A stretch of DNA of 64,000 nt from an uncultured bacterium. GTDB taxonomy: Bacteria; Babelota; Babeliae; Babelales; Vermiphilaceae. The stretch covers positions 1,243,895 to 1,307,894 of the forward strand of contig OY968764.1 in the NCBI GenBank assembly GCA_963695335.1. Direction: 5' to 3'. Shown piece by piece: positions 1 through 64,000 of the stretch. The notes beneath the pieces were generated by a model. It was not told where the DNA came from. It saw nothing but the letters and a program-made list of their open reading frames with translations, and made no database searches. Both the position numbers and the translations under genes were made by a program. How positions within the stretch are numbered: position 1 is the first letter of the stretch; each line of letters starts with the position of its first letter.

Positions 1-4
1 GACC

Positions 5-316
5 ATGATGAACAAAAAATTGATCGCATTATTCGTTGCTATTGCAACAGTTTCAGCTGTATCTGCTGGTTGGTATGACGAAGATGGCAATTACCACCAT
101 GGTGTTAGACCACATCATGTTGTAGGCGATACAACAAGAGGTGCTGGACATGCTGCTGAAAGAACCGTAGAGGGCGCAGAAGACGTTACTTTCGGAGCTG
201 TTGGCGGATTGTTTGGTGGTAGAGGCGTAGAAGAAAGAATAGAAGATCGTAGAGCAGATCGTGAACAAAGACGTATGGACCGTGAAGCAAGAAGAGATAA
301 ATATAATAGAGAATAA
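5..316 (+). CDS. small secreted protein with a Gly-rich core and a charged Arg/Glu/Asp tail
   Basis: Signal-like N-terminus LIALFVAIATVSAVSA, GAVGGLFGG stretch and RRADREQRRMDREARR tail. Same architecture as the next ORF. Confidence 0.5.
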   Translation: MMNKKLIALFVAIATVSAVSAGWYDEDGNYHHGVRPHHVVGDTTRGAGHAAERTVEGAEDVTFGAVGGLFGGRGVEERIEDRRADREQRRMDREARRDKYNRE

Positions 317-327
317 AAAGGACTGCT

Positions 328-669
328 ATGAAAACTATGAAAAAAATCTTTTTCTTCGTTTTCAGCTGCATAGCACTTTCTAACCTATCAATGCATTGCT
401 TCTATAACGATGGTAACAACATGTGGAGAGGCGCTGCCATTGGCGGACTAGCTGGTGGTAGAAAAGGAGCTGCAATAGGCTTAGGAGTAGGTGCTATGAG
501 CGATATAGCAAGTAATGCTGCAACAGATAATCAACGTCGTCGTCGTTATGACGATGATGATTATTATTATGATAAAAGACGAAGAAGAAAAGAAAATCGT
601 TCACGTCGTGACTTAGAACGAGAAAATGAAGAGTTACGACAAAGGTTAGATGAATTAGAAAACGAATAA
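328..669 (+). CDS. small secreted glycine-zipper-like protein with an Arg-rich coiled tail
   Basis: Hydrophobic N-terminus, GAAIGGLAGGRKGAAIGLGVGA glycine zipper and RRRRYDDDDYYYDKRRRRKENRSRR tail. Followed by a hairpin and T-run. Confidence 0.55.
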   Translation: MKTMKKIFFFVFSCIALSNLSMHCFYNDGNNMWRGAAIGGLAGGRKGAAIGLGVGAMSDIASNAATDNQRRRRYDDDDYYYDKRRRRKENRSRRDLERENEELRQRLDELENE

Positions 670-698
670 AAATTCTTCATCCCCAACCCACTATTAAG

Positions 699-724
699 GG
701 CAGGCTTACAAGCTTGCCTTTTTT
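699..724 (+). terminator. rho-independent terminator candidate between convergent genes
   Basis: Stem ggcaggc/gcttgcc (7 bp, one G-U), loop ttacaa, then tttttt. The stop codon of the minus-strand ORF lies in the loop. Confidence 0.5.
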
Positions 725-1146
725 AGATAGATAAAAACAGACGAATGAGATGCTTCACTCTTTTTTACAATAACCGTACAGTAACGATCTGGGCTTTCAA
801 ATTGCAAGATCGATTCTATTCCATCAAACGTCACGAGATGTTTCCACCCCAATCGTTCCATTTGAGTAATAAAAAAACCGACTACTTGCTCAGAAGATAA
901 TGAACTTTTATAGCCAAAAACTAAAGTACCACCTTCAGAGTTGTCTGAAAGTGGTATTATAATTCGTTCATCATAAAGAGGGATTGGTATATCAACAAGC
1001 ATCGCTTGCTGCACAATGTCATCAAATTGGCATTGTGCGTTATCGGACAAGATAACAAGATTTTTTTTCTGCTGACATGATTGTTGTTTTGTGCAAGAGG
1101 AAAAAAGCAAACAAAACAAAAGCATCAAACAATACAGTATTACCAA
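706..1146 (-). CDS. putative lipoprotein, function unknown
   Basis: N-terminus MVILYCLMLLFCLLFSSC has a lipobox-like FSSC. No recognisable domain. Confidence 0.5.
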   Translation of the reverse strand: MVILYCLMLLFCLLFSSCTKQQSCQQKKNLVILSDNAQCQFDDIVQQAMLVDIPIPLYDERIIIPLSDNSEGGTLVFGYKSSLSSEQVVGFFITQMERLGWKHLVTFDGIESILQFESPDRYCTVIVKKSEASHSSVFIYLKKASL

Positions 1147-1167
1147 AATCCCCTCATATGGATTGGA

Positions 1168-1572
1168 TTATTCAGCAGCTACCGCTTGCGCTTTTGCTAT
1201 TGAAGCTTTTGTTTCAACAAGCTGTTTAACGTGCGCATTTTTACCAACTTTATGACGAAGGTAATATAATTTAGCGCGGCGAACATCACCTTTGCTGAGT
1301 ACTTTAATTGCCTTAACGAGTGGTGAATACAATGGGAAAATACGTTCCACTGCAGATCCGCCTTCTGCTATTTTACGCACGATAAAGGTAGTTGAAACAC
1401 CTTGTTTATGCATAGCAATTACGTTACCTTGAAAAGCTTGTAAACGTTCTTTTCCTGCTTCTTTAATACTTTGAGATACAATAACGGCATCGCCTATTCC
1501 AAATGATGGAAAACCACGATCTTTCATGCCGATACTGCGAATTGTTTCTTTTGTGTAAAATGCTGCTTTCAT
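1168..1572 (-). CDS. rplS: 50S ribosomal protein L19
   Basis: Typical L19 sequence (GDAVIVSQSIKEAGKERLQAFQGNVIAMHKQG, ERIFPLYSP, RRAKLYYLR). Last gene of the trmD operon. Confidence 0.95.
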   Translation of the reverse strand: MKAAFYTKETIRSIGMKDRGFPSFGIGDAVIVSQSIKEAGKERLQAFQGNVIAMHKQGVSTTFIVRKIAEGGSAVERIFPLYSPLVKAIKVLSKGDVRRAKLYYLRHKVGKNAHVKQLVETKASIAKAQAVAAE

Positions 1573-1605
1573 GTGAGATTCCTCTTAAACTAAATTAATT
1601 CTCCT

Positions 1606-1670
1606 GCGCTCATTCTGAGCTTGTCGAAGAATTAAAGCGCTTAACCCTTCAACAAGTTCAGGGTGAGCGC
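1606..1670. repeat. palindromic element, family B (full palindrome)
   Basis: gcgctcattctgagcttgtcgaag..cttcaacaagttcagggtgagcgc. The reverse complement of 55870-55934 is nearly identical. Confidence 0.85.
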
Positions 1671-1751
1671 AATAGAAAATTTATATTTTTTATAACTACA
1701 GGAGACTAACTCCATTTAAATATACCCAAAAAACATTATTCCAGCAACTTT

Positions 1752-3056
1752 TTAAGCTCGCTGGATATTAATCCCTAACCACCTATCAAGAATAATAGCC
1801 ACTGCAGAACGGACCGAAAGATGATTAAAATCAGAAAAACCGTCTACAGGAACCAATAAATAATCTGATTGCTCTATTACAAATGGCGCTAATCCTTGTC
1901 CTGTACCAAACACCAATAAAACTGGCCTATCAGCTTGCCATACTTTTGTTTGATCATAAAAAGAGATCATTTGATCCGTATCAACAACTTTAGCCGATGT
2001 GGTAATAATCAACGGCTTTTTGCCTTCACGCTCCTCAATCTTTTGGATCGTTTCTTGCAATGAAGCTGTCAGTTGCACAAGCTGAATAGCATCATAACGG
2101 CATCTATTGTACTCAAAACCAATTCCCTTCTTCCAAAAATCAAGCATTTTTTGCACAATTTTTTGTTGATCAAGTAATGGCGTTACAATAAAAAACTGTT
2201 CAATTCCATACATTTTTGATGAACGCGCGATATCATGAATATCAACGGAAGTAACAGATGAATGCCCAAGCCTTTTTTCTTCACCAATAAGCACATCAGT
2301 ATGCATCAACGCTACGTAATGAGATGGAATATAATTGCTTACCGCAACTCTTTCTTCTTTGGTTAATTTTTGTGAACGCAACCACGAAAAATGCTCTTGT
2401 ACCGTTGCAGAAACTGCATGCTCTTGTCGCCATTTTTCAATGGCTCCATGATTACCTGAACGGAGCACATCAGGAACACGTTTATCTTTCCACTCGACAG
2501 GCTCTGTATATGAAGGAAAATCAACAAATGGCCCACTAAAAGAATCACGAGAAACTGATTCTTCTTTTCCTACAACCTGCGGTATATATCGCAAGACGCC
2601 TTCGATCAATATCATCGCTGGCAAATCGCCACCCATGATAACAAAATCACCCATAGAAAGAATCATATCTGCATATTCTTCTTCTACACGAGCATCCATG
2701 CCTTCATACCGTGCAGGGATCAACATTAAATGTCCAGAATTTTGCGCACGTTCTGCTATAGTTTCTAGCACACGTTGATCAACTTTTTGCCCTCGGGGAG
2801 AAAAGAAAATTTTAAATGCTTTACCGTAGCGCGCTTCTTTATCTTCTATTGCTTTTTGAACAACATCAGGACGAATGAGCATACCCGCACCAGGACCAAA
2901 TGTTGGAGCGTCAATACGCTCCTTTGGCTGTACATACGAAAAAAACGATTGTACATCTATATGTACAATCCCTTTTTCTTGTGCCCGTCCAACCAAACTG
3001 GTATGGACAAATGGCTCATAAAGCTGATCACAAACGGTGAGAACTGATATATTCAT
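1752..3056 (-). CDS. trmD: tRNA (guanine37-N1)-methyltransferase TrmD fused to a second C-terminal SPOUT-like domain (Tm1570/Methyltrn_RNA_4-like)
   Basis: The N-terminal ~235 aa are TrmD (IDAPTFGPGAGMLIRPD, RYEGMDARV, SMGDFVIMGGDLPAMILIEGVLRYIP, PDVLRSGNHGAIEKWR). An extra ~190 aa ends in GLAPFV..DFNHLSVRSAVAIILDRW, which I recognise as the SPOUT family often encoded beside trmD. Confidence 0.85.
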   Translation of the reverse strand: MNISVLTVCDQLYEPFVHTSLVGRAQEKGIVHIDVQSFFSYVQPKERIDAPTFGPGAGMLIRPDVVQKAIEDKEARYGKAFKIFFSPRGQKVDQRVLETIAERAQNSGHLMLIPARYEGMDARVEEEYADMILSMGDFVIMGGDLPAMILIEGVLRYIPQVVGKEESVSRDSFSGPFVDFPSYTEPVEWKDKRVPDVLRSGNHGAIEKWRQEHAVSATVQEHFSWLRSQKLTKEERVAVSNYIPSHYVALMHTDVLIGEEKRLGHSSVTSVDIHDIARSSKMYGIEQFFIVTPLLDQQKIVQKMLDFWKKGIGFEYNRCRYDAIQLVQLTASLQETIQKIEEREGKKPLIITTSAKVVDTDQMISFYDQTKVWQADRPVLLVFGTGQGLAPFVIEQSDYLLVPVDGFSDFNHLSVRSAVAIILDRWLGINIQRA

Positions 3057-3058
3057 TT

Positions 3059-3289
3059 TTATCGAGACAATTCAAGTGAAAAACTTTTTCCATAAGGTGC
3101 CGCTACATCAACTAAAGCACGCAATGATTTAATTGTATGCCCTTCTTTACCAATAACACGGCCTCTATCTTCTGGTGATACTTTTATTTCAAGAAGATTA
3201 ACATCATCTTTTTCAGAAAGATTAATGATAACCTCTTCTGGACGTGAAACCAATTGCTGCACTACAAAGGTGACCAATTCTTTAATCAT
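3059..3289 (-). CDS. KH-domain RNA-binding protein (YlqC/UPF0109 type)
   Basis: RVIGKEGHTIKSLRALV KH motif, 76 aa, located between rpsP and trmD. Confidence 0.85.
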   Translation of the reverse strand: MIKELVTFVVQQLVSRPEEVIINLSEKDDVNLLEIKVSPEDRGRVIGKEGHTIKSLRALVDVAAPYGKSFSLELSR

Positions 3290-3308
3290 ACTGTCGCCTT
3301 ATATCCGC

Positions 3309-3611
3309 TTATTCTGCTGCTTTTTCTGTTGCAACAGCTTCTTGTGCAACTGGTTTGACAGATGCTACAGGGCTAGATTTTTTGAATAAACGATAGATTT
3401 TTTTAACTGAATCAGTTGGAATTGCACCTTTAGAAATCCATGATTGATACTGATCTTCATGGAATTGAACTACGGTATTATTGATCGGATTAAATGAACC
3501 GATATTAGTGAGAATTTCACCGTCTCTTTGTTTGCGACCATCAGTTGCTACAATACGGTAATGTGGATTATTTGTTGTTCCAACTCGAGACAAACGAATT
3601 TTAACTGCCAT
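3309..3611 (-). CDS. rpsP: 30S ribosomal protein S16
   Basis: MAVKIRLSRVGTTNNPHYRIVATDGRKQRDG is canonical S16. Confidence 0.95.
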   Translation of the reverse strand: MAVKIRLSRVGTTNNPHYRIVATDGRKQRDGEILTNIGSFNPINNTVVQFHEDQYQSWISKGAIPTDSVKKIYRLFKKSSPVASVKPVAQEAVATEKAAE

Positions 3612-3628
3612 AGGAAATCATCCTTTTA

Positions 3629-3663
3629 CCCCAATTTTCACTTTGTTCCAAATCGGGGACCCC
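3629..3663. repeat. short repeat, family C (CCCCARTTTTC..CCAAAYCGGGGWCCCC)
   Basis: ccccaattttcactttgttccaaatcggggacccc matches ccccagttttcgtttcactccaaaccggggtcccc at 58996-59030. Confidence 0.6.
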
Positions 3664-3734
3664 ATCAATGAAAGAGGGATAAGTTAATGTAATATTGTTA
3701 TAAACAAGCTTTTTACTTAAAGCTCAAACTTATT

Positions 3735-5027
3735 TTATAGCTTAACATATTGTTTCGCTTCTTCAAAGCGTTTCAATAACTTAGCTACGTCAGGAACAGT
3801 AACTCCTGCCCCTTGAGCAATGCGCTGCATACGAGAATTATTTAGAATAGTCGTATTGAGTCGCTCTTTTAACGTCATAGAAGAAATTATTGCCCGAAAT
3901 CTTACAAGTTCAACTTCCCCTCTCTGAATCATCTCAGGAGAAATATTTAAACCCATTCCTGGCATATATTTAAGTAATTGTGAGAGCGAGCCAATTTTAT
4001 TCATCATCGCCATCTGGTCTGCAAAGTCTTGCAAAGTAAAAGCCCCTGATCTGAGCGCCTGTTCAGCCTTTTCTTGTTCTGCAGCAGAAACTTTTTCCTC
4101 TGCGCGCTCTATTAATGTACGGATATCGCCCATACCAAGCATGCGTTGCGCAGCACGATCGGGGTAAAAAACATCCAAATCAGTAACTTTTTCGCCTTCA
4201 CCCACAAAAATAATCGGTTTTTTTAATACAAAACGGAACGCAAATGCCGCTCCACCGCGCGTATCACTATCCATCTTGGTCAATACTGCTCCCTGAAAAC
4301 CAATAGTATCATCAAAAGCCTTAGCCACCGCCAATGATTCTTGCCCTGTCATTGCATCAAGAACAAGCACTTTATATGAAGGTCGCAGCAATGCATCAAT
4401 TTCTTGTAACTCCTGCAACATCGTATTATCAATATGCAAACGCCCCGCAGTATCAAGCAGAATAACATCAAAGCCATTACTTTTACCAAAAGTCATGATC
4501 TCTTTTGCTGCCATCACTGGATCACTGCTTTGGGCACGATAAAAAGAAATATCAACCTGACGTGCAAGCACTTCAAGCTGATCTATTGCCGCTGGACGAT
4601 AAAAATCGACTGAACCAACTAAAATTTTTCTAACTACTTTATTTTTTTCGGCATCTTTTTTTATTTTATAAGCCAGCTTACCAATAGTTGTTGTTTTACC
4701 TGAGCCTTGCAATCCCATTACCATCATAGTTAATGGAAAAGAAAATGAAAAATCCGCATCTTCGCCGCCAAGAAATTCAACAATTTTTTGCTGAACAACT
4801 ATCATGAGCTGTTCTGCCGGCTTGAGCGCATTAACTATCTTTTGTCCAACAACATCTATTTTTACCGCTGCTATAAACGTTTGCACAACACCATATGGAA
4901 CATCCGCTTCTAATAACGCTTGTTCCACGCTATTCAATGTTTCTTGAATATTTTGTTCTGTAAGTTTTTTGGAATTTTCAAGACCTGAAAATAGTGATGA
5001 AAATTTTTGTGAAAGGAAATCAAACAT
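3735..5027 (-). CDS. ffh: signal recognition particle protein Ffh
   Basis: GLQGSGKTTTIGKLA, DTAGRLH, TKMDSDTRGGAA and a Met-rich M domain (MMNKIGSLSQLLKYMPGMG). Confidence 0.95.
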   Translation of the reverse strand: MFDFLSQKFSSLFSGLENSKKLTEQNIQETLNSVEQALLEADVPYGVVQTFIAAVKIDVVGQKIVNALKPAEQLMIVVQQKIVEFLGGEDADFSFSFPLTMMVMGLQGSGKTTTIGKLAYKIKKDAEKNKVVRKILVGSVDFYRPAAIDQLEVLARQVDISFYRAQSSDPVMAAKEIMTFGKSNGFDVILLDTAGRLHIDNTMLQELQEIDALLRPSYKVLVLDAMTGQESLAVAKAFDDTIGFQGAVLTKMDSDTRGGAAFAFRFVLKKPIIFVGEGEKVTDLDVFYPDRAAQRMLGMGDIRTLIERAEEKVSAAEQEKAEQALRSGAFTLQDFADQMAMMNKIGSLSQLLKYMPGMGLNISPEMIQRGEVELVRFRAIISSMTLKERLNTTILNNSRMQRIAQGAGVTVPDVAKLLKRFEEAKQYVKL

Positions 5028-5046
5028 GTTACAAAATCCTCTTGTC

Positions 5047-5087
5047 GTGCTCGTCCTGAGCTTGTCGAAGGATATCTTCGAGCGCTC
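5047..5087. repeat. palindromic element, family B half-copy
   Basis: gtgctcgtcctgagcttgtcgaaggatatcttcgagcgctc. A near-perfect inverted copy lies at 5445-5489. Confidence 0.85.
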
Positions 5088-5156
5088 TTAAACTTCTGGG
5101 AATTAATTAACAATAAATTTTTAACGTCCATCTTATCATAAATAATAAAGCTTGTC

Positions 5157-5357
5157 CTAAATTTCCCATTCTTTAATCGTTTTCAATCTATCAGGATCTT
5201 TGTTTGCCTCCAGATAGGCTTTTTTTAATAGCGCACGCTCAAGGACTTGAGCAACAAAACAACTTAATTTTCTCTCATCAATCATCGAATGAAGCATGTT
5301 ATTCAGTTCTACGGAAATAGAAAAAGTAACTTTTATTTTTTTAGCACGTAATTTCAT
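5157..5357 (-). CDS. ribbon-helix-helix (CopG/Arc-like) small protein
   Basis: KIKVTFSISVELNNMLHSMIDERKLSCFVAQVLERAL fits a beta strand followed by two helices. No partner toxin ORF. Flanked by inverted half-elements. Confidence 0.45.
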   Translation of the reverse strand: MKLRAKKIKVTFSISVELNNMLHSMIDERKLSCFVAQVLERALLKKAYLEANKDPDRLKTIKEWEI

Positions 5358-5444
5358 AATTTTTTACTGATATTTCCCCAAGAAAGAACTCCTATACACA
5401 ACAACATTATTCTATGCTACAATTATAAAGAAAATTAGATTTTT

Positions 5445-5489
5445 CTTCGAGCGCTCAAAGATATCCTTCGACAAGCTCAGGACGAGCGC
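5445..5489. repeat. palindromic element, family B half-copy (inverted relative to 5047-5087)
   Basis: cttcgagcgctcaaagatatccttcgacaagctcaggacgagcgc. Confidence 0.85.
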
Positions 5490-5513
5490 AGCGAGGATGA
5501 GGAAAAAAATCCC

Positions 5514-6617
5514 ATGAAAAAACAAGCTACTGCTACCGCAATATACCCAAAGACTCTCCTTCTGGGCGTACAAACCCCTGAAAATTACATGGTTAATACC
5601 GATTCTTATTTTGAAGAATTTCGCAATTTAGCACGCACAAATGGCGTGCAAGATGCTGAAGAACTTATTATTAAAATTCGTACCATTGAACCTGGCTATT
5701 TTCTCACTAAAGGAAAACAAGAAGAAGTCAAAGCTTTTTGTGACGAGCATGAAATTGAACAAGTTATCATCTCAGAACCGCTCTCTTCGCGTCAAGCAGG
5801 TAACTTGGGTGAACTGCTCCATTGTGATATTTTTGACAGAACAGAGCTTATTTTAGAAATTTTTGAAAAAGCAGCTCATACCGCTGAAGGTAAGATGCAG
5901 GTTGAAATTGCACGTCTGCAGCACAAAAAATCACGTCTTGCTGGTCGCGGCGTTCACTTTGCACAACAGAGTGGTGCCATTGGTGTTCGCGGTGGTTTTG
6001 GTGAAACTGCAAAAGAAAAAGAAACGCGTCACATTGAAAATAGCATCTTGCAAATCAAAAGACATCTTGCAGTCATGCACAAAGCACGTGAAACACAACG
6101 CAAACAACGGTTGAGCAACAAAGAACCTAATATTTGTCTTATTGGATACACCAACGCTGGAAAATCAACAATCCTAAACACACTCACCAACAGCAATGTA
6201 CTTGCTGAAGACAAACTGTTTGCAACCCTTGACACAACAACACGTTCACTTTTTATTAACGGCAAGAAAAAAGGTACGTTATCAGATACTGTTGGATTTA
6301 TCCAAAACCTCCCAACACGACTCATTGATGCATTCAAATCAACACTTTCAGAGCTGCATCATGCTGATCTTTTATTACATGTTGTTGATATCTCCGATCC
6401 AGGTTGGCAAAATCACATCCGCGTTGTTAATGAAATCTTACAGGATCTCGAAGTTGAAACGCCAACACTGTATGTGTTTAATAAAGCCGATAAAACTGAC
6501 ACTTTATTGCTCGCTGGCGCTCTTGAAAAATATGAGCCTCATGTAATTGTTTCATCTCTTTCAAAAAAAGGCATTAACCCTTTAATTGAATACATCAGCA
6601 GCTGGATGCCAGAATAA
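5514..6617 (+). CDS. hflX: GTPase HflX
   Basis: HflX N-domain (ELILEIFEKAAHTAEGKMQVEIARLQH), G1 GYTNAGKSTILN, DTVGFIQNLP and NKAD. Confidence 0.9.
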   Translation: MKKQATATAIYPKTLLLGVQTPENYMVNTDSYFEEFRNLARTNGVQDAEELIIKIRTIEPGYFLTKGKQEEVKAFCDEHEIEQVIISEPLSSRQAGNLGELLHCDIFDRTELILEIFEKAAHTAEGKMQVEIARLQHKKSRLAGRGVHFAQQSGAIGVRGGFGETAKEKETRHIENSILQIKRHLAVMHKARETQRKQRLSNKEPNICLIGYTNAGKSTILNTLTNSNVLAEDKLFATLDTTTRSLFINGKKKGTLSDTVGFIQNLPTRLIDAFKSTLSELHHADLLLHVVDISDPGWQNHIRVVNEILQDLEVETPTLYVFNKADKTDTLLLAGALEKYEPHVIVSSLSKKGINPLIEYISSWMPE

Positions 6618-6709
6618 CGATCTGTCATAAATAATTGAGCTAAAAAAAAATGTGTTGTATGTTACTACGCAAGTAATGTACAGCATATTTTTTTTGAAGG
6701 AGATACGTA

Positions 6710-8155
6710 ATGAAGACCCATCTCATTTTTCAATTTGATCAATTATCTTTCCCCGCTCGCCCTGAGTGTTTTACGGAGTGTAACGTAGTAAAATGTATCG
6801 AAGGGTTAATCGAGCGAAAATTAGTAAAATATAGTTTTTTATGTTACATATTTCTAATATTTTTCGCACCTCTACATGGCATGGAACAAGAACAACAAAA
6901 AGGACCCATGGATTCCATCTGGTTTTATGACAAAAGCCATGTATTCGCGCAAGCAAATCAATATCACCAAGAACAACAATGGAAAAAAGCTACTGAAGAA
7001 TACACTCGATATCTTACTGGAATAGAATTCGGGAATATGATGGCTAACATCTGCGGATTACATTATCAAATATATGGCCCCTCAGAATATGATAGAAATA
7101 AAGCGTATTTAAATTTAGCTGCATGCCTCATGGCGCAACGCAAAGCTTCAAATTACTGGAAAAGCTTTGACGTATTATTAAACATTCCACTATCACAACG
7201 TATTTCATCATCACTCATCAACGATCATCAAAAACCTCTCAAAGATCAAGTGGTTCTTGTGCGCACTGATCAAATTGGCCTTGGTGATGTTTTTTGTTTT
7301 TTATCAGCCGCTCATGAATTAAAAAAACGTACCGAATGCCATATTATATTATCCGTACCATATATTCTCAAGGGAGCATCAATAAGCGCTGCACAAAAAT
7401 ACGGATTCAAATTAATTACCGCAATAGATAAACCTACAATCACCATTCCGTATGAAACACACTTAATCGCCCTTCTTGGCCATTTACATCTCACCCCTTC
7501 CCAAATGAATCCTAAAAAAGTTGTCTTCACTGCTCCAGAACGTGCAATAAATGCAATACTCGAACAGATCGAGCCTGTATTAGAACAAGGTAACATTCTT
7601 GTTGTTGCCGATAGAGGAGAAGTTGGCCGCCAAACAAATCCTGCTCTTATTGGAGGTAAACAATTACCTCACAACAGTGATGATCACGGCAGACATCTTG
7701 ATTCAGAACCATTCAATGCATTGCTCAAAAATAGTTCGACAATTACACTGCTTGACTGCAGTAACAAAAACAATCGCATTACTATTGATGAAAAACACAA
7801 AAATCGTTATCTCATTGTCGCTCCTGAGGAACAACCATTTGATACGATCATTGCTCTTGGACGTATTATGAGCACTAAAAAAAATATTATCGCATTTGGA
7901 CCTGACATGGGACAAACAAATGTATTTATGCGTTCACTTGATCATGATGCGCAAGACCGTATGGCATTTATTATTCCTAATGCACAAGAACATGATATGC
8001 GTATGGAAGGAGAAGGTTCAAAATACAAACACATGATATCTAACTGTTGGGTATATAAATGCGCAACACCACAAAATCAAACACAAGTAATAGAACAAGC
8101 TTACAATGATATGTTGCGATACACACTCAAAAATACCAATAACGAAAAAAAATAA
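6710..8155 (+). CDS. degenerate paralog of the GT9-like domain proteins downstream (no clear TPRs)
   Basis: VLVRTDQIGLGDVFCFLSAAHELKKRT parallels ILIHAEQGLGDTFQFIRYAKLIKEK of the next gene. Shares the C-terminal NNEKK end. The N-terminus reads through a family A repeat. An alternative start is ATG 6881, just after the leader. Confidence 0.5.
   Translation: MKTHLIFQFDQLSFPARPECFTECNVVKCIEGLIERKLVKYSFLCYIFLIFFAPLHGMEQEQQKGPMDSIWFYDKSHVFAQANQYHQEQQWKKATEEYTRYLTGIEFGNMMANICGLHYQIYGPSEYDRNKAYLNLAACLMAQRKASNYWKSFDVLLNIPLSQRISSSLINDHQKPLKDQVVLVRTDQIGLGDVFCFLSAAHELKKRTECHIILSVPYILKGASISAAQKYGFKLITAIDKPTITIPYETHLIALLGHLHLTPSQMNPKKVVFTAPERAINAILEQIEPVLEQGNILVVADRGEVGRQTNPALIGGKQLPHNSDDHGRHLDSEPFNALLKNSSTITLLDCSNKNNRITIDEKHKNRYLIVAPEEQPFDTIIALGRIMSTKKNIIAFGPDMGQTNVFMRSLDHDAQDRMAFIIPNAQEHDMRMEGEGSKYKHMISNCWVYKCATPQNQTQVIEQAYNDMLRYTLKNTNNEKK
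6753..6805. repeat. palindromic element, family A
   Basis: ccgctcgccctgagtgtt..aaaatgtatcgaaggg. Confidence 0.85.
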
Positions 8156-8188
8156 TTAAGAAATTACTGTATAAAAAAAGGAAAATTT

Positions 8189-10030
8189 ATGGAACAAACC
8201 AGAAGCAAAATTAATACCGCCATCCTTCGATACATTTTTGAAGACAAAAACACTCAGGACGAGCGGAAAGAAAAAACACACAACCGCACGCTCCTGCAAA
8301 GGAAAATGTATCGAAGGGTTGCGGCTCTCTTATTTACCGCAACACTGTGCCATGCCACTGATCAACTGACGTTCCAAGCAATTGAAAGTTATCTCAAAAA
8401 ACCGCAACCTCACTCATATGTTGATTACCAATCATTTGAAGCGCTGTGCAAACATGCAAACGGTCTTTTTACCGCAGAACAGTATGAAGAAGCGATCGCA
8501 TTTTACAAACAAGCACTTGCACTCAACCCAACATGCGCGCAGATCTTTTTTAATCTTGGACAAGCACTGTATCACGCAAAAAAATATTCTGAAGCATTAT
8601 ATGCATACAAAAAAACTGTTCAACACAAAAAAGATCATTACCGTGCATATGTTCAGATTGGCAAAGTAATGATGGATGTAAAACAGACAAAAGATGCCAT
8701 TGAACCACTTAAACAATCTCTTATTCTTGAACCAAATAATCCTGATGCACGATTATTACTTTCAAAAGCATATAGCGAAAATAACCGCTTTGATGATTCA
8801 ATCAAAACTATCGTAGAAGGACTTAGGCTTGAACCTGGTCACATTAATATGACATTTGAACTTGGCAATATTTATAACACTGTCAACCGTCTTGATGAAT
8901 CGCTTGAAATATATAAAGCTCTTGATCGCTTATTACCAAATAACCCATCAATTTTATACAACATTGCATTTACATATAAAAAACTGGGAGATTTACCAAC
9001 ATCTCTTCCCTATTACAATCAAGTGCTTGAACTTGAGCCTAATCATTCAGAAGCACTCTTCAGCCGTGGTCTTGCATATCTTGTAATTGGTGATTTTGAA
9101 CGCGGATGGCATGGATATGAATGGCGCTATAGTCGTCCTTCTCAAGGCTCGTTACGCAGTTATAATGAACCGCGTTGGGATGGCTCTGATTTAAATGGAA
9201 AAACAATTCTCATTCATGCAGAACAAGGACTTGGCGATACATTCCAATTTATTCGTTACGCAAAACTGATTAAAGAAAAAAATGGCACAGTAATTGTTGC
9301 AGTACAAAAACCACTCGTCACACTCATGAAACGTTGCAAAGGAGTTGATCAGGTTATTTCACTTGATGATACTCCTCCACATTTTGATGTCCATTCTCCA
9401 ATGTTATCCTTACCATATGTTATGAAAACTCGTATTGACACTGTCCCAAATGAAATTCCATACATTCATACTGATGAAAAACTTGTTGCAGAATGGAAAG
9501 AAAAATTAGCAGCAGATAAAAACTTTAAAATTGGTATCTGTTGGCAAGGAAATGATAATTATGCAACACCACTACTCCGAACAACCGTTGCACAAAAATC
9601 AGTGCATCCAAAAGAATTTGAACCGATTTGCTCTGTACCTGGAGTCAGTATCTACAGCTTGCAAAAAATGACTGGGACTGATCAGCTCAAAGAAATTCCA
9701 AGTAGTATGCACATCAAAACATTTGATGGTGATTTTGATCAAAGCCATGGGCGTTTTATGGATACTGCTGCGGTTATTAGAAATCTTGATCTTGTTATCA
9801 CGGTTGATACATCAATCAGCCATCTTGCGAGTGGCCTTGGCACACCAACATGGATTTTATTACCAAACCCTGCTGATTGGCGCTGGATGATTGACCGCAA
9901 CGATTCTCCTTGGTATCCACAGGTTACTCGTTTATTTAAACAACCAACACCTGGTGATTGGAAATCTATGATTTGCGAAGTTGCGGATGAACTTAAAAAA
10001 CATATAGGGAAAAATAATGAAAAAAAATAA
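8189..10030 (+). CDS. TPR-repeat protein with a C-terminal glycosyltransferase family 9-like (heptosyltransferase-like) domain
   Basis: About 7 TPRs (AIAFYKQALALNP, ALYAYKKTV, SLEIYKALDRLLPNNP and others), then GLGDTFQFIRY..KIGICWQGN..FMDTAAVIRNLDLVITVDTSISHLASGLGTPTWILLP..DWRWM..SPWYP. The likely true start is ATG 8306 (MYRRVAALLF), since the upstream part is repeat-derived. Confidence 0.75.
   Translation: MEQTRSKINTAILRYIFEDKNTQDERKEKTHNRTLLQRKMYRRVAALLFTATLCHATDQLTFQAIESYLKKPQPHSYVDYQSFEALCKHANGLFTAEQYEEAIAFYKQALALNPTCAQIFFNLGQALYHAKKYSEALYAYKKTVQHKKDHYRAYVQIGKVMMDVKQTKDAIEPLKQSLILEPNNPDARLLLSKAYSENNRFDDSIKTIVEGLRLEPGHINMTFELGNIYNTVNRLDESLEIYKALDRLLPNNPSILYNIAFTYKKLGDLPTSLPYYNQVLELEPNHSEALFSRGLAYLVIGDFERGWHGYEWRYSRPSQGSLRSYNEPRWDGSDLNGKTILIHAEQGLGDTFQFIRYAKLIKEKNGTVIVAVQKPLVTLMKRCKGVDQVISLDDTPPHFDVHSPMLSLPYVMKTRIDTVPNEIPYIHTDEKLVAEWKEKLAADKNFKIGICWQGNDNYATPLLRTTVAQKSVHPKEFEPICSVPGVSIYSLQKMTGTDQLKEIPSSMHIKTFDGDFDQSHGRFMDTAAVIRNLDLVITVDTSISHLASGLGTPTWILLPNPADWRWMIDRNDSPWYPQVTRLFKQPTPGDWKSMICEVADELKKHIGKNNEKK
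8224..8266. repeat. palindromic element, family A
   Basis: ccttcgatacatttttgaagacaaaaacactcaggacgagcgg. A partial inverted terminus aaaatgtatcgaaggg lies at 8303-8317. Confidence 0.8.
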
Positions 10031-11423
10031 CTCATTAATTTCGTTCGTATGGTTCGACAGGCTCACCACGAACGGAGGAAACAAATCTTTATTCCCGTTC
10101 GTACTGAGCTTGTCGAAGTATACGAACACATTATTATTAATCTTGTCCATCTCCACCGCAACATACTCAACCCCTTCCATTGAAACCGCAATAGAATACC
10201 AACAAAACGAAGATTTCCCACAAGCCATTTCTGCATTTGAAGAAATAGTATGTAACGAGCCGTATAATCTATCCGCATTCTTTAGTCTTGGTTGTTGCTA
10301 TCTTGCTCTTGGACAATACAACAAAGCTCTCACCGCTTTTGATACTATTCTTGCATATAGCCCGCACACATTACCTGCACTGTATAACAAAGCATTTACC
10401 TATAAAACAATGGGTGATCTTGATACAGCAATCGCATTATATAAACAGGTTATTGCAATTGATCCAGATTATGAACCAGCACACTTGGGTCTTGGATTTG
10501 CATACATAACCAATGGTGATTTTGAAAATGGTTGGAAACAGCACGAACGTTATTTAAAACAGAGTGGAAAAAATGGTGATGCATTACGCAAACTATTACA
10601 AGACAATACAATTGCACACAAAACCATTGTTCTTCGCCCAGAAGGTGGCCTTGGTGATACACTCAATTTTATTCGTTATGCAGAAATCCTCAAAGATATG
10701 CAAACGAATGTGATTGTTGCATGCCAAAAACCATTGATCCCATTACTTTCTCGTTGCCCATTTATTGATCAACTCATACCATGTGGGGCACAAACACCAG
10801 AATATAATGCTGACGCAACACTCATGAGTTTACCTGCAATTTTTAATGATAGTGATCAAACTGCACCACAAAACATTCCATATCTTTTTGCAGATCCAGC
10901 ACTTGTTACATACTGGCAAGAACGCCTTGCACATGACACCAACTTTAAAATTGGTATCTGTTGGCAAGCTGATTTTAATAATGATAAACCATCAAAATTG
11001 CCAATTGCTCGCCGTGGAGTTCCTCTCCAAAACTTTGCATCATTAGCAGCAATTGATGGTGTTAGTTTGTATAGTTTACAAAAATATGATGGTACTGAAC
11101 AACTTGCTACATCCAATTTTGCAATTATCACATTTAATAATCTTGATGAATATACCGGACCATTTATGGATACCGCTGCAATCATCAAGAATCTCGATTT
11201 AATTATTACTGTTGACACTGCAATGGTACATCTTGCTGGTGGACTTGGTGCAAATGTTTGGTTATTGCATCCTTATGCAACTGCTGACTGGCGCTGGATT
11301 TGCCACCGTGATGATTCTTACTGGTATCCAAATCTACGTATTTTTAAACAACAAAAACCGTTTGATTATGATGGGGTTATTGAACAAGTGCATCTTGCAT
11401 TGCAACAATTAATATTGAGTTAA
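10017..11423 (+). CDS. TPR-repeat protein with a GT9-like domain (paralog of 8189..10030)
   Basis: GLGDTLNFIRY, KIGICWQAD, FMDTAAIIKNLDLIITVDTAMVHLAGGLGANVWLL, DWRWI and SYWYP. Codons ~8-36 are a translated palindromic element. Confidence 0.75.
   Translation: MKKNNSLISFVWFDRLTTNGGNKSLFPFVLSLSKYTNTLLLILSISTATYSTPSIETAIEYQQNEDFPQAISAFEEIVCNEPYNLSAFFSLGCCYLALGQYNKALTAFDTILAYSPHTLPALYNKAFTYKTMGDLDTAIALYKQVIAIDPDYEPAHLGLGFAYITNGDFENGWKQHERYLKQSGKNGDALRKLLQDNTIAHKTIVLRPEGGLGDTLNFIRYAEILKDMQTNVIVACQKPLIPLLSRCPFIDQLIPCGAQTPEYNADATLMSLPAIFNDSDQTAPQNIPYLFADPALVTYWQERLAHDTNFKIGICWQADFNNDKPSKLPIARRGVPLQNFASLAAIDGVSLYSLQKYDGTEQLATSNFAIITFNNLDEYTGPFMDTAAIIKNLDLIITVDTAMVHLAGGLGANVWLLHPYATADWRWICHRDDSYWYPNLRIFKQQKPFDYDGVIEQVHLALQQLILS
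10043..10127. repeat. palindromic element, family B' dimer, lying inside the 5' coding end
   Basis: gttcgtatggttcgacaggctcaccacgaacgg..ccgttcgtactgagcttgtcgaagtatacgaac. Same architecture as 56965-57050. Confidence 0.85.
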
Positions 11424-11453
11424 ATACAGAGATTAAACATTTAACTATTCACT

Positions 11454-11506
11454 CCGCTCGCCCTGAGTGTTCTACAAAGTGAAACGTAGTAGAATGTATC
11501 GAAGGG
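11454..11506. repeat. palindromic element, family A
   Basis: ccgctcgccctgagtgttctacaaagtgaaacgtagtagaatgtatcgaaggg. Confidence 0.85.
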
Positions 11507-11547
11507 TGCAATATAAAATAGACTTAATACTATTAATTTTCCGCATA

Positions 11548-11592
11548 CCCTTCGATACATTTTTGCTTCGCAAAAACACTCAGGGCGAGCGG
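11548..11592. repeat. palindromic element, family A (opposite orientation)
   Basis: cccttcgatacatttttgcttcgcaaaaacactcagggcgagcgg. Confidence 0.85.
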
Positions 11593-11610
11593 AATAAAGC
11601 GATTAAGCGT

Positions 11611-11639
11611 AAAAGAAGGGGCTTTCGCAAACCCCTTCT
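11611..11639 (-). terminator. terminator candidate for 11660..12184
   Basis: Stem agaagggg/ccccttct with loop ctttcgcaaa. There is only a short T-run on the minus strand. Confidence 0.4.
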
Positions 11640-11659
11640 CTATTCTTCTTCAAAAACTT

Positions 11660-12184
11660 CTACTTCTTACTCTCCAAATATGGAATCACAACATTATTCA
11701 TCAGATACAGAGTAGCAATCGTCAGCATCTCTGGATGCGTAGCAATGTCCACACTTTTTGTCACAACCGGAGCAACCACAACCTTAACCGCGTCTGGCAA
11801 TTGATCACATGCAGTAACCAAAGGATTCAGTGAATAACCATTTGCATTTAATACACTCCCAGCTTCACGAATAAGACAATTCACCACAAAATGTTCGCCC
11901 GCTTCTTTGTAATCCAACTTAGATAAATCTGCCTGACATGAACCAATTGCATATCCTGCTGTTTCTAAAGCTGATTTAAGTGCAATGTTATCCGCAGCAC
12001 ACAGCGATGTATTATTTGCAAGAAGTGTTCCTCCAATAACATAAACTCCATGCGTTTTGGTATCAGCGACACTCAAAGCTTTTTTCAATTGTTGACTTAC
12101 AGCACTTTCACTCGCTTGTGCATGATAAGTAAACACAAACAGTGATAGCACTACAACATGAACTGTAGTACAAAATTTATTCAT
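11660..12184 (-). CDS. secreted protein of unknown function (paralog of the next gene)
   Basis: Signal peptide (VHVVVLSLFVFTYHAQA). C-terminus ATHPEMLTIATLYLMNNVVIP parallels VTHPEVLTYVVLNVVVP of 12268..12762. Confidence 0.55.
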   Translation of the reverse strand: MNKFCTTVHVVVLSLFVFTYHAQASESAVSQQLKKALSVADTKTHGVYVIGGTLLANNTSLCAADNIALKSALETAGYAIGSCQADLSKLDYKEAGEHFVVNCLIREAGSVLNANGYSLNPLVTACDQLPDAVKVVVAPVVTKSVDIATHPEMLTIATLYLMNNVVIPYLESKK

Positions 12185-12267
12185 AATAAAAATCCTTTTT
12201 TTTAAAAACAGATCAAAAAAAAGAGAGGTTTTTTTACAACCCCTCTTATATAAAATCAGTAATAAAA

Positions 12268-12762
12268 TTAGTTAGTTTTATTAGTAGATTGACCCAAAGC
12301 CATAGGTACCACTACATTCAATACTACATAAGTTAATACTTCAGGATGAGTAACTGCTTCTGCTACGCCTTCTACAACTGGTTGCACAAAATCATGCGCC
12401 ATGCCTGCAGGCAATACATCTAATTTTTTAACTAACGCATCACGATATCCATTCAAACCAATTGCATCACTACCTTTGCGGATTGCATAATCAACAACAA
12501 GGCGTTCTGCAAATTGAGCAGAATCAAGCTTTTTCTTATCATGATCCCATGCATGTGATGCTGAACAAACCGTTGCTTTGATAAAATGATCATTTTTACC
12601 ATATATTTTATCTGCAAACATAGCTGATCCAATAGCTTGTTGATTTTTGCCAACTAAATCAACTAATTTATTGGTAAAAAGAGGACATACTGCTGATGCA
12701 TTTACTGCTAATAAAGCAGCAGGAAGAACGAGAACACGAGAGAGCTTTTTCATAAGAGACAC
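12268..12762 (-). CDS. secreted protein of unknown function (paralog)
   Basis: Signal peptide LVLPAALLAVNASA. Shares a C-terminal motif with 11660..12184. Confidence 0.55.
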   Translation of the reverse strand: MSLMKKLSRVLVLPAALLAVNASAVCPLFTNKLVDLVGKNQQAIGSAMFADKIYGKNDHFIKATVCSASHAWDHDKKKLDSAQFAERLVVDYAIRKGSDAIGLNGYRDALVKKLDVLPAGMAHDFVQPVVEGVAEAVTHPEVLTYVVLNVVVPMALGQSTNKTN

Positions 12763-12923
12763 CTTTTTTTTTTGAGAAATTATAATTCACCGCCATAATC
12801 TATATCGAGATGGCAGAAAGATCAACATAAAGTTTTCAGAACTCGTCTACTCCTTTACTTTATTTTTATTTTTTTGTACGACTAACTCTAAAAAAAGAGT
12901 TACATGATTAATTAAGGAGAGTC

Positions 12924-13397
12924 ATGAAGCGTACACGTATATATTACCCATATATTGCATTACTTATTACCATACTATTATCCACCTGCCAAGCATATTG
13001 CAACAAAATTTGTGCAGAAATTTCTTGCGGCGAACTTATCGATAAAATTACCATTCTTAAAATCAAATCAGAACAGATCACTGACCCAGAAAAATTAAAA
13101 AACGTACACACTGAACTTGCAGCATTACAACAAACATGTGATGAATATATTGGTGAGCATGAACAAGTTGAGCGGCTACAAAAACTTTTACAAGAAATAA
13201 ATCAAGCGTTGTGGGATATTGAAGATGCTATTCGTGTTAAAGAACGCAAAAAAGAGTTCGATGCTGAATTTATTGAAATTGCACGCAATGTTTATGTGAC
13301 TAATGATAAACGTTGTATGATTAAAAAAGAGATTGATAAAGTGCTTGGGTCGAGGATTACTGAAGAAAAGTCGTATGAGGAATTTGCGACAAAATAA
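12924..13397 (+). CDS. conserved helical protein, probably the DUF6165-type family seen in polysaccharide/glycosylation loci
   Basis: ISCGELIDKITILKIKSEQI..LWDIEDAIRVKERKKEFDAEFIEIARNVYVTNDKRCMIKKEIDKVLGSRITEEKSY matches my recollection of that family. The family name is unverified. Confidence 0.5.
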   Translation: MKRTRIYYPYIALLITILLSTCQAYCNKICAEISCGELIDKITILKIKSEQITDPEKLKNVHTELAALQQTCDEYIGEHEQVERLQKLLQEINQALWDIEDAIRVKERKKEFDAEFIEIARNVYVTNDKRCMIKKEIDKVLGSRITEEKSYEEFATK

Positions 13398-13404
13398 ACC
13401 CGCA

Positions 13405-13457
13405 CCTTTCGATACATTCTACTACGTTACACTTCGTAGAACACTCAAGGCGAGCGG
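13405..13457. repeat. palindromic element, family A
   Basis: cctttcgatacattctactacgttacacttcgtagaacactcaaggcgagcgg. Confidence 0.85.
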
Positions 13458-13472
13458 GTTAAATTCTTTCTT

Positions 13473-13518
13473 CCGTTCGCCCTGAGTGTTTTTTGTCTTC
13501 AAAAAATGTATCGAAGGG
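13473..13518. repeat. palindromic element, family A (opposite orientation)
   Basis: ccgttcgccctgagtgttttttgtcttcaaaaaatgtatcgaaggg. Confidence 0.85.
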
Positions 13519-13564
13519 TGTAAACTTATTAATTATCTTTAATACAACAACAAGGCGAAATATA

Positions 13565-15829
13565 ATGCGTGACACTTTTAATACCTTCCTCCAAAACAAC
13601 CTCAACCCATCACAACAAAAAGCAGTACTCCATGAAGCAGGACCAGTTTTGGTTATTGCAGGCGCAGGTTCAGGTAAAACACGCGTTATTACCGCACGCA
13701 TCACTCATTTGATTGTAAATAAAAACATCAATCCATCATCAATCATAGCACTCACATTCACCAATAAAGCTGCACATGAAATGCGTGAACGTATTGCATC
13801 ATTTTTGGGCAATCAAAGCAATCTCCCTTTTATTGGTACCTTTCACTCGTATTGTGTACAGTTGTTAAAAAGATACCAGGAACATTTACCCAATGAGTTC
13901 TTTTCTATTTTAGATAGTGATGATCAGCAAAAAATGATTCAAGCTATTTTACAACGTAATGGATTGCAAAAACAGTTCACCGCAAAAAATGTTGCATACC
14001 AAATATCGCAAATGAAAAATCATACAGCTGATCCAGCACATCCAGCAACGGAACAGCTAACACATCCCATGCTCACTGAAATTTACAACGCGTATGAAAC
14101 GGAAAAAAGAGCTTCTAAAGCTCTTGATTTTGATGATTTATTACTCGAAACATTACGCCTATTTAAAAAAAATAACATAGTAAAAAACAGATTTCAGGAA
14201 AAAATTCGTCACATTTTGGTTGATGAGTATCAAGACACCAACATTGTCCAACATGAACTGCTCAAAGCAATGGCAATGACTGATAATGTGCTCGCGGTAG
14301 ATTCAGTATGCGCGGTTGGCGATGAAGACCAATCTATCTATTCATGGCGTGGTGCTAATGCAAGTAACATGGCACACTTTAAAAAAGTTTTTCACGATAC
14401 TACCACAATCACCATTGAGCAAAATTATCGCTCCGTACAACAGATATTAACGATTGCAAACCACACCATACAAAACAATAGTGAACGAACTCCAAAAAAG
14501 TTGTGGTCAGAAAAAAAAGGTAACAACCGCGTTTACAAAATGCTCTGCTTATCCGAGTATCAAGAAGCACGTTCTATTGCACAACTATTGCTTGTTGCAA
14601 AATCAAAGTATGGCCTTAACAACATTGGCATATTGTATCGCACACACACACAATCACGGGCGATTGAAGAAGCATTACTTAAAGATTCAATTCCGTACCG
14701 CATTATCGGCGGTATTCAATTTTATGAACGCAAAGAAATTAAAGATTTACTCGCGTATCTCAAAATTATTGCAAATCCCTTTGATCGCACCTCTTTTTTC
14801 CGCATTATCAATATTCCCGCACGTGGATTAGGTGATAAATTTGAAGCACTTTTTTATGCACAGTGGGCACAGCAACCATTTGCAACATGGCGTGACATTA
14901 TCCAACAACTGACAGAAAACAACAGCTTAGGAACAACCAAAGCAGCAATCTTACATGTTTTTGCTGAAATGTTTGATGGTATTGAACCAACAACAGCACC
15001 AAGCAAAGCAGTTGAACAGATTATTTTTCATACAAAATATTTAACATATATCAAAAACAACGAAGAACCAGCTGAAGCCCAGATACGTCTTGATAACATT
15101 AAAGAGCTTTTAGATGCGCTTGATCATTTTGAAAAAAATGGCACAAAAACAATCACTGCCTTTCTTGATGAAGTTGCACTCATGCAAGATCAAATGAATA
15201 AACAAAATAGAGACAAACATGCAGTTTCTTTAATGACACTCCATGCTGCAAAAGGTTTAGAATTTGATTTGGTTATTTTACCAGGAATAGAAGAAAGCAT
15301 TATTCCCACAACACGCTCACTCATGTCCAACAATGCGCTTGAAGAAGAACGACGTCTTTTTTACGTTGGCATCACTCGCGCACGTGAACACTTAATGATC
15401 TCTTACGTAAAACACCGCTATTCATATGGCCAAATGGTTGACCAATTCCCTTCACGTTTTTTACGTGAAATACCTAACAATTTATTACCACTCGAAGATT
15501 GTTCATACTGGAATGCAACACAATCACATCAATTCTTTTCTGATTGGCTAGGGGTGCAAGGTAAAATTTCTGATGTTTATATCCCTCACACGTATACTGC
15601 AGCTACGCAAAAACCAACTCCAGTCAAAAAACAACAATCGACTGAAAACCATAAAACTTCAGCTGTTTCTAACTCAACCTGGAAAAAAAACCAACCCGTC
15701 AAACATGCAAAATATGGAATTGGTACCATTCAAGATGTTGAAGAAAAAACAAATGGCGACATACATTTATCAATTCAATTTAAGATTGGTTTAAAGAAAA
15801 TTGTTGCGCAATTTGTGCAAAAAATATAA
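13565..15829 (+). CDS. pcrA: ATP-dependent DNA helicase, UvrD/PcrA family
   Basis: LNPSQQKAV, AGAGSGKTRVI, LTFTNKAA, VDEYQDTN, QNYRS, MTLHAAKGLEF, LFYVGITRA and a C-terminal Tudor-like KHAKYGIGTI. Start placed at ATG 13565, because the ORF-track extension from 13493 is repeat sequence. Confidence 0.9.
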   Translation: MRDTFNTFLQNNLNPSQQKAVLHEAGPVLVIAGAGSGKTRVITARITHLIVNKNINPSSIIALTFTNKAAHEMRERIASFLGNQSNLPFIGTFHSYCVQLLKRYQEHLPNEFFSILDSDDQQKMIQAILQRNGLQKQFTAKNVAYQISQMKNHTADPAHPATEQLTHPMLTEIYNAYETEKRASKALDFDDLLLETLRLFKKNNIVKNRFQEKIRHILVDEYQDTNIVQHELLKAMAMTDNVLAVDSVCAVGDEDQSIYSWRGANASNMAHFKKVFHDTTTITIEQNYRSVQQILTIANHTIQNNSERTPKKLWSEKKGNNRVYKMLCLSEYQEARSIAQLLLVAKSKYGLNNIGILYRTHTQSRAIEEALLKDSIPYRIIGGIQFYERKEIKDLLAYLKIIANPFDRTSFFRIINIPARGLGDKFEALFYAQWAQQPFATWRDIIQQLTENNSLGTTKAAILHVFAEMFDGIEPTTAPSKAVEQIIFHTKYLTYIKNNEEPAEAQIRLDNIKELLDALDHFEKNGTKTITAFLDEVALMQDQMNKQNRDKHAVSLMTLHAAKGLEFDLVILPGIEESIIPTTRSLMSNNALEEERRLFYVGITRAREHLMISYVKHRYSYGQMVDQFPSRFLREIPNNLLPLEDCSYWNATQSHQFFSDWLGVQGKISDVYIPHTYTAATQKPTPVKKQQSTENHKTSAVSNSTWKKNQPVKHAKYGIGTIQDVEEKTNGDIHLSIQFKIGLKKIVAQFVQKI

Positions 15830-15839
15830 CACTTACAAC

Positions 15840-16595
15840 ATGAATAAACCAACATTATACCTTGATGTTTGTACCGAATTTTTTGATTTGGATAAGCCAG
15901 TAGCGTCACTGGAAGAATATGCTTTTTTTTATGATTATCTTTCACAAGCACAAGGCCCCATTTTAGAGCCAATGTGCGGCACGGGAAGATATCTCATTCC
16001 ATACCTAGAAGAAGGTTTTAATATAGAAGGTTTTGATGCTTCGCCATTTATGCTCAAAGCATTGCACGATAAATGCGCACAAAAAAGTTTAAATCCACAC
16101 GTATGGGAACAGTTCTTAGAAGATGTACCGACTACCAAACAATACAATCTTATTTTTATTCCTGACAGCTCTTTTTCTTTGTTTGTAGATTACAAACAAA
16201 TTAAAATGTGCTTACAAAAAATATATGAACTTCTGGAAAATGGCGGCACATTTGTTTTTGATGTTGAAACAGTATACGCAATACCCAATAAAGTTGGTGT
16301 ATGGCAAGGAAAAGCGTACAAAAAAACTGACGGCAAAGTTGTTATGTGCAGCACACTGCCACTACCAATAGAAAACAATATTGCAACAGTTATGTGCCGC
16401 TACGAACTGATTGATAAAACAGAGATCATCAAAACAGAAATGGAATACTTTCAGATTAAACTCTATGATCCACATGAAATGGATGCATTACTCAAAGAAG
16501 TTGGGTTTTCTCACATAAAAAAAGTTGCTGCGTATGATCACACAGCAACCCCATCAACATACGACTACACAATTGTATATGAATGCATAAAATAA
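15840..16595 (+). CDS. class I SAM-dependent methyltransferase
   Basis: ILEPMCGTGRYLIPYLEEGFNIEGFDASPFM (motif I/II) and LLENGGTFVFDV. Start chosen at the ATG after the pcrA stop. Confidence 0.8.
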   Translation: MNKPTLYLDVCTEFFDLDKPVASLEEYAFFYDYLSQAQGPILEPMCGTGRYLIPYLEEGFNIEGFDASPFMLKALHDKCAQKSLNPHVWEQFLEDVPTTKQYNLIFIPDSSFSLFVDYKQIKMCLQKIYELLENGGTFVFDVETVYAIPNKVGVWQGKAYKKTDGKVVMCSTLPLPIENNIATVMCRYELIDKTEIIKTEMEYFQIKLYDPHEMDALLKEVGFSHIKKVAAYDHTATPSTYDYTIVYECIK

Positions 16596-16610
16596 AGTAT
16601 ATAACTTATT

Positions 16611-17585
16611 TTATTTCTCTTCATACTTCTTTTTTATTGCTTGCTCAAGAAGATTAATAATCGCATCTTTATCCTCAAATATATTCCAACTTGTTTTTTT
16701 GATATATGCAAGAGGTGTAACCCCATTAAAATTAGTAAGTTCAGGGTCTGCCCCTGCATCAAGAAGAGAATTTATAACATCTGTATCATCACCGACTACT
16801 ACAAGAGCATGCATTAAAGCAGTATTGCCATTAAAATCTTGCTGATTTATATTAAACTTTTTATGAGCAGTAATTAATTTTTGAAAGTCTGAATGTAAAT
16901 CATACGAACATCCCGATTCTGCCGCTACCATAAGTGGTGTTATACCTTCATTATTTGCAAAATTTATATCTGCACCCAAACTAACAAGAAAATCAAAAAG
17001 AGGTATATCAAACCCCTTTGCAGCATACATTAAAACAGTTTTACCAGACTTATAAATAAAATTTATATCCGCTCCCTCTTTGCATAACTGTTGTATTTTG
17101 TCCTTATATTTATTCCACTTATCATCACAAACATATGAATACAATTTTTTTTGCAAACCAAATTGTCGCTGCACTTCTTTTGTTGCTACTGCCTTTGCTG
17201 CTTCTTCATCAGACGTTTTAAATTTCTTGGCGAGAAATCTTACAAGATCAAAACAAAACTGTGATTGATTCATTAAACCATTCAAATCTTTATTTGTTCT
17301 TGCAAGAGCATTAATTGCTTTTCCTGCTTCTTTTAAAGATTCAGCATTACTATACTGACTTAATAAACTAATAATGTGGTGTTGAATTTCTAAAGGTAAT
17401 TCAACAAAATTAAAAGAAGTAGAAGATTCTGATTTAATATATAAAAAAAATTGATCAACAGAACCAAGGATAGAATTTTTTAATACATTCATCCAATCGG
17501 ATGATTCAGGTTCCATACCATGGATAGTAAACAGACTTGTCATCAACATAACTACACTTAATAATGTCCTTTTCACCATCTTCAT
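16611..17585 (-). CDS. leader + F-box-like + ankyrin-repeat protein
   Basis: Leader ..LFTIHGME. ELPLEIQHHIISLLSQY..NKDLNGLM is F-box-like. ANK repeats: GKTVLMYAAKGFDIPLFDFLVSLGADINF, EGITPLMVAA and NGNTALMHAL..LLDAGADPE. Confidence 0.8.
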   Translation of the reverse strand: MKMVKRTLLSVVMLMTSLFTIHGMEPESSDWMNVLKNSILGSVDQFFLYIKSESSTSFNFVELPLEIQHHIISLLSQYSNAESLKEAGKAINALARTNKDLNGLMNQSQFCFDLVRFLAKKFKTSDEEAAKAVATKEVQRQFGLQKKLYSYVCDDKWNKYKDKIQQLCKEGADINFIYKSGKTVLMYAAKGFDIPLFDFLVSLGADINFANNEGITPLMVAAESGCSYDLHSDFQKLITAHKKFNINQQDFNGNTALMHALVVVGDDTDVINSLLDAGADPELTNFNGVTPLAYIKKTSWNIFEDKDAIINLLEQAIKKKYEEK

Positions 17586-17670
17586 TTGATATCCTTACTT
17601 TATACATTTATAGTTAATACTACGATAACAGTAGCAGATCAGATTTCAAATTGTCAATAACTTAAAATAG

Positions 17671-19179
17671 ATGGTGATCATAACAATGTATCGAAACCTA
17701 AAATCTCTCATGTTTTTGTTCCTATTAATTGATCCCATTTTATCTGCATGCGAATATCATCATCTGGAAAATAATATTCCTGAGACAAAAGTTCATTTTA
17801 CTGAGCCAAAAACAAAATCATCACAACAACAACTATTTCCATCTACTTCTCGAAATAGACAGTTATGTCACTTAATAAGAAACAACCTCATTCAACACAC
17901 ATCGCCTACTTATAATCAAAATTTTTCATTTCTTAACAACGGTTCTTCACTATCTTACGTACACAATGGCTTCAAGCATCAACGCCACAATGCAATCGAA
18001 CAATTCACACATAATAACCCAGATATATATACAATTTATTGCCAAAATTACTTTCTTCCAGAACTATCAAAACAATACCTTATCGCTCATAACATAGATA
18101 TTGAACTATTTACATTATGCGAAGGCAATATACTCCAACACATTATTCATCAAGAATTTATTGTATTAACCGATACAACAGCCCATCTCTGGAATGAGAG
18201 AAAAAATTCAGCCGATATCAAAGAGCTAACTTCTGTAATTGCAGATTTTGCAAGCGCCGGCGTTGCTTTTAATCACATTGGAGAAATACAAAAAGCAATA
18301 ACCTTAGCCGATGCCGGATGGACAATCCTTGATTGTATGCAAGCTGCAAGCGAAGGATTTATAGAAGGAATAACATCAGTTACCCATACGGTATTACATC
18401 CTATTGAAGCAGCACAAAATCTTACCCAAACAATAACTACCTGTGGGTATTACTTAAGCATAGCCTTCAATGAAATCAATACTGTTGCAAATGCCCTTGG
18501 AGATGGAAAATTTGATGTAGCTTACAATAGATACAATATATGGAGTGAACACTGTAAAAATATTTCTCAAGCATTAAGTGAACAATGTAAAGATTTAAAA
18601 TTACGCGATGTTGTTAAAGCCTTAACCCAAACAGCCGTGGAATGCTACGCAACAACGCGAGCTCTCAACGGTTTTAATACATTTTTTAAGCATGCTCATC
18701 ATAATGCTGCACAAATTACTCAAAAAATAAGTAATGGTGCACAAGAAAGCACCTTATTAATGTCTACTGAAGGCATCCCTATACGAGTTGCACAAGAAGT
18801 TATCACACAAGCAAAAAAATTACCTCGATCAAATGATAAACTATTGCAACTGCTTTCAAAATTTGAATCTCAAAAAATAAAGGTTGGAAATATCACCTGT
18901 GTCCTTGATAAAAAAGGCTTAAAGCACATTCTTGAAAGACACCACCCATTATATTGGAACGGTACAACAAAAGGTATTCAAACCTTTTTACACGAAAAAA
19001 CAACAATTCAAGATATTGTGCATATTATCAAACAGGTGATAAAACAAAATAGAAAAATAATTGTACAAAATAAAATTATAGATGGGCAAATAGATGGCGT
19101 TATTAAAAATATTGTCTACAGAGTTGGATTTAAACAAGGAAGAGTAGGCCAATTTTATACCCCACTTAATCTATTATAA
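17671..19179 (+). CDS. putative lipoprotein with a C-terminal toxin-like (nuclease/RNase-like) module
   Basis: Lipobox ILSAC after a hydrophobic segment (probable start MYRNLK at 17686), a long helical middle, and a C-terminal ~110 aa KGLKHILERHHPLYW..TFLHEK..VGFKQGRVGQFYTP. A small ORF follows 16 nt downstream. Confidence 0.5.
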   Translation: MVIITMYRNLKSLMFLFLLIDPILSACEYHHLENNIPETKVHFTEPKTKSSQQQLFPSTSRNRQLCHLIRNNLIQHTSPTYNQNFSFLNNGSSLSYVHNGFKHQRHNAIEQFTHNNPDIYTIYCQNYFLPELSKQYLIAHNIDIELFTLCEGNILQHIIHQEFIVLTDTTAHLWNERKNSADIKELTSVIADFASAGVAFNHIGEIQKAITLADAGWTILDCMQAASEGFIEGITSVTHTVLHPIEAAQNLTQTITTCGYYLSIAFNEINTVANALGDGKFDVAYNRYNIWSEHCKNISQALSEQCKDLKLRDVVKALTQTAVECYATTRALNGFNTFFKHAHHNAAQITQKISNGAQESTLLMSTEGIPIRVAQEVITQAKKLPRSNDKLLQLLSKFESQKIKVGNITCVLDKKGLKHILERHHPLYWNGTTKGIQTFLHEKTTIQDIVHIIKQVIKQNRKIIVQNKIIDGQIDGVIKNIVYRVGFKQGRVGQFYTPLNLL

Positions 19180-19195
19180 AGGCGAAAGATTAGAT

Positions 19196-19732
19196 ATGTT
19201 CATAATCAAATCATACATCCATTACCCAAACAGGCCAATTTACGACTTAAAAAAAGTCGAAGAGAATCCCTTATATTATTTTATCGATATCAATAACGCA
19301 AAAGAAATTTTACGAATAAAAAATGATTTAGATTTGGATTATATAGAAGGTGTTTTACATTTGTCTTATAACAACAAAACCATTATTCCTTTTACCTACT
19401 ATGATTTAATCGATCAATTGTGGGCATATTTTTTAAATATGATAGAGGAATTTTTACAAAAAAATTTTTCAGAAATTTCTTTTCCCGATCAACCACTACC
19501 AATGTCAATGAGTAATATATCTGACGACTACATACTTTTTTCGATTAACTTCGTTCAATGGAAATTACCTAAATATGAATTTTTCAATGCTTTATTAATG
19601 GGAGCAAAGGATTTTTTTGAAAAAATGATCTTATTAATTGAAGAAGAAAAAAAATATTCTATATATCAATTAAATAAAATAAAAAAATTAGAACTCAAAA
19701 TTACCAGTTTAAAAAAGCAAACCTATCCCTAA
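19196..19732 (+). CDS. candidate cognate immunity protein
   Basis: 178 aa, acidic, no signal peptide, tightly coupled downstream of the toxin-like ORF. No recognised family. Confidence 0.4.
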   Translation: MFIIKSYIHYPNRPIYDLKKVEENPLYYFIDINNAKEILRIKNDLDLDYIEGVLHLSYNNKTIIPFTYYDLIDQLWAYFLNMIEEFLQKNFSEISFPDQPLPMSMSNISDDYILFSINFVQWKLPKYEFFNALLMGAKDFFEKMILLIEEEKKYSIYQLNKIKKLELKITSLKKQTYP

Positions 19733-20655
19733 AATACATGATTTTTTATATACTTCTGCAAAAAATCAACCACATATGTTGTTATCATCTCTTGCGCATG
19801 CGCACCATCCATAAGCCATGATTGTATTATTGAATCTGGAGTAAATGCGTAATCAGAAAATGTATCGTGCACAATACCGTCAATAATTACTGTTTCCGCT
19901 TGAGGTGATAATACAATAAAAGCATTCAAGGCTGGAAGCCACATCTTATTAAAATACCATCTCCAAAAAAATGAAGAATGATTAGGAACTTTACCCAATG
20001 AGGTAATCTGTCCTGGTACAACAGATGTACCAATAATACACATCACCGGCTTATTAAAGGGAATATGGCAACCAGTACCACACAATGGGCCATCAAGACT
20101 AACGGCTGCTAAAACACAATTCTCTTTACGACACATTTGTAATGCTGTTGATCCACCTAAAGAATGCCCAACAATACCAACACGTGATACATTAATGCTA
20201 TTATATAATGGATCACCCTCACATGAATTATAACGTACACATTCATTAAGTGCGCATATCATATCTGCAACCCACATGTCAGTTTCAATATCAAACATAT
20301 GTTTTTCTTTAAAAAAATGAACATTCCGAGAGGGAAAAAGATATGGTGATTGTGTACCATCAAGAAATTGAACTGGTTTACATCCATACGTATGGGAAAC
20401 ACTTGCCACAACATAACCATGTGATGCAATATTCTTGCATAATGCTTTGTACGTCATACCATTATATGTTCCACCAAGCCCATGTGAAAAAAGAATTAAC
20501 GGATATTGTTGTTTTTGTTCAGCACGTGGAATCCAAACATGCATCATGCATTGCCGATATGAGAGACTAACAGAATGTGGATACACCTCTTGACGGGATG
20601 TATCCACAATACAATATTCAACAAAATTAACGGGAATTTTAGTTGCTGAGCGCAA
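19729..20655 (-). CDS. alpha/beta hydrolase, PAF-acetylhydrolase-like lipase
   Basis: PLILFSHGLGGTYNGMTYKALCKNIASHGYVVASVSH resembles the PAF-AH family N-terminal motif. Nucleophile elbow GHSLGGS. IDGIVHDTFSDY. Confidence 0.75.
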   Translation of the reverse strand: MRSATKIPVNFVEYCIVDTSRQEVYPHSVSLSYRQCMMHVWIPRAEQKQQYPLILFSHGLGGTYNGMTYKALCKNIASHGYVVASVSHTYGCKPVQFLDGTQSPYLFPSRNVHFFKEKHMFDIETDMWVADMICALNECVRYNSCEGDPLYNSINVSRVGIVGHSLGGSTALQMCRKENCVLAAVSLDGPLCGTGCHIPFNKPVMCIIGTSVVPGQITSLGKVPNHSSFFWRWYFNKMWLPALNAFIVLSPQAETVIIDGIVHDTFSDYAFTPDSIIQSWLMDGAHAQEMITTYVVDFLQKYIKNHVF

Positions 20656-20679
20656 CTATAAAAACAAAAAAAAAGAATA

Positions 20680-21156
20680 CTAAATTTTACTCTCTTCAAT
20701 TTCTTTCCATGCAGCATCTTTACCCACAAAGCCTTTTACCTTGGTCCACTTGCCTGGCTCAGTATCTTTATACTGTTCAAAAAAGTGCTTAATTAACTTC
20801 AGTTTTGCTTCGCTGACATCAGACACATCTTGAACGTTAGAAAAAAAGGGATCAACTTTTACAGAAGGTACCGCAATAATCTTATTATCAATACCTGATT
20901 CATCTTCCATTTCAAGCATACCAATAACACGTGATGGTAATACCGCACCTGCTTGAACGGGATGTGTAGAAATAACCACCACATCAACAGCATCACCATC
21001 TTTTGATAAGGTGTTAGGCAAATATCCATAATTAAACGGATAACCCATAGCAGTGTGAATAAAACGATCAACAGCTAATATGCCAGTCTCTTTATCCACT
21101 TCATATTTAACCATTGAACTTTTAGGAATTTCTATCAAAACGTTAATTTCTTGCAT
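20680..21156 (-). CDS. ppa: inorganic pyrophosphatase (family I)
   Basis: EIPKSSMVKYEVDKETG, YGYLPNTLSKDGDAVDVVVIS and DNKIIAVP. ATG at 21156 preferred over the upstream TTG at 21171. Confidence 0.9.
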   Translation of the reverse strand: MQEINVLIEIPKSSMVKYEVDKETGILAVDRFIHTAMGYPFNYGYLPNTLSKDGDAVDVVVISTHPVQAGAVLPSRVIGMLEMEDESGIDNKIIAVPSVKVDPFFSNVQDVSDVSEAKLKLIKHFFEQYKDTEPGKWTKVKGFVGKDAAWKEIEESKI

Positions 21157-21232
21157 GTATGTAACCCCCAATCCCTACTTCGCTTTAAAAAGCTTCGAAG
21201 GGTAAAATAAAATAATTACTAAAATAATTATA

Positions 21233-22420
21233 TCAAAATTTTAGCAAAAGCACCATAGCTACAAAACTCAATACAGCCGCATACAGCAACCCTGCCCCAG
21301 GAGCAATAGTAGACCACAAAGCACCCACAATAATGCTGGAAAGCAAATCCCCAATCCCATCAACAGATTGTAATATTCCCATTCCCGTCCCACGCACGGA
21401 TTCAGGTAAAATATAAGCTGCATGAGCTTTTTCCAATGCTTTGACTGTTCCTGCACTAAACCCTGCACACCCAAAAAATAATAGCCAAAACCATATTGAA
21501 ATGGTATTGACCATAAATCCAAGCGCTGTAATACCAAAAAACCCAAAGCCAAAAAGTGCTAACAACTTTTTCCGATCAACATAATCACTCAAAGTTCCCA
21601 TGCCAAATTCACCACATGCGCGAATAATATTAAAAAAAGCATACAACAAAACCCCTTGCGCTGTTGCAACCATAAACGAATGCCCCTGTCCAAAGAGATC
21701 TTGAACACGATAAATCAATAATACGATATTAAAATTCCCAACGCCAAATAAAAACATTATCCATAAAAAATATATAAATTCTGATGGGAGAGCTTTCATT
21801 TGTTCTTTAAAAGAAACTACAAGCAGAGCACCTGGTTCTGTTTCTGCTTTGTCTTCTTTTGTTAAAATAATAATAGAAAGTGCTGCAAAAATAGCTGGTA
21901 TACCTGACAAGAAAAAAATTGATGAAAGCGTATAATTCCTCTGCAATAATACAAATACGGTTAATGGACCAATCAATGCACCCAATGTATCCCATGCACG
22001 CTGCAAACCAAAAGCACGTCCATAAAATGCTGGTGGAACAATTTTAGCAATCCATGTATCGCGCATTGGTTCTCTAATGCCCTTTGTAAGCCATGCACCT
22101 ACTTTATATATAAAAACCATTATTACTGAGTGCGTTGTTCCAATTAATGCAAGAAAAATGCCTACAAAAGCATACCCAACAATTAAAAACGGTTTATAAT
22201 AAGGAACTCTATCAGCAAGCCATCCTGATAACAATTTTGTTACCGTTGCAGCTGCATCAGCAACTCCCTGAATTAATCCAAGTGCAATTGGTACATACAT
22301 TGGACCAACCAATTGTGCAACAAACATTGGTAAAATTCCTGTTGTCATTTCATGGCACCAGTCACCAAAAAAACTGGCTGAACAAAAACCAATCATATTT
22401 CTATTCAGCCAGCTTTTCAT
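21233..22420 (-). CDS. MFS transporter
   Basis: About 12 predicted TM segments in two halves, with a GWLADR-type loop (LSGWLADRVP). Confidence 0.8.
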   Translation of the reverse strand: MKSWLNRNMIGFCSASFFGDWCHEMTTGILPMFVAQLVGPMYVPIALGLIQGVADAAATVTKLLSGWLADRVPYYKPFLIVGYAFVGIFLALIGTTHSVIMVFIYKVGAWLTKGIREPMRDTWIAKIVPPAFYGRAFGLQRAWDTLGALIGPLTVFVLLQRNYTLSSIFFLSGIPAIFAALSIIILTKEDKAETEPGALLVVSFKEQMKALPSEFIYFLWIMFLFGVGNFNIVLLIYRVQDLFGQGHSFMVATAQGVLLYAFFNIIRACGEFGMGTLSDYVDRKKLLALFGFGFFGITALGFMVNTISIWFWLLFFGCAGFSAGTVKALEKAHAAYILPESVRGTGMGILQSVDGIGDLLSSIIVGALWSTIAPGAGLLYAAVLSFVAMVLLLKF

Positions 22421-22445
22421 ATATTTTCCTTAATGTTTATGGTAT

Positions 22446-24137
22446 CTATATCTTTTCAGCTTTTACCAACAGCTTCTTACCAAAAAATGCAATGGAATAA
22501 ACAATAACATTGTTAACTGATTGCGCATGCAACTCTTGTATGTAATTATTGTCTTTAACTTGTTCCAATCCTTGAGATACTGCCTTTTCAAAATCATGCT
22601 GACTATCAGAATCAGCTTTTTTACATTCAATAATAATACCCATCAATGCCTTATCTTTTGGAATCAACATAAGATCATAACGACCATCGCCGCTCTCACG
22701 ATTTGACCGTACATGATAAGCATCACTTAAAAAAAGTAACATTCCTAAAATAAAAAGATGATAACTTTTTTCAGGTTCATCATAAGAAAAATCATAATAA
22801 CTCATACTATTAGCTACAAACTCTTGTAACGATTTTGAAAAACGTTCAACATCACCATTTTTTAATGCATTGAGCATTGAGGTAATTGATGTAATTTTCA
22901 GAGAGTCGATAAAAATAGCCTTCAAAAGATCATAATATAAGCCTTCTATCTCATTATTTGGTATAACCAATAAGCATAAATATTTTCCTTGCTTGGTTAG
23001 TGTGCGTTCTGCATACGTAATGTAACCAGTAAATAAAAGTAAGTTCCATAAGAAATCAGGATCACGATCAGCATCAGAAAAAGAAAAGGCTTCATTGATC
23101 TGTTTAATTAAAGGTTTTTTGGTAAGTAATTGCTCAAGCTCTTTTTTAGTATCTTCATGAGATTGGGCGATACATTTTTTGATAAGAAGATTGTCACTTG
23201 TATTCACCCAATATGCTTGCAACACTCCTTTATTGCGTGCACACTCTAATATTGACCATGGATTATAAAGTAAAACATCTTTGCCTGCATGATAACCATT
23301 ATACCAATCTTTAATGACCTCTGAAGAAACTGCGACATCCTGATTTTTTAATAGATCATCAACTTCACAAGAAACAAAACCAAATTTATCAGCGAATGCA
23401 TCGTGTAATAATGTACAAACATTCAAATTATTCAGCCCAGAAAAAATACCTTCTTTGGCGGTACGTAAAATTCCAGTTAACACAGCACGCCAAAGGTGTT
23501 TATTATCTTTAAACCCCGCAGATAAAAAACCTCTCATAAAATCAATCATTTCATCATAATAGCCATAATTATAAGAAGCATGAATTGGCGTATCATACTC
23601 ATCAATAAGTAAAACAACACGCTTCTTTGTAATAGTTTCTAATAGCATACTGAGAAACAATAAACTTTGATTAAGATCAGTATAAGAACTATTTCCCTCA
23701 GCAAGCGCTTGAAATATGGTAAAATCATCCCGATCAATCACATGAGCATTCGCCTCTATAAAAACGCGGTGCCGTTTATACTCTCTTGCAATCAATGTTA
23801 CTATTTTATCATACGCTGCTTGCCACGTTTTTTCTTTGATATCTTTAAATGTCAAAAAAATAACAGGGTATTGTCCTTGCAATGAACGGCATGTTTCATC
23901 CTGCCAAATAGCTTTATCACTGAATAAATGTGCATTACTTTCATCCGTTTTTTCAAAAAAGTAATGCAGCATAGATAAATTAAGTGTTTTTCCAAATCTT
24001 CGTGGACGACAAATCAATGCAACACCACCACCAACCTGCAACAACTCTTGAATGAAAAGCGTTTTATCAACGTAATAATATCCATCTTCAATAAGAGTCT
24101 TATAGTCACTAATACCGATTGGCAATGGTCTTTTCAT
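22446..24137 (-). CDS. AAA-ATPase_like N-domain + PD-(D/E)XK nuclease (PDDEXK_9-type) protein
   Basis: LPIGISDYKTLIEDGYYYVDKT..RPRRFGKTLNLSML..LLIDEYD, C-terminal GDGRYDLMLIP..GIIIECK. Start at ATG 24137, because the ORF-track ATG at 24155 lies in a repeat (gcgctcat). Confidence 0.8.
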   Translation of the reverse strand: MKRPLPIGISDYKTLIEDGYYYVDKTLFIQELLQVGGGVALICRPRRFGKTLNLSMLHYFFEKTDESNAHLFSDKAIWQDETCRSLQGQYPVIFLTFKDIKEKTWQAAYDKIVTLIAREYKRHRVFIEANAHVIDRDDFTIFQALAEGNSSYTDLNQSLLFLSMLLETITKKRVVLLIDEYDTPIHASYNYGYYDEMIDFMRGFLSAGFKDNKHLWRAVLTGILRTAKEGIFSGLNNLNVCTLLHDAFADKFGFVSCEVDDLLKNQDVAVSSEVIKDWYNGYHAGKDVLLYNPWSILECARNKGVLQAYWVNTSDNLLIKKCIAQSHEDTKKELEQLLTKKPLIKQINEAFSFSDADRDPDFLWNLLLFTGYITYAERTLTKQGKYLCLLVIPNNEIEGLYYDLLKAIFIDSLKITSITSMLNALKNGDVERFSKSLQEFVANSMSYYDFSYDEPEKSYHLFILGMLLFLSDAYHVRSNRESGDGRYDLMLIPKDKALMGIIIECKKADSDSQHDFEKAVSQGLEQVKDNNYIQELHAQSVNNVIVYSIAFFGKKLLVKAEKI

Positions 24138-24147
24138 TATTTTTCCT

Positions 24148-24174
24148 GCGCTCATTCCTGAGTGCCTGTCAAAG
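24148..24174. repeat. partial palindromic element
   Basis: gcgctcattcctgagtgcctgtcaaag. Confidence 0.6.
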
Positions 24175-24241
24175 TATAATTTATTATCTTTTTGTACACA
24201 ATTTTATTACACAAAATCAAGCATTCGCTTTATTTTATTAC

Positions 24242-25225
24242 TTATTTTGCAAAACAACTTAACGACCCCTTTTTTTTCTTTTTATTTTGTTCTTTATAAA
24301 GTGCAACAATTGATTTACGGAAATATTTGGGTAATCTATCAAAAGATTGATATCCATTTACAGGAACATCAAAATTAATCCAATACGGTGCATATTCTCT
24401 ATAATTGTCTGGTATTATTGCACCTTCAAAATCAAATTGCTTATATGCACCCAGTTGCAACTTATCTTGATTGTTAATTTTATATATCCAATCTTTTTCA
24501 AAGCATAGATATGCTGAAGAGTTCAATAAAGCTTTTAACAATACTGGAAATTCTATAAGAGTGCTGACATCAAAAAATTCATATCTATCTTTCCTTCTTA
24601 TTGTCCCTAAACATATTCTTTCTTCTTGATTACCATCAGCAGAAAGAGAAAACTCTATAACTTGTATATTGTCATGCGCATGCTTGCCTTTATGTAAAAG
24701 ATAACAACAAAAATCTCCTTTTTCATTAAAAAAAGCTGCTGGCTGATGAGGCAAATAATGAAAAGAGCCAGATGGTCCACCCCATGTTGTATAATCCGGA
24801 AGCAACGTCACATTTAAACATCGCCGATCCATTATAAGCTCCTCCTGAAAAGGCCTTCCTCCTCGTAATCCAAAAGTTCGTAATGGCCAATTAGGTCGGT
24901 TGCCAATTGCTATTTTGCCACACACTGCGCCATATTTATGCCATACAACACCTTCAAGGTTATTTTCTTTTTTTACAGCTTCCAGACAATAATCACTTTC
25001 GATAAAATAGTGCTTTCGCCAATCAGCCGTCTGCAGCAAAATTGAATCATACTCTTTACTAACTTTTGCCAAAGCTTGAATCATTCGCCCATCGAACCAT
25101 TCAACACCATGCGTTAAAACAATATTCCATGCAATATTTTTATTTTCAGGGCTTACTACAAGAAGCTCCATAGCTGACAACAATGATGAATAAAAAACAC
25201 ACAAGAAAAAGATCAATACTTTCAT
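24242..25225 (-). CDS. leader-bearing protein with an F-box-like N-region and a polybasic CaaX-like C-terminus
   Basis: Leader ..SSLLSAME. IAWNIVLTHGVEWFDGRMIQALAKVSKEYDSIL is F-box-like. Ends NKKKKKGSLSCFAK*, with Cys at position -4. Confidence 0.5.
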   Translation of the reverse strand: MKVLIFFLCVFYSSLLSAMELLVVSPENKNIAWNIVLTHGVEWFDGRMIQALAKVSKEYDSILLQTADWRKHYFIESDYCLEAVKKENNLEGVVWHKYGAVCGKIAIGNRPNWPLRTFGLRGGRPFQEELIMDRRCLNVTLLPDYTTWGGPSGSFHYLPHQPAAFFNEKGDFCCYLLHKGKHAHDNIQVIEFSLSADGNQEERICLGTIRRKDRYEFFDVSTLIEFPVLLKALLNSSAYLCFEKDWIYKINNQDKLQLGAYKQFDFEGAIIPDNYREYAPYWINFDVPVNGYQSFDRLPKYFRKSIVALYKEQNKKKKKGSLSCFAK

Positions 25226-25296
25226 AAAAAAATCTCCCTAAAAAAATACGCCAATCTCACAATACTGTAAGATTAGCATATTATAGGTGCGCGTGT

Positions 25297-25370
25297 ATAA
25301 TTATAGGAGACTCGAACTCCTATCTCCGTGATTTAGCTCCCCGGATCCTATCCAATTAGACGAATGACTA
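25297..25370 (-). tRNA. tRNA-like element with CUA at the anticodon position (possible pseudo-tRNA)
   Basis: Minus-strand fold by hand: acceptor tagtcat/ataatta (one C-A, one G-U); D arm gtct-aattggata-ggat; anticodon arm cgggg-agctaaa-tcacg (one G-A); 5-nt variable loop; perfect T arm aggag-ttcgagt-ctcct. G rather than U sits at position 33 and no CCA is encoded. Confidence 0.4.
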
Positions 25371-25407
25371 TACAAACAGAGACATGCACCCAAATTTAGG
25401 TTACTAT

Positions 25408-26199
25408 TTACACAAAATCAAGCAACCGCTTCATTTTATATTTTGCATAAAACCAAAACGCAACCGTGAATAAACTCAACATGATACAACACATACCCCA
25501 TGGTAAACAATCTTGTTGTCCCAATAATGCAGCGCGTGTTCCTTCCATCACATACAAAATAGGATTACCCAAAAGTACATACGCAAGCGGCTGAGAAAGA
25601 TTATAAATTGATTCCCATGAAAACTGAAAACCTCCCATAAACCAGAGAGGAAATATAAAACGGGTCCAGACATTTTCCATCTTAGACATTGCACCAACAT
25701 GCGCGGTTACGGCTATGGTGAATACGCCATAAAAAATATTTGCGAGCACGGTGATAATCGCAAATTTTATCCAAGCTACATCTGACAAACTAAAACTATT
25801 AAATAGAATCAATTTACCAAACGGTAACACAAAACAACTGAGTATAATTCCCATGATTACATATGATGTTATCATACTCCACAACACAACTGATGGCCGC
25901 GTTGGCAACGTCAAATAATAACTAATATGGCGATCACCTTCAAAATCAATCATGCATCTGAATGCATTACCATAAATTTCAAAAAGCCCCACGGTTCCCA
26001 TGATAGTCGCCAACTGGAAACAGCCATAATTTGCCCCAAGACCAAATGATTGCATCACATATCCCATAATTACTAATGAACAAAGCACCCAAATATAGAG
26101 GTTGATAACTTTATCAAACAGTTCTTGACGTGCTATATAAAAACGGGTTTTGATTAATTTATAAAAAATATCAAAAAAACGCATACAATGTGTATACAT
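25408..26199 (-). CDS. ABC-2 type transporter permease
   Basis: Six hydrophobic segments. Paralog of 26969..27760 with the same C-terminus KMKRLLDFV. Confidence 0.8.
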   Translation of the reverse strand: MYTHCMRFFDIFYKLIKTRFYIARQELFDKVINLYIWVLCSLVIMGYVMQSFGLGANYGCFQLATIMGTVGLFEIYGNAFRCMIDFEGDRHISYYLTLPTRPSVVLWSMITSYVIMGIILSCFVLPFGKLILFNSFSLSDVAWIKFAIITVLANIFYGVFTIAVTAHVGAMSKMENVWTRFIFPLWFMGGFQFSWESIYNLSQPLAYVLLGNPILYVMEGTRAALLGQQDCLPWGMCCIMLSLFTVAFWFYAKYKMKRLLDFV

Positions 26200-26207
26200 A
26201 ATTTTCC

Positions 26208-26951
26208 TTAATTATTTTTATCTGCATTATCCATCAACGCAATAAATACATCTTCCAGATTCTCCATCTTAAAATCAGCCTTTAATTTGTCCGGTGTATC
26301 AATCAACTTAATTAAACCATTATCAAGCACGCACACGCGGTCAGAAAGTTGCTCCGCTTCATCAAGATAATGTGTTGTTAAAATAACGGTGACACCAAGC
26401 TGTTTTAAATCTCTAATTTGTTGCCACAACTGTCTTCTAATATGCGGATCTAATCCAACAGTCGGCTCATCCAATATTACCAATTGTGGATTATGCATTA
26501 ATGCACGTGCAATCATAAAACGTTGCTTATACCCACCAGATAACACACTCGCTTTTTGATGCAAATATTCGCCCAAACCAAATTGACGAACCAGAAAATC
26601 AAGACGTGTATCAATCTCTTCTTTGGTCATCTGATAATACGTTCCAGACAATCGCAAGTTTTGTTCAAGCGTCAGCGCTGGATCAAGATTGGGGCGCTGT
26701 GGGCAAAATCCAATTTTATAACGGTATGTTGCAATATCATCATAAATTGATACACCTTCACACTCAATATCCCCCTCTGTTGGTGGATGCAATGTTGCAA
26801 TAATAGATGACAGTGTAGTTTTTCCTGCACCATTCACACCTAAAAGCCCTACAATTTCACCTTTATAAATATCAAGAGAAACACCTTTTAATGCTTCTTT
26901 TGTTGCATATCTTTTTTTTATATTTTTTATTCGTAACAAAATATTACTCAT
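26208..26951 (-). CDS. ABC transporter ATP-binding protein
   Basis: Walker A GVNGAGKTT, signature LSGGYKQR, Walker B LVILDEPTVGLD. Confidence 0.92.
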   Translation of the reverse strand: MSNILLRIKNIKKRYATKEALKGVSLDIYKGEIVGLLGVNGAGKTTLSSIIATLHPPTEGDIECEGVSIYDDIATYRYKIGFCPQRPNLDPALTLEQNLRLSGTYYQMTKEEIDTRLDFLVRQFGLGEYLHQKASVLSGGYKQRFMIARALMHNPQLVILDEPTVGLDPHIRRQLWQQIRDLKQLGVTVILTTHYLDEAEQLSDRVCVLDNGLIKLIDTPDKLKADFKMENLEDVFIALMDNADKNN

Positions 26952-26968
26952 ATAATTCCTTTAAACCT

Positions 26969-27760
26969 TTATACAAAATCAAGCAACCGCTTCATTTTTT
27001 GATATGCATAGCGCCACCCAAGCACAATGAAAAAACATAACGCCCCAATACACAATTCCCATGGCAAACAATCTGGATTACCTAACAACGCTCCTCGCAT
27101 GCCTTCCATCACATACAGCACAGGATTCCATAAAACAAGATAAGCCAATGTTGGTGATGCTGCATACATAGCAGCCCACGAAAACTGGTAACAACCCAAT
27201 ACCCATAACGGCCAAATAAAACGGGACCAAATGTTGCGCATTCTGGAAATAGTTCCAACACGTGCAATCACCACGATCACAAATATTCCAAAAAAAATAT
27301 TCACGAGCACTGCAGTGATCGCAAACTTAATCCAAGATATTTGAGAAAAACTAAAACTATTATAAAAAAACAGTTTACCAAGCGGTAAAACAATAATCGT
27401 CAAAAACAAGCCAACAATTGCATAAGATACAACCATAGCCAACAACACAGTTGCTGGCCGTGCTGGCAACGTCAAATAATATGAAATGGTGCGATCGTTA
27501 TCAATATCCATAATATTTCTTGCTGCCGCGTTATATATTTCAAAAAGTCCTACAACAGCTACAATGGAAGCAAACTGGAAACATCCATAATTAGTTGCAA
27601 GACCAAAGTTTTGCATAATATATCCAAAAATCATCAACGTGCAGCTCGTCCAAATATATAAATTGATAATTTGAGAACCAATATGTTCTCGCGCAATCAA
27701 TAAGTGCGTTTTTACTAACGCACAAAAAATGTCCCTAAACCGAACAATTCCCTTATTCAT
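26969..27760 (-). CDS. ABC-2 type transporter permease (paralog)
   Basis: Collinear similarity to 25408..26199 (ISYYLTLPARP, NPVLYVMEGMRGALLG). Confidence 0.8.
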   Translation of the reverse strand: MNKGIVRFRDIFCALVKTHLLIAREHIGSQIINLYIWTSCTLMIFGYIMQNFGLATNYGCFQFASIVAVVGLFEIYNAAARNIMDIDNDRTISYYLTLPARPATVLLAMVVSYAIVGLFLTIIVLPLGKLFFYNSFSFSQISWIKFAITAVLVNIFFGIFVIVVIARVGTISRMRNIWSRFIWPLWVLGCYQFSWAAMYAASPTLAYLVLWNPVLYVMEGMRGALLGNPDCLPWELCIGALCFFIVLGWRYAYQKMKRLLDFV

Positions 27761-28104
27761 GTTTTTTCCTCCACCACTAAAAATTACACCATTAATCCGA
27801 GTAAAAATTACTCCAAGGAGATAGCACTACATCCACAAATATAATTGAAGCAACAAAGATTTAGCAAAAGACTAAAAGAAGATGCCCGTTAATAAATAAT
27901 ACAAAAACATTATTTAACGGACTAAAAAACAAAGAAAGTAACAATTTTCATAACACGACCTCCTGAAAACAGGAATTTTTAATTAAACATTAATTTTAGA
28001 ATATCATAAACAAATACCGGGTCAATTTTTTCTCGTGACAACTATTCAGCTCATCAGATATAATTCCCTTATGATCTCTATGATTCCTAAAAAGAGAAAG
28101 TCTC

Positions 28105-29049
28105 ATGAAAAAACAATTATATATCCTCAGCTTTATATCACTTCACATTCACGCTATGGAAACAATGGCATTGTTTCCTGATGAAATAATGACATCCATA
28201 ATGCAATACTCTTTACCAAAACTTAACTTATATTATAACAATACCCACAAGCCAGGAAGATGGTATCATACAGAAAAAGGAACCTTTCCAGATAATTCAG
28301 CTGATAGAGATAAAAAAGACACGCTCAATGCAGCACAAAACTTACAACAGATTTTTAATTCCATACAAACATCCCTGCTTCTGAGCAAATTTTATAATAA
28401 TGTGATTGTACAAAATATTAGTACATGGTTGGGTATCAATAAAGATAACGTTAATGCACTTCTCATCCGAGCAACGCAAGCAAATATCCCCTACTTTATG
28501 AAACTTGCTGTAGCGCACAAAGCTGATCGCAATTTTGTTCATAAACCTGATGGCTATACTCCTCTCTTATGCGCAACGAAACATAATCAGTATCGTACAT
28601 GTGCTTTTCTTCTGAGCAAGGGCGTTTCTGTACACATAAGAAGAGAAAACCCTTACGCAGCTTATGTTTATAATCCTCATGAATGGCCAATACATATCGC
28701 TATACAAAACGGTAATCTTGAATTAGTAAAACTGTTTATACAACATCGCGCCACTCTTGATTTTTCGCACTTTCCTATTACTTCTCTTCTTACTTTTACA
28801 GCACAACGGAATAATCCTTATATTCTTGCTGTGCTCTTAGAAGCTCGACCATATACGAATTTCAATAATCATTGGGAAGCTGATGAAATTGAACATGCCC
28901 TGGAAACAGTCAAACGTCTTGAAGTAAAAACTGATAAAGAAAAACTTGAAAATAGAGCTTGTATAAGTATATTACAAGAAGCGCTTAAAGATAGTACAAA
29001 CTCATTATCAGAAATGATGAACATGTTTTTTGGAACAACAAAAACATGA
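28105..29049 (+). CDS. leader + F-box-like + ankyrin-repeat protein
   Basis: Leader ..SLHIHAME. FPDEIMTSIMQYSLPKL. ANK repeats DGYTPLLCATKHNQYRTCAFLLSKGVS and WPIHIAIQNGNLELVKLFIQH. Confidence 0.8.
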   Translation: MKKQLYILSFISLHIHAMETMALFPDEIMTSIMQYSLPKLNLYYNNTHKPGRWYHTEKGTFPDNSADRDKKDTLNAAQNLQQIFNSIQTSLLLSKFYNNVIVQNISTWLGINKDNVNALLIRATQANIPYFMKLAVAHKADRNFVHKPDGYTPLLCATKHNQYRTCAFLLSKGVSVHIRRENPYAAYVYNPHEWPIHIAIQNGNLELVKLFIQHRATLDFSHFPITSLLTFTAQRNNPYILAVLLEARPYTNFNNHWEADEIEHALETVKRLEVKTDKEKLENRACISILQEALKDSTNSLSEMMNMFFGTTKT

Positions 29050-29093
29050 TAAACTTATAAAAAAAATCATTCATCAACATTATAAGGATTACA

Positions 29094-29971
29094 ATGAAAA
29101 AACAATTTTTTATTACCCTCTGCTTTATCACCATGCATAATTATACTATGAAAATAGAACAATCATTTCCTGATGAAACACTAGCATCTATTATTCAATA
29201 TTCTTTGCCAAAGCTCAATTTGTACTATCATCAAAAACCTACAGATATAAATGAAGATAAAGATAACTTAACTCAAGCAAAAAACAATTTAGAGCAATAT
29301 ATCACTACAACAATGAAACTACGTTCTATCAGCCAACGCTTTAATACTATTATCACCAAAAATATTGTTACCTGGTTAAACTTCAATCAACATGGTATTA
29401 ACGCATTTCTTCTCAGATCAACACAAGCAAATATTCCATATTTTATGAAAATTGCCATAACACATAATGGCCATCCAAATTGTGTTGATGCACCTAATGG
29501 CAATACTCCTCTCTTGTATGCAACTGCAAATAATGATTACCTCTCATGCAAATTTCTGCTTGAAAAAGGAGCTTCTATTAATATGAAACTACAACCTCCT
29601 CGAGCATTTGGTTATGGTTACAATCCTGGCATATGGCCAATACACATAGCTATTGGAAAAGAAAACCTTACATTAGTTACATTATTTATTAAACATGGAT
29701 CCCAGCTGGATTTTTCTAACTTTAATGCTGAAAATCTTCTTTCTTGTGCCGCAAAAAAAATAATCACGTTATTCTTTGCACCCTCCTTCAAGCTCGTCCT
29801 CATACAGATCACAACAATCATTGGCCAGAAAATGACATTAAACGCGCTCTTAAAACCGCAAAAGAACTTCAAATAAATACTGAACAGGAAAATCTTAAAA
29901 AGAAAGCTTGCATAGATATTTTAGAACAAGCATTAGAACATACTATTCTTATCAAAAAGGACATAGTATAA
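29094..29971 (+). pseudogene. ankyrin-repeat paralog of 28105..29049, frameshifted at an A8 tract
   Basis: The frame used from 29094 matches the paralog up to ..LLSCAAKK. The homologous continuation NNHVILCTLLQARPHTDHNNHW..ACIDILEQALEH is in another frame from 29744. The junction is aaaaaaaa at 29753-29760. Confidence 0.7.
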
Positions 29972-29978
29972 AAAATAA

Positions 29979-30593
29979 TTATTCATCAACATTTTTGATC
30001 AATAACCCTTGTTGCGGGCAAACAAGATCATAATCGTAATAGATCTTTTTCCAGAACAAAGATAAATCTTTATATACCAATACCGATGAAGGCACATTTA
30101 AAACATAGGGAATATCAAACCATATAGGTAATTCTGCCAACAAATATTGTACAGCTATAGACACAGATGTATCATTAATACTTCCATTTTTATGTTCCAA
30201 CATCAATCGTGTCGCCCCTAAACAATCATTTCTGAATGATACATTCGTTTCAAAAACAGTCTTATAACGGTTATAGGATTCAAGATATCTTTGAGTTTGA
30301 GAAAGATGATTTAATAATATTATTTTTTCATGCGCATCTTTTTCAGACATCCCTACAGCTATGCAACTTTTTATAACCTTATTAAATAATTTTTTATCCT
30401 GCTCTTTTGTTTTTTTAACAGCTTTTTCCTCATCATACCCCAGTGCCATCAAATTATACTTGGAAGCCCCATCCATGATAAACAGATTAAACTCAGAAAA
30501 TGTTTCACAAGCCCAGCGTAATAAATGAGTAATGTTTGTAACGGAAAAATAACTATTAAAAGGACTAATGGCGATAAGTGCGTGATCAGTCAT
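29979..30593 (-). CDS. cyclodipeptide synthase (tRNA-dependent, AlbC family)
   Basis: DHALIAISPFNSYFSVTNITHLLRWA vs AlbC EHALIGISAGNSYFSQKNTVMLLQWA. QYLLAELPIWFD..VPSSVLVYK vs NYVLAEAPLFAD..VPSSVLCYH. Catalytic Ser, Tyr, Glu and Tyr equivalents are present. GAGG lies upstream of the ATG. Confidence 0.85.
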   Translation of the reverse strand: MTDHALIAISPFNSYFSVTNITHLLRWACETFSEFNLFIMDGASKYNLMALGYDEEKAVKKTKEQDKKLFNKVIKSCIAVGMSEKDAHEKIILLNHLSQTQRYLESYNRYKTVFETNVSFRNDCLGATRLMLEHKNGSINDTSVSIAVQYLLAELPIWFDIPYVLNVPSSVLVYKDLSLFWKKIYYDYDLVCPQQGLLIKNVDE

Positions 30594-30694
30594 TCCTACC
30601 TCTTTTTTTATACATATATTAATTTCACTTTAATATATAAAATTCATATGCTTTTAAAAATACAATTACCACTCTCTTAAAAAAGGATTTATTT

Positions 30695-31366
30695 ATGAAA
30701 AGAATACCACTTCTTCTTTTATCTCTGCTATTTTTATCACCAATACATGCAATGTTATGTATTAAAAAACCATCGTATAATGCTCTTAAATTATATCAAT
30801 CTCGCAGCGCATTTCTTTCATCAAAAATGGATGTAGAGCTTGTCATTAGAAAGATTAAAGAGGTGGATAATCACCAATGCTCCTCTGTATACGAAACTAA
30901 AAGACAATGCGCCAATGATCTTTGCTGCAGACATGCGTACCTTGATGGCGACGTGAATCAAAACATACAAAAGCACTTCTTTAAAAAAATCAACAACCCA
31001 ATAGAATTTGTAGAAAATCTCAGACAAACTGTATATCAATTACGCTTATTTGACGGCTATCTAAAATGGAGATTATTACATTCTGCAAAAATACCTCATT
31101 GGCACATATATCAAGAAGCGCTTGGATTAATCGCCCATAAAAGCCAATGTATCCTAAACCAAATGCGCATGATATATCACGATGCTCCAGCAAACTGGGA
31201 TGAACGTACATATCATCACATAGGCGGCATGATCATAGCGGAAGAAATATTACCCGACCTGATCAAACTTAATCAACATGCAAAAAAGGTAACACAAGAA
31301 GATATGCAACACCTCATAGTTGCAGAAATACAGACAGACCAATCAAACAAAAATAATATAGAATAA
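30695..31366 (+). CDS. leader-bearing protein of unknown function
   Basis: Leader LLLLSLLFLSPIHAM. Cys-rich segment HQCSSVYETKRQCANDLCCRH. Divergent from the CDPS gene. Confidence 0.45.
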   Translation: MKRIPLLLLSLLFLSPIHAMLCIKKPSYNALKLYQSRSAFLSSKMDVELVIRKIKEVDNHQCSSVYETKRQCANDLCCRHAYLDGDVNQNIQKHFFKKINNPIEFVENLRQTVYQLRLFDGYLKWRLLHSAKIPHWHIYQEALGLIAHKSQCILNQMRMIYHDAPANWDERTYHHIGGMIIAEEILPDLIKLNQHAKKVTQEDMQHLIVAEIQTDQSNKNNIE

Positions 31367-31378
31367 TCAGAAAATTTA

Positions 31379-32053
31379 TTACTTACCTTTAATATATTGA
31401 TTACACACACATTTATTTCTCAAATATTCTTGTAATTTATTTGTTGCTTTCATTTGTGGTGTATTAGGATCAACTATTTTTAATGGAAAAATTGTATGTG
31501 TGGCTTCTTGAGTAACAGAATATGCTTTACCGTGCGCAATAAGATGGGTTCCTTGTTTATTAAAATCTATCGATGTAGGTTTAAGAGATAATGGCAATAA
31601 CTCTCGCTTTTTTCCCAAAGAAAAAGCAACTTCACCATCTTCATTTTCTTTTAAATCAATTTTCTGAATCTCTAAAAAAGGTTCTATGCAAACAGTTTCT
31701 CCACGATGACTATGGACTTTTCTTCTGCAAAACAATGCCAATATACTACCACTTGGTGATAAGGCTATGCATTCTGTATTCATATAAAGATGCACCTCAA
31801 TATTGGATTTTTTATAAACCTTTCCCTCAATATTCAAGGTTATAGTTATATCATCTTCATCTTCTTTAAAAACAATATATTTCGTGTTATCACTGTTATC
31901 TGCTCTCAAACGCAATGGTTCATATATTTCTATATGCTTATCTTTCTTATTTTCATTTTCCTGTTTGTTTTTTAAAGTCCGCTCAATAAATTCTTCTTCT
32001 GTTTCTGTTTCCATCAAAAAACTCGCAATATAATTTAATATATCGCGAGGCAT
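31379..32053 (-). CDS. F-box-like protein, 5' end severed by an IS982-family insertion
   Basis: Begins MPRDILNYIASFL (F-box-like). The ancestral leader is found in frame beyond the IS at 33043-33130. Confidence 0.55.
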   Translation of the reverse strand: MPRDILNYIASFLMETETEEEFIERTLKNKQENENKKDKHIEIYEPLRLRADNSDNTKYIVFKEDEDDITITLNIEGKVYKKSNIEVHLYMNTECIALSPSGSILALFCRRKVHSHRGETVCIEPFLEIQKIDLKENEDGEVAFSLGKKRELLPLSLKPTSIDFNKQGTHLIAHGKAYSVTQEATHTIFPLKIVDPNTPQMKATNKLQEYLRNKCVCNQYIKGK

Positions 32054-32066
32054 TTTATTTAAGTAA

Positions 32067-33042
32067 CGTGAGTTCGATCTAAGAAAATTTTAAAAAAAAA
32101 TTCATTACGATATCCTTTTAAAAACAATCAAACTTAAAAAAGGGTATTGTAATGAATTTGACTACTATTTTCTACCATTGTGATGAATTTTGCAAATTTT
32201 TTGAAAAAGAGTTTCCAATCCGTGTTCTTTCTGATGGGAAAAATATTAGAAAAAGGAATGGATCTTTAAAGCTTAGTGAAACTATGACGATTGTCATTTA
32301 TTATCAGCAATCTGGCTATAAAACATTCAAGGATTATTACACAAAAAGTGATGAATTAAAATCAGCGTTCCCTGGTCTTACAAGCTATAATCGTTTTGTA
32401 GAATTACAACAAAAAATTACAATGCCTTTAGCTATTTTTACAAAATTATATGCGCTTGGAAAATGTGATGGCAATTCATACATTGACAGTTTTTCACTGT
32501 CTGTAAGTCATCAAAAAAGAATATCTTCTCATAAAACCTTTAAAGGATTAGCCGCTCGAGGAAAAACAAGTGTGGGTTGGTTTTACGGATTCAAAGTTCA
32601 TGTAATTATCAATGGTTGGGGAGAAATTATTGATTTTTGTATCACCTCAGGAAATGTTGTTGATAATAATACAAAAGTTATTGAAAAAATAACTGAAAAA
32701 ATTCATGGAAAAGTTTATGGAGATAAAGGCTATTTGCTTAATTCAGAACTGTTTCAAAAGCTTTACTCTAAAGGCATTCATATTGTTACAAAAATTCGAA
32801 ATAATATGAAAAATAAGCTTATGGATGTTAAAGATAAAATCATGTTAAAAAAACGTGGAATCATTGAGTCTGTTGGAGCAATTCTTAAGGAGGATCTTAA
32901 TATTGAACATTCACGATATCGTAGTCCAAGATCATTGATTATAAATGTATTTGCAGCTTTAGCTTCTTACGGATTTCGAAAAAAAAAGCCATCAATATAC
33001 AAAAAAAGCTTTTTTCTATTGACGGCTTAGATCGAACTCACG
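32067..33042 (+). mobile_element. IS982-family insertion sequence (976 bp)
   Basis: 17-bp inverted ends cgtgagttcgatctaag / cttagatcgaactcacg, with an 8-bp direct repeat ttaagtaa at 32059-32066 and 33043-33050. Contains a single transposase ORF. Confidence 0.85.
32152..33030 (+). CDS. IS982-family DDE transposase
   Basis: 292 aa with MNLTTIFYHCDEFCK.., GYKTFKDYY, DSFSLSV, GFKVHVII and DKGYL, typical of IS982-group transposases. Confidence 0.85.
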   Translation: MNLTTIFYHCDEFCKFFEKEFPIRVLSDGKNIRKRNGSLKLSETMTIVIYYQQSGYKTFKDYYTKSDELKSAFPGLTSYNRFVELQQKITMPLAIFTKLYALGKCDGNSYIDSFSLSVSHQKRISSHKTFKGLAARGKTSVGWFYGFKVHVIINGWGEIIDFCITSGNVVDNNTKVIEKITEKIHGKVYGDKGYLLNSELFQKLYSKGIHIVTKIRNNMKNKLMDVKDKIMLKKRGIIESVGAILKEDLNIEHSRYRSPRSLIINVFAALASYGFRKKKPSIYKKSFFLLTA

Positions 33043-33130
33043 TTAAGTAACAAGGCTTTACCACAATTTCCATAGCCTGTGAGTGAAAGACGAAAAATGA
33101 TACAAAATTAAGTACAATATATTTTTTCAT
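33043..33130 (-). pseudogene. orphaned 5' fragment (leader) of the IS-split gene 31379..32053
   Basis: Encodes MKKYIVLNFVSFFVFHSQAMEIVVKPCYL. Removing the IS and one target-site duplication (TSD) copy joins it in frame to ..NKMPRDILNY. Confidence 0.7.
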
Positions 33131-33259
33131 AAAAATAATCCTTTTACTAAAAGCTTATTAGACGATTACAATATAATCCCATTTCCCCTTAACAACAACT
33201 TTTTTTACGGTACACTTGTTACCAGATGCTATAATTATAATCCATCATGAGGAATTTTC

Positions 33260-34525
33260 ATGTCTTATAAGCTTTTACTCTGTCTTCCTTTATTATCTAT
33301 CGCAACAACTTTAACAATGGAAACTCCTAAGCAAACCGAACCCAGACATATACCACCACTCTATCAAATATGTATGAACCAAATGAGCGCTGGATTTGGG
33401 AATAATGCAATTGAAAAACATGCAAATGCCATACAAAATCTTGCCACATTATATACAATTCATAAAGAAGGCAGATATAAACATATACCATATGGTATTG
33501 GATATGATGAAGTAGAAATAGTGAAAAACAATATCACTCCCAATCATCTCTGCTTCAACTCTGGAAAAAGTAAATTTTATAAAAATATTACCACTCAATT
33601 TCTTGTCAAACAGAGTAATGATACATTTTTTATACAAGACAATATGACAGACATTGCTGCATTCAATATCCAATCAGGCGAGATAAAGAAGATAGGTCAA
33701 GAAAATAGCTTTATTCGTTCGTGCATTACAACAAAAAAAACTAACATACTCATCAATGGTAACCACGATGGAATTATAACTATCTGGCCAATAGGAAGCA
33801 ATGATTGTTTTTGTAGCAACATTCATGGCAACGCTGCAATTATATGCCTTACAGAAGAAGATAATATTTTGTGTTCATCTGACCAAAATAGTTTCATAGC
33901 AGTATCATCTCTCAATAATGATCGTCTATGTAGACACAAACCGATTACGTTGCCTGACCTTTTTTCTGATATTACATATTCGAGCATTATGCTGCACAAC
34001 AAATTATTATATGCCGGATCATCAAAAGGATGCGTCAATCTTCATGATATTCGTTCTGAAGATGTACATAATTCTTTTCAGGCACACAAACATCGTGTTT
34101 CTTGTCTTATTGCATGTAAACATAATGATCAACATTTTTATTCCGGATCTTTTGATGGCAGCATTAAACAATGGGATCTACGAAATATCACAGAATGCCT
34201 CCACAGTTTTGAACACCAAAAATATGGAATAACATGCATGTATCAAAGTAATGATGGTCAAAAAATATATTCTGGCGGTGCTGATGGAATACGAATTTGG
34301 GATATTTCCGCTGATAAAAATGTTCAACAGCCAAAAGAAATACACGCTGTATATGGTTGTAAAAATAATAAAATAACAATAAAAGCTAATCTTAATTATG
34401 TTGATTGTATTGCTGTAAATGATGATGAATCAGAAATATATATTGCAAACATACCTTCCGGAATCACCGTATTGCATCAATCTGACATATATTCCATTGA
34501 GAAATTAATGGAAAAAATCACATAA
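33260..34525 (+). CDS. leader + WD40-repeat protein
   Basis: Leader ..SIATTLTME. WD-like units GNHDGIITIWP, AGSSKGCVNLHDIR, HKHRVSCLIAC..YSGSFDGSIKQWDLR and SGGADGIRIWDI. Confidence 0.8.
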   Translation: MSYKLLLCLPLLSIATTLTMETPKQTEPRHIPPLYQICMNQMSAGFGNNAIEKHANAIQNLATLYTIHKEGRYKHIPYGIGYDEVEIVKNNITPNHLCFNSGKSKFYKNITTQFLVKQSNDTFFIQDNMTDIAAFNIQSGEIKKIGQENSFIRSCITTKKTNILINGNHDGIITIWPIGSNDCFCSNIHGNAAIICLTEEDNILCSSDQNSFIAVSSLNNDRLCRHKPITLPDLFSDITYSSIMLHNKLLYAGSSKGCVNLHDIRSEDVHNSFQAHKHRVSCLIACKHNDQHFYSGSFDGSIKQWDLRNITECLHSFEHQKYGITCMYQSNDGQKIYSGGADGIRIWDISADKNVQQPKEIHAVYGCKNNKITIKANLNYVDCIAVNDDESEIYIANIPSGITVLHQSDIYSIEKLMEKIT

Positions 34526-34600
34526 AATTTGATTTTTCTTTCTACAAATGCTATTGTATGCGCGTTATTTACATCATATTCATAAAAAAAGGAGCTCCTG

Positions 34601-35581
34601 ATGAAGAATGCGCAAATCTTTTCCTGTCTACTGTTTACCGCTGCCGCAACACACTGCATGGAATTTGATAACCACCCTACACCACAAAAACAAGAACCTA
34701 CTAATCCTTGGAACGCAATCAATTACCTCGAAATAGAACAATCTTTAAACGCTGATTACCGCAATTATTGTACCAATCGTCTCATAGAATACAAAAAAAC
34801 CACTTTTACACCGCAACATATGCAACACATCGAACAAATGGCAATCACATACACAGGCAATAATAATCTAAAGAAAATCCTGTATAACGTACGTGATGAA
34901 GAAGATAATCATTTCCCACATATTGCTGTTCAAAAATTTGATTTACCAACACTTACATGGCTTGTAACGCAAAAATTAATATATTATCCAAAAAATAAAC
35001 AAAATAAAGGATTTATGGAAGCATGCATTGATCACTTATCTCCCCATAACAATATAAATACTGAAAAAAAACAAATTGCATACGATATGCTCAATGTTAT
35101 CATAACAAACTATGGTAATCGCTTGGCGCTTTCCCTCAGAAAACCCATTGTAGAAAAATTGATTACACTCCAAATAGAGCATAAAAAACAACATAATAAT
35201 GATATCTTAGCTCACATTGTATTCACACCATTATTAGCTCAAGATGAAAATAATAATGTTGCAATTATTGATTTGCCAACACTGTATCAACAAGTTACCG
35301 ATGCCGATGGAAATACATTTTCTCATATTGTTGTCAATAAAAATGACGTACAAACACTTTATCAACTCATCAAAGATAACCGTGTATCGCCTACCCCTAA
35401 CAAGGCTAAAAAAACAGTAGTTGATCTTGCTTTAGCAAACTTCCAATGCTACATCAAAAGTCACTATATGAACGATTCATCTTCACATAAAGAGCAAGAA
35501 CTTGACGAAACATTGGATGCTCTAGCAAACTTTCCGCAAAAAGATAGTCTGCTGCTTGTTTATGCTCCTCAATTATGTTAA
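34601..35581 (+). CDS. member 1 of a four-gene tandem family (leader, degenerate ANK-like repeats); 3' end frameshifted
   Basis: Leader MKNAQIFSCLLFTAAATHCME, collinear with members 2-4. The family C-terminal module (CCLFMLLNY..PCCNQH) is encoded in another frame from 35547 to 35648. Confidence 0.65.
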   Translation: MKNAQIFSCLLFTAAATHCMEFDNHPTPQKQEPTNPWNAINYLEIEQSLNADYRNYCTNRLIEYKKTTFTPQHMQHIEQMAITYTGNNNLKKILYNVRDEEDNHFPHIAVQKFDLPTLTWLVTQKLIYYPKNKQNKGFMEACIDHLSPHNNINTEKKQIAYDMLNVIITNYGNRLALSLRKPIVEKLITLQIEHKKQHNNDILAHIVFTPLLAQDENNNVAIIDLPTLYQQVTDADGNTFSHIVVNKNDVQTLYQLIKDNRVSPTPNKAKKTVVDLALANFQCYIKSHYMNDSSSHKEQELDETLDALANFPQKDSLLLVYAPQLC

Positions 35582-35719
35582 AGCGCTGCAGACTAGCAAC
35601 AAATTATCCAGCTTTCCACCATGCTGTAATCAACATCCATTTATCTAGAAAAATACGTACACCATAAAAAAACAAAAAAAAATAATATCTTTTCATATTT
35701 CCAACAAAAGGACATTCTC

Positions 35720-36733
35720 ATGAAGCACATACAACTCTTTTCCTGTCTACTTTTTACTGCCATTGCAACCCATTGCATGGAAAACCAGCAAAACAATCAA
35801 CAAGCAGCACCAGAAAATCCATGGAAAGCTATTAATTGCCAAGCCATAGAAAAAAACCTTAATGATGACTATGATAGCTATCTTAAACAACGTTTAGAAG
35901 ACTATAAAACAAATGATTTCACACAACAAACAATGACCGACTTACAAACAATGGGTAATTTTATAACGGGAAAACAGAATATAGGTTTACCTTATAATCA
36001 TATTCGCGATAAGCAAGGCGATAGCTTTATCACCATCGCAGTTAAAAAACGAGACGTGCCAATTGTTAATTGGCACACAACAATCATCAGAAGAAATTAT
36101 ATTTCTCAAAAAGATTTTAACACATGCATTGCAACATGCATGCAATACCTCTCACCAAAAGAAACAGATAAAACCAAAAGAGATACTACATATACAATAC
36201 TTAAAAGGCTTACGCTAAAACACGGGCACTATACTATAGTACCTCTCTTACGTAATAAATCTGATAGAAAAAATCTTATCAAACAACTCATTACTCTACA
36301 AATTAAACATAAAAGACATAGCAGCAATTTTGTGATTGAAGATGAACTTATCACACAACATCTGACATCGGGAGAAAATGATCAATCACCTATTGCCATT
36401 GCCGATATATATCAAATGATTGCCAATAAAAAAGGAAATACATTATCGCATCTCGTTGTAACATCACAAGATCCAGATGAATTATGGAAGCTTATTACCA
36501 AAGAATATGTGTCTCCATTCCCAAATAAAGAGGAAAAAACCGTTCTCAATCTTGCACACGCATATTTCCAATCATTCAGCAAAGATGCAGCATCATTTGA
36601 TATATATCGAGAAGAATCTCAGCATGCTCGTTGCTGCTTATTCATGCTTCTCAATTATATCAAGTCAAAGCAAAACAATCAGGAACTTGCAACATTTACA
36701 CCATGCTGCGATAAACATACTGTAAAAAAATAA
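35720..36733 (+). CDS. member 2 of the tandem family
   Basis: Leader MKHIQLFSCLLFTAIATHCME. GNTLSHLVV..; C-terminus RCCLFMLLNYIKSKQ..PCCDKHTVKK. Confidence 0.7.
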   Translation: MKHIQLFSCLLFTAIATHCMENQQNNQQAAPENPWKAINCQAIEKNLNDDYDSYLKQRLEDYKTNDFTQQTMTDLQTMGNFITGKQNIGLPYNHIRDKQGDSFITIAVKKRDVPIVNWHTTIIRRNYISQKDFNTCIATCMQYLSPKETDKTKRDTTYTILKRLTLKHGHYTIVPLLRNKSDRKNLIKQLITLQIKHKRHSSNFVIEDELITQHLTSGENDQSPIAIADIYQMIANKKGNTLSHLVVTSQDPDELWKLITKEYVSPFPNKEEKTVLNLAHAYFQSFSKDAASFDIYREESQHARCCLFMLLNYIKSKQNNQELATFTPCCDKHTVKK

Positions 36734-36761
36734 TTTATATCTTCAACAAAAGGACATTCTC

Positions 36762-37766
36762 ATGAAGCGCACACAACTCTTTTCCTGTTTACTTTTCACC
36801 GCAATTACAACTCACTGCATGGAGGACAAGCCACAAAAACAAGAACTTGCAAATCCTTGGAAAGCAATTGATTGCCAAGTCATTGAAAAAAGCCTCACAG
36901 ACGACTATCATAACTATCTCAAAAACCGTTTGGAAGAATATAAAAAGGTTGATTTTACCCCTGAAAATATGATTCATCTGATATCTACAGGTATTTTTAT
37001 AACAGGAGATAAATACATAGGTCTTCCTTATAATGTTATCCGTGATGAAAACAATGATACTTTCCATAATATCGCAGTTAAACAACAAAATTTACCGGTC
37101 ATTAATTACTGTGTAAAAGGACATGGGTTTCATTGCATCACTCGTGATGACTTTGATCTATGTCTTGCAACATGCGTCAAACATCTTCACCCAGAGAAAA
37201 CTGATGCAACCGAAAAAACAACAGCCTATGAAATTATTAAAACACTCTGCACAAAACAAGGACCTAATGCGTCTATTTTTACTTTACGCGAAAAATCTTG
37301 CAGAGAAAATCTTATCAAGCAACTCATCTTGCTCCAAATCAAACATAAAAAATATAAGAGTGATTTTGTGATTGAAGATGAACTTATTGCGCAACACCTG
37401 ACATCAGGGGAAAATGATCAATCGCCTATTGTGCTAACAGATATGTATCAAACGGTTGCTAATAAAAAAGGAAATACATTATCTCATATAGTTGTAGAGT
37501 TACAAAACCCAGATGAGCTGCATCAACTTATTACCAAAAACTATATATCACCTGCTATAAATAAAACAAATGATACCGTACTCGATATTGCATTGTGGCA
37601 CTTCCAAGACTTTACTCATAACATATCTTCACTTGATGCGCATAAACCGCAAGCAGATCAATCACGATGCTGTTTATTTATGCTACTTAGCTATATTAAG
37701 TCAAAACAGAACGGCATATTAGACAAAAGTCAGCAATGTTGCGATAAACATCCTATAGCATTATAA
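36762..37766 (+). CDS. member 3 of the tandem family
   Basis: Leader MKRTQLFSCLLFTAITTHCME. Most similar to member 2. C-terminus RCCLFMLLSYIKSKQ..QCCDKHPIAL. Confidence 0.7.
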   Translation: MKRTQLFSCLLFTAITTHCMEDKPQKQELANPWKAIDCQVIEKSLTDDYHNYLKNRLEEYKKVDFTPENMIHLISTGIFITGDKYIGLPYNVIRDENNDTFHNIAVKQQNLPVINYCVKGHGFHCITRDDFDLCLATCVKHLHPEKTDATEKTTAYEIIKTLCTKQGPNASIFTLREKSCRENLIKQLILLQIKHKKYKSDFVIEDELIAQHLTSGENDQSPIVLTDMYQTVANKKGNTLSHIVVELQNPDELHQLITKNYISPAINKTNDTVLDIALWHFQDFTHNISSLDAHKPQADQSRCCLFMLLSYIKSKQNGILDKSQQCCDKHPIAL

Positions 37767-38410
37767 AACCAACAGCTTCCCATAAAAGAAACACAACAAA
37801 AAGGTACTTCTGATGAAAAATACACAACTCTTTTTCTATTTACTTTTCATAACAATCACAACTCATTGCATGGAACCCAATCCTTGGGCAGCCATTGATT
37901 GCCACAAAATCGAACAAACCTTATTTACTGATTACCGTAATTATTGCGCTGGACAACTTGAAGAATACAAGCAAACTACTTTTACGCCGCAACATATGAA
38001 ACATATAGAAGATATGGCAATCACGTATACGGGATACAATCATTATAAATCAACTCTCTATGATGTGCGTGATAAAGAAGATAATTGTTTTCCACATATT
38101 GCAATTCAAAAATTTGATTTACCAACACTTACATGGCTTGTAAGACAAAGAATATATTATCCAAAAAACAAACAGGGCAAAGGGTTTATCGAAGTATGCA
38201 TTGATCATTTATCCCCCCACAACAATATTGACGCTGAAAAGAAACAAATCGCATATGCTATGCTCAACACTATTATAACAAATTACGGCAAGAGGTTAGG
38301 CATTTCGCTCAGAAAACCAATTGTAGAAAATCTTATTGCGCTACAAATCGAACACAGAAAACAACACAACAACAATGTTTTAGCTGACATTGTATTGACA
38401 CCATTACTAG

Positions 38411-39258
38411 GTTCTGTTGAGTTTTTGAAAAGATAAGTTTTGAAGTATGATAACACCGAAAAAGCAAAAACCAAATCACTAAAACGGTGCTATCATGAAA
38501 AAAGAGTATATCAGCGAAATGGCCTGGAGCAAAATTTTTAATTTTTTAAAACAGCAAAAAAACATTTATATAAAAGAAGAAAAGGACTGTAAAAAGTTTA
38601 TAGAAGGGACATTTTGGATGGCAAGAACAGGAGCACAATGGAGAGAGTTGCCGGAAAAATATGGAAATTGGAATAGTGTGTTCAGCAGATTTAATGCTTG
38701 GTCAAAAAAACATATTTGGGAAAAATTACTCAGTTTTTGTGCAGAGGATCCCGATATGGAATATGTAATGATTGATGCCACGATAGTCCGCGCACATGCC
38801 TGTTCTGCTGGATATGATCAATTTAAAAATGAAGGACTGGGAAGAAGTAAAGGTGGTTTTACAAGTAAGATACATGCAACAGTAGATGCTTTAGGCAATC
38901 CTTTAAGATTTGTTATTACTCCTGGTCAGCGTAATGATATTACTCAGGCTGATATTTTATTAAAAGATATTTCTGAATCATATGTAATAGCGGATAAAGG
39001 ATATGATTCCACTGAATTACGTTCGAAATTAATAGAAAAAAATTGTGTTCCCGTTATTCCTCCAAGATCCAATCGTAAAGAACAATATCAATATGATGAA
39101 CATCTATATAAAGAGAGACATGCGATTGAATGCTTGTTTTCAAAGATAAAACACTTTAGAAGAGTGTTTGCTCGTTTTGATAAATCGGCACGAAATTTTT
39201 TATCTTTTCTTTCTTTTGTGGGAACTTGCATATGGTTACGATGAAAACTCAACAGAAC
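38411..39258 (+). mobile_element. IS5-family insertion sequence (848 bp)
   Basis: Inverted ends gttctgttgagtttt / aaaactcaacagaac with CTAG direct repeats at 38407-38410 and 39259-39262. Alternatively GG..CC ends with a TA duplication. Confidence 0.85.
38495..39244 (+). CDS. IS5-family DDE transposase
   Basis: WMARTGAQWRELPEKYGNWNSVFSRFNAWSK, IDATIVRAH, ADKGYDS and YKERHAIECLFSKIKHFRRVFARFDK are hallmarks of IS5/IS427-type transposases. Confidence 0.9.
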   Translation: MKKEYISEMAWSKIFNFLKQQKNIYIKEEKDCKKFIEGTFWMARTGAQWRELPEKYGNWNSVFSRFNAWSKKHIWEKLLSFCAEDPDMEYVMIDATIVRAHACSAGYDQFKNEGLGRSKGGFTSKIHATVDALGNPLRFVITPGQRNDITQADILLKDISESYVIADKGYDSTELRSKLIEKNCVPVIPPRSNRKEQYQYDEHLYKERHAIECLFSKIKHFRRVFARFDKSARNFLSFLSFVGTCIWLR

Positions 39259-39675
39259 CTAGCCGAAGGTCCAAACAATGGTCGTGCAACTATTGATTTA
39301 CCAACATTATACCGACAAGTAACTGATAGCAACGGAAACACGCTCTCTCATATCATTGCTGCCTACGCAAATGATGCAGATGAACTGTATCAACTCATAA
39401 AAAATAACTCTGTATCTCCTGCACCAAATACAGCTGGTAAAACTATTGTTGACCTTGCCTTGGCAAAGTTTCGATCATATACGAATGAGCCATTTGAATA
39501 CTTGGATCTGTTACCAATAGACAAACCATTTAACAGCAGTCGGTGCTGTTTATTTATGTTGCTCAAGTACATTAAATCACAACAAGATGGTAAGTTAACT
39601 GATAATTACACATGTTGTGATAAACATGTTATAACAATCTAACCGCAAAAACTGTTATGTAACATTATAAAAAAA

Positions 39676-39711
39676 GAAATTGTGAATAATATATTCGCAA
39701 TTTCTTTTTTT
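39676..39711 (+). terminator. rho-independent terminator after the tandem family
   Basis: Stem gaaattgtg/cgcaatttc, 11-nt loop, then ttttttt. Confidence 0.65.
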
Positions 39712-39769
39712 ACTTTTTTATCCTCTTTTTTAATAGATCTTCTCAAGTATCATTAAAAAGGGGGCGCCT

Positions 39770-40222
39770 ATGAAATATATCAGAGTATATACATCTTTCA
39801 TGCTATTTTTACTATCGTCATCTACAGGAATGCAAAATATACACTTTAAAGAGCAACTGAGTGAAATAGAAAAATTAATTGTCTTGCATAAAATGAAACA
39901 TGCTAGTCATAAAATAGATTTTAATGCTGCACACATCTTTGATGCACCAATAATAACAAAAATTGAAAAAGATCGAACTGATGATTTTGCTACTTTGATT
40001 ATGGAAACTATCAAAGAGCAAGAAAAAGAACTGGGGTACGTACCAGAACAAATATCTGAAAAAATAGATGGGGTATGGCACCTTACCATACCCACCAATT
40101 ATATCGGCAAGTACACACGTTATTATCATACAAAAGATTTTGCAGGGGAGTATATTGAACTGCATTCAACGTTTATCTATCAACCAGCCGTACTAGAAGT
40201 GCTTAACAATTATTCCTCATAA
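39770..40222 (+). CDS. leader-bearing protein of unknown function
   Basis: Leader FMLFLLSSSTGMQ. No recognised domain. Confidence 0.4.
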   Translation: MKYIRVYTSFMLFLLSSSTGMQNIHFKEQLSEIEKLIVLHKMKHASHKIDFNAAHIFDAPIITKIEKDRTDDFATLIMETIKEQEKELGYVPEQISEKIDGVWHLTIPTNYIGKYTRYYHTKDFAGEYIELHSTFIYQPAVLEVLNNYSS

Positions 40223-40296
40223 AAAACTCATGTTATCTTTTAAAAGACAATGAAGAATGCTATGATGTGCAGAAAAATTATAAAAAAAGGATCGGT

Positions 40297-40758
40297 ATGT
40301 GTAAAAAGATTATAAATTGGACTATGCACAATTCTCCTACATTGCAACACCTTGGCCTCACCATAATCCGCATCGGGTTTGGTATCACATTAACTATATT
40401 TGGTTACAACAAACTCTTTTCAGGCAGCGCTAACCTAACACAAATTGGTAGCGCAATGTCATTTTTTGGTATCACCCATGGATATGTAATCTGGGGATAT
40501 CTTGCAGCACTCACAGAACTGTGCGGTGGTTTTGCATATGCAATTGGCCTTTGGACACGCATTGCCTCTTTACCTCTTATCTGGCTTTTGATTGTCGCAA
40601 TCAGATTTCATCTGCAAAGAGGTGATGCATTTACTGTATGGGCGTTTCCAGTTACTTGTTTGTGCATTGTTATTGGATTTTTGATTGCAGGAAGTGGTGT
40701 TTACTCTGCTGATTATGTTCTTTACGCGCAAGCGCATAATAAGAATCACGATTTTTAA
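40297..40758 (+). CDS. DoxX-family membrane protein
   Basis: LGLTIIRIGFGITLTIFGYNKLF..LTELCGGFAYAIGLWTRIASLPL. ATG 40297 has AGGA upstream, whereas the ORF track starts at GTG 40267. Confidence 0.8.
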   Translation: MCKKIINWTMHNSPTLQHLGLTIIRIGFGITLTIFGYNKLFSGSANLTQIGSAMSFFGITHGYVIWGYLAALTELCGGFAYAIGLWTRIASLPLIWLLIVAIRFHLQRGDAFTVWAFPVTCLCIVIGFLIAGSGVYSADYVLYAQAHNKNHDF

Positions 40759-40842
40759 CTATCGTTTTTTTAATCCTCCAGCATGAACTGTTGAAAAATT
40801 AATCAAAAAAACAGCAAACACATGCAATCAAAAGGTTTATTC

Positions 40843-41796
40843 ATGCATAAATATAATCTTCTCATTACCCTCACATCCCTTGTTACCGCATCCATACTAG
40901 CAATGGAACAAGAACAAAAAAACATACAACTTCAAAAAACAGAAAAATCTCGTTGTAAAATTTCTGAACTTCTAGAAAATCCTCGTACCCCAAAACGCCT
41001 TATAATGGAAATTAACAATTTACTAGAGAACAAAAACTTTACTCTTGATGCTCATTCTGTTGATTCAAAAACGCATCCATTCGAGATAAAAGTTGCTTTT
41101 TATAATGATAACATGGAACATGCATTAACGTATAAAATGCCACATGATTATCCATTTTATGCTCCTATTCTTTCATCTCTTGAAACGAGCAATACCATGC
41201 TTACAACACAAGACTTGATCGCCATTAAAAAAAAATTTAATGATGATCTTAAACAAATCTGGAATCCCGCACGACGAATGACTGAAATAGTTGCGATGAC
41301 TCATAAACACATAAGTTCCTATGAAGATCAAAAAATAGCATCTCAACGAGTTGCTCAAGGTTATGAAAGAACGTTACCTCAGATAAAAGAAAAATATCAA
41401 ACGACCAATGTCTATGTAAATAGCCAATATCCAGAATTTCAAGAAAAATTACATGGGCTTTGGATTAAAGAAATGCCAAGCGGATATTTTGTATTTCATG
41501 TCGAATATAATTACATAAATATAGCTTTTGAACCTAAGTACATAGGTGCAGAACCTCTATCATACCATGGATACTGTGCTGTGGGGTATCACGAGACACA
41601 TAATAACCAATTTCATATACACATAAGTGATACCAATGATTCAGGAAAAATAAATGCCTTTAAAATCTTTGTATACTCTGATCATATTTCAATCATATTT
41701 AACTCTCTACAACACGATTCAATCTTAAACGCCATCATATCTCAACTCAAAATGGATGATGTTATTGGAGAACGCATGGATTTAATAAAAATATAA
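40843..41796 (+). CDS. leader + UBC-fold (E2/UEV-like) domain protein lacking the catalytic Cys
   Basis: KRLIMEINNLLEN.., PFEIKVAFYNDNMEHALTYKMPHDYPFYAPIL and KQIWNPARRMTEIV parallel E2 KRIQKEL.., F..L.I.FP.DYPF.PP and WSPALT. No HPN-Cys segment. Start at the second ATG, which is shared with the 41880 leader. Confidence 0.5.
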   Translation: MHKYNLLITLTSLVTASILAMEQEQKNIQLQKTEKSRCKISELLENPRTPKRLIMEINNLLENKNFTLDAHSVDSKTHPFEIKVAFYNDNMEHALTYKMPHDYPFYAPILSSLETSNTMLTTQDLIAIKKKFNDDLKQIWNPARRMTEIVAMTHKHISSYEDQKIASQRVAQGYERTLPQIKEKYQTTNVYVNSQYPEFQEKLHGLWIKEMPSGYFVFHVEYNYINIAFEPKYIGAEPLSYHGYCAVGYHETHNNQFHIHISDTNDSGKINAFKIFVYSDHISIIFNSLQHDSILNAIISQLKMDDVIGERMDLIKI

Positions 41797-41879
41797 TAGT
41801 TCATCTTTGTCTCATTGCCTTTTTAGATAAAAAATATAACCTTATACTTAAAAAAATAATCATAATAAAAGGTTTATTC

Positions 41880-43034
41880 ATGCATACATATCATCTTCTC
41901 ATTATCCTCACATCAGTTGTTACTACATCTACTATGACAATGGAAGACTACCAACTTGATTTAGCTCATATAAAAAGGCTACAACGCAAATATATTGGAA
42001 AACATGGTTGGACAGTAAAAACAGACAAGAACGGAAAATACTCTGTATGCATAGATTGTAGTGATGGTCAAGGTGAGTTCTATGCAAAAACACAAGTTAT
42101 TCGCGAATTCAAAGAATATCAAAACACTCAATTCTTACTACAATTAGATACTACAAACAAATCCATAATCAGCGATGATAATGATGTGCACATTATTGAC
42201 ATGCAAACTGGCGAGGCTCAAGAAACTCTATCTGGTCATACAGATCTTGTCCATTGTTGCGCACATACCGATTACCGCCACATACTCGTTACAGGCTCCA
42301 ATGATACAACAATTAAATTGTGGAATATAAAAAATAATCAATGCATGCGAACATTGCATAGCCATAAACACTATGTAACAAATGTTGCTTCAAAAGGAAA
42401 TACTATCACTTCAACAGACAGAGAGCCTTGCTTAAAATTATGGGATATGTCATCTGCCAAAACATTTCATACAAAACTCTTTATTGATAAAAGTAATGAG
42501 CATCATATGCCTACGAGCCTCATGATGCATAACAACCTTATATATGTAGGACTCACAAAGGGGATAATCACAATAATTGATCCACGATCAACAATATCAG
42601 TCTATGAAGGAACTACCCACGCAGGCCCTGTTGAATGCCTTACTCCATGCACAAATAATAATGATGTATTCTATTCTGGATCATCAGATCAAACGGTCAA
42701 ACAATGGGATCTTCGTCGTCCTAATGCTCCCACCAAAATATTACATAAAAAAAATAATCCTGATAACCAAAAATATAGTATTCAAAATGTCTATGAAGAT
42801 CATAATGGTAAAAAAATATTTTCATCGGACAAAAATAGAATCTATATATGGGATGTTTCCACAGAAGAACCAAAAATAGTAACCACAAAAAAATTTGATC
42901 ATGCTATTTACCCCAACTGCATGCGCATGAATAATGATGAAACTGAGCTGTATATTGGCACAAAAGAAGGTATAAAAACCCTCACTCCCGCACTCAGCTT
43001 TGAACAACTTGCTGCATTAGCGGAACAAAAATAA
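41880..43034 (+). CDS. leader + WD40-repeat protein
   Basis: GHTDLVHCCAH..LVTGSNDTTIKLWNI, HSHKHYVTNV, LKLWDM and YSGSSDQTVKQWDLR. Confidence 0.85.
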   Translation: MHTYHLLIILTSVVTTSTMTMEDYQLDLAHIKRLQRKYIGKHGWTVKTDKNGKYSVCIDCSDGQGEFYAKTQVIREFKEYQNTQFLLQLDTTNKSIISDDNDVHIIDMQTGEAQETLSGHTDLVHCCAHTDYRHILVTGSNDTTIKLWNIKNNQCMRTLHSHKHYVTNVASKGNTITSTDREPCLKLWDMSSAKTFHTKLFIDKSNEHHMPTSLMMHNNLIYVGLTKGIITIIDPRSTISVYEGTTHAGPVECLTPCTNNNDVFYSGSSDQTVKQWDLRRPNAPTKILHKKNNPDNQKYSIQNVYEDHNGKKIFSSDKNRIYIWDVSTEEPKIVTTKKFDHAIYPNCMRMNNDETELYIGTKEGIKTLTPALSFEQLAALAEQK

Positions 43035-43116
43035 ACAACCCAAATGATTGCTTTTTAGCGATCTCAACTGGCATACTCTAATTGAAATATAAAATAATCA
43101 ATAAAGGATAAATGCC

Positions 43117-43521
43117 ATGAAAAACCATTGTCTTATAATAGCAATCACTCTTTCCATGGGAATATTTTCACACAACTTCGGCTCAGAAACATCAAGCATA
43201 ACAGGTTCATCGCTTATCAGCTGGACCCAAACCGGCTTATATAACATCTACCAAGGAATGATCAGCTCTGTTACTGGATTAATCAACATACCATATTCAA
43301 TCATGAATACCGTTTCGGCATGGAGCGAGCAAAAACAAATATTTATTACAACCGCAGCAGTCGCAACACTCTTGGCTGTATACCAAAAAGAAGTTATTAA
43401 AAAATGGCTTAATGACATGGTAGAACGGCTTACTACCCCAAAAGAAACCCGACGACTATTACGAGACGTCAACGTTGAAGAAATTCCTTGGGATGAAAAT
43501 TACGAGAAAAGAGTTAAGTGA
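43117..43521 (+). CDS. small membrane/secreted protein, function unknown
   Basis: N-terminal hydrophobic segment and a second internal one. No recognised domain. Confidence 0.4.
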   Translation: MKNHCLIIAITLSMGIFSHNFGSETSSITGSSLISWTQTGLYNIYQGMISSVTGLINIPYSIMNTVSAWSEQKQIFITTAAVATLLAVYQKEVIKKWLNDMVERLTTPKETRRLLRDVNVEEIPWDENYEKRVK

Positions 43522-43636
43522 GCATTACAATAACCAGAAGCTAACTTGCTTTACCCTGCTATTTATATACACTAAAGTTATGCACAATAGGGAATATTAC
43601 TTCACACAGATATAACACAACAAAAGGACTTTTTTT

Positions 43637-44026
43637 ATGTTGAAAAAAATAGCATTAAGCATGTTAGTTACTGCATCTACAATAACAACTGCACAAATCA
43701 GCCTTGATCTTAATCTAACAATAAACAGTCAAGGCATGCAACACAACATACCAGGCTCTATCACTATTGATGAAGGAATGATTGTACCAGTTGAATTCAA
43801 TGGTGTTGATGGATTAATCGTTGGTTTACGTGCACAAAAAAATAATGATAATGTTATTATTGATGCACAATTTTTCCAAAAAGTAGAAAATGATGAACTT
43901 GCAGCGGTTAGTGACGTTTTCCATGTAGAAACAACGTTTAATGAAGCTGCTTCTATAACAGTGAGCAACCCTGAAGATGATAGCGCATCTCTTGTTCTTA
44001 CTATCACTCCTACACAATCAGAATAA
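43637..44026 (+). CDS. small secreted protein, function unknown
   Basis: Signal peptide ALSMLVTASTITTAQ. Confidence 0.45.
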   Translation: MLKKIALSMLVTASTITTAQISLDLNLTINSQGMQHNIPGSITIDEGMIVPVEFNGVDGLIVGLRAQKNNDNVIIDAQFFQKVENDELAAVSDVFHVETTFNEAASITVSNPEDDSASLVLTITPTQSE

Positions 44027-44096
44027 GATTATTTTCCCCTATTTTGCTTTTAAGAAAAAACATAGGTCCTGAGGAATAACTCCCGGACCTTGTTTT

Positions 44097-45551
44097 TTAC
44101 CAATTTCTTGGATCTACAATCTGTGTACAGGTAATGATATCATCAAAATATGCTCGCTTAATTAATGCATCGTCAGCGCCCTCATTACAAATAAGTACTT
44201 TATGAATTGTCTTATTTCCTTTATTAGGAAACAAAGACAATTTTTTTTCAAACTCTGCAATAACACTGGTCCCAACTTTACCCTGCAAATATTTGATCTC
44301 ACAAATGGTGTACACATTGTCAGCTCTATCAAAAATAAGATCAATCTGATATCCCGGATTTTCCTTATCAGTTGCGCGACTAAAAAAAACTCCTGAACGA
44401 TAATGCACACCCGAAAAATACAAAATCTTAGCAAGCACATAATGATATTTACGACAAAAACGCTCAAAAGCAAAACCTAGCCATTTGATATAACTATCCA
44501 CTTTAAGTGCTGCTTTTGGATTACGATTATACGCGCCACTCTCTATATTTTGTTGTAACGGCTTGATGAATTTACAATAAAAATGTAGGTAATTATCATC
44601 AATTGCATATCGGGTCAACAGCGTATTCTCTTCTAGATTAAACGGATAATAATGTGTAATAAAACCAGATTTTTCTAAATCTAATAACACATTAGTTAAA
44701 CTACCCCCAGAAGATACATCAAGTAAATCAACTAATTCAGCCCGTGTTGCAAATTTTTTATTACTCAAAATATCAATAATAGCGCGATAATGTTTATTGT
44801 TGGACATACTACTCGTGAAAATACGCTCATACTCACGCGCAAAAAAACTTCCTGACACAAAAGAATTGATACATAAACTGATAAATACTGATGATTCTTT
44901 ATTGATCCATTTTAGATATTCTGGAACGCCACCAATTGTTAAATACGCATCAAAAACTTCTCGATTACTTCGTTTTTTAAGAAATTCTTTTGCTTCATAC
45001 ACAGTAAATTCTTTAAGATGAAATTCATACTGCGAGCGATTATATAATGCCTTGGAATGAATTACATGATCGATCATAAATGATGGCGCTGAACCACACA
45101 AAATAATGATAAGTTTGGGATTATGGCGAAAAAAATTATCCCAGACATATTTAAGTTCAGCAATCAACGCATCATCATAATGCGCTAGCCACTGCAACTC
45201 TTCCAAATAAATGGTCCACGTGCCTTTACGTGTATATTCATACAAAATCTCAAAAAACTCACGCCAACTTTCTACCACCGTTTTAGCTAATAGTTTGCTC
45301 TCTGTATATGTGGCCAACTGATTCATCACATGAGCCAACTGTTCTTTCTGAGAGAACCCTTCTATCCCCTCAAATTTAAGTAATTTCCTATTTCTAAACG
45401 CCTGCTCACACAATTCTGTTTTTCCAATTCGCCTGCGGCCATACATAATAATAATTGATGCCTCTCCTGATGCACCAATCTTATGCAAACGCTCCAACTC
45501 ATCGACTCTTCCAACGAAATTTTTTTTTGTTTTTATGCGCAATGGTTTCAT
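44097..45551 (-). CDS. ATPase (archaeal-type AAA, DUF234-containing family)
   Basis: FVGRVDELERL..IIIMYGRRRIGKTEL (Walker A), YLEELQW (Walker B-like) and a C-terminal DUF234-like region (WLGFAFERFCR). Confidence 0.75.
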   Translation of the reverse strand: MKPLRIKTKKNFVGRVDELERLHKIGASGEASIIIMYGRRRIGKTELCEQAFRNRKLLKFEGIEGFSQKEQLAHVMNQLATYTESKLLAKTVVESWREFFEILYEYTRKGTWTIYLEELQWLAHYDDALIAELKYVWDNFFRHNPKLIIILCGSAPSFMIDHVIHSKALYNRSQYEFHLKEFTVYEAKEFLKKRSNREVFDAYLTIGGVPEYLKWINKESSVFISLCINSFVSGSFFAREYERIFTSSMSNNKHYRAIIDILSNKKFATRAELVDLLDVSSGGSLTNVLLDLEKSGFITHYYPFNLEENTLLTRYAIDDNYLHFYCKFIKPLQQNIESGAYNRNPKAALKVDSYIKWLGFAFERFCRKYHYVLAKILYFSGVHYRSGVFFSRATDKENPGYQIDLIFDRADNVYTICEIKYLQGKVGTSVIAEFEKKLSLFPNKGNKTIHKVLICNEGADDALIKRAYFDDIITCTQIVDPRNW

Positions 45552-45624
45552 AAAAAATACTCCTTATTTTTCCAACTAACTATATTTTATCATCTATTTG
45601 GCTAAAATTACAATAAAAAATTGA

Positions 45625-45845
45625 GCCAAATAGGCCATATTCATAACCTATTTGGCTCAAAATTAGCGATCCCCCTAAAAACAGATTAGTAAGACTAGAC
45701 ACATCTTGCATAGATAAAAGCAAATCTTTAAAATTCTTTTGATTAACACGACTCAATCGCTATTAAATAAAAAATTCTGCAATTTGGAAGCAATAATTCC
45801 AAATTGCAGAAAATATAGGTTTGAAGCGATTCAATCACACTATTC
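45625..45845. repeat. structured ~190-220 bp repeat, copy A (two conserved hairpins)
   Basis: Aligns with 55090-55270. Hairpin 1 is gagccaaatagg..cctatttggctc and hairpin 2 is ttctgcaatttgga..tccaaattgcagaa. Copy A has ~50 extra nt in the spacer. Confidence 0.8.
45766..45811 (-). terminator. rho-independent terminator of 45840..46502 (hairpin 2 of the repeat)
   Basis: 14-bp stem followed by a T-run on the minus strand. Confidence 0.7.
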
Positions 45846-46502
45846 TTTGTTCTTATTGTATTCTTCAAAAAGAGCACGCTGCTTGATATAACAATCTTTT
45901 TTATGCCGCAAAAGCCCCGCTATTTTCTTACATTGCTCAGCGGTGATCTTGTCATGAGCCCACAACAATTTTCCTTCTTCTTCCTTGCTCTGCAATTTTT
46001 GTAAACCTGCGTTTACAGTCATTACAAAATGATGCTCCTGATTAGCATCAGAGAAAAGTTCAACTCTTTTTTTCTGAGCATCATACAGGTCAAGATACTT
46101 ACAACAACGTGGATTGCTACATGGGATTTTTTTAATATATGCAAAAGAACACTCATCACTACCAATTTCTGCAATATCATAATAAAGTTTTTCAGCCCTA
46201 AAAGCTTTTGGGTCACGTACATACTTATACGTTTTATGCACACCTTTACATGCACCACCAATAATATAACATCCAGCAACAGTTGCAACTTGCCCTAGAG
46301 CATAACCGAGAGGCAAAATGAACATTGCTGCAGCAACAATTTCACCAGCCTCATCAAAATTTCTTTTTTGTATCATAGGACTTGTTACATTGACCCGATG
46401 TACAGATTTTGGCATCCGCTTGGTAACCAACTGCATTGCAGATACTTCTGATGCAATGATCATTGATACGCACAATCCAAAAAAAATAGTCTTACCATCC
46501 AT
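45840..46502 (-). CDS. leader-bearing Cys-motif protein, paralog family member
   Basis: MDGKTIFFGLCVSMIIASEVSAMQLVTKR parallels 47370..48332. CSNPRCCKYLD motif. Confidence 0.6.
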   Translation of the reverse strand: MDGKTIFFGLCVSMIIASEVSAMQLVTKRMPKSVHRVNVTSPMIQKRNFDEAGEIVAAAMFILPLGYALGQVATVAGCYIIGGACKGVHKTYKYVRDPKAFRAEKLYYDIAEIGSDECSFAYIKKIPCSNPRCCKYLDLYDAQKKRVELFSDANQEHHFVMTVNAGLQKLQSKEEEGKLLWAHDKITAEQCKKIAGLLRHKKDCYIKQRALFEEYNKNKE

Positions 46503-46507
46503 CTGCT

Positions 46508-47335
46508 TTACTCTCTTGTTTGATTCTTGCCACAGTGCAATAACTTATACTCTTCATCGATACGGCTTAATTTATATGACACAGTACGATTGCCTACCAG
46601 AGCGTTTCTATAATCTATTTTTGCCTGCTCATCAACTATCGCATCTTTATATTCTTTCTCATTTTCATACCATTCACTAATATCATCTCGGATCTCACGA
46701 ATTTGTTTGATTTTAGATGTCATTTTAAAATGATCTTCTTTCCAAGTATCAAAGCTATCTTCTAAAATAACTTGTGCCTGATTAAACAAACATGCATTTA
46801 TATTAGAAATCATCGAATATAATACTAAACGCTTTGACCTATCTGCATTACAAAATTCATTCAATATAACTCTATACTGTATTAAATCTATATATAAGTC
46901 TTTAATATCTTCCAAATATGCAACTCTACCTTTTTTTTCAACATTCTCCAAAAATCTCTGCCTTATTGCATGTGATCTTCGCGCTGCTTGTATATTTTTT
47001 TGCATTCCTAACAACAATGCTCCACCGCAACATATAGGTGAATTACATGCATCTGCTTTGAGAATTCGCTCAGCAAGAAAATTTTCACATTTCTTTGCAC
47101 CTAATTCTTTAATGTCTTCATACATTTCTGCTAAATCTTTTGACGTATATAGTGCATCTGAATAAAAACTAACACTATCTTTACCTACTCGAATATCAAA
47201 AGGCCTACTATTATTTCTTTGTTGAATTTTACAAAAAACATTCGACATGCGCTTAGTTTTGACTATCATCGCATGTGTCACCGACACAAACATCACTGAT
47301 GCACTCAATACAAAAAATATATTCTTACATTTCAT
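46508..47335 (-). CDS. leader-bearing Cys-motif protein, divergent paralog
   Basis: MKCKNIFFVLSASVMFVSVTHAMIVKTKR, CNSPICCGG. Same RBS context (aaggagcagcagATG) as the next gene. Confidence 0.55.
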   Translation of the reverse strand: MKCKNIFFVLSASVMFVSVTHAMIVKTKRMSNVFCKIQQRNNSRPFDIRVGKDSVSFYSDALYTSKDLAEMYEDIKELGAKKCENFLAERILKADACNSPICCGGALLLGMQKNIQAARRSHAIRQRFLENVEKKGRVAYLEDIKDLYIDLIQYRVILNEFCNADRSKRLVLYSMISNINACLFNQAQVILEDSFDTWKEDHFKMTSKIKQIREIRDDISEWYENEKEYKDAIVDEQAKIDYRNALVGNRTVSYKLSRIDEEYKLLHCGKNQTRE

Positions 47336-47369
47336 CTGCTGCTCCTTAAAAAATTAAAAACTTTTCCAT

Positions 47370-48332
47370 TTATTCAATACTACTATGGCTACTTGAAGAA
47401 CTATCCGAAGAAAAACTACTATCCCTATATGATTGCGAAGAATAACTCTCCATATTTGACATATACGATGAACTTGATGAACTATCAGAATGGGCAGTTG
47501 CACTATCACAAATTTGCTTTGCCACATATGCATGCATCATCAACATATTTAAATCGCGCGCAGGATCGTCATTTCTACGGCCATCGTCAGCTTTATCTTG
47601 TTGCCGTGGTGTATGTTGTTGTAGATTACACTCTTGATTATGTTGCTGCTGATTATCATATCGCTGCGTCTTTGGGACCATCAAAGTAATAGATTTAATC
47701 TTCTCACAATATTCTTTATCGCTCTGTTTTTTTGCTTCAGCACTATCAAAAAATTCATCAGAAAGAGCTATCTGTTTTATATGACAATCTTTTTTATGCT
47801 CAAGAAGACCCATAATTTTTTGATATCCTTCAATATAAATTTTATCTTGAGCAAGTAATTGCTTTGCTTCTTCTTCTTTATTATGCAATTTTTGTAAACC
47901 ATCTTTTACCCGTACTAAAAAATCACGTCCCTGATTAATGTCACAAAAAAGTTCAGGTCTTTTTTCATAAGCAAAGAGTGGGTGAAGATTCTTACAACAT
48001 TGTGGGTTTTTACACACCTCTTTTTTGATATAAACATTGGAACATCTCTCGCTACCAATGCCTGCAACTTCATTATGTAACCTGTTAGCTGTAATTATCA
48101 TCTTAGTAATTGGGCAAGTATTTAGAGCTTCTTCTATACAACAAATAGCCACAGGAACACCAACAAACCATATTAATGCTCCAAAACTTCCCCTTTTTTG
48201 CACCAGGGGACTCATGCTATTCACCCGATACATAGTTTTTGGTATTCGTCTTCTAACCAATTGCATTGCAGATATTTCTGATGCAATCATCATTGATGCA
48301 CACAAACCAAAAAATATATTCTTACCATTCAT
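47370..48332 (-). CDS. leader-bearing Cys-motif protein with a Ser-rich C-terminal tail
   Basis: MNGKNIFFGLCASMMIASEISAMQLVRRR, CKNPQCCKNLH, tail DSSSSSSYMSNMESYSSQSYRDSSFSSDSSSSSHSS. Start at ATG 48332 with AGGAG upstream. Confidence 0.6.
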   Translation of the reverse strand: MNGKNIFFGLCASMMIASEISAMQLVRRRIPKTMYRVNSMSPLVQKRGSFGALIWFVGVPVAICCIEEALNTCPITKMIITANRLHNEVAGIGSERCSNVYIKKEVCKNPQCCKNLHPLFAYEKRPELFCDINQGRDFLVRVKDGLQKLHNKEEEAKQLLAQDKIYIEGYQKIMGLLEHKKDCHIKQIALSDEFFDSAEAKKQSDKEYCEKIKSITLMVPKTQRYDNQQQHNQECNLQQHTPRQQDKADDGRRNDDPARDLNMLMMHAYVAKQICDSATAHSDSSSSSSYMSNMESYSSQSYRDSSFSSDSSSSSHSSIE

Positions 48333-48424
48333 CTGCTGCTCCTTAAAAAAAGTAAAATTTTGCATATCAATATGCTATACTACTAAAAAAATAGAATTTA
48401 TACATCACCTAAAAAGGTATTTTT

Positions 48425-48865
48425 ATGAAACACACAAAACTTATTGCCATATTTTTTGCCACATACCACATTGCATCTTTTTCATCACAACATCAATCAG
48501 CTCCTGCATTACAAACAATAATGAATAAAATAGTTATGATTCAGCGTGAAAACGCTGAAAATAACCATCAAAGAATCGTAGAGTACTACAATCAATTTCC
48601 AAAAGTATCACAAGAAGAGATTAATAGATGGGTAGCGAAAAAAGAACGTGAGATTAAAGAGAATCAAGCACAATATAAAAAAGAACAAGAACAACAAGAA
48701 ATCCGATGGCTTCTGAAATATAACCGCAAAAATAGGCATCAGCGCAGCCCTTATCACAAAGCAATCAAAAAAGATCTCCAAAACGATCACCGGAATAGAT
48801 ATAACCCACACATAAAAACAATCGAGTGTTATCCTACTCGATTGTTACTTGAATTAAAAAAATAG
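48425..48865 (+). CDS. small basic secreted protein, function unknown
   Basis: Signal-like LIAIFFATYHIASFS followed by a Lys/Glu/Gln-rich body. Confidence 0.4.
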   Translation: MKHTKLIAIFFATYHIASFSSQHQSAPALQTIMNKIVMIQRENAENNHQRIVEYYNQFPKVSQEEINRWVAKKEREIKENQAQYKKEQEQQEIRWLLKYNRKNRHQRSPYHKAIKKDLQNDHRNRYNPHIKTIECYPTRLLLELKK

Positions 48866-48899
48866 ACTTTTTAAAAAAAATTAAGAGATTATCTAAATC

Positions 48900-49559
48900 T
48901 TATACTTGCCAAAACCATTTCTTCCGAGAAGTTGCTTCAGAAATCATTTGTTTTACTTTTTCAAGTAATTGTTCATCGTGGCATTGTACAGCATCCGCAT
49001 GATGTTCTAATGCACATTCATAAGCTTTATGTCCTAATCGATACAACATATAACCTATTGCGCATCTACCCATAAATTGTAGGATCTTCTTTTTATTTAA
49101 AAGTTGATCTTCTTCTTCTCTCTGGTGATAATCGCGCTGAAATGCTTTAATATATGCTTCTAATGCTGCTTTTTTGTGCTCTACTTTATATTGTAACAAT
49201 GCAAAGATTTTTATTTCCAAAGAAGTGGAATCATCTACAATAATACGAGCAATACGCGGTAACTCATACCAGCAAAAATAATACTTAAATTGTGTAGCAT
49301 CTGAAAATGCACTATAAAACGAATGTGAGTGTGTTACTTTTACGCATTTATCGAGCCATTGTAATAGTTCTTCATGCAATGGCACAACTGATCTTTCTTT
49401 TAATTCCTCTATAAAATCCACTATAACAGTTTTTACATCATAGTTCTGGCCATCAATTTCCCAAAGCCACTTATTATTGATATCAGCGCATACATTAGAT
49501 GATATGCCAAGACTTACACTTACTGCCGCAGCAAAAAATAGGTTTTTTAAAACGACCAA
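48900..49559 (-). CDS. secreted helical protein, function unknown
   Basis: TTG start and a signal-like N-terminus LFFAAAVSVSLGISSNVCA. Confidence 0.4.
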   Translation of the reverse strand: MVVLKNLFFAAAVSVSLGISSNVCADINNKWLWEIDGQNYDVKTVIVDFIEELKERSVVPLHEELLQWLDKCVKVTHSHSFYSAFSDATQFKYYFCWYELPRIARIIVDDSTSLEIKIFALLQYKVEHKKAALEAYIKAFQRDYHQREEEDQLLNKKKILQFMGRCAIGYMLYRLGHKAYECALEHHADAVQCHDEQLLEKVKQMISEATSRKKWFWQV

Positions 49560-49586
49560 TATAATCCCCTAGGTTCTTAAATATGT

Positions 49587-50702
49587 TTATTCACAACGCC
49601 CAGCTTCATGGGCATGATCTCTATCCCACTGGTTAATATACCCTTCCACCATTTGTCGCCGATCAGCAGGAATAGGATGTAGAGGATAAATAATTTCTTT
49701 TATTATCCTACTATTGAGTACTCTCTCTAGCCTACTATCTGATATTTTATTTTTCTTATAATAGTCTGTTTCATGTTCCTTCCAATATTTTGCAAACTCT
49801 TCAAGCTCTAATCGCGATACAGCATGTTCACACGCAAATGTATCCGCAGGTGCCTCAAACCAATGTTTCGATAAAAATCCACCTAAAACAGCATTGGCCA
49901 ATGCTTTTGGTACAATGGCACCAATAGCAGAACCAGATCGCAACATAGTCTTTAAAAATGTTTTTGGTTGCGGTTGAATATTATATAATTTTCTCAATAG
50001 TTTAGTTGCTCCAAAAGATAATGCCTCAACTCCAAGAGGGATTGTTGTGAGAGCATACACATATTTATTACTATCCTCATGAACAATATGACCAAATTCA
50101 TGATTTACAATCATTGATTCTCGAGCGATTTTTGCTTTACATTGAGCAACATTTTGTTTCTCTACATCAATCTGTGATTCTGCAGATTTAATTAATTGGT
50201 TATCAGCACGCGACAAAAGAAAAGATTTAAATATTCCCCTTTTTTCTTTTTGTTGCTTGGCATATTCAAATTCTTTTAAAGCTTGATGAAGTCTTTCTTC
50301 TGCTAGCGGCTGATTGACTAAGGCTTCATGCAATTGATCGCAAACTTCTGAAGAAACTGATACCACACCAATATGTTCATTAGCACGAGCATGAGCATGA
50401 CGTGAATTCTTATGAGTCACTAAGAATATAGGTTTAGAATGAGGCATATTTGCTTGTTTTTTTTGACCTTCAAACCAATCATTAAGAGCTGGTTGCGTGG
50501 GCAACTCTTCATCAAAATCCAATACATTTACTTTTTCTAATGCTTTTTTATAGTTCTTAGAATGATACAATCCAAGAGTTGGCAACGTTGTTACGCCAAC
50601 AAAACGAGCTAATTTAAAGACTTTTCCACCCATGGCAAAAGATGGGATCATAAACGTAAAAAGCAGCATTAGAGCTGCATATTGTAAATAACTTTTATTC
50701 AT
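49587..50702 (-). CDS. putative zinc metalloprotease (HExxH, M48-like)
   Basis: NHEFGHIVHED, with a downstream WFEAPADTFACEHA (E..AD) as in M48 peptidases. N-terminal TM segment. Confidence 0.55.
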   Translation of the reverse strand: MNKSYLQYAALMLLFTFMIPSFAMGGKVFKLARFVGVTTLPTLGLYHSKNYKKALEKVNVLDFDEELPTQPALNDWFEGQKKQANMPHSKPIFLVTHKNSRHAHARANEHIGVVSVSSEVCDQLHEALVNQPLAEERLHQALKEFEYAKQQKEKRGIFKSFLLSRADNQLIKSAESQIDVEKQNVAQCKAKIARESMIVNHEFGHIVHEDSNKYVYALTTIPLGVEALSFGATKLLRKLYNIQPQPKTFLKTMLRSGSAIGAIVPKALANAVLGGFLSKHWFEAPADTFACEHAVSRLELEEFAKYWKEHETDYYKKNKISDSRLERVLNSRIIKEIIYPLHPIPADRRQMVEGYINQWDRDHAHEAGRCE

Positions 50703-50860
50703 AACGTTCCTGATTGATAATTTTTTAACCTTTGGTTATATACTATACAGCATACATTTTTTACAAAAATTATCAATTTGAAACATCAAAAACTCCTAAA
50801 AAAATCCCTTCTAAAAATTAATCTAGAAGGGCAATAAATGCTGCTCAAGACTTTTATTAT

Positions 50861-52135
50861 TTACTTTTGTGTCTCAATAAAAGGATTTACTCCACCATGC
50901 TTCCTTATTATTGCCTTATTTATTAAAGACAAAATTTCTGCATCTGATGTAATTGAAGGTTGCGGAAAACGTGTTGCTGCAGATTGTATTGCTGCTGCAT
51001 ACCCCTCTGGATAAATAATCTTTATAGCATTATTACGTGGCGTTACACCAAATTTATTGACAAACTCTGGGTCTGCTCCTGCATCAAGAAGTTCTTTAAT
51101 CATTAATTTATTTTTTGTATTAATTGCAGCCGAAAGAGCTGTAGTTCCTTTCTTATTCTGTTGATCTATTGCGATATAAGGATTATTTAAAAGACATTTG
51201 ACTGCTTCCATGTGGCCCTCATCCACAGCAAATAATAATGCTGTATCTCCATACATAGGAGTATCTTTATTAACATCTGCTCCATACTCAAGAAGTATAG
51301 TAATCATAGGGCAGTTATTGTCTTGTGCTGCATGCATAAGAGCTGTTAGTCCACCATTGCTTGGCTGATCTATCTTAATTCGAGGGTTACTTAAAAGACA
51401 TTTAACTGCTTCCATATGTCCTTGAGCAACAGCAAGTGCTAATACTGGGATTCCAGACTCTAAAACAATTTTATTAATATCTGCTCCATGCTCAAGAAGT
51501 ATAGTAATCATAGGACAATTGTTGTAAAACACTGCAAGCGAAAGAGCTGTGCCCCCATCAGTACCTACTTGATCTATCTTAATTTGCGGATTACTTAAAA
51601 GACATTTAACCGCTTCCATATGTCCTTCAGCAACAGCAAACCGCAATGCTGTCGTTCCTTTCGTATTACCTTTATTGATATCTGCCCCATGCTCAAGCAA
51701 TATATTAATAACAGGACAATGATTTTCTTGTGCCGCAAACATAAGGGCTGTACTCCCAAAACTATCTTGTTGGTCTACCTTAATGTGAGGATTATCTAAA
51801 AGACATTGAACTGCTTCTATATGCCCCTTTTGAGCAGCAAATATTAATGCTGTCCTCCCATCAGAATCAATTACGTTAACATCAATTCCATCATCAAGAA
51901 GTTTTGTAATTGTAGAGCAATCATTTTCCTTTGCTGCGTTCAAGAAGGCATCACTTTGTCCTCCTTGAATATATTTTTTATATGCTAAATAACCACCCCC
52001 AATAGCCGCTCCGATAAGTGCAATCAATCCTATTTTTTTTGCGGTACTTGATTCTTCTTCCATGCCATAATTATGATATGGTGTAATTATCAGCAAAAAT
52101 GCAGTGATCATGCTCAATTTTTTTGTACAATCCAT
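50861..52135 (-). CDS. ankyrin-repeat protein (about 9 repeats) with leader/TM
   Basis: Repeated DGRTALIFAAQKGHIEAVQCLL, GSTALMFAAQENHCPVINILLEHGADIN and similar units. Leader ..PYHNYGME followed by a second hydrophobic segment. Confidence 0.9.
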   Translation of the reverse strand: MDCTKKLSMITAFLLIITPYHNYGMEEESSTAKKIGLIALIGAAIGGGYLAYKKYIQGGQSDAFLNAAKENDCSTITKLLDDGIDVNVIDSDGRTALIFAAQKGHIEAVQCLLDNPHIKVDQQDSFGSTALMFAAQENHCPVINILLEHGADINKGNTKGTTALRFAVAEGHMEAVKCLLSNPQIKIDQVGTDGGTALSLAVFYNNCPMITILLEHGADINKIVLESGIPVLALAVAQGHMEAVKCLLSNPRIKIDQPSNGGLTALMHAAQDNNCPMITILLEYGADVNKDTPMYGDTALLFAVDEGHMEAVKCLLNNPYIAIDQQNKKGTTALSAAINTKNKLMIKELLDAGADPEFVNKFGVTPRNNAIKIIYPEGYAAAIQSAATRFPQPSITSDAEILSLINKAIIRKHGGVNPFIETQK

Positions 52136-52252
52136 ATATCCCCCTCCCTCTTTTTTTAATTACAACTTCCCTATAGAAATCTTAAACAATAGCATTTCAA
52201 TTAGTCAACACTAAATCATAAAACCTATCAGATAATAGCTTTTTATAATAAT

Positions 52253-52296
52253 AATTCAGCCAAGTAGACCAACTTCTTAGGCTACTTGGCTGAATT
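52253..52296. repeat. 15-bp-stem hairpin related to hairpin 1 of the 190-bp repeat
   Basis: aattcagccaagtag..ctacttggctgaatt shares the AGCCAAGTAG core with 55094-55103. Confidence 0.5.
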
Positions 52297-52332
52297 ATCG
52301 TTTTTATGAATTTTATTTAAAAGGCGTTTTTC

Positions 52333-53514
52333 TTATAATTGGCAGCCATGACTTTTAACTAAATTATACATAATAAAGCGCATAACTCCCGCAGGGATGT
52401 TCTGCATAGTTCCATAAAAATCAATGGTGTAATTTTTTAAAAACCAATATTTAAAAGCAAACGAGCGTTGCTTATCAATAGTATCAACCATCTCTTTGAG
52501 CCAACCTTTTGGCTCTCCTTGTTCCACATCGAATGCGGTTTTTTCCACACCATCATCTTCATGATACCAAAATGGATATTCCATTCGTTTAATGCTAGCA
52601 CGTGTAACACTATCACTATTTACAAAATACTGTAACAACAACCATGCATATTCTTGATCATTATTGCGTGCTGCAATCATAAGGGGAGAAAACTTTTCAA
52701 ACGACTGAGTACAATCTGGATCGGCACCATATGCAAGGAGCGATAGTGCTATAATACAATAATGCACTTTTCTATTTCCATGTTTTCCAAAGCTCCAACA
52801 GCGTTTTTTGGCGATATCCAACAACAAATTATTGTTGATTTTATTTTTGCAATCAGAGCCAACGGCAAGAAGCTGCTCTATTTTTTCAAAATCCATTGTT
52901 TTAAAAGCCAAAGAAAGTAACGTATGTGGACTGTACTTTTCCACCAGTTGTTTAAATTTCATTCCCGTTCTTTTTGGTCTGGTAGTATCTCTGCTTTTAT
53001 ATTTTGCCATTTTATGACTTAACCAACCATGGCTTACTTGATAGCTCGCATTCAAATACCAAGAATCTTGCAAATCTTCTGGTGTAAACTGCCTATCTGC
53101 ATCGGTCACAATATCAAACAACTGATCCATTTTTTGCCGTATAGTAAAAAAAACGCCGCCTTTTGAATTAAGGCAGCGAGCAACTGTTTCATCACACATC
53201 CAACGCTGATGTTGTGCAATACTCTTAATTATTTTTTGGGCACTCTTTTCTTTAGAAAATCTTTCAGAAAAAAACCTATTAACACATGTCACTGTCTGAA
53301 GATCTCTACCAAAGTGGTGTACCACACTATCATTGCAATGATTGTACTTTCTACCACCTGATTGATCTACAATAAAATGATTTTCAGCATACAGCCAGCT
53401 CAGAATCTTTACCAACACTTGATCTCTAACTTTTTCTTCTTGCTGTATCACCAAATCCATACTATGCAATGCAGTAGTAATAATAAACAATGCAAAAACT
53501 ATTTTTTTATGCAT
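52333..53514 (-). CDS. leader + F-box-like protein with C-terminal ANK-like repeat(s)
   Basis: Leader ..ITTALHSMD. RDQVLVKILSWL..CVNRFFSERF is F-box-like. FSPLMIAARNNDQEYAWLLLQY is ANK-like. Confidence 0.55.
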   Translation of the reverse strand: MHKKIVFALFIITTALHSMDLVIQQEEKVRDQVLVKILSWLYAENHFIVDQSGGRKYNHCNDSVVHHFGRDLQTVTCVNRFFSERFSKEKSAQKIIKSIAQHQRWMCDETVARCLNSKGGVFFTIRQKMDQLFDIVTDADRQFTPEDLQDSWYLNASYQVSHGWLSHKMAKYKSRDTTRPKRTGMKFKQLVEKYSPHTLLSLAFKTMDFEKIEQLLAVGSDCKNKINNNLLLDIAKKRCWSFGKHGNRKVHYCIIALSLLAYGADPDCTQSFEKFSPLMIAARNNDQEYAWLLLQYFVNSDSVTRASIKRMEYPFWYHEDDGVEKTAFDVEQGEPKGWLKEMVDTIDKQRSFAFKYWFLKNYTIDFYGTMQNIPAGVMRFIMYNLVKSHGCQL

Positions 53515-53620
53515 GAAGATGAACTCCTTTTAATTCAACAATATATTGCTCGTATCACCTCATATTATGTAGGATCATCAAAAATAATCAAACATCAATC
53601 TTACTAAAAAAGGAAAAATA

Positions 53621-53941
53621 ATGAACAATTCAATACATCATTGCTGCAATTTTATGCAGCATTTTTTAGATGATACAAGAATGCCTCTCATGTATTCACC
53701 TATCTATAAAGAATATGGAATCATTCTTTTAGACCAAGGGAAAGACGAAAAAGATCTATTAGAAAGAGAAATAATTTCCTACTGCCCATGGTGTAGTACA
53801 CATTTACAAACTGATCTACGCGATAAATGGTATGAAATTCTTGAAAAAGAATATCAAATCGATCCGGATGACGAAAAACAAAAAAAATCTATTCCTGCTG
53901 AGTTTTATACTGAAGAATGGTGGAAAAAAAGGGGCTTATAG
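53621..53941 (+). CDS. small conserved Cys-containing protein (possibly a DUF6980-type family)
   Basis: HHCCNFMQHFL..YSPIYKEYGI..ISYCPWCSTHLQTDLRDKWYE resembles a small family I recall. The family name is unverified. Confidence 0.45.
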   Translation: MNNSIHHCCNFMQHFLDDTRMPLMYSPIYKEYGIILLDQGKDEKDLLEREIISYCPWCSTHLQTDLRDKWYEILEKEYQIDPDDEKQKKSIPAEFYTEEWWKKRGL

Positions 53942-53970
53942 CAAATTCCTAAAAATATATACAGTCTCCA

Positions 53971-54078
53971 GCGCTCGTCCTGATGCTTCGTCAAGCTCAG
54001 CAGTAAACACCTGCCTTGAGAACTTGCCATGCCTGCCATAGCCTTGGCGACGGCAGGTTGAAGGATATCTTCGAGCGC
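53971..54078. repeat. family B half-element carrying a ~63-nt internal insertion
   Basis: gcgctcgtcctga[..insert with ctgcc..ggcag hairpin..]gttgaaggatatcttcgagcgc. Confidence 0.7.
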
Positions 54079-54091
54079 ATTAAAAAAAAGG

Positions 54092-54991
54092 ATGATTTCC
54101 ATGTATAGAAAACATTCTCCATTCATTTCTATTATTTGCTCACTTTTAATTGTGGGTGCTTTTTTTTTGATGCAACATTTTTGGTATGCACAAAAAAATA
54201 TTCAATATATTGATTCATATGTTCAAGTAAGCAATATTTTTGCAGAAGCGGATTCAAATACTCTGATTCTTTTCGATGTTGATGAAACACTTATTGAACC
54301 TAGGAGTGTAATATTTAGGCCAAAAACTATTGAAAACAAAGCTAATCTTCCATGGATTATCGATTTAGTATCACGAGTGTATGGCAAAAGTGATAAAACA
54401 GAAGAATATTATGGAAGTATTTGGAAAGTACAAGAGACGCCATTGCTTATAGAGCCTCATATTGTGTCAGTTATTCAATCATTACAAGATCGTGGTGTAA
54501 AGGTTGTGGCTTTAACAGCTTTAAAAACTGGTTCAAGCTACATTATTTCTTCATTGCCAGAATGGCGATATAACAAATTAAAAGAATTAGGAATTGATTT
54601 TGCAAAAATTGGCTTACCAGATATTATCTTTGATGAATTACCAGAAAAAGATGGTAATTATCCTATGTTATATCGTGGTATATTATGTACCAATGGTGTA
54701 TCTAAAGGTGAACTTGCCAGAGCTTTTCTAGATCGAATACAATGGAGACCTGATAAGGTTATTTTTTTTGATGATAATAAAGCTCGGGTTAAAGAAGTTG
54801 AAGAAGCTATGCAAAAACACTCAATTCCTTTCCAAGGGTTTGTGTATCTTGGTGCAGAATATATGCCAGGAGAGCTTAATAAAGAGGTTGCTGAATTTCA
54901 ATTGAATTATCTTGTAGAACATGAAGATTGGATAAGTGATGAGCAAGCTTTATCGCTTCTGAATAATCGTGCGATAGCTTATGAATATTAA
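54092..54991 (+). CDS. HAD-like hydrolase (DUF2608-like), N-terminal TM anchor
   Basis: LILFDVDETLIEP (DxDx motif I), VVALTAL (motif II) and FFDDNKARV (motif IV). Confidence 0.6.
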   Translation: MISMYRKHSPFISIICSLLIVGAFFLMQHFWYAQKNIQYIDSYVQVSNIFAEADSNTLILFDVDETLIEPRSVIFRPKTIENKANLPWIIDLVSRVYGKSDKTEEYYGSIWKVQETPLLIEPHIVSVIQSLQDRGVKVVALTALKTGSSYIISSLPEWRYNKLKELGIDFAKIGLPDIIFDELPEKDGNYPMLYRGILCTNGVSKGELARAFLDRIQWRPDKVIFFDDNKARVKEVEEAMQKHSIPFQGFVYLGAEYMPGELNKEVAEFQLNYLVEHEDWISDEQALSLLNNRAIAYEY

Positions 54992-55022
54992 AATAGTTTT
55001 TGGTTTGAATGTATATTGTAAT

Positions 55023-55061
55023 GCGCTCGAAGATACCCTTCGACAGGCTCAGGGTGAGCGC
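55023..55061. repeat. palindromic element, family B half-copy (inverted relative to 53971-54078)
   Basis: gcgctcgaagatacccttcgacaggctcagggtgagcgc. Confidence 0.85.
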
Positions 55062-55089
55062 CTGAAATATTGTTGTATAAATTAATAAA

Positions 55090-55270
55090 AACTAAGCCAA
55101 GTAGGTCATATTTACAACCTATTTGGCTTAAAACGAGCGATTCATTCTAAAACAGATTCATACTTCAATGACACGACTCAATTGCTATTACAACAAAAAT
55201 TCTGCAATTTGAAACTATTACTTCCAAATTGCAGAAAATATAAATTTAAGTCGATTCAATCGCACTATTC
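55090..55270. repeat. structured ~190 bp repeat, copy B
   Basis: Aligns with 45625-45845. Both hairpins are conserved, with a compensatory outer pair in hairpin 1. Confidence 0.8.
55193..55236 (-). terminator. rho-independent terminator of 55287..55847 (hairpin 2 of the repeat)
   Basis: Stem ttctgcaatttg/caaattgcagaa followed by a T-run on the minus strand. Confidence 0.65.
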
Positions 55271-55286
55271 TCTATTCTTGCCAACC

Positions 55287-55847
55287 TTACACATCAGGAC
55301 TATCATCATTCAAAAAGAACTGAATATTAGATGGTGCGCCAAGCTCCAAAGCTACTGCCAACGGTCTATCTTTATACATCAGCGCATCAGGATTAATCAT
55401 CATTGCTTCAATATCAGCTTTTTTGTCTAAAATAATATCTTTACCCACAATTTTATTATTCGGTAATTTTACGCCATCTCCTGGAGTGATAAAGTACCCC
55501 TTTTTGGTTGAAACAACTTGATATGCAATGTGCTGCATAGTTGGATTTTCTTGCACATATGGCCCTTGCCATTTTTCTGGATGTGCTAAATTCATCGGCC
55601 CTACTTCTGATCCGGTGAATTTTTCTACATTCAAAAAATTAATAGAATGTTTCTGATTATCAAAATCAATAATCACACAATTTTTATGAATACGGTGAAA
55701 TACATCTCGCAATTCTACTACTGCATCTGCCATCATCATCCCTGAATCATCTTTTGCACGATACACGGTATTTATCAATGTCATGCCAATAAAAAATGCA
55801 GTTGCTATAACAACTGCTGGTAATAAATACTTTTGAATTTTTTTCAT
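55287..55847 (-). CDS. membrane-anchored protein of unknown function
   Basis: MKKIQKYLLPAVVIATAFFIGMTLI anchor. Start at ATG 55847, because the ORF-track ATG at 55877 lies in a repeat (gcgctcat). Confidence 0.45.
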   Translation of the reverse strand: MKKIQKYLLPAVVIATAFFIGMTLINTVYRAKDDSGMMMADAVVELRDVFHRIHKNCVIIDFDNQKHSINFLNVEKFTGSEVGPMNLAHPEKWQGPYVQENPTMQHIAYQVVSTKKGYFITPGDGVKLPNNKIVGKDIILDKKADIEAMMINPDALMYKDRPLAVALELGAPSNIQFFLNDDSPDV

Positions 55848-55869
55848 TATATTCCTTTTGTTTTTATAA

Positions 55870-55934
55870 GCGCTCATCCTGAACTTGTTGAAGGATTAAG
55901 CGCTTTAATTCTTCGACAGGCTCAGAATGAGCGC
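55870..55934. repeat. palindromic element, family B (full palindrome)
   Basis: Reverse complement nearly identical to 1606-1670. Confidence 0.85.
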
Positions 55935-55940
55935 TAAGAT

Positions 55941-56954
<1,014 letters not shown>

Positions 56955-56964
56955 TTAAAATTGT

Positions 56965-57050
56965 GTTCGTATCCTTCGACAGGCTCAGGACGAACGGAAC
57001 TTAATATCTTTTAAACCCGTTCGCATTGAGCTTGTCGAAATGCGCGAACG
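56965..57050. repeat. palindromic element, family B' dimer
   Basis: gttcgtatccttcgacaggctcaggacgaacgg..cccgttcgcattgagcttgtcgaaatgcgcgaacg. Confidence 0.85.
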
Positions 57051-57149
57051 TCTTTTAAGCATACAGATGACACCAAAAAAAGACAAAACCTAAAAACAAC
57101 TTGCAAAATATACGTTCACTAAGATACAAACAATAAAAAGGAGTCTATT

Positions 57150-57899
57150 ATGTTTTACCATTTAATAACACGCGATATTATTGAAATAGTTTTTTATTCC
57201 TCATGCATATTCACCTTCTGCCAATGGCTCAGAATAGACAAAACAAAAAGTATAACCATCTATTTTTTTGCATATTGCGCACTTGCAATCAGTGCATGGG
57301 TAGCACAATTACCAACACTCTCACCATTCTTATTCACCTATGCTCCTGTTGCGCTTCTTCTTTTTATTGTACTCCATGAAAAAACATTACAGCGTAACTT
57401 AGTTGCACTATGCTCAATTACCCCAGCACGCATAGAACATGCTGATTGGCTTGATACACTCTTAAGCAGCAGCCTTGCAACGATTAATGCCAACAAAGCT
57501 ATTACCGTAATCATAGAACATAAAGCAGCACTTGATCACTTCCTTACCACTCCTTTCAGCATTAATGCTGACCTAACAAGAAATATTTTGGATATTTTTC
57601 TCTCTAGTTCATCCTATGATGAAGATAAAATGGTATGGGTAAGCACAAGTGGTAAAATACGTGGGATTAATGCAACGTGGAATAATATACAAGAGAAATG
57701 TGATGATCACATTATATTTAGCACTCATCCTACCAGCAGAACATTTTCTGTGATTATCAATGGCAAAGAAACAAAAAATCTTTCCGCGCATCACGTGCAT
57801 ACAATGATCAAAAAACAACTTTCTTCTCTTTCATCATCACAATCGCCTAAAGGAGCGTATCGTGAATATACAAAATCTGAAAAAACTCTTTCTCAGTAG
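57150..57899 (+). CDS. CdaA-like membrane protein with a degenerate diadenylate cyclase domain
   Basis: Collinear with B. subtilis CdaA as I recall it: three TM segments, IVLHEKTLQRNL vs IFQPELRRAL, and NKAITVIIEHKAALDHFLTTPFSINADLTRNILDIF vs RRIGALLTIERDTGMGDYIETGIPLNAKVSSELLINIF. HDGA is replaced by EDKM and GTRHRAA is absent. Confidence 0.55.
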   Translation: MFYHLITRDIIEIVFYSSCIFTFCQWLRIDKTKSITIYFFAYCALAISAWVAQLPTLSPFLFTYAPVALLLFIVLHEKTLQRNLVALCSITPARIEHADWLDTLLSSSLATINANKAITVIIEHKAALDHFLTTPFSINADLTRNILDIFLSSSSYDEDKMVWVSTSGKIRGINATWNNIQEKCDDHIIFSTHPTSRTFSVIINGKETKNLSAHHVHTMIKKQLSSLSSSQSPKGAYREYTKSEKTLSQ

Positions 57900-58254
57900 C
57901 GGACCACTCTTAATCATCAGCTTGGTTCTTGGATACAGCTTTTGGTACATTGCAAGTTATGATCAAACTATTATGCTCAATTTGAATGTACCACTCTGTT
58001 TTGCTGGAAAAATAAACAGTTATAATCTATATGCTCCTGAAAAAATAGACGTCTGCCTTAAAGGCAAACGCACTGATATCTATGCATTGGATAAAGAAGC
58101 TCTTGCTGCACACGTAAATATCAGTAAACTGTTACCAGGAAAACATGGTATATTATTAACAGAACAACATCTCTTTTTACCCAAAAATATAACTCTGGTG
58201 CAGTATAAACCTTCCAATCTTACCATAACCATTTCAGACAACAGTAACGCTTAG
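57862..58254 (+). CDS. YbbR-like (CdaR-like) single-domain protein
   Basis: N-terminal TM, then LNLNVPLCF..IDVCLKGKRTDIYALDKEALAAHVNISKLLPGKHGILL..PSNLTITI fits a YbbR repeat. GTG start overlaps the cdaA-like gene. Confidence 0.6.
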   Translation: MNIQNLKKLFLSSGPLLIISLVLGYSFWYIASYDQTIMLNLNVPLCFAGKINSYNLYAPEKIDVCLKGKRTDIYALDKEALAAHVNISKLLPGKHGILLTEQHLFLPKNITLVQYKPSNLTITISDNSNA

Positions 58255-58259
58255 GAAAC

Positions 58260-58898
58260 ATGATGTCTCAAAAACCAAATTTTTTTATTTCTTTTATTGA
58301 TTCAGTCAGTTCTCTGTTTTTAACAGGACTTTTTTGTATATTACCCATAACACTCACTATTGCGGTATTTACTATCTCATTCCGTGTAATTGTTAATTGG
58401 CTTGAACCGTTACGCCGTTTTAACATACCATTTTTAAATGCGATTCCTTATTCAGAAGTTATTTTAGCACTCGCGCTTATTTTTGCTGCAGGAATGCTCT
58501 ATAACATGTTTTTATTGCGCCCTATCATTCATGCAATAGAAAATCTGTTCTCACGCATTCCACTCATTCGTCCAGTCTATTCTGGTATTAAAAAATTGGT
58601 CGATGCTTTCAGTTTTCAAGATAAAGTATCATTCACCAAAGTTGTGCGTGTTGAATTCCCGCGCCCAGGTATTTATAGTATTGGATTTCTTGCCAACCAA
58701 GTGGATGAAAAAATTGCTCCTGACATGAATGCAAAATATTTTAGCATTTTCATTCCAACAACACCAAACCCAACAAGTGGTTTTTTAATTATTGCACCAG
58801 AAGAGCAAATAGCCATTCTTGAAATTTCTCGCCAAGAAGCTATGGCAATGGTAATATCTGGAGGTATTATTCAACCCGATACTGATAAAATAAAATAA
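58260..58898 (+). CDS. DUF502-family membrane protein
   Basis: LPITLTIAVF.., IPLIRPVYSGIKKLVDAF, IPTTPNPTSGFLIIAPEE and MVISGGI. Confidence 0.8.
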   Translation: MMSQKPNFFISFIDSVSSLFLTGLFCILPITLTIAVFTISFRVIVNWLEPLRRFNIPFLNAIPYSEVILALALIFAAGMLYNMFLLRPIIHAIENLFSRIPLIRPVYSGIKKLVDAFSFQDKVSFTKVVRVEFPRPGIYSIGFLANQVDEKIAPDMNAKYFSIFIPTTPNPTSGFLIIAPEEQIAILEISRQEAMAMVISGGIIQPDTDKIK

Positions 58899-58938
58899 GA
58901 TATGATAACTATTCATACAGCCTGATCAATATTATCCC

Positions 58939-59076
58939 GCGCTCGCCCTGAACTTGTTGAAGGGTATCTTTCGAGCGCTCGAAGATATCCTTTTTCCCCA
59001 GTTTTCGTTTCACTCCAAACCGGGGTCCCCGTCTGAAGGAACTGAAGATGGGGTTAAACAGGCTCAGGATGAGCGC
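58939..59076. repeat. composite: family B palindrome interrupted by a family C element
   Basis: gcgctcgccctgaacttgttgaagggtatctttcgagcgctcgaagatatcc + [ccccagttttcg..cggggtcccc..] + acaggctcaggatgagcgc. Confidence 0.8.
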
Positions 59077-59078
59077 AT

Positions 59079-59909
59079 ATGCGATATATAATTCTTCTCT
59101 TAAGTTTATATACAACACCGTTGTATGGTATGAAATCTTTAATTGAAAAAGAGCCACGCTATTGTTTTAAAAACTTAACGGTCTTCAGCTATGATGGCTG
59201 GGAAGGTAATGCTATTTTCATCGCAAAAAACGCCGCATTAGTTCATTCCAATACACCAATAATAAACAACACAACCAATGACGTTAAAAAACCAGTAAAA
59301 CATCCTGAGATAAAAAACCTCTTTTTTAGAGAGCCGCAACAGAATACCTATGATCTTGTTACTGTATATAATCCCTACATGCTCAATAAAAAAAACATAC
59401 TCATTCATCTCAAAGCAATTCATAATTATCTTGCACCATCGGGCAAATTCTGTTTTTTAATAAGAACAAAAGCAAACACTCTCTCTGTTCCTGAACAAGC
59501 ATTTGCAACTATCTTCCCCCACGAGTATTTATCTACTCAACGCGCAAAAGAAGAACAAATAAAAGCAAACTATTTTACTGATGATGAACTCAAGGAACTT
59601 ATCTGGTCAAATGGATATAATATCAATGTCTACGAAAATAAAACCTATGAAACCATTTTACCCGATATACACGATTATCAAGAAGCACTTGCAGCAACAT
59701 TTATTCACAATATACGCCATACCAATGTATCAAAAACAATAACACAACAGCTCACTGAGCAATTTATACAACTTGTTATGCAACAAAGTAAAAGAAATCG
59801 TCGCAACCAAATAATAGAATCTTGGAATTTTACAAAAATAATCTTATGCAAAACAGATAAACTCAGGCCTCCTGTATTTTTGAACAATTCACTATTATCA
59901 ACGCACTAA
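59079..59909 (+). CDS. leader-bearing methyltransferase-like protein (motif I degenerate)
   Basis: Leader ..LYTTPLYGMK. YDLVTVYNPYML..YLAPSGKFCFLIRT parallels the two downstream paralogs. Confidence 0.5.
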   Translation: MRYIILLLSLYTTPLYGMKSLIEKEPRYCFKNLTVFSYDGWEGNAIFIAKNAALVHSNTPIINNTTNDVKKPVKHPEIKNLFFREPQQNTYDLVTVYNPYMLNKKNILIHLKAIHNYLAPSGKFCFLIRTKANTLSVPEQAFATIFPHEYLSTQRAKEEQIKANYFTDDELKELIWSNGYNINVYENKTYETILPDIHDYQEALAATFIHNIRHTNVSKTITQQLTEQFIQLVMQQSKRNRRNQIIESWNFTKIILCKTDKLRPPVFLNNSLLSTH

Positions 59910-59994
59910 ACTTAACAAGATTTCTCGACAATACACTGTAGCAATGGTAACATTTGGTGAAATTATTCAATCATATACAAAATAAAGGTTTCCC

Positions 59995-60867
59995 ATGAAA
60001 AAATATGTTTTACTTGCAGCATTCATAATCAGCGCACTTAATGGAATGGATAATCAACAACCTAAGAACTCATCTATTGTTTCACAACTTTTAGAACATT
60101 ATAATATTCCCATTCAAAATCGTGCCATTTTTCATATTGGATGTACCACAGGAAAAAGATCTGTCGAACTTGCACAAAAAGCATCTCGCGTTCATGTATT
60201 CGATCAAAATAAAAATTTTATTGATACTGCGCAAAACACATACCAAGATATCAAAAACATTACGTTTGAACAATGTAATCCCATGAATTTTAATTTTCCA
60301 AGACAATGCGATGTGGCAATCATTGATTACACCACAATAAACGATTATGCGGAGATTAATGAACACAAACAAGAACTATTCCAATGTATGCATCAACATT
60401 TATTACAAAATGGTGAAATATTGCTTTCTATTACAACAACTGAAAACACACCACATCCAAATATTGATGCTGCCAAAGAAATGGCTTCAGTTCTACAAGC
60501 ATACATACCTGGTACAACAGAAGAAGAAATTATCAATCTTATGACACCATCGTACCCTTCTTTGCAAGACCTACTCACTGCACTCGAAGAAACTGGCTTT
60601 GAGATTATTACTCATAAAGAACAAATTATTACTAAAGAAATGAACGAAAAAAAATTCTTGAACAGCTGTGAATATATCATTACCCAAAACCCAATATCTG
60701 AAAAAATACAAGATCCTAATCTTAGAAATGACCTCACTCATCACTTTATACATTCTTATCTAAAACATTTAACCCAGTTTGTACATATACACAATTTGCA
60801 AAAAAGGCATGCAAATACTTACTTAGAACCACTAATTACTACGATCATTCATGCGCGTAAAAAATAA
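59995..60867 (+). CDS. leader-bearing class I SAM-dependent methyltransferase
   Basis: Leader ..FIISALNGMD. IFHIGCTTGKRSVELAQKASRVHVFDQN, CDVAIIDY and LLQNGEILLSI. Confidence 0.7.
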   Translation: MKKYVLLAAFIISALNGMDNQQPKNSSIVSQLLEHYNIPIQNRAIFHIGCTTGKRSVELAQKASRVHVFDQNKNFIDTAQNTYQDIKNITFEQCNPMNFNFPRQCDVAIIDYTTINDYAEINEHKQELFQCMHQHLLQNGEILLSITTTENTPHPNIDAAKEMASVLQAYIPGTTEEEIINLMTPSYPSLQDLLTALEETGFEIITHKEQIITKEMNEKKFLNSCEYIITQNPISEKIQDPNLRNDLTHHFIHSYLKHLTQFVHIHNLQKRHANTYLEPLITTIIHARKK

Positions 60868-60879
60868 AAAAGGAATTAC

Positions 60880-61812
60880 GTGAAAAAGTATCTTATTGCT
60901 CTGTGCTTCATCAACAGCCTCAACTGCATGGAAAAGGAATCTTCTCTTAAAAAAACTGAAATATCCAAAAAAATAAGCAAACGTAAAGATTATGATGCGT
61001 ACGCTTATGACAACATCAAAATGAATATTGAAGTAGAAAATACTGTTTTACAATGGTTTCAAGATTGCAACATTGATACCACTGAAAAAACGATTCTGAA
61101 CATGGATTGCAACACAGGTAATATTAATGCAAGACTTGCAGAAACAGCAAAATATGTTCATGGAATTTCCGAAAGTAAAAATTTTATTAATTTTGTACTC
61201 AACAAACACACAAATGCTATACAGGATGGAAAACTCTCTTTTGAATATGTCAAAACAAAAAATTTTGAATCAAACCCTCAGCAATATGACATAGCAATCA
61301 CATGTTCTATGAATAACTGGAAAACTCATAGTGAAAATATCTTACGTAAAGTTAACAAAGGCCTCAAACCAAATGGAGATTTTTTCGCAGTTCTTTTAAC
61401 AAGTGATAATCCTGAAATTTACAGCTATGTTGCTGCTCAAAAATTTATAAAAAAACATATTTCTTCTTATCTTAATTTAGCCAAATTAACAGGCTGGTCG
61501 CCTTTATCTAAAGAAGCCCTCATAAGTCTCTTTACAACAACAGGCTTTGAAATTATTACCCTCGAAAATCAATCTTGTAAAAGAACAATGACCAAAGATG
61601 ATATACGTGAAAGCGCTAAATATGTGGGTAAAAGCACCCCATTGGCAAAATACATACCAGATAAAAAACTTGAATCAGGCTTAAATAAGTATGCTGATCT
61701 GTGTATAGAAGAATTACAATGTGTTGATAAAGATAAAGATGAATATACATTTGAGGTATTACTCACTGTTGTTCATGCACGCAAAACTCAAGAAATTGAT
61801 AATAAAAAATAA
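60880..61812 (+). CDS. leader-bearing class I methyltransferase-like protein (paralog)
   Basis: GTG start, leader ..FINSLNCME. ILNMDCNTGNINARLAETAKYVHGISES, YDIAITCS and LKPNGDFFAVLLT. Confidence 0.65.
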   Translation: MKKYLIALCFINSLNCMEKESSLKKTEISKKISKRKDYDAYAYDNIKMNIEVENTVLQWFQDCNIDTTEKTILNMDCNTGNINARLAETAKYVHGISESKNFINFVLNKHTNAIQDGKLSFEYVKTKNFESNPQQYDIAITCSMNNWKTHSENILRKVNKGLKPNGDFFAVLLTSDNPEIYSYVAAQKFIKKHISSYLNLAKLTGWSPLSKEALISLFTTTGFEIITLENQSCKRTMTKDDIRESAKYVGKSTPLAKYIPDKKLESGLNKYADLCIEELQCVDKDKDEYTFEVLLTVVHARKTQEIDNKK

Positions 61813-61821
61813 TAAAATCTC

Positions 61822-62253
61822 ATGAAAAACGATTTATTCATTAAAAACGGCATCACCATTCCAGAACATGAATTAGAAATAACCACCAGCAGATCAGGCG
61901 GCGCTGGTGGTCAACATGTCAATAAAACAGAAACACGCATAACTGTGCGGTGGAATATCAAAAACTCAACTACTCTTACTGAAGAACAGAAAAACTATCT
62001 TTTAGAAAAGCTGCATTCACAACTCACCAGCGAAGGCGATATTGTGGTGCACAACAGCGAATCCCGCAGTCAACAACAAAACAAAAAAAATGCTCTTAAT
62101 AATCTTGCTGCCATCATACGCAATGCTTTACACAAGCCTAAAAAGCGTATCGCAACAAAAATATCAAAAGCATTAAAAGAAGCACGGTTAAAAACCAAAG
62201 CGCATCGGGGGAAGATTAAAGAGATGCGCAGTAAAAAAATTAGTTTTGATTAA
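61822..62253 (+). CDS. arfB: alternative ribosome-rescue factor ArfB (peptidyl-tRNA hydrolase, GGQ)
   Basis: SRSGGAGGQHVNKTETRITVRW and a basic C-terminal tail KKRIATKISKALKEARLKTKAHRGKIK. Confidence 0.9.
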   Translation: MKNDLFIKNGITIPEHELEITTSRSGGAGGQHVNKTETRITVRWNIKNSTTLTEEQKNYLLEKLHSQLTSEGDIVVHNSESRSQQQNKKNALNNLAAIIRNALHKPKKRIATKISKALKEARLKTKAHRGKIKEMRSKKISFD

Positions 62254-62263
62254 TACATTACTT

Positions 62264-63991
62264 TTATTTATTGCGCTCTGTATTTATAAATGCTTCTACC
62301 GCCTCCATAAATGTATCAAAAACTGACATTATCTTAGAAGAGGCATGCCTTTTTACAATATCTTCCGCATAGTCTTTATCAAATCCAGCTGTTAAACACA
62401 CATTAGTAAACTCATTTTCCTCATGTGATGCATAACGTAATATGTACATTTCTACAGCGATAAATAACCCAACTTTTTTTGCTAAATCAGGGTGTAATCT
62501 TTTAAATCCTTCATAATCTTTTTTTACACGATCAAATTCATCCATTAATTCCTTAAGGGTATACCTATACATATACTCTCCCTTTCGGATCTTTCCTACT
62601 CTTTCATTAAGAGCAAACATCATATCAATTACCCTCTTGGCAATCACTTTAATAACAAGTTGTGACGGGATTTTTAAATAATCAAAATAATTTGCTAGGT
62701 CAATCATTGCATCAAATCCCCAATCCAATGACTTTTGTTTCATACCCCATTCAACATCCCATGTAGATTTTTCTTGAGCGTTCAAATGTTCAATTTTATT
62801 AATTTCAGAGATTACATAATGGATTCTTTCTATGACATGAAAAGGAAATCTCATGGAAATAGCAATCTGTCCATTCTCTTTGCCCAAATCTTCCACAAAG
62901 TTTTTAAGAACTTCACTTTGTTGTAGTATATCCCATGAAAAAACTACTCCATCAGCTATTCCTTCTTGATATATAAAAAACTCACCTGGTTTTAAAGTTT
63001 TTTCTATCGCAACCACTTTTGCAGCTGCTTCTTCTCTTGTCAGCTTTCTTGCAAAAAATCTCATTTTTCCTTGAGCTACTAGTTCTTGTTCTTGAGCTCG
63101 TTGCTTCTCTATAAAATCTTCCAAGGCGCCTATAAAATACTCTTCAAACCAAGCTGCTAAAGGAGATTTTTTTAATATCTCATCTGCATGTGCTATATAC
63201 TCATCACTTAAATCTATTTCTTTAAATAAATCAGAAGTAGTTTTCAAAAAAACACGATAAGAATATGGTTTTATACATGGAACAAGCTTATAAGCCTTTT
63301 TACTATACAGCTCTTTTTTTACCAGCTCAGCCACATCACTATTCAATAATTTTAATTGTGCAAAAAAGTTTTGTACCTCTTTACATACCATCTCTAATTC
63401 ATTAAAAGTTATTTTACGGCTAAAATTATCATGTATTACAAGAAAAACGGTATCAACCGTTTTCATTATCCTTGCCGCAATACATACAACAAGCATAGAA
63501 ATATCAAGATCTAAAAAGTTATACAAATCAGCAACCCCAACAAGCATTGGAAAGTCTAAAGAAGCAATATCAAATTCTTGTTTTTTACGCCAATCACGTA
63601 TGTATTGCTGCTTTGCCTCTTCACTTTCTTTTGTCTTTAAGACATCTAAAAGATCAAATTCGTCTTGTAATATGGAAAAAACTTTTTTGATTACATCATA
63701 ATGAGCATACAAAGGAATAGCACCACTACCCATATCGCCTAAATCCTCAAGCATACTCTTTGTAGAAGGAGCCATTTGCAACAGTTCATGAGGCACAACA
63801 ATCCCATTGTCTGTTCCTGCTTGGTATACAAAAAACTCTCCTGACTTTAAATTTTTTTCTATATCGACAATCTTTTTTGCCGCTTCCATTTCTGCAGTTT
63901 TTGCCGCAGTTGTGGCTCTTTCTCTTTCTATGAGCTTTTTAGTCGATGCTTGGCTCTTTGGCGTCATCTTCATAGAAAAAACATTACCCAT
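62264..63991 (-). CDS. tandem Skp1-like (BTB/POZ-fold) domain protein with an MGNVFS N-terminus
   Basis: Internal duplication. Each half has ..STKSMLEDLG../..VLKNFVEDLG.. and ..ADLYNFLDLDISMLVVCIAARIMK../..LANYFDYLKIPSQLVIKVIAKRVIDMM.., matching SKP1 [10 protein letters not shown] and [23 protein letters not shown]. Confidence 0.6.
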   Translation of the reverse strand: MGNVFSMKMTPKSQASTKKLIERERATTAAKTAEMEAAKKIVDIEKNLKSGEFFVYQAGTDNGIVVPHELLQMAPSTKSMLEDLGDMGSGAIPLYAHYDVIKKVFSILQDEFDLLDVLKTKESEEAKQQYIRDWRKKQEFDIASLDFPMLVGVADLYNFLDLDISMLVVCIAARIMKTVDTVFLVIHDNFSRKITFNELEMVCKEVQNFFAQLKLLNSDVAELVKKELYSKKAYKLVPCIKPYSYRVFLKTTSDLFKEIDLSDEYIAHADEILKKSPLAAWFEEYFIGALEDFIEKQRAQEQELVAQGKMRFFARKLTREEAAAKVVAIEKTLKPGEFFIYQEGIADGVVFSWDILQQSEVLKNFVEDLGKENGQIAISMRFPFHVIERIHYVISEINKIEHLNAQEKSTWDVEWGMKQKSLDWGFDAMIDLANYFDYLKIPSQLVIKVIAKRVIDMMFALNERVGKIRKGEYMYRYTLKELMDEFDRVKKDYEGFKRLHPDLAKKVGLFIAVEMYILRYASHEENEFTNVCLTAGFDKDYAEDIVKRHASSKIMSVFDTFMEAVEAFINTERNK

Positions 63992-64000
63992 AAAAATTAT

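What the first reader, a model, noticed from the sequence alone, without database searches (positions are those of the whole stretch)
34601..34666. Shared leader ending in an almost invariant small residue-Met-Glu/Asp on about 20 unrelated accessory proteins
Almost every accessory ORF begins with a short basic N-terminus and a hydrophobic stretch, and then ends in the same three-residue pattern:
- ..THCME (four times: 34601, 35720, 36762, 37813)
- ..IHAME (28105), ..IHGME (16611), ..LSAME (24242), ..SQAME (the split gene at 33130)
- ..LTME (33260), ..ILAME (40843), ..MTME (41880), ..YGME (50861), ..LHGME (6710)
- ..HSMD (52333), ..NGMD (59995), ..NCME (60880)
- ..YGMK (59079), ..SAMQ (45840 and 47370), ..TGMQ (39770), ..HAM (30695 and 46508)

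A small residue at -1 fits signal peptidase I, but a conserved Met at +1 is not a feature of ordinary Sec signal peptides. Three possibilities follow:
- a lineage-specific sorting or cleavage signal
- dual translation initiation, giving a leader-bearing isoform and a leaderless one that starts at the internal Met
- a recombination-friendly leader cassette
Basis: seen in the sequence. Interest (0 to 1): 0.72.

Follow-up and report, generated by a model that had tools for sequence, protein, structure and literature searches.

The report
Signal peptides ending just before Met-Glu
In this Dependentiae (TM6) parasite genome and its close relatives, the export leaders of most secreted host-directed proteins end in the same junction, a small residue followed by Met-Glu, so the exported proteins probably all start with Met-Glu; this lineage-specific rule was not found described in the literature searched.

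Summary
The window comes from a Babeliales (Dependentiae/TM6) genome. It holds 24 complete leaders, plus one cut by the window end. Each has a basic N-terminus, a hydrophobic core of about 11 residues, and then [L/I/T/V]-[H/N/Y]-[G/A/C/S/T]-Met-[Glu/Asp/Gln].

- **Enrichment.** Met sits just before the first charged residue in 15/36 signal-peptide-like ORFs here and in 35/103 in close relatives. In other phyla the figure is 4/218.
- **Breadth.** The rule spans at least 31 unrelated protein families and fades in distant Dependentiae.
- **Cargo.** It marks ankyrin, WD40, methyltransferase and orphan proteins. Conserved envelope-type families lack it.
- **Cut site.** The pattern fits signal peptidase I cutting just before Met, but the cut is inferred, not shown.
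- **Rejected readings.** Dual initiation is not supported: no ribosome-binding site precedes any of 57 internal ATGs, and Ala replaces Met in some paralogues. A recombining leader cassette and a fossil start codon are also not supported.
- **Selection.** It acts on the protein, because T-H-C-M-E persists through synonymous changes.

The closest analogue is the Bacteroidetes Q-rule. Why Met is selected remains open: a post-Sec sorting signal, or a host-like, degron-safe N-terminus. I rate it a new variant of a known kind, of moderate to high interest.

The parts
34601..34663 (+). The finding: leader MKNAQIFSCLLFTAAATHC|ME of a 326-aa orphan protein, first of four tandem paralogues
   Evidence: SD aaaggag lies upstream of the start. 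T-H-C-M-E is kept through synonymous changes among the paralogues.
35720..35782 (+). Leader MKHIQLFSCLLFTAIATHC|ME (paralogue 2)
36762..36824 (+). Leader MKRTQLFSCLLFTAITTHC|ME (paralogue 3)
37813..37875 (+). Leader MKNTQLFFYLLFITITTHC|ME (paralogue 4). The gene is split by an IS5-family transposase, and its 3' remainder is 39226-39642.
6710..6886 (+). Atypical case: ..KYSFLCYIFLIFFAPLHG|ME lies 57 residues into the ORF
   Evidence: No start codon lies near the hydrophobic stretch, and there is a strong SD at 6710.
17511..17585 (-). Leader MKMVKRTLLSVVMLMTSLFTIHG|ME of an ankyrin protein (ORF 16611-17585)
25166..25225 (-). Leader MKVLIFFLCVFYSSLLSA|ME (ORF 24242-25225, no Pfam family)
28105..28161 (+). 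Leader MKKQLYILSFISLHIHA|ME of an ankyrin protein
29094..29153 (+). Leader MKKQFFITLCFITMHNYT|MK of an ankyrin paralogue
30695..30757 (+). Leader MKRIPLLLLSLLFLSPIHA|ML
33068..33130 (-). Leader MKKYIVLNFVSFFVFHSQA|ME on a 30-aa stump, from a gene split by DDE transposase 32152-33030
33260..33322 (+). Leader MSYKLLLCLPLLSIATTLT|ME of a WD40 protein
39770..39835 (+). Leader MKYIRVYTSFMLFLLSSSTG|MQ
40843..40908 (+). Leader MHKYNLLITLTSLVTASILA|ME. The likely start is 40843, inside ORF 40822-41796.
41880..41945 (+). Leader MHTYHLLIILTSVVTTSTMT|ME of a WD40 protein
46431..46502 (-). Leader MDGKTIFFGLCVSMIIASEVSA|MQ (ORF 45840-46502)
47264..47335 (-). Leader MKCKNIFFVLSASVMFVSVTHA|MI (ORF 46508-47335)
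48261..48332 (-). Leader MNGKNIFFGLCASMMIASEISA|MQ. The likely start is 48332, inside ORF 47370-48365.
50628..50702 (-). Leader MNKSYLQYAALMLLFTFMIPSFA|MG (ORF 49587-50702)
52058..52135 (-). Leader MDCTKKLSMITAFLLIITPYHNYG|ME of an ankyrin protein (ORF 50861-52135)
53455..53514 (-). Leader MHKKIVFALFIITTALHS|MD of a weak ankyrin protein (ORF 52333-53514)
59079..59135 (+). Leader MRYIILLLSLYTTPLYG|MK (methyltransferase-family paralogue)
59995..60051 (+). Leader MKKYVLLAAFIISALNG|MD of a SAM methyltransferase
   Evidence: Met is invariant in 7 database homologues, while +2 varies among D, N, E and S.
60880..60933 (+). Leader (GTG start) MKKYLIALCFINSLNC|ME of a methyltransferase paralogue
63968..64000 (-). 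Partial leader ..IIFMGNVFS|MK of the last gene. The ORF list shows it as 62264-63991, but its true start lies beyond the window end.
   Evidence: L081 gives the full leader MKSNGVTRLIAFLTIIFMGNVFS|MK.

Best explanation
These are Sec-type (class I) signal peptides of a Babeliales/Dependentiae parasite of protists, and their cleavage region follows a lineage-specific convention: [L/I/T/V](-3)-[H/N/Y](-2)-[G/A/C/S/T](-1) | Met(+1)-[Glu > Asp, Asn, Gln](+2).

**Proposed mechanism.**
1. The whole leader is translated from the upstream SD-preceded start.
2. The Sec translocon exports the protein.
3. Signal peptidase I cuts between the small residue and Met.
4. The secreted protein therefore begins with Met-Glu or Met-Asp.

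**What the rule marks.** The Met is held by purifying selection on the protein, not on the DNA. The rule is class-specific. It marks the expanded, eukaryote-like and orphan 'effector' families (ankyrin, WD40, methyltransferase). Conserved envelope-type families in the same genomes keep ordinary sites such as AQA|SE.

**Why Met is selected.** The most likely reason lies after cleavage, in one of two ways:
- The new N-terminus acts as a post-Sec sorting mark for export beyond the periplasm.
- It gives proteins that end up in host cytosol an N-terminus that looks like a native eukaryotic one. From my own knowledge, Met followed by D/E/N/Q is resistant to methionine aminopeptidase, is not an Arg/N-degron, and is the substrate class of the NatB N-terminal acetyltransferase.

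**Shown versus inferred.**
- Shown: the motif, its enrichment, its lineage and cargo specificity, protein-level selection, and the absence of an internal ribosome-binding site.
- Inferred: the exact cut site and every downstream role.
For: **Organism.** TrpRS neighbours are Babeliales, TM6 and Dependentiae MAGs at up to 96% identity.

**Anatomy.**
- Leaders have a median length of 19-20 residues, and the uncharged stretch has a median of 16.
- The -3 residue is allowed by the -3/-1 rule in 71/77 cases.
- The -1 residue is small in all 15 window cases, and in 32 of 35 cases in L001-8. Three L001-8 cases with Leu at -1 (L001, L003, L008) belong to a membrane-anchor family.
- Tat motif 1/77, lipobox 2/77, prepilin motif 0/77.

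**Enrichment and lineage.**
- With a small residue at -1: window 15/36, L001-8 32/103, L009-11 2/30, metagenomic Dependentiae 28/219, other phyla 2/218.
- Other regions show the same: L081 and L162 (Logan contigs of sample ERR11523672 that carry proteins of the source genome), and L163 from a second 1.35-Mb genome.

**Breadth.** At least 31 families carry the rule. In a relaxed set there are 44.

**Cargo split.**
- The Met-type set has ankyrin 22/104, methyltransferase 18 and WD40 8.
- The non-Met signal-peptide-like set has TPR, DoxX and DUF6165, and ankyrin is absent from its 25 commonest families.
- Families are all-or-none for the trait across genomes.

**Protein-level selection.**
- T-H-C-M-E is kept through synonymous codon changes in the four paralogues.
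- Codon use at the site equals the genome average, and the -1 codons are diverse.
- Identity between family members drops from 18-48% in the leader to 5-12% right after +2.
- Met is invariant in database homologues down to 45% identity.

**Literature.**
- In Babela, 79 of 126 ankyrin proteins carry signal peptides and are thought to reach the amoeba cytoplasm. A type II system is the only secretion system detected there (PMC4378268).
- In Chromulinavorax, 44% of CDS and 78% of ankyrin proteins have signal peptides (PMC6561590).
- Proteins cleaved by signal peptidase that reach a eukaryotic cytosol are exposed to N-degron surveillance (PMC8037982).
Against: - No cleavage site was measured. No SignalP-type predictor was available either.
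- 65 of 77 leaders have another -3/-1-compatible position within 6 residues, so the rule alone does not fix the cut.
- Small N-terminal residues such as Ala or Ser would also be stable in eukaryotic cytosol. The host-mimicry rationale therefore does not by itself require Met.
- Some paralogues in L004, L005 and L008 use |Ala-Glu instead, so Met is not indispensable.
- The related loci are centred on two marker genes or on ankyrin genes. They are not whole genomes, so the 'genome-wide' frequencies are samples.
- My signal-peptide detector is a home-made heuristic.
Confidence: 0.6

Rival explanations
1. Plain enzyme preference. The Met(+1)/Glu(+2) bias only reflects the subsite taste of this lineage's signal peptidase I, or co-drift of enzyme and substrates. 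The new N-terminus has no role after cleavage.
For: - The -3/-2/-1 pattern is canonical.
- A lineage-wide +1 preference has a precedent in the Bacteroidetes Q-rule (PMC5837995).
- The rule fades gradually with phylogenetic distance.
Against: - About 11 apparently cleavable leaders in the same genome have ordinary non-Met sites.
- Whole families stay Met-type or non-Met-type across genomes.
- The trait tracks cargo class. A general enzyme preference should affect all substrates.
Confidence: 0.17
2. Fossil start codon. Cytosolic-type genes (ankyrin, WD40, methyltransferase) gained a leader by 5' extension or fusion upstream of their original ATG, and the Met is a historical leftover.
For: - The cargo domains are normally cytosolic.
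- One gene caller started a homologue at this very Met (P0008).
- Conservation collapses right after +2, as at a fusion joint.
Against: - Position 2 of native leaderless genes is K/N/S/A, with Glu below 5%, whereas 60% Glu follows the leader-end Met.
- Met stays invariant while the rest of the leader and the linker diverge. It also persists through synonymous drift of the neighbouring codons.
- A leftover would decay.
Confidence: 0.1
3. Dual translation initiation. The internal ATG also serves as a start and yields a leaderless cytoplasmic isoform identical to the mature secreted form.
For: - The Met is an ATG by necessity.
- Such an isoform would equal the processed protein.
- About 45% of genuine starts in this genome also lack a strong SD.
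Against: - 0/57 leader-end ATGs have SD-like pairing, against 53-55% of real starts. Fisher p = 3e-12.
- They pair even more weakly than other internal ATGs.
- Ala, which cannot initiate, replaces Met in paralogues. Val and Leu start codons do not.
Confidence: 0.04
4. Uncleaved signal anchor. The hydrophobic stretch tethers the proteins to the inner membrane, and Met-Glu merely marks the membrane boundary.
For: No cleavage has been measured. One window case (6710) has a long N-terminal extension before the hydrophobic stretch.
Against: - The hydrophobic cores are about 11 residues within an uncharged stretch of about 16, which is too short for a typical membrane span.
- The true anchor family next to TrpRS has stretches of 20 or more residues and lacks a small residue at -1.
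- The strict small residue at -1 is a peptidase signature.
Confidence: 0.05
5. Recombination-friendly leader cassette. One leader module is moved between genes by recombination at the ATG joint.
For: - Leaders of unrelated families share a position-specific pattern.
- One neighbouring pair in L003 reaches 69% DNA identity.
- IS elements are active in the island.
Against: - Mean leader DNA identity between families is 36% against 30% when codons are shuffled.
- No near-identical leaders occur across families.
- There is no conserved DNA motif beyond ATG-GAA, and the -1 codons are diverse.
Confidence: 0.03

Closest known systems
Bacteroidetes Q-rule (Gln at +1 of signal peptidase I substrates, cyclised to pyroglutamate; PMC5837995, PMC10653852)
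   Same: - A lineage-specific, near-fixed residue sits immediately after the signal peptidase I site.
- It occurs in many unrelated exported proteins.
- It was discovered from sequence statistics.
- It is thought to act through the new N-terminus.
   Different: - The residue here is Met, not Gln, so no cyclisation chemistry is possible.
- The phylum is different.
- The rule covers a cargo class (effector-like families) rather than most substrates.
- A second position (+2 acidic or amide) is also constrained.
Canonical Sec / signal peptidase I signal peptide (n-h-c regions, -3/-1 rule)
   Same: - Basic N-terminus.
- Hydrophobic core of about 11 residues.
- Small residue at -1 and small or aliphatic residue at -3.
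- Length of about 19-20 residues.
- Acidic residue early in the mature part.
   Different: Met at +1 occurs in 30-40% of leaders here, against about 1-2% in other phyla. His is also strongly enriched at -2.
Host-targeting motifs just behind the signal peptide of eukaryotic parasites' effectors (Plasmodium PEXEL RxLxE/Q/D; oomycete RxLR)
   Same: - A short conserved motif lies close behind a signal peptide on otherwise unrelated host-directed effectors.
- In PEXEL, processing exposes a mature N-terminus (x-E/Q/D) needed for export into the host (bioRxiv 10.1101/2023.07.12.548774).
   Different: - Those are eukaryotic ER pathways with a dedicated protease (plasmepsin V).
- The sequences differ.
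- Here the motif coincides with the signal peptidase site itself.
- No export role has been shown here.
+2 sorting rules of bacterial lipoproteins (Asp+2 Lol-avoidance; Bacteroides lipoprotein export signal). From my own knowledge.
   Same: Residues immediately after the signal-peptide cut, often acidic, decide the post-Sec destination.
   Different: Those follow a lipidated Cys(+1) made by signal peptidase II. Here there is no lipobox, and Cys appears only as one of several small -1 residues.

Membership tests
Sec / signal peptidase I (class I) signal peptide | Positively charged n-region followed by a hydrophobic h-region of about 7-15 residues | tested here: met
   All 23 typical window leaders start M-K/R/H.. 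and have an uncharged stretch with a median of 16 residues and a core of about 11.
Sec / signal peptidase I (class I) signal peptide | c-region obeying the -3/-1 rule (small at -1, small or aliphatic at -3, no Pro at +1) | tested here: met
   The -3 residue is allowed in 71/77 cases. The -1 residue is G/A/C/S/T in every window case, and in all but three membrane-anchor-family cases in L001-8. Caveat: 65/77 leaders have another compatible site nearby.
Sec / signal peptidase I (class I) signal peptide | Actual cleavage by signal peptidase I at the predicted bond | not testable with these tools
   This needs N-terminal proteomics or in vitro processing. No LepB gene was found in the fetched loci.
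Bacteroidetes Q-rule | Gln at +1 of most signal peptidase I substrates | tested here: not met
   The +1 residue is Met, and Gln is not enriched there.
Bacteroidetes Q-rule | Glutaminyl cyclase converting the new N-terminus | not tested
   This is irrelevant to Met, and no cyclase was sought.
Lipoprotein (signal peptidase II) signal peptide | Lipobox [LVI][ASTVI][GAS]-Cys with Cys at +1 | tested here: not met
   2/77 leaders match the regular expression. Cys alternates with G/A/S/T at -1 and is preceded by H/N/Y.
Tat signal peptide | Twin-arginine motif in the n-region | tested here: not met
   1/77.
Type IV prepilin (class III) leader | G|F/M-x-x-x-E with cleavage before the hydrophobic stretch | tested here: not met
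   0/77. Here the hydrophobic stretch precedes Met, and Glu is at +2.
PEXEL / RxLR host-targeting motifs | RxLxE/Q/D or RxLR within about 40 residues after the signal peptide | tested here: not met
   Family-weighted residue frequencies show no conserved position beyond +2. The resemblance is only functional.
Alternative (dual) translation start | Ribosome-binding determinant before the internal ATG | tested here: not met
   0/57 have anti-SD pairing of -5 kcal/mol or stronger.

The most novel reading that the evidence does not exclude
The [H/N/Y]-[small]|Met-[Glu/Asp/Asn/Gln] junction is a dedicated effector-export or host-adaptation signal of Babeliales, a bacterial counterpart of PEXEL/RxLR. 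Signal-peptide removal would create a Met-acidic N-terminus with one or both of two roles:
- The only secretion route detected in the group (type II, or vesicles) reads it to send several hundred ankyrin, WD40, F-box-like and orphan proteins out of the periplasm.
- It makes these proteins pass as native host proteins in the protist cytosol: NatB-type, resistant to methionine aminopeptidase, and free of N-degrons.
Probability: 0.25. Interest if true: 0.85.

Novelty: new variant of a known kind. Interest (0 to 1): 0.62.

Why it matters
**The gap it addresses.** Dependentiae are a widespread, barely cultured phylum of protist parasites. Up to 44% of their genes carry signal peptides, yet no dedicated effector secretion system is known in them.

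**What the rule would provide.**
- It gives a cheap sequence criterion for separating the host-directed secretome from envelope proteins in hundreds of MAGs.
- It corrects gene starts that callers place at the internal Met.
- It offers a concrete mutational handle (Met+1, Glu+2, His-2) for asking how Sec-exported proteins reach the host cell.
- It would be only the second lineage-wide '+1 rule' for signal peptidase I substrates, after the Bacteroidetes Q-rule.
- It is the first such rule tied to a cargo class.

Tried and rejected
- **Dual initiation.** I computed anti-SD duplex energies for annotated starts, leader-end ATGs and other internal ATGs. None of the 57 leader-end ATGs pairs.
- **DNA-level signal (Kozak-like RNNATGG, restriction-like joint, -10 box).** Codon use at -2 and +2 equals the genome average. 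The -1 codons are diverse, and 12/60 begin with a pyrimidine. Rejected.
- **Leader cassette exchange.** Leader DNA identity between families is barely above the codon-shuffled level.
- **Fossil start.** I compared position 2 of native genes. I also tried to align the leaderless methyltransferase 15801-16595 with the Met-type methyltransferases, but they are not detectably related, so the direct junction test failed.
- **Lipoprotein, Tat and prepilin leaders.** Regular-expression tests were negative.
- **Signal peptidase gene.** I searched the fetched Dependentiae loci for LepB box motifs and found none. I could not ask whether the lineage has a second peptidase.
- **Exact-protein look-up of the 34601 product.** It returned nothing, although the same protein is in the homology database (P0009).
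- **Extended motif after +2.** None was found.
Full report
**What the window is.** The 64-kb window has about 34% G+C.
- It carries housekeeping genes (ffh, rpsP and trpS by similarity) among islands of ankyrin, WD40, methyltransferase and orphan genes.
- A scan of one genome per species with the TrpRS protein returned Babeliales, TM6 and Dependentiae MAGs as the closest relatives. These are L001-L011, at 96-63% identity. The other 69 loci come from other phyla, and I used them as controls.
- The source genome is a contig of 1,366,684 bases.

**Checking the observation.**
- I count 24 complete leaders. A 25th has its start beyond base 64000.
The true leader coordinates are listed under 'parts'.
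- The proteins are not 20 unrelated ones. They fall into about 13-15 families, several of them tandem paralogue arrays.
- The 6710 case is atypical. The motif lies 57 residues in, and no start codon is near the hydrophobic stretch.

**Is it more than chance?** I wrote a simple, motif-blind detector of signal-peptide-like N-termini. It asks for a K or R near the start and a 10-residue uncharged hydrophobic window, and it then finds the first charged residue after that window. I asked which residue precedes that charge.

| Set | Met before the first charge | Same, with a small residue before Met |
|---|---|---|
| Window | 15/36 | 15/36 |
| Close relatives L001-8 | 35/103 | 32/103 |
| L009-11 | not reported separately | 2/30 |
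| 80 metagenomic Dependentiae loci | not reported separately | 28/219 |
| Controls (other phyla) | 4/218 | 2/218 |

- The window and L001-8 differ from the controls with Fisher p = 3e-11 and 1e-15.
- The metagenomic loci were found with a Dependentiae-specific membrane protein.
- The frequency falls with distance of the marker protein: 29% at 66% identity or more, and 12% below that.
- Within the same ORFs, [AGSCT]-M-[ED] is 28 times denser at residues 13-42 than elsewhere (p = 3e-16). In controls the ratio is 0.5.
- Further contigs show the same: two Logan contigs of sample ERR11523672 that carry proteins of the source genome (L081, which overlaps and extends the window's right end, and L162, a different region), and a locus from a second 1.35-Mb genome (L163).
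- Among 120 database homologues of the ankyrin protein 50861, most of the closest ones carry the motif, at least 5 of the 8 nearest hits. Distant bacterial ankyrin proteins with signal peptides mostly do not.

**Anatomy.**

| Position | Residues |
|---|---|
| -3 | L/I/T/V/A in 92% |
| -2 | His 28%, Asn 18%, Tyr 17% (background His 2.8%) |
| -1 | G/A/C/S/T |
| +1 | Met |
| +2 | Glu 60%, Asp 12%, Asn 7% |

- No position is conserved beyond +2.
- Leaders have a median of 19-20 residues, with an uncharged stretch of about 16.
- Tat, lipobox and prepilin signatures are absent.
- This is the architecture of a Sec signal peptide cut by signal peptidase I, with the scissile bond just before Met.
- The cut site is an inference. 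65 of 77 leaders have another -3/-1-compatible position within six residues, and no predictor or proteomic data were available.

**Selection acts on the protein.**
- In the four tandem paralogues, the codons for T-H-C-M-E differ synonymously (ACA/ACC/ACT, CAC/CAT, GAA/GAG) while the residues stay the same.
- Codon choice at -2 and +2 matches the genome, and the -1 codons are diverse.
- Between family members of 70% identity or less, identity is 18-48% in the leader and 66% at +2. It falls to 5-12% from +3 on.
- Database homologues of the methyltransferase and of the 34601 family keep Met down to 45% identity, while -1 and +2 vary.

**Cargo specificity.**
- The Met-type set of 104 proteins contains 22 ankyrin, 18 methyltransferase and 8 WD40 proteins. 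Most of the rest are orphans.
- The 144 signal-peptide-like proteins without the motif contain TPR, TPR-glycosyltransferase, DoxX and DUF6165 proteins. Ankyrin is not among their 25 commonest families.
- Families are essentially all-or-none for the trait across genomes. Small conserved families, for example those of 43117 and 43637, keep ordinary sites in every genome.
- A general enzyme preference would not sort substrates in this way.

- *Lineage-specific cleavage or sorting signal.* Supported, as described above.
- *Dual initiation.* Annotated starts pair with the anti-SD at -5 kcal/mol or stronger in 53-55% of cases. Leader-end ATGs do so in 0/57, and other internal ATGs in 9-13% (Fisher p = 3e-12). 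Where Met is replaced in paralogues of L004, L005 and L008, the replacement is Ala (|AE), which cannot initiate. Not supported.
- *Recombination cassette.* Leader DNA of unrelated families is 36% identical against 30% for codon-shuffled leaders, with a maximum of 69%. Not supported.

**A fourth idea: a fossil of the original start codon.** Native leaderless genes have K/N/S/A at position 2, not Glu. This does not fit, and neither does the persistence of Met.

**What is known.**
- The Babela and Chromulinavorax genome papers report that most ankyrin proteins carry signal peptides. They note that type II or Sec is the only secretion route detected. Neither mentions the junction.
- Further full-text searches found no description of it.
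- The nearest precedent is the Bacteroidetes Q-rule, with Gln at +1 cyclised to pyroglutamate, which stabilises exported proteins.
- Functionally similar ideas exist for eukaryotic parasites. PEXEL processing exposes an N-terminus needed for export.
- Signal-peptide-cleaved proteins that reach a eukaryotic cytosol become subject to N-degron surveillance.
- From my own knowledge, not tested here: Met followed by Asp, Glu, Asn or Gln is the NatB substrate class, is not removed by methionine aminopeptidase, and is not an Arg/N-degron.

**Verdict.** This is a real, strongly non-random feature that is specific to lineage and cargo. It is best described as a new variant of the Sec/signal peptidase I signal peptide, a 'Met rule'. 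The cut site and the reason for Met remain inferred. The most novel reading still open is a bacterial host-targeting or N-terminus-mimicry signal. I give that reading about one chance in four.

Noticed in passing
window 31379-33130: A DDE transposase (32152-33030, +; PF13612, E = 9e-56) lies between a 30-aa stump carrying a Met-type leader (33038-33130, -) and ORF 31379-32053 (-). This looks like an effector gene split by an insertion sequence.
   Followed up: partly
window 37813-39642: An IS5-family transposase (38495-39244) splits the fourth tandem paralogue. ORF 39226-39642 ends with the family's C-terminus (RCCLFMLL..CCDKHVITI) and is its 3' remainder.
   Followed up: yes
window 35720-37766 and 39226-39642; P0010, P0011, P0013, P0014: The orphan family of the finding has a conserved Cys-rich C-terminus (RCCLFMLLxYI ... 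CCDKH + 3-10 residues). In 34601 itself this tail is replaced. It may be a lipidation or metal-binding motif; its role is unknown.
   Followed up: no
window 29979-30593 (-): A leaderless cyclodipeptide synthase (PF16715, E = 4e-42) sits in the middle of the effector island.
   Followed up: no
window 6710-6886: The Met-type junction (..APLHG|ME) lies 57 residues into the ORF. The codons where a start would be expected read AAA TTA GTA AAA TAT. This may be a decayed start or an unusually long n-region.
   Followed up: partly
P0008 versus L001:609-1475: A public gene call starts a homologue at the internal Met (MEPDSV..), dropping the leader. Automatic annotation may undercount signal peptides in this lineage.
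   Followed up: partly
L004, L005, L008 (e.g. L004:6239-7117, L008:4890-5777, L008:5797-6645): In these somewhat more distant genomes many leaders end [small]|Ala-Glu instead of |Met-Glu, including paralogues of Met-type methyltransferases. Glu at +2 is kept more widely than Met at +1.
   Followed up: partly
window 55287-55877 (-) and all of L001-L011, L082-L161: A membrane-anchored protein of about 190 aa with no Pfam family lies next to trpS. It is conserved across Dependentiae, with invariant SEVGPMNL and TKKGY motifs, and served as a phylum-specific marker.
   Followed up: partly
window 8189-11423: Two adjacent TPR proteins carry ordinary (non-Met) leader-like N-termini. One has a weak glycosyltransferase-9 hit, and the same combination recurs in relatives.
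   Followed up: no
The exact-sequence look-up found no gene with the 34601 product. However, an identical 326-aa protein (P0009; NCBI and ENA, 1.37-Mb contig) is in the homology database. This is an inconsistency between the two indexes.
   Followed up: no
window 62264-64000 (-): The last ORF is listed as starting at 63991, but it really starts beyond the window. L081 shows a 592-aa protein with the leader MKSNGVTRLIAFLTIIFMGNVFS|MK. It has a weak Skp1_POZ hit.
   Followed up: yes

Follow-up and report, generated by a model that had tools for sequence, protein, structure and literature searches.

The window, the whole 64,000-nt stretch of DNA analyzed here (contig OY968764.1, G+C content ~35%), carries the housekeeping genes ffh, hflX, uvrD, trpS, and ppa, genes for ankyrin, TPR, and WD40 proteins, and paralogue arrays; no tRNA gene was found in the window. 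Its Ffh and TrpRS share 92–96% identity with proteins of uncultured Dependentiae/Babeliales (TM6). The window further contains ~22 short hairpin units at 13 loci, intergenic or 5′ of a gene, and one solo remnant of an additional module, termed C. All units are confined to 1–14 kb and 54–59 kb, where both unit orientations occur beside genes, in divergent, convergent, and co-directional gaps. The core GCTCGYCCTGAG, allowing at most one mismatch, has 13 matches in the window versus 0.05 expected from shuffles. A covariance model built on units of families B and B′ and searched with filters off recovers 12 units at E<1e-8 and the units of family A at weaker scores; it finds nothing significant at 14–53 kb, leaving ~40 kb free of elements. 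The families are also recovered by a repeat finder (D8, D11, I1–I8). The elements are confirmed as a real, non-random repeat.

A preliminary description of this DNA had counted about 20 copies or half-copies, close to our number of units, and the sequence it described is present at every coordinate listed. It had considered the families related, which holds since one hairpin unit underlies them. In the shared core it gave, the B′ units have GTTCGT in place of GCTCG. A degenerate A unit at ~8284–8320 and a nested B-like hairpin at 53983–54002 (−) were not in that first list.

The basic unit is one strand-specific hairpin of ~35–55 nt. From the outside inward it consists of an outer stem (GCGCTCG/CGAGCGC in B; CCGTTCG/CGAACGG in B′), an inner stem of 3–4 covarying pairs, a T-A pair, a 2×2 GA/GA internal loop, a G-C pair, and the apex, as exemplified by the B unit GCGCTCG-TCCT-GA-G-CTTGT-C-GA-AGGA-TATCTT-CGAGCGC; an example of the unit as a sense-strand oligonucleotide is GCGCTCGTCCTGAGCTTGTCGAAGGATATCTTCGAGCGC. 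The internal loop, 5′-(Y)CTGAG / TCGAAG(R)-3′, is constant. Flanked by U/T-A and G-C, its GA/GA part can form tandem sheared G·A pairs. Three kinds of apex occur: B and B′ units have the pentaloop CYTGT, A units a further, variable hairpin, and the long form the two-hairpin C module. In family A, CTGAG and TCGAAGG are retained while the pentaloop is replaced by TG-hairpin-TGTAT, and the apical stems are all different (TTTTAC/GTAAAA, TTCTAC/GTAGAA, TTTTTG/CAAAAA, and CCCC/GGGG, among others).

In an alignment of 23 Dependentiae units from the window and its relatives, 97.1% of the cells are paired, compared with 85.8% after shuffling and 30–52% with slid partners. The inner helix is 100% paired in these 23 units, with compensatory changes at four of its five pairs, and the pair 14–20 beside the loop is GC in 12 units, AU in 11, and broken in none. 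The covariance model is strand-specific, scoring 50+ bits on the sense strand versus 11–14 bits on the antisense strand. Covariation thus demonstrates the hairpin structure of the unit. The minimum of a DNA nearest-neighbor fold of single units is another fold, a pair of small hairpins; this alternative was rejected because column 14 varies between G and A without a change of its partner in that fold.

At the left end of the window, a B-type inverted dimer (1606–1670) is composed of a (+) unit at 1606–1640 and a (−) unit at 1637–1670, with the central GCGC common to both (55.0 and 52.5 bits; DNA fold z = −6.4). The preliminary description had taken this element, 55870–55934, and 58939–59076 as full palindromes; they are inverted dimers, each unit of which is itself a hairpin. 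As it had also stated, 1606–1670 and 55870–55934 are near-identical, differing at three positions, two of which form a compensatory C-G to T-A exchange. A solo decayed C module lies at 3617–3680 (+; core 3629–3663), between ffh and the gene that follows. Two single B-type hairpin units at 5047–5087 (+; 52.7 bits) and 5445–5489 (−; 56.7 bits) are 97% complementary to each other.

Taken with their predicted starts, three paralogous ORFs continue through units close to their 5′ ends with no stop codon. The A-type unit at 6753–6806 (+), composed of CTGAGTG, a variable apical hairpin, and TGTATCGAAGG, lies in frame at the 5′ end of ORF 6710–8155, and the A-type unit at 8222–8266 (−) lies within the 5′ end of ORF 8189–10030. 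The degenerate A-type unit at 8284–8320 (+) has ATGTATCGAAGGG as its 3′ half, which contributes an ATG and codons for MYRRV, with which a signal peptide begins. Two B′ units at 10042–10076 (−; outer stem CGTTCGT/ACGAACG, inner stem GGT/ACC; 39.5 bits) and 10088–10129 (+; 49.9 bits) form a tail-to-tail dimer (fold z = −9.5), read through in frame by ORF 10017–11423; B′ dimers are oriented opposite to B dimers. Further A-type units are located at 11454–11509 (+), 11548–11592 (−; apical hairpin TTTTTGC-GAA-GCAAAAA), 13405–13458 (−; I3 and I4 of the repeat finder), and 13471–13520 (+), the last 5′ of the likely uvrD start (ATG 13565).

In the right part of the window, a B-type unit at 53971–54078 (+) carries a 63-nt insert in its apex, as described before, and the insert harbors the nested B-like hairpin mentioned above. 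A single B-type unit at 55023–55061 (−; 53.3 bits) and the inverted B-type dimer at 55870–55934 are followed by B′ units at 56963–56997 (−; 50.2 bits) and 57018–57050 (+; inner stem ATT/AAT; 36 bits). The rightmost element, at 58939–59076, is a composite. Its left half is a B-type unit at 58939–58978 (+; 54.6 bits), and a second B-type unit at 58972–59076 (−) has its apex occupied by the C module.

The C element had been introduced as an unrelated 35-nt sequence. This core exists (58996–59030), but it is part of a ~66-nt module (58989–59055) made of two hairpins, CCCC...GGGG, one base (A or T), and CCCC...GGGG. The C core may resemble the terminal repeat of Tn3 (GGGG...ACGAAAAC). The composite had been read as a B palindrome split by a nested insertion; this is not a local event. 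A 142-nt composite with 86.6% identity is present at a non-orthologous site of L156 (OY969561), and a metagenome scan for the C core yields 36 loci of 30–40% G+C, ~25 of which have the identical B-C-B arrangement. Thus, the composite of 138 nt represents a long form that has been propagated, not a one-off insertion. In many Dependentiae-like contigs of ~35% G+C, the C module is found in the apex of B, B′, and A units. Outside the B-C-B arrangement, it occupies the apex of A-type units (L474, L477, L486) or of a B′ unit (L476), or stands alone, as does the decayed 3629 copy and a similar solo copy elsewhere in L002. Additional apex modules are the nested B-like hairpin of 53971–54078 and a B hairpin inside an A unit of L002, and a Sphingobium copy likewise has an extra module in its apex design.

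Comparison with related genomes reveals gain, loss, and movement of these elements. The closest relative, L155 (contig CAZWTF010000001; ~84% nucleotide identity), has neither the 56965 B′ dimer (both units) nor the 58939–59076 composite. At the 55870 site, L155 carries one 39-nt unit exactly where the window has the 65-nt dimer, between identical flanks (TTTATAA to the left, AAAGA to the right), and three further relatives have no element there. L001 is devoid of the elements at 1606 and 5047/5445. Conversely, L002 contains a dimer 97% identical to 1606–1670, differing by a central GC alone. This dimer occupies the gap that follows ffh, the place of the C remnant in the window, and the neighboring genes are only ~82% identical. 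Metagenome contigs match the elements alone and break at element edges, for instance at 8221/8266 and 11454/11522; the metagenomes with this organism are DNA runs of very low depth, informative for element edges. Density differs widely: L002 has seven units within 6.3 kb, and most Dependentiae loci have none. Around 11 complete copies, the flanking sequences contain no common direct repeat that would indicate a target-site duplication, no conserved target tetranucleotide was seen beside the copies, and at ~84% identity intergenic DNA is too diverged for base-level resolution of any insertion. The copies are thus polymorphic between relatives at orthologous sites (L155, L001), occur in other genomes beyond the window, and have near-identical counterparts at non-orthologous sites (the L002 dimer and the L156 composite), in keeping with the spread proposed in the preliminary description.

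The core hairpin is not restricted to the Dependentiae. In a 596-Gb collection, the 17-mer CCTGAGCTTGTCGAAGG matches at least 120 loci, and the phyla among the matches listed comprise Bacteroidota, Cyanobacteria, Chloroflexota, Proteobacteria, Actinomycetota, Nitrospirota, Planctomycetota, Patescibacteria, and others. By arithmetic, ~70 matches of this 17-mer alone are expected by chance in such a collection. Nevertheless, two or more copies lie within 8 kb in 70 of the 120 foreign loci listed, against an expectation of 0.015 additional copies, and the flanks in foreign loci are structured, with ccgttcgcCCTGAGCTTGTCGAAGGgc ... gcTTCGACAGGCTCAGcccgaacgg as a frequent form. Across 483 unique B-type copies, drawn from viral contigs and many phyla, the three core-flanking pairs are 82–93% Watson-Crick with CG, GC, TA, and AT swaps, compared with 0–75% at those three positions in slid controls. 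Of 142 A-type copies collected, 118 form an apical stem of ≥4 bp; these stems are diverse in sequence, and the apices measure 11–48 nt; the chance estimate for the A-type signature over the whole collection is ~540 matches, again by arithmetic. Across phyla, neighboring units form 88 inverted pairs versus 25 direct ones. At least 120 viral contigs and 60 plasmid records carry the motif; a single Sphingobium megaplasmid can have it at as many as 22 places, none of which is annotated. Carriers that can be cultured include Sphingobium, Moraxella osloensis, and Methylotuvimicrobium alcaliphilum 20Z. The repeat is thus not specific to one lineage; its core hairpin spans most bacterial phyla, plasmids, and viral contigs, in both the B and the A architecture. 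Plasmids and viral contigs are plausible vehicles.

A cognate TnpA-REP (RAYT) gene, for which the preliminary description had suggested a search elsewhere in the genome, was not found linked to the units. By phmmer and HMM searches with RayT, neither the window nor ~0.9 Mb of Dependentiae loci contained a RAYT-like ORF. Among 24,434 ORFs, E. coli RayT (phmmer) and a small HMM detected four RAYT-like ORFs. Three of the four have the motif 50–150 nt downstream, and three (L446, L043, and L050) were rejected as cognate because they are flanked by their own REPs, which differ from the motif. No recurrent ORF lies beside or between units in ~240 loci, an all-against-all BLAST of the ORFs from the 120 foreign loci listed yielded no family in more than eight loci, and ORFs between inverted units are unrelated to each other. 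The sole transposase of the window is an IS982-like DDE enzyme in the element 32059–33050, whose 25-bp terminal repeats are unrelated to the units, so that it was discarded as parent. Seven ORFs reading through elements, scanned as open frames against Pfam and NCBIfam at E≤10, had no match. A full-text literature search with the DNA core in both orientations and with the encoded peptides returned no relevant paper, and nothing relevant was found on Dependentiae and repeats. We found no description of this repeat; the nearest described class, compared by its described features, is that of the CGTC-tagged REPs (PMC3733652).

The apical loops bear on the question of whether DNA or RNA is the functional form. 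Of 39 apical hairpins with triloops, 28 have GNA and 24 C(GNA)G, while GNRA is found in only one of 15 apical tetraloops. C(GNA)G loops, as in d(GCGAAGC), give exceptionally stable DNA mini-hairpins, and functional RNAs favor GNRA and UNCG loops. Together with the presence of units in both orientations and in divergent promoter gaps, the C(GNA)G triloops favor selection on single-stranded DNA, as we infer. The strand specificity and the T·G excess are compatible with DNA or RNA, and so, equally, is the tandem G·A motif. A small ribozyme such as the hammerhead was considered and rejected by reading, since the conserved positions do not match the CUGANGA...GAAA core.

Selection on a cis-acting structured RNA, be it a terminator, an mRNA-stabilizing 3′ hairpin, or a protein-binding tandem-GA motif conserved through a universal RNA-binding factor and spread by duplication, appears unlikely to us. 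Strong covariation around an invariant internal loop, the strand specificity given above, the excess of T·G over C·A in the stems (39 versus 9 at position 3 of the sense-strand stem), and the location of every copy in intergenic DNA or 5′ regions would all suit an RNA, and tandem sheared G·A pairs are a classic RNA motif. However, the units lie in both orientations relative to genes, including the divergent promoter gaps with 5047/5445 and 56963/57018, and since most units form inverted pairs, one partner is always antisense. Moreover, the apical loops belong to the C(GNA)G triloops and not to the GNRA or UNCG tetraloops, close relatives differ by gain and loss of copies, and some copies reside inside the 5′ ends of ORFs. 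Rfam gave no match in the whole window at the gathering score, and at E up to 10 the first 14 kb, with B, B′, A, and C copies included, yielded spurious miRNA-hairpin matches alone and no Rfam family. A role of the units as double-stranded sites for a nucleoid protein, gyrase, or an IHF-like factor in chromosome organization is more improbable. The conserved 13–17-nt core and the intergenic location would agree with such sites, and E. coli REPs are reported to bind gyrase (PMC3733652). Yet covarying stems combined with a freely variable apical hairpin indicate that pairing within the strand is conserved rather than a duplex sequence, and a copy number that ranges from none to many among close relatives, with 40 kb of the window empty, disfavors a general chromosomal role.

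Very improbable, too, are attC-like sites of recombination or integration at the borders of mobile gene cassettes, with outward 5′ ends flanking single genes. Three (+)...(−) pairs indeed flank single genes missing in the closest relatives, namely a 66-aa ORF (5157–5357), ORF 6710–8155, and a DUF2608 gene (54092–54991), and the apex repeatedly has extra inserted modules. But ORF 6710–8155 is a tandem paralogue of its neighbors and therefore explained by simple duplication, indel boundaries do not coincide with unit ends (L154, for example, is without 53941–55282), and an element sits in nearly every gap of these regions, so that flanking of genes is expected by chance. No integrase was detected among the 47 window ORFs scanned with Pfam, attC-like R′/R″ core sites (GTTRRRY) were not seen in the units by reading, and unit-flanked ORFs of other phyla are mutually unrelated. 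Chance similarity or an assembly artefact, to which the expected number of 17-mer matches might point, is refuted, and we give it practically no weight: the excess of the core over shuffles, the clustering of copies in foreign loci, their structured flanks, and the same elements in independent assemblies and metagenomes all oppose it.

The remaining comparison is with known small repeats. The preliminary description had proposed behavior of the REP, RPE, or MITE type, of which the behavior as a mobile repeat stands; the GTAG tag that defines classical REPs and the target-site duplication that defines MITEs are missing. As in REPs and REPINs, the units are short imperfect hairpins, mostly extragenic and often in inverted pairs, with the hairpin preserved by compensatory changes, no target-site duplication, and very different copy numbers between related genomes. 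In contrast to these, there is no unpaired GTAG tag, as the 5′ ends in the window (GCGCTCG/CCGYTCG) pair with the 3′ end, the apex is modular, and no RAYT flanked by these units was found. REPs are normally lineage-specific, and strict conservation of 13–17 nt across phyla is unusual, whereas the core here is conserved across phyla.

CGTC-tagged REPs are found in several phyla without a dedicated transposase, mostly as inverted dimers with 4–5-nt loops and with occasional intragenic copies, notably near repair genes (PMC3733652). They have an unpaired CGTC, TGTC, or CCTC tag, an 8–9-bp stem starting with AT, and a 3-nt CCA tail (PMC3733652). The present repeat is similar in occurring in several phyla with no dedicated transposase found, in its inverted dimers, in the B pentaloop, in occasional intragenic copies, and in a unit just upstream of uvrD; further, ~10% of the copies from other phyla begin with YGTCAY or CCTCAY. 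It differs in that the 5′ end of the window copies is part of the stem and not an unpaired tag, in an invariant tandem mismatch in the stem, and in A apices far longer than 5 nt; by comparison with the described features, window copies have no AT-initial stem, and no CCA tail was seen.

RPEs, like the present units, are small palindromic repeats of obligate intracellular or host-dependent bacteria, and some units lie in frame at predicted gene 5′ ends (6753, 8222, 10042–10129); however, no RPE-domain match was obtained in NCBIfam or Pfam for the seven open frames scanned, most copies are intergenic, and the range far exceeds one genus. The likeness to MITEs such as Correia elements and QMITE1/2 consists in non-autonomous elements of ~40–140 nt, in composites with inverted ends, and in a location in intergenic DNA and occasionally in ORFs. 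Here, by contrast, the unit is a single hairpin instead of two terminal inverted repeats, and neither a target-site duplication nor a parent IS with matching terminal repeats was found. QMITE2, which is common to Coxiella and alphaproteobacteria, has a conserved stem and a variable tip (PMC5896051), a likeness to the present repeat in described architecture. With PATEs, which derive from IS200/IS605, the units share the hairpin basis, the lack of target-site duplication, and presumed single-stranded DNA intermediates, but no TnpA or TnpB lies nearby, asymmetric ends are missing, and no conserved target tetranucleotide was seen.

We therefore consider it fairly probable, if by no means certain, that the elements are a non-autonomous, selfish, REP/REPIN-like mobile hairpin repeat. 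Units, single or as inverted pairs, would spread within and between genomes without target-site duplication and would land in AT-rich intergenic DNA and at gene 5′ ends, and copies already in place repeatedly carry extra hairpin modules in the apex (A, C, or nested B). Judging by the C(GNA)G apical loops, the functional form would be single-stranded DNA, and the internal loop may be recognized in trans by an enzyme whose gene lies elsewhere, probably an HUH-type single-strand DNA transposase or nuclease, or some other enzyme. Several observations speak against the mobile repeat. A mobilizing enzyme was not found beside or between units in ~240 loci, the RAYT-like genes near the motif have their own REPs, and the ends of the window transposase are unrelated. 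Further, strict conservation of 13–17 nt across phyla could reflect a host function, and the minimum DNA nearest-neighbor fold of single units differs from the unit structure. As a whole, the first reading as REP/MITE-like mobile mini-elements is partly supported and holds with changes: a single unit underlies the families, C is a propagated module, and the repeat is pan-bacterial rather than lineage-specific.

The same 13–17-nt core and architecture occur from Dependentiae to Sphingobium, Dehalococcoidia, Flavobacteriales, and viral contigs. This identity across groups implies a conserved recognition partner, which phylogenetic profiling could find. To our knowledge, a cognate enzyme has been described for GTAG REPs only. 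Beside GTAG and CGTC REPs, the present units might represent a third pan-bacterial superfamily of strand-specific ssDNA hairpin repeats, characterized by the tandem-G·A loop CTGAG/TCGAAG, a modular apex, a widespread enzyme acting in trans, and carriage by phages and plasmids; we put this forward as a tentative and rather doubtful proposal.

Small hairpin repeats shape bacterial genomes through rearrangements and new starts or N-termini, and serve as strain markers. For Dependentiae, the repeats provide ready markers of recent genome change, and elements appear to have been taken into the predicted 5′ ends of secreted-protein genes. They also explain spurious “hypothetical proteins” called across repeats in the window, with the peptides VLSLSK, FDRL, and PSTSSGR. 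Presumably, such spurious ORFs are called across these repeats in other phyla as well.

Some of the hairpin units, strand-specific repeats of ~35-55 nt with a CTGAG...TCGAAG internal loop, lie inside the 5' ends of ORFs. Three tandem paralogous genes at 6710-11423 encode TPR repeats and a C-terminal region that weakly resembles GT9. Close to the 5' end of each gene, the reading frame runs through a hairpin unit, which precedes the hydrophobic part of a signal peptide. The ATG and the N-terminal residues MYRRV at position 8306 come from a degenerate A unit, the type with a variable apical hairpin, through its 3' half (ATGTATCGAAGGG), whereas the orthologue in a related Dependentiae genome (L001) starts with MKKKA.

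The units are distributed unevenly, with none in the 40 kb of 14000-53000 compared to 22 in the flanking 20 kb. A segment at ~48.9-55.3 kb, which lies partly within this unit-free stretch, is missing from the syntenic contig of the closest relative (L155, ~84% nucleotide identity), and the distance between ffh and trpS on that contig is only ~20 kb.

In other phyla, CTGAG/TCGAAG hairpin units are located 50-100 nt downstream of genes resembling REP-associated transposases (RAYTs). These RAYT-like genes, in a Gallionella genome (L446, 900-1750) and an anammox-related genome (L043, 4300-5250), are flanked by their own GTAG-type REPs. As both repeat types occur side by side, the same gaps collect different repeat families.

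A 66-aa ORF (5157-5357, minus strand; MKLRAKKIKVTFSISVELNNMLHSMIDERKLS...), enclosed by the inverted units at 5047 and 5445, looks like a ribbon-helix-helix/CopG-type protein. It has no match in Pfam and is missing in three related Dependentiae loci (L001, L002, and L003).

Two further small repeat families adjoin the B unit, the pentaloop type, at 55023: a 116-nt repeat with an internal inverted repeat (45739-45854 and 55164-55279; 83% identical) and a ~49-nt hairpin (AGCCAAGTAGG...CCTATTTGGCT) in three copies (45612-45660, 52246-52294, and 55083-55131). Moreover, four tandem copies of a ~204-nt repeat (51062-51859) lie within the ORF at 50861-52135 (minus strand). The stretch 34573-42000 contains an array of six or more paralogues, each ~1 kb long and without a match in Pfam, which share signal-peptide-like starts and 60-85% DNA identity. 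A complete-looking insertion sequence of ~992 bp (32059-33050) is bounded by 25-bp terminal inverted repeats (TTAAGTAACGTGAGTTCGATCTAAG) and encodes a 292-aa DDE transposase (DDE_Tnp_1_3); its ends show no relation to the hairpin repeats.

Among single genes, the ORF at 1752-3056 (minus strand) joins TrmD, a tRNA m1G methyltransferase, to a second SAM-dependent RNA methyltransferase domain (Methyltrn_RNA_4). Further, a cyclodipeptide synthase is encoded at 29979-30593 (minus strand; CDPS, E = 3.7e-42), which is unexpected for a small host-dependent genome.

Follow-up and report, generated by a model that had tools for sequence, protein, structure and literature searches.

Intracellular bacteria hijack the ubiquitin ligases of their hosts through F-box proteins, through U-box or RING proteins or, in the Chlamydiae, through BTB proteins. 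AnkB-type effectors of Legionella supply an F-box and borrow the SKP1 of the host; AnkB undergoes farnesylation and is translocated by the Dot/Icm system. The BTB-box and F-box effectors of amoeba-associated Chlamydiae (PMC4209131) have eukaryote-like ligase-adaptor folds, are detected by Pfam and leave the cell by type III secretion, and the Chlamydiae were stated by Domman et al. 2014 to be the sole bacterial lineage with BTB (PMC4209131). Giant viruses of amoebae also encode POZ proteins, such as mimivirus R786/R739 and the SKP1-like proteins of Orpheovirus and Pandoravirus. In cullin-RING substrate receptors (BTB-Kelch; mimivirus BTB-WD40) the adaptor fold and the target-binding domain share one chain. 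SKP1 itself, the eukaryotic SCF adaptor, combines a POZ domain (PF03931) with a C-terminal domain (PF01466). In the literature that could be searched we found no account of a Skp1-like protein from bacteria; the author of an earlier note on the DNA studied here was likewise aware of no characterised bacterial Skp1 mimic.

Here we describe a gene at the end of a window of 64,000 nucleotides (the whole stretch of DNA that was analysed). Its product, P0001, is in all probability an exported tandem Skp1-like POZ protein. The source organism is a Babeliales (TM6) bacterium of the Dependentiae, an obligate intracellular parasite of protists; its Ffh is 91% identical to that of a Babeliales MAG and 75-76% identical to those of Dependentiae/TM6 MAGs.

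In general there is a resemblance between P0001 and the systems above, with clear differences from each of them. The model of unit 2 of P0001 has the POZ core topology and helices H4-H6 in common with SKP1. However, P0001 is bacterial, carries a Sec leader, is duplicated in tandem, has helical extensions of about 120-145 residues and shows no detectable H7-H8 F-box-binding domain, and some of its relatives are fused to WD40. With AnkB it has the presumed target (the host SCF ligase) and the ecological setting in common, but here the bacterium supplies the SKP1-like part, the leader is of the Sec type and there is no lipidation motif at the real N-terminus. The Chlamydiae effectors resemble the P0001 family in their eukaryote-like adaptor folds, in the obligate intracellular life in protist hosts, in lineage expansion with tandem paralogs and rapid divergence, and in the coupling of an adaptor domain to repeat domains, whereas the family described here is Skp1-type, has Sec leaders and belongs to another phylum. 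The order POZ-then-WD40 of the giant-virus proteins recurs in P0020, P0025, P0027 and P0029, and the hosts are of the same kind; the viral proteins have no signal peptides, unlike the P0001 family. The best viral structural matches are giant-virus SKP1/BTB and BTB-WD40 proteins (Foldseek E 0.01-0.2), and no sequence relatives of the family were found in viral contigs. As in the cullin-RING substrate receptors, the family joins an adaptor fold and a candidate target-binding domain in one chain.

Gene start and signal peptide

The open reading frame of the earlier note is present at 62264-63991, and the peptide strings quoted there match exactly; it lies on the minus strand, which the note had left out. 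The frame stays open at the window edge and runs past it. In the gene call of the source genome the database protein P0001 has 592 residues, and its N-terminus reads MKSNGVTRLIAFLTIIFMGNVFS up to the predicted cleavage site and MKM after it. The ATG of P0001 lies beyond the window end, 17 codons (51 nt) upstream of the MGNVFS codon. It is immediately preceded by an in-frame TAA and has a Shine-Dalgarno-like GGGGA 5 nt upstream, whereas the ATG of MGNVFS has no such motif. Given the upstream ATG and the gene call, MGNVFS is therefore internal to a Sec-type signal peptide, of which it forms residues 18-23.

The leader of P0001 consists of an n-region (MKSNGVTR), an h-region (LIAFLTIIFMGN) and VFS ahead of MKM, a layout that is repeated in 28 relatives. 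It has the features of a Sec signal peptidase I substrate in a heuristic layout test, which looks for a positive n-region, an h-region of 10-18 hydrophobic residues and small residues at -3 and -1. The same leader is found in all 28 detectable relatives. Before the Gly there is usually a Val, for instance in 'IFVGNVFSMRMTPQ'; this is the case for the GNVFS of P0003, P0004, P0006, P0008, P0009 and P0013, while P0001 has Met. Cleavage is predicted between x-F-[S/A] and M-[R/K]-M across the family.

The earlier note had taken MGNVFS for an N-myristoylation start. A protein delivered to the host cytosol from this start, myristoylated at Gly2 by the host NMT and acting at membranes, where its paired Skp1 units would be an adaptor or a decoy for F-box proteins or CUL1 of the host, would agree with the fit of MGNVFS to M-G-x-x-x-S/T and with the Skp1-like homology described below. 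However, the frame is open up to an ATG that has both a Shine-Dalgarno-like motif and a preceding stop, the gene call has the full 592 residues, GNVFS is a conserved leader segment with Val before it in the six relatives named above, and the mature N-terminus after the predicted cleavage, MKMTPK, has no Gly2. At the true N-terminus of P0001 the M-G-x-x-x-S/T pattern is absent, as the Gly is residue 19 and not 2. We regard such a myristoylated protein as extremely improbable: the apparent start is an artefact of the window edge, which cuts off the signal peptide. More generally, a motif at the start of an ORF calls for caution when a window edge is close by, since it may be an artefact.

Signal-like leaders are present in 22 of the 58 large ORFs of the window. 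For comparison, 44% of the CDS of Chromulinavorax have a signal-like leader (PMC6561590), and TM6 bacteria have a conserved type II secretion system (PMC4776705). Among the proteins with leaders in this bacterium, Ank and WD40 domains of the eukaryotic type are abundant.

Internal duplication

The internal duplication proposed in the earlier note is borne out. The two halves of P0001 align by BLASTP over 203 residues with 29% identity (E=5e-20), and a MAFFT alignment extends over about 270 residues. The features of the gene are listed in Table 1. The end of the linker is a helix ahead of the first strand of the domain, and its equivalent in unit 2 has a pLDDT of 96. Module 1 carries GEFFVYQ, S..K.MLEDLG, AIPL and YNFLDLD; the corresponding strings in module 2 are GEFFIYQ, S..LKNFVEDLG, IAIS and FDYLKIP.

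Table 1. Features of the tandem Skp1-like gene, in window coordinates (residue numbers are those of P0001).
Feature	Position	Strand	Remarks
Signal peptide, C-terminal 9 residues (IIFMGNVFS) of 23	63974-64000	(-)	Residues 1-14 (MKSNGVTRLIAFLT) and the ATG fall outside the window
Basic helical linker (aa 24-62, MKMTPKSQ...AAKKIVDIE)	63857-63973	(-)	K/R/Q-rich linker at this place in all relatives
Skp1-like POZ module 1 (aa 63-192)	63467-63856	(-)	Family HMM i-E=1e-32; homologous to module 2
Helical extension 1 (aa 193-336), family-specific	63035-63466	(-)	Alignable to extension 2 and to the corresponding regions of relatives
Motif 2 in extension 1 (LKLLNSDVAELV)	63320-63355	(-)	Conserved
N-terminal helix and Skp1-like POZ module 2 (aa 337-471)	62630-63034	(-)	Family HMM i-E=1e-33; Skp1_POZ 19.3 bits
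Helical extension 2 (aa 472-592)	62267-62629	(-)	AF2: four helices, two with pLDDT 91-94
Motif 2 in extension 2 (FKRLHPDLAKKV)	62471-62506	(-)	
Stop codon	62264-62266	(-)	

Remote homology to SKP1

Each half had been read in the earlier note as resembling SKP1. This holds at the level of profiles and of the fold, but the match stays below the Pfam threshold and the Skp1 C-terminal domain is not detectable. The Pfam family Skp1_POZ (PF03931), with a gathering cutoff of 21.9 bits, matches P0001 at 19.3 bits (E=0.0013) and only at residues 354-377, i.e. over a stretch of 24 residues in the second half; no Skp1_POZ match is obtained with the first half by itself. When 24 modules of the family were scanned, weak Skp1_POZ matches were seen in 15 (best E=7e-4), and no member reached the threshold. 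No match to BTB (PF00651) was found in the scans of P0001 and the family modules, and the Skp1 C-terminal (dimerisation) domain, PF01466, has no match at E<=10 in any member or extension.

Searches with single sequences are too weak to decide; this applies to Pfam on the halves, to phmmer against the PDB and to a comparison of both halves with human SKP1 alone by hhalign, where no family profile is used (23% probability). A profile of 24 family sequences, searched against the PDB with hmmsearch, matches almost exclusively chains of the Skp1 family: Dictyostelium Skp1a with E=8.4e-6, the human protein with about 2e-4 and that of yeast with 1e-3. BTB and Elongin C are absent from these matches. 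The span of SKP1 that is aligned to the family profile is residues 16-127. SKP1 is also found with just the N-terminal half of the profile (E=1.7e-4). A profile restricted to the C-terminal helices misses SKP1, and the helices C-terminal to the POZ core have almost no Skp1 sequence signal of their own. Further, when the family profile is compared with a Skp1 alignment by hhalign, the probability is 89.4% and E=2.1e-6 over 89 columns, which span SKP1 residues 15-119. The family and SKP1 have the signature S..IK.M.EDLG, (I/V)PLP and (N/D)(Y/F)LD(I/V) in common, while the identity to SKP1 is at best about 20-28%.

Taken from the profiles, these results support a remote homology of the P0001 family to SKP1 that is specific relative to other POZ families. 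However, P0001 cannot be filed as a member of the Skp1 family, because it is below the Pfam threshold and has no detectable Skp1 C-terminal F-box-binding domain.

We dropped 'NYLDI' as a marker of the cullin interface; human Asn108 is placed at the F-box/Rav1 patch (PMC11648922).

Predicted fold

A single-sequence AlphaFold model was unusable (pLDDT 39.6). The AF2 model built with the family alignment covers unit 2 and reaches a pLDDT of 84.7 and a pTM of 0.79. Its elements are E19-24, E30-34, H35-38, H42-50, E58-62, H66-83, H95-106, H108-120 and H126-151. The order in module 2 is strand-strand-helix-helix-strand-helix and then H4-H6, with pLDDT >90 over most of it; this is the POZ alpha/beta fold followed by helices H4-H6.

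When the unit-2 model is compared with the PDB by Foldseek, the nearest structures are SKP1 chains, then Elongin C and then BTB, in keeping with the SKP1 reading of the earlier note. The SKP1 matches have a probability of 0.96-1.0 and a TM of 0.5-0.57 (target-normalised) but weak E-values of at least 0.077, and BTB structures have a probability of 0.2-0.7, below SKP1 and Elongin C. Judging from its homology to unit 2, unit 1 probably has the same fold.

The helical extensions

In SKP1 the F-box is bound by the C-terminal helices H7-H8. These are replaced in the P0001 family by a family-specific helical extension, and the extensions of P0001 have no sequence match in Pfam or the PDB. A second motif in them (motif 2, consensus [Y/F]xxLxxL.P[D/E]hxKxhh) is conserved family-wide at a fixed distance after H6, and in the fused members it stands directly ahead of the WD40 repeats.

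Motif 2 might represent a cryptic F-box, packed in cis against the Skp1-like helices, so that the protein would be a pre-assembled single-chain Skp1-F-box receptor in need of host Cul1 only. The motif does sit, conserved and with fixed spacing, where F-box-WD40 proteins have their F-box; the helices that bear it are modelled with pLDDT 91-94, and the pTM of 0.79 may suggest one compact unit. However, no match to F-box, F-box-like or PRANC was found in ten extensions (Pfam, E<=10), and a profile of 19 motif-2 sequences finds neither an F-box protein nor SKP1 in the PDB. We consider a cryptic F-box improbable, and motif 2 is not identified as one by PF00646 or PF12937.

Relatives and neighbouring genes

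Several of the 28 detectable relatives are fused to WD40 propellers, among them P0020, P0025, P0027 and P0029. The Skp1-like module is always N-terminal, and the C-terminus varies between a helical domain, a Trp-rich tail and a WD40 propeller. One locus (L039) holds a tandem array of paralogs. NCBIfam has no name for the family and the database entries are unnamed. The domain of P0001 defines a small, fast-evolving, lineage-restricted and unannotated family. A homologue search with the family alignment gave 4 proteins. The pattern 'FVY[AQ]xGT..G' is absent from GTDB genomes (among which the genome of the window is not a representative), viral contigs and JGI metagenomes, and a second family pattern was found at 4 metagenome loci. 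With the family HMM, no Skp1-like module was found elsewhere in the window.

The at least six F-box-like proteins and the UBC-fold protein that the earlier note counted in the window could not be reproduced with Pfam. Among 30 neighbouring ORFs there is no match to F-box or UQ_con, and nine N-terminal segments taken from behind the leader have none at E<=10 either; the only trace is a weak PRANC match (E=0.053). At the level of such domain profiles, the neighbouring genes form no detectable ubiquitin-related cluster.

Possible function

Starting from the gene structure, leader, duplication, remote Skp1 homology, POZ fold, family architectures and taxon established above, we picture P0001 as an effector-like protein that would be Sec-exported by a bacterium of the Dependentiae (Babeliales/TM6). 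Behind a signal peptide that is predicted to be cleaved and a basic linker lie two homologous units, each some 270 residues long. A unit consists of a predicted Skp1-type POZ domain (three strands and the SKP1 helices H1-H6) and a family-specific helical extension, the latter in the place of the helices H7-H8 with which SKP1 grips the F-box. Export presumably continues beyond the periplasm. After delivery into the host, the Skp1-like module may dock on a component of the SCF, a cullin or, less likely, F-box proteins. In that case the C-terminal part would hold targets to which ubiquitination is diverted, or the protein would titrate the ligase of the host, and the tandem modules could serve as a built-in pseudo-dimer. 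We infer for P0001 that it may bind a cullin or an F-box protein of the host and may alter ubiquitination; most likely it is secreted and serves as an adaptor or a decoy directed at the cullin-RING ligases of the host. As a whole, with the host-ligase function included, an exported tandem Skp1-like effector acting on a host ubiquitin ligase is the best explanation, and we give it an even chance.

The POZ fold is widely used for oligomerisation, and T1/KCTD and BTB domains do so in contexts other than ligases. P0001 could carry a generic POZ-fold module for interaction or oligomerisation that has no link to host ubiquitination, with C-terminal domains that act independently in the periplasm, at the cell surface or on host structures. 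Such a role is consistent with the absence of the F-box-binding region of Skp1, with the fact that Sec leaders by themselves reach the periplasm only, and with the lack of F-box or UBC partners nearby in Pfam. However, the sequence signal, including the S..IK.M.EDLG and IPLP signature, is specific for Skp1 and not for BTB or T1. Further, the bacterium lives as an obligate parasite on eukaryotes, its proteins with leaders abound in Ank and WD40 domains of the eukaryotic type, and the WD40 fusion mirrors the substrate receptors of cullin ligases. A generic module is possible, but we find it rather doubtful.

The adaptor-or-decoy reading that we prefer can be extended, tentatively and with less confidence than the reading itself, to the family. 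The Dependentiae may have evolved, or captured and remodelled, a Skp1-type domain into secreted single-chain substrate receptors that dock on cullins. The module would plug into host Cul1 and the helical or WD40 part would pick the victims, with no need for an F-box protein; the tandem P0001 would recruit two cullins or lock the SCF in an inactive state.

If this cullin-docking receptor is real, it would be the first case of a bacterium imitating the SKP1 subunit itself; intracellular microbes would then have a fourth route to cullin-RING ligases, next to the mimicry of F-box, U-box/RING and BTB. If exported Skp1-like proteins do dock on host cullins, they would represent a new entry point into SCF ligases, and the modular fusions with WD40, helical domains and Trp-rich tails would amount to a natural library of substrate receptors. 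They would also offer a handle on how the Dependentiae, an almost unstudied phylum, manipulate their protist hosts.

Gene start, duplication and host

The ORF of 575 aa at 62264-63991 that the earlier note had described is present, with the correction that it lies on the minus strand and is open at its 5' end: the frame runs on through nine bases up to 64000, and an identical protein among the public entries (P0001) has 592 aa and the N-terminus MKSNGVTRLIAFLTIIFMGNVFSMKM. In a second assembly with the target gene (L001), the upstream ATG comes directly after a TAA in the same frame, with GGGGA five bases ahead of it; no GGGGA-like motif is found there before the 'MGNVFS' ATG (preceding bases ...gacgataattttt). 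A convergent RF-1-domain gene, ArfB-like (peptidyl-tRNA hydrolase), ends only 10 bases away, stop codons included (annotated ends 62253 and 62264), an arrangement also present in L001.

The internal duplication proposed earlier is clear. The two halves show 29% identity over 203 residues (E=5e-20), MAFFT aligns them over essentially the whole ~270 residues, C-terminal helices included, and a family HMM finds two modules in the ORF and no further one in the rest of the window.

The Ffh/SRP54 of the window is 91-92% identical to that of MAGs of which one is labelled Candidatus Babeliales, 86% to that of the complete MAG OY969561.1 and 75-76% to those of 'Candidatus Dependentiae' and 'candidate division TM6' MAGs. 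Because of these identities and a G+C of ~34%, we assign the host to Babeliales/Dependentiae, obligate intracellular parasites of protists. Several MAGs, including L002 (CAZWTF010000001.1), are labelled 'uncultured Pseudomonadota bacterium'; their Ffh is 53-92% identical to that of the window, and they are probably mislabelled Dependentiae bins.

The N-terminus is a predicted signal peptide

Searched exhaustively with phmmer, a set of 1.84 billion representative proteins yielded 28 relatives (P0002-P0029; E from 3e-22 to 9e-4). All start with a leader in three parts: an n-region rich in Lys, a hydrophobic stretch of 14-18 residues, and x-F-[S/A] before M-[R/K]-M. The segment 'GNVFS' is conserved within this leader, and in P0003, P0004, P0006, P0008, P0009 and P0013 the residue before it is Val, so the Met of MGNVFS is a hydrophobic substitution. 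After predicted cleavage the mature protein starts with MKMTPK. We therefore reject MGNVFS as an N-myristoylation site; judged from sequence, the N-terminus is a signal peptide, and the myristoylation reading arose because the window cuts the gene.

Of the 58 large ORFs of the window, 22 have leaders of the same style (MK.., 10-18 hydrophobic residues, then [A/G/S/C/T]-Met-[E/D/K/Q]), or 21 of 57 without the target. This frequency agrees with reports on Dependentiae: in Chromulinavorax 44% of the CDS carry signal peptides (PMC6561590), and the TM6 core genome includes a type II secretion system (PMC4776705). A Met nearly always comes directly after the predicted signal-peptidase site; it may reflect a cleavage motif particular to the lineage, or an alternative internal start from which a non-exported isoform would be made.

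Locations of the target gene, its neighbours and family features (L036, L037 and L039 are contigs with family members)
Location	Strand	Feature
62264-63991	-	Target gene
61822-62253	+	RF-1-domain protein, 143 aa
59995-60867	+	Class-I SAM methyltransferase-like, signal-peptide-like leader
60880-61812	+	Class-I SAM methyltransferase-like, signal-peptide-like leader
34601-38436	+	Four tandem paralogs (326, 337, 334, 207 aa)
16611-17585	-	Leader example; WD40/ankyrin-repeat dense region
50861-52135	-	Leader-bearing WD40/ankyrin-repeat dense region
52333-53514	-	Leader-bearing WD40/ankyrin-repeat dense region
28105-29876	+	Leader-bearing WD40/ankyrin-repeat dense region
33260-34525	+	Leader-bearing WD40/ankyrin-repeat dense region
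41880-43034	+	Leader-bearing WD40/ankyrin-repeat dense region
24242-25225		Leader example
29094-29876		Leader example
33260-38436		Leader examples
40822-43034		Leader examples
45840-48365		Leader examples
49587-53514		Leader examples
59079-61812		Leader examples
L039:7096-10450		Three tandem Skp1-like paralogs; conserved 5' flank and leader
L037:1604-3316		Conserved 5' flank and leader
L039:7096-7935		Trp-rich tail
L036:716-2716		Trp-rich tail

Similarity to SKP1

For the target alone, the Pfam Skp1_POZ match reaches 19.3 bits, below the cutoff of 21.9, and covers only 24 residues of the second half; weak matches occur in 15 of 24 modules and none reaches the threshold. Single-sequence evidence is thus marginal, and family-level evidence is much better. 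Used as an HMM to search every PDB sequence, the 24-module alignment matched almost exclusively Skp1-family chains, over SKP1 residues 16-127 (E-values: Dictyostelium Skp1a 8.4e-6, human SKP1 1e-4 to 3e-4, yeast Skp1 1e-3, plant ASKs weaker), with zero BTB or Elongin C matches. Profile positions 1-67, the N-terminal part, suffice to retrieve SKP1 (E=1.7e-4); the C-terminal helices alone do not retrieve it and account for only ~5 bits of the combined profile. Compared profile to profile with a small Skp1 alignment, the family gave 89.4% probability (E=2.1e-6, 89 columns), matching the SKP1 signature S24..IK.MLEDLG35, P46-L-P48 and Y109-L-D-I; the human SKP1 sequence used was checked against PDB.

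A model from a single sequence was unusable (pLDDT 39.6). AlphaFold2 with a 23-row family alignment gave a mean pLDDT of 84.7 and pTM of 0.79 for the second unit (P0001 aa 336-592), in the order N-terminal helix, strand, strand, helix, helix, strand, long helix, variable insert, three helices and four more helices. Its initial part corresponds one-to-one to SKP1 S1-S2-H1-H2-S3-H3, loop, H4-H5-H6. The top Foldseek matches in PDB are SKP1 chains (mouse SKP1 in 12dl/9w2m, plant ASK1, OSK20; TM 0.49-0.57 normalised to target, probability 0.96-1.0), followed by Elongin C and then the BTB domains of KEAP1, KBTBD2 and BCL6. With weak E-values (0.077 at best), the fold corroborates the sequence evidence and is not independent proof. 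Among viral predicted structures the best matches are giant-virus 'SKP1/BTB/POZ' and mimivirus BTB/POZ-WD-repeat proteins.

The Skp1 likeness claimed earlier thus stands for family profile and fold, and not for the C-terminal domain of SKP1, whose helices H7-H8 complete the F-box groove and which has no detectable counterpart in the family. In its place each unit has a helical extension of ~120-145 residues with the conserved motif [Y/F]xxLxxL.P[D/E]hxKxhh. It is improbable that this motif is a cryptic F-box: it has no match in Pfam at E<=10 and none by profile search of PDB. The 'NYLDI' helix was dropped as a marker of the cullin interface, since human SKP1 Asn108 maps to the F-box/Rav1-binding patch (PMC11648922).

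Family and neighbourhood

The family is rare (28 other clusters by phmmer, four loci in JGI metagenomes), was not found in viral contigs and is unnamed in Pfam, NCBIfam and the source records. Each member has between one and three modules (three in P0002) and a variable C-terminus; among these C-termini are helical domains, often with terminal Trp-rich tails (KKWFWQRKKWF), and WD40 propellers, present in P0011, P0020, P0025, P0027 and P0029 and truncated in P0017 and P0028. The tails, KKWFWQR(K)KW(F), or GWFSGWW past WD40, occur in P0002, P0005, P0014, P0018, P0020, P0025 and P0027; the target has none. They could be membrane-association or sorting signals.

On one metagenomic contig a stretch of 3.4 kb carries three paralogs, with another leader-bearing gene among them. 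The paralogs share a translated 5' flank, IEY[LV]F[FL][NI]IRE[DV]VMK, and the leader MKNILKNNGL; both are also conserved across contigs and extend even to an unrelated neighbouring gene, which suggests a shared 5'UTR-plus-leader cassette.

Around the target, leader-bearing ankyrin, WD40, methyltransferase and orphan proteins dominate, with housekeeping genes intermixed. The six F-box-like proteins and one UBC-fold protein of the earlier note were not confirmed, because a Pfam scan of 30 ORFs detects neither domain, and neither appears at E<=10 in nine N-terminal segments taken after the leader. The sole F-box-like trace is a weak match (E=0.053) to PRANC, a poxvirus F-box-like domain, in the N-terminal part of the ankyrin protein at 16611-17585; very divergent F-boxes may be present among the neighbours. 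The four tandem paralogs share near-identical leaders (MK.xQ[LI]FSCLLFTA..THC, cleavage, ME) and a motif NPW.AI[DN]C, with no significant Pfam match. The adjacent methyltransferase-like pair possibly encodes exported enzymes.

Implications

It is fairly secure that the target is exported and tandemly duplicated, and that its repeat unit is remotely homologous to the POZ domain of SKP1; the Dependentiae family of which it is a member has receptor-like fusions. No bacterial Skp1-like protein is described in the literature searched, of which coverage was incomplete, so novelty is not proven. The nearest bacterial precedent, alike in eukaryote-like ubiquitin-ligase adaptor mimicry, comes from amoeba-associated Chlamydiae, in which F-box and BTB-box proteins have expanded; the authors of that study noted that other bacteria lacked BTB (PMC4209131). 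Unlike the structural assignment, the function is not secure. We infer that export would proceed by Sec first and then possibly by type II secretion or vesicles, and that the exported module would engage a component of a host cullin-RING ligase, with the variable C-terminus supplying target binding, or the protein working as a decoy.
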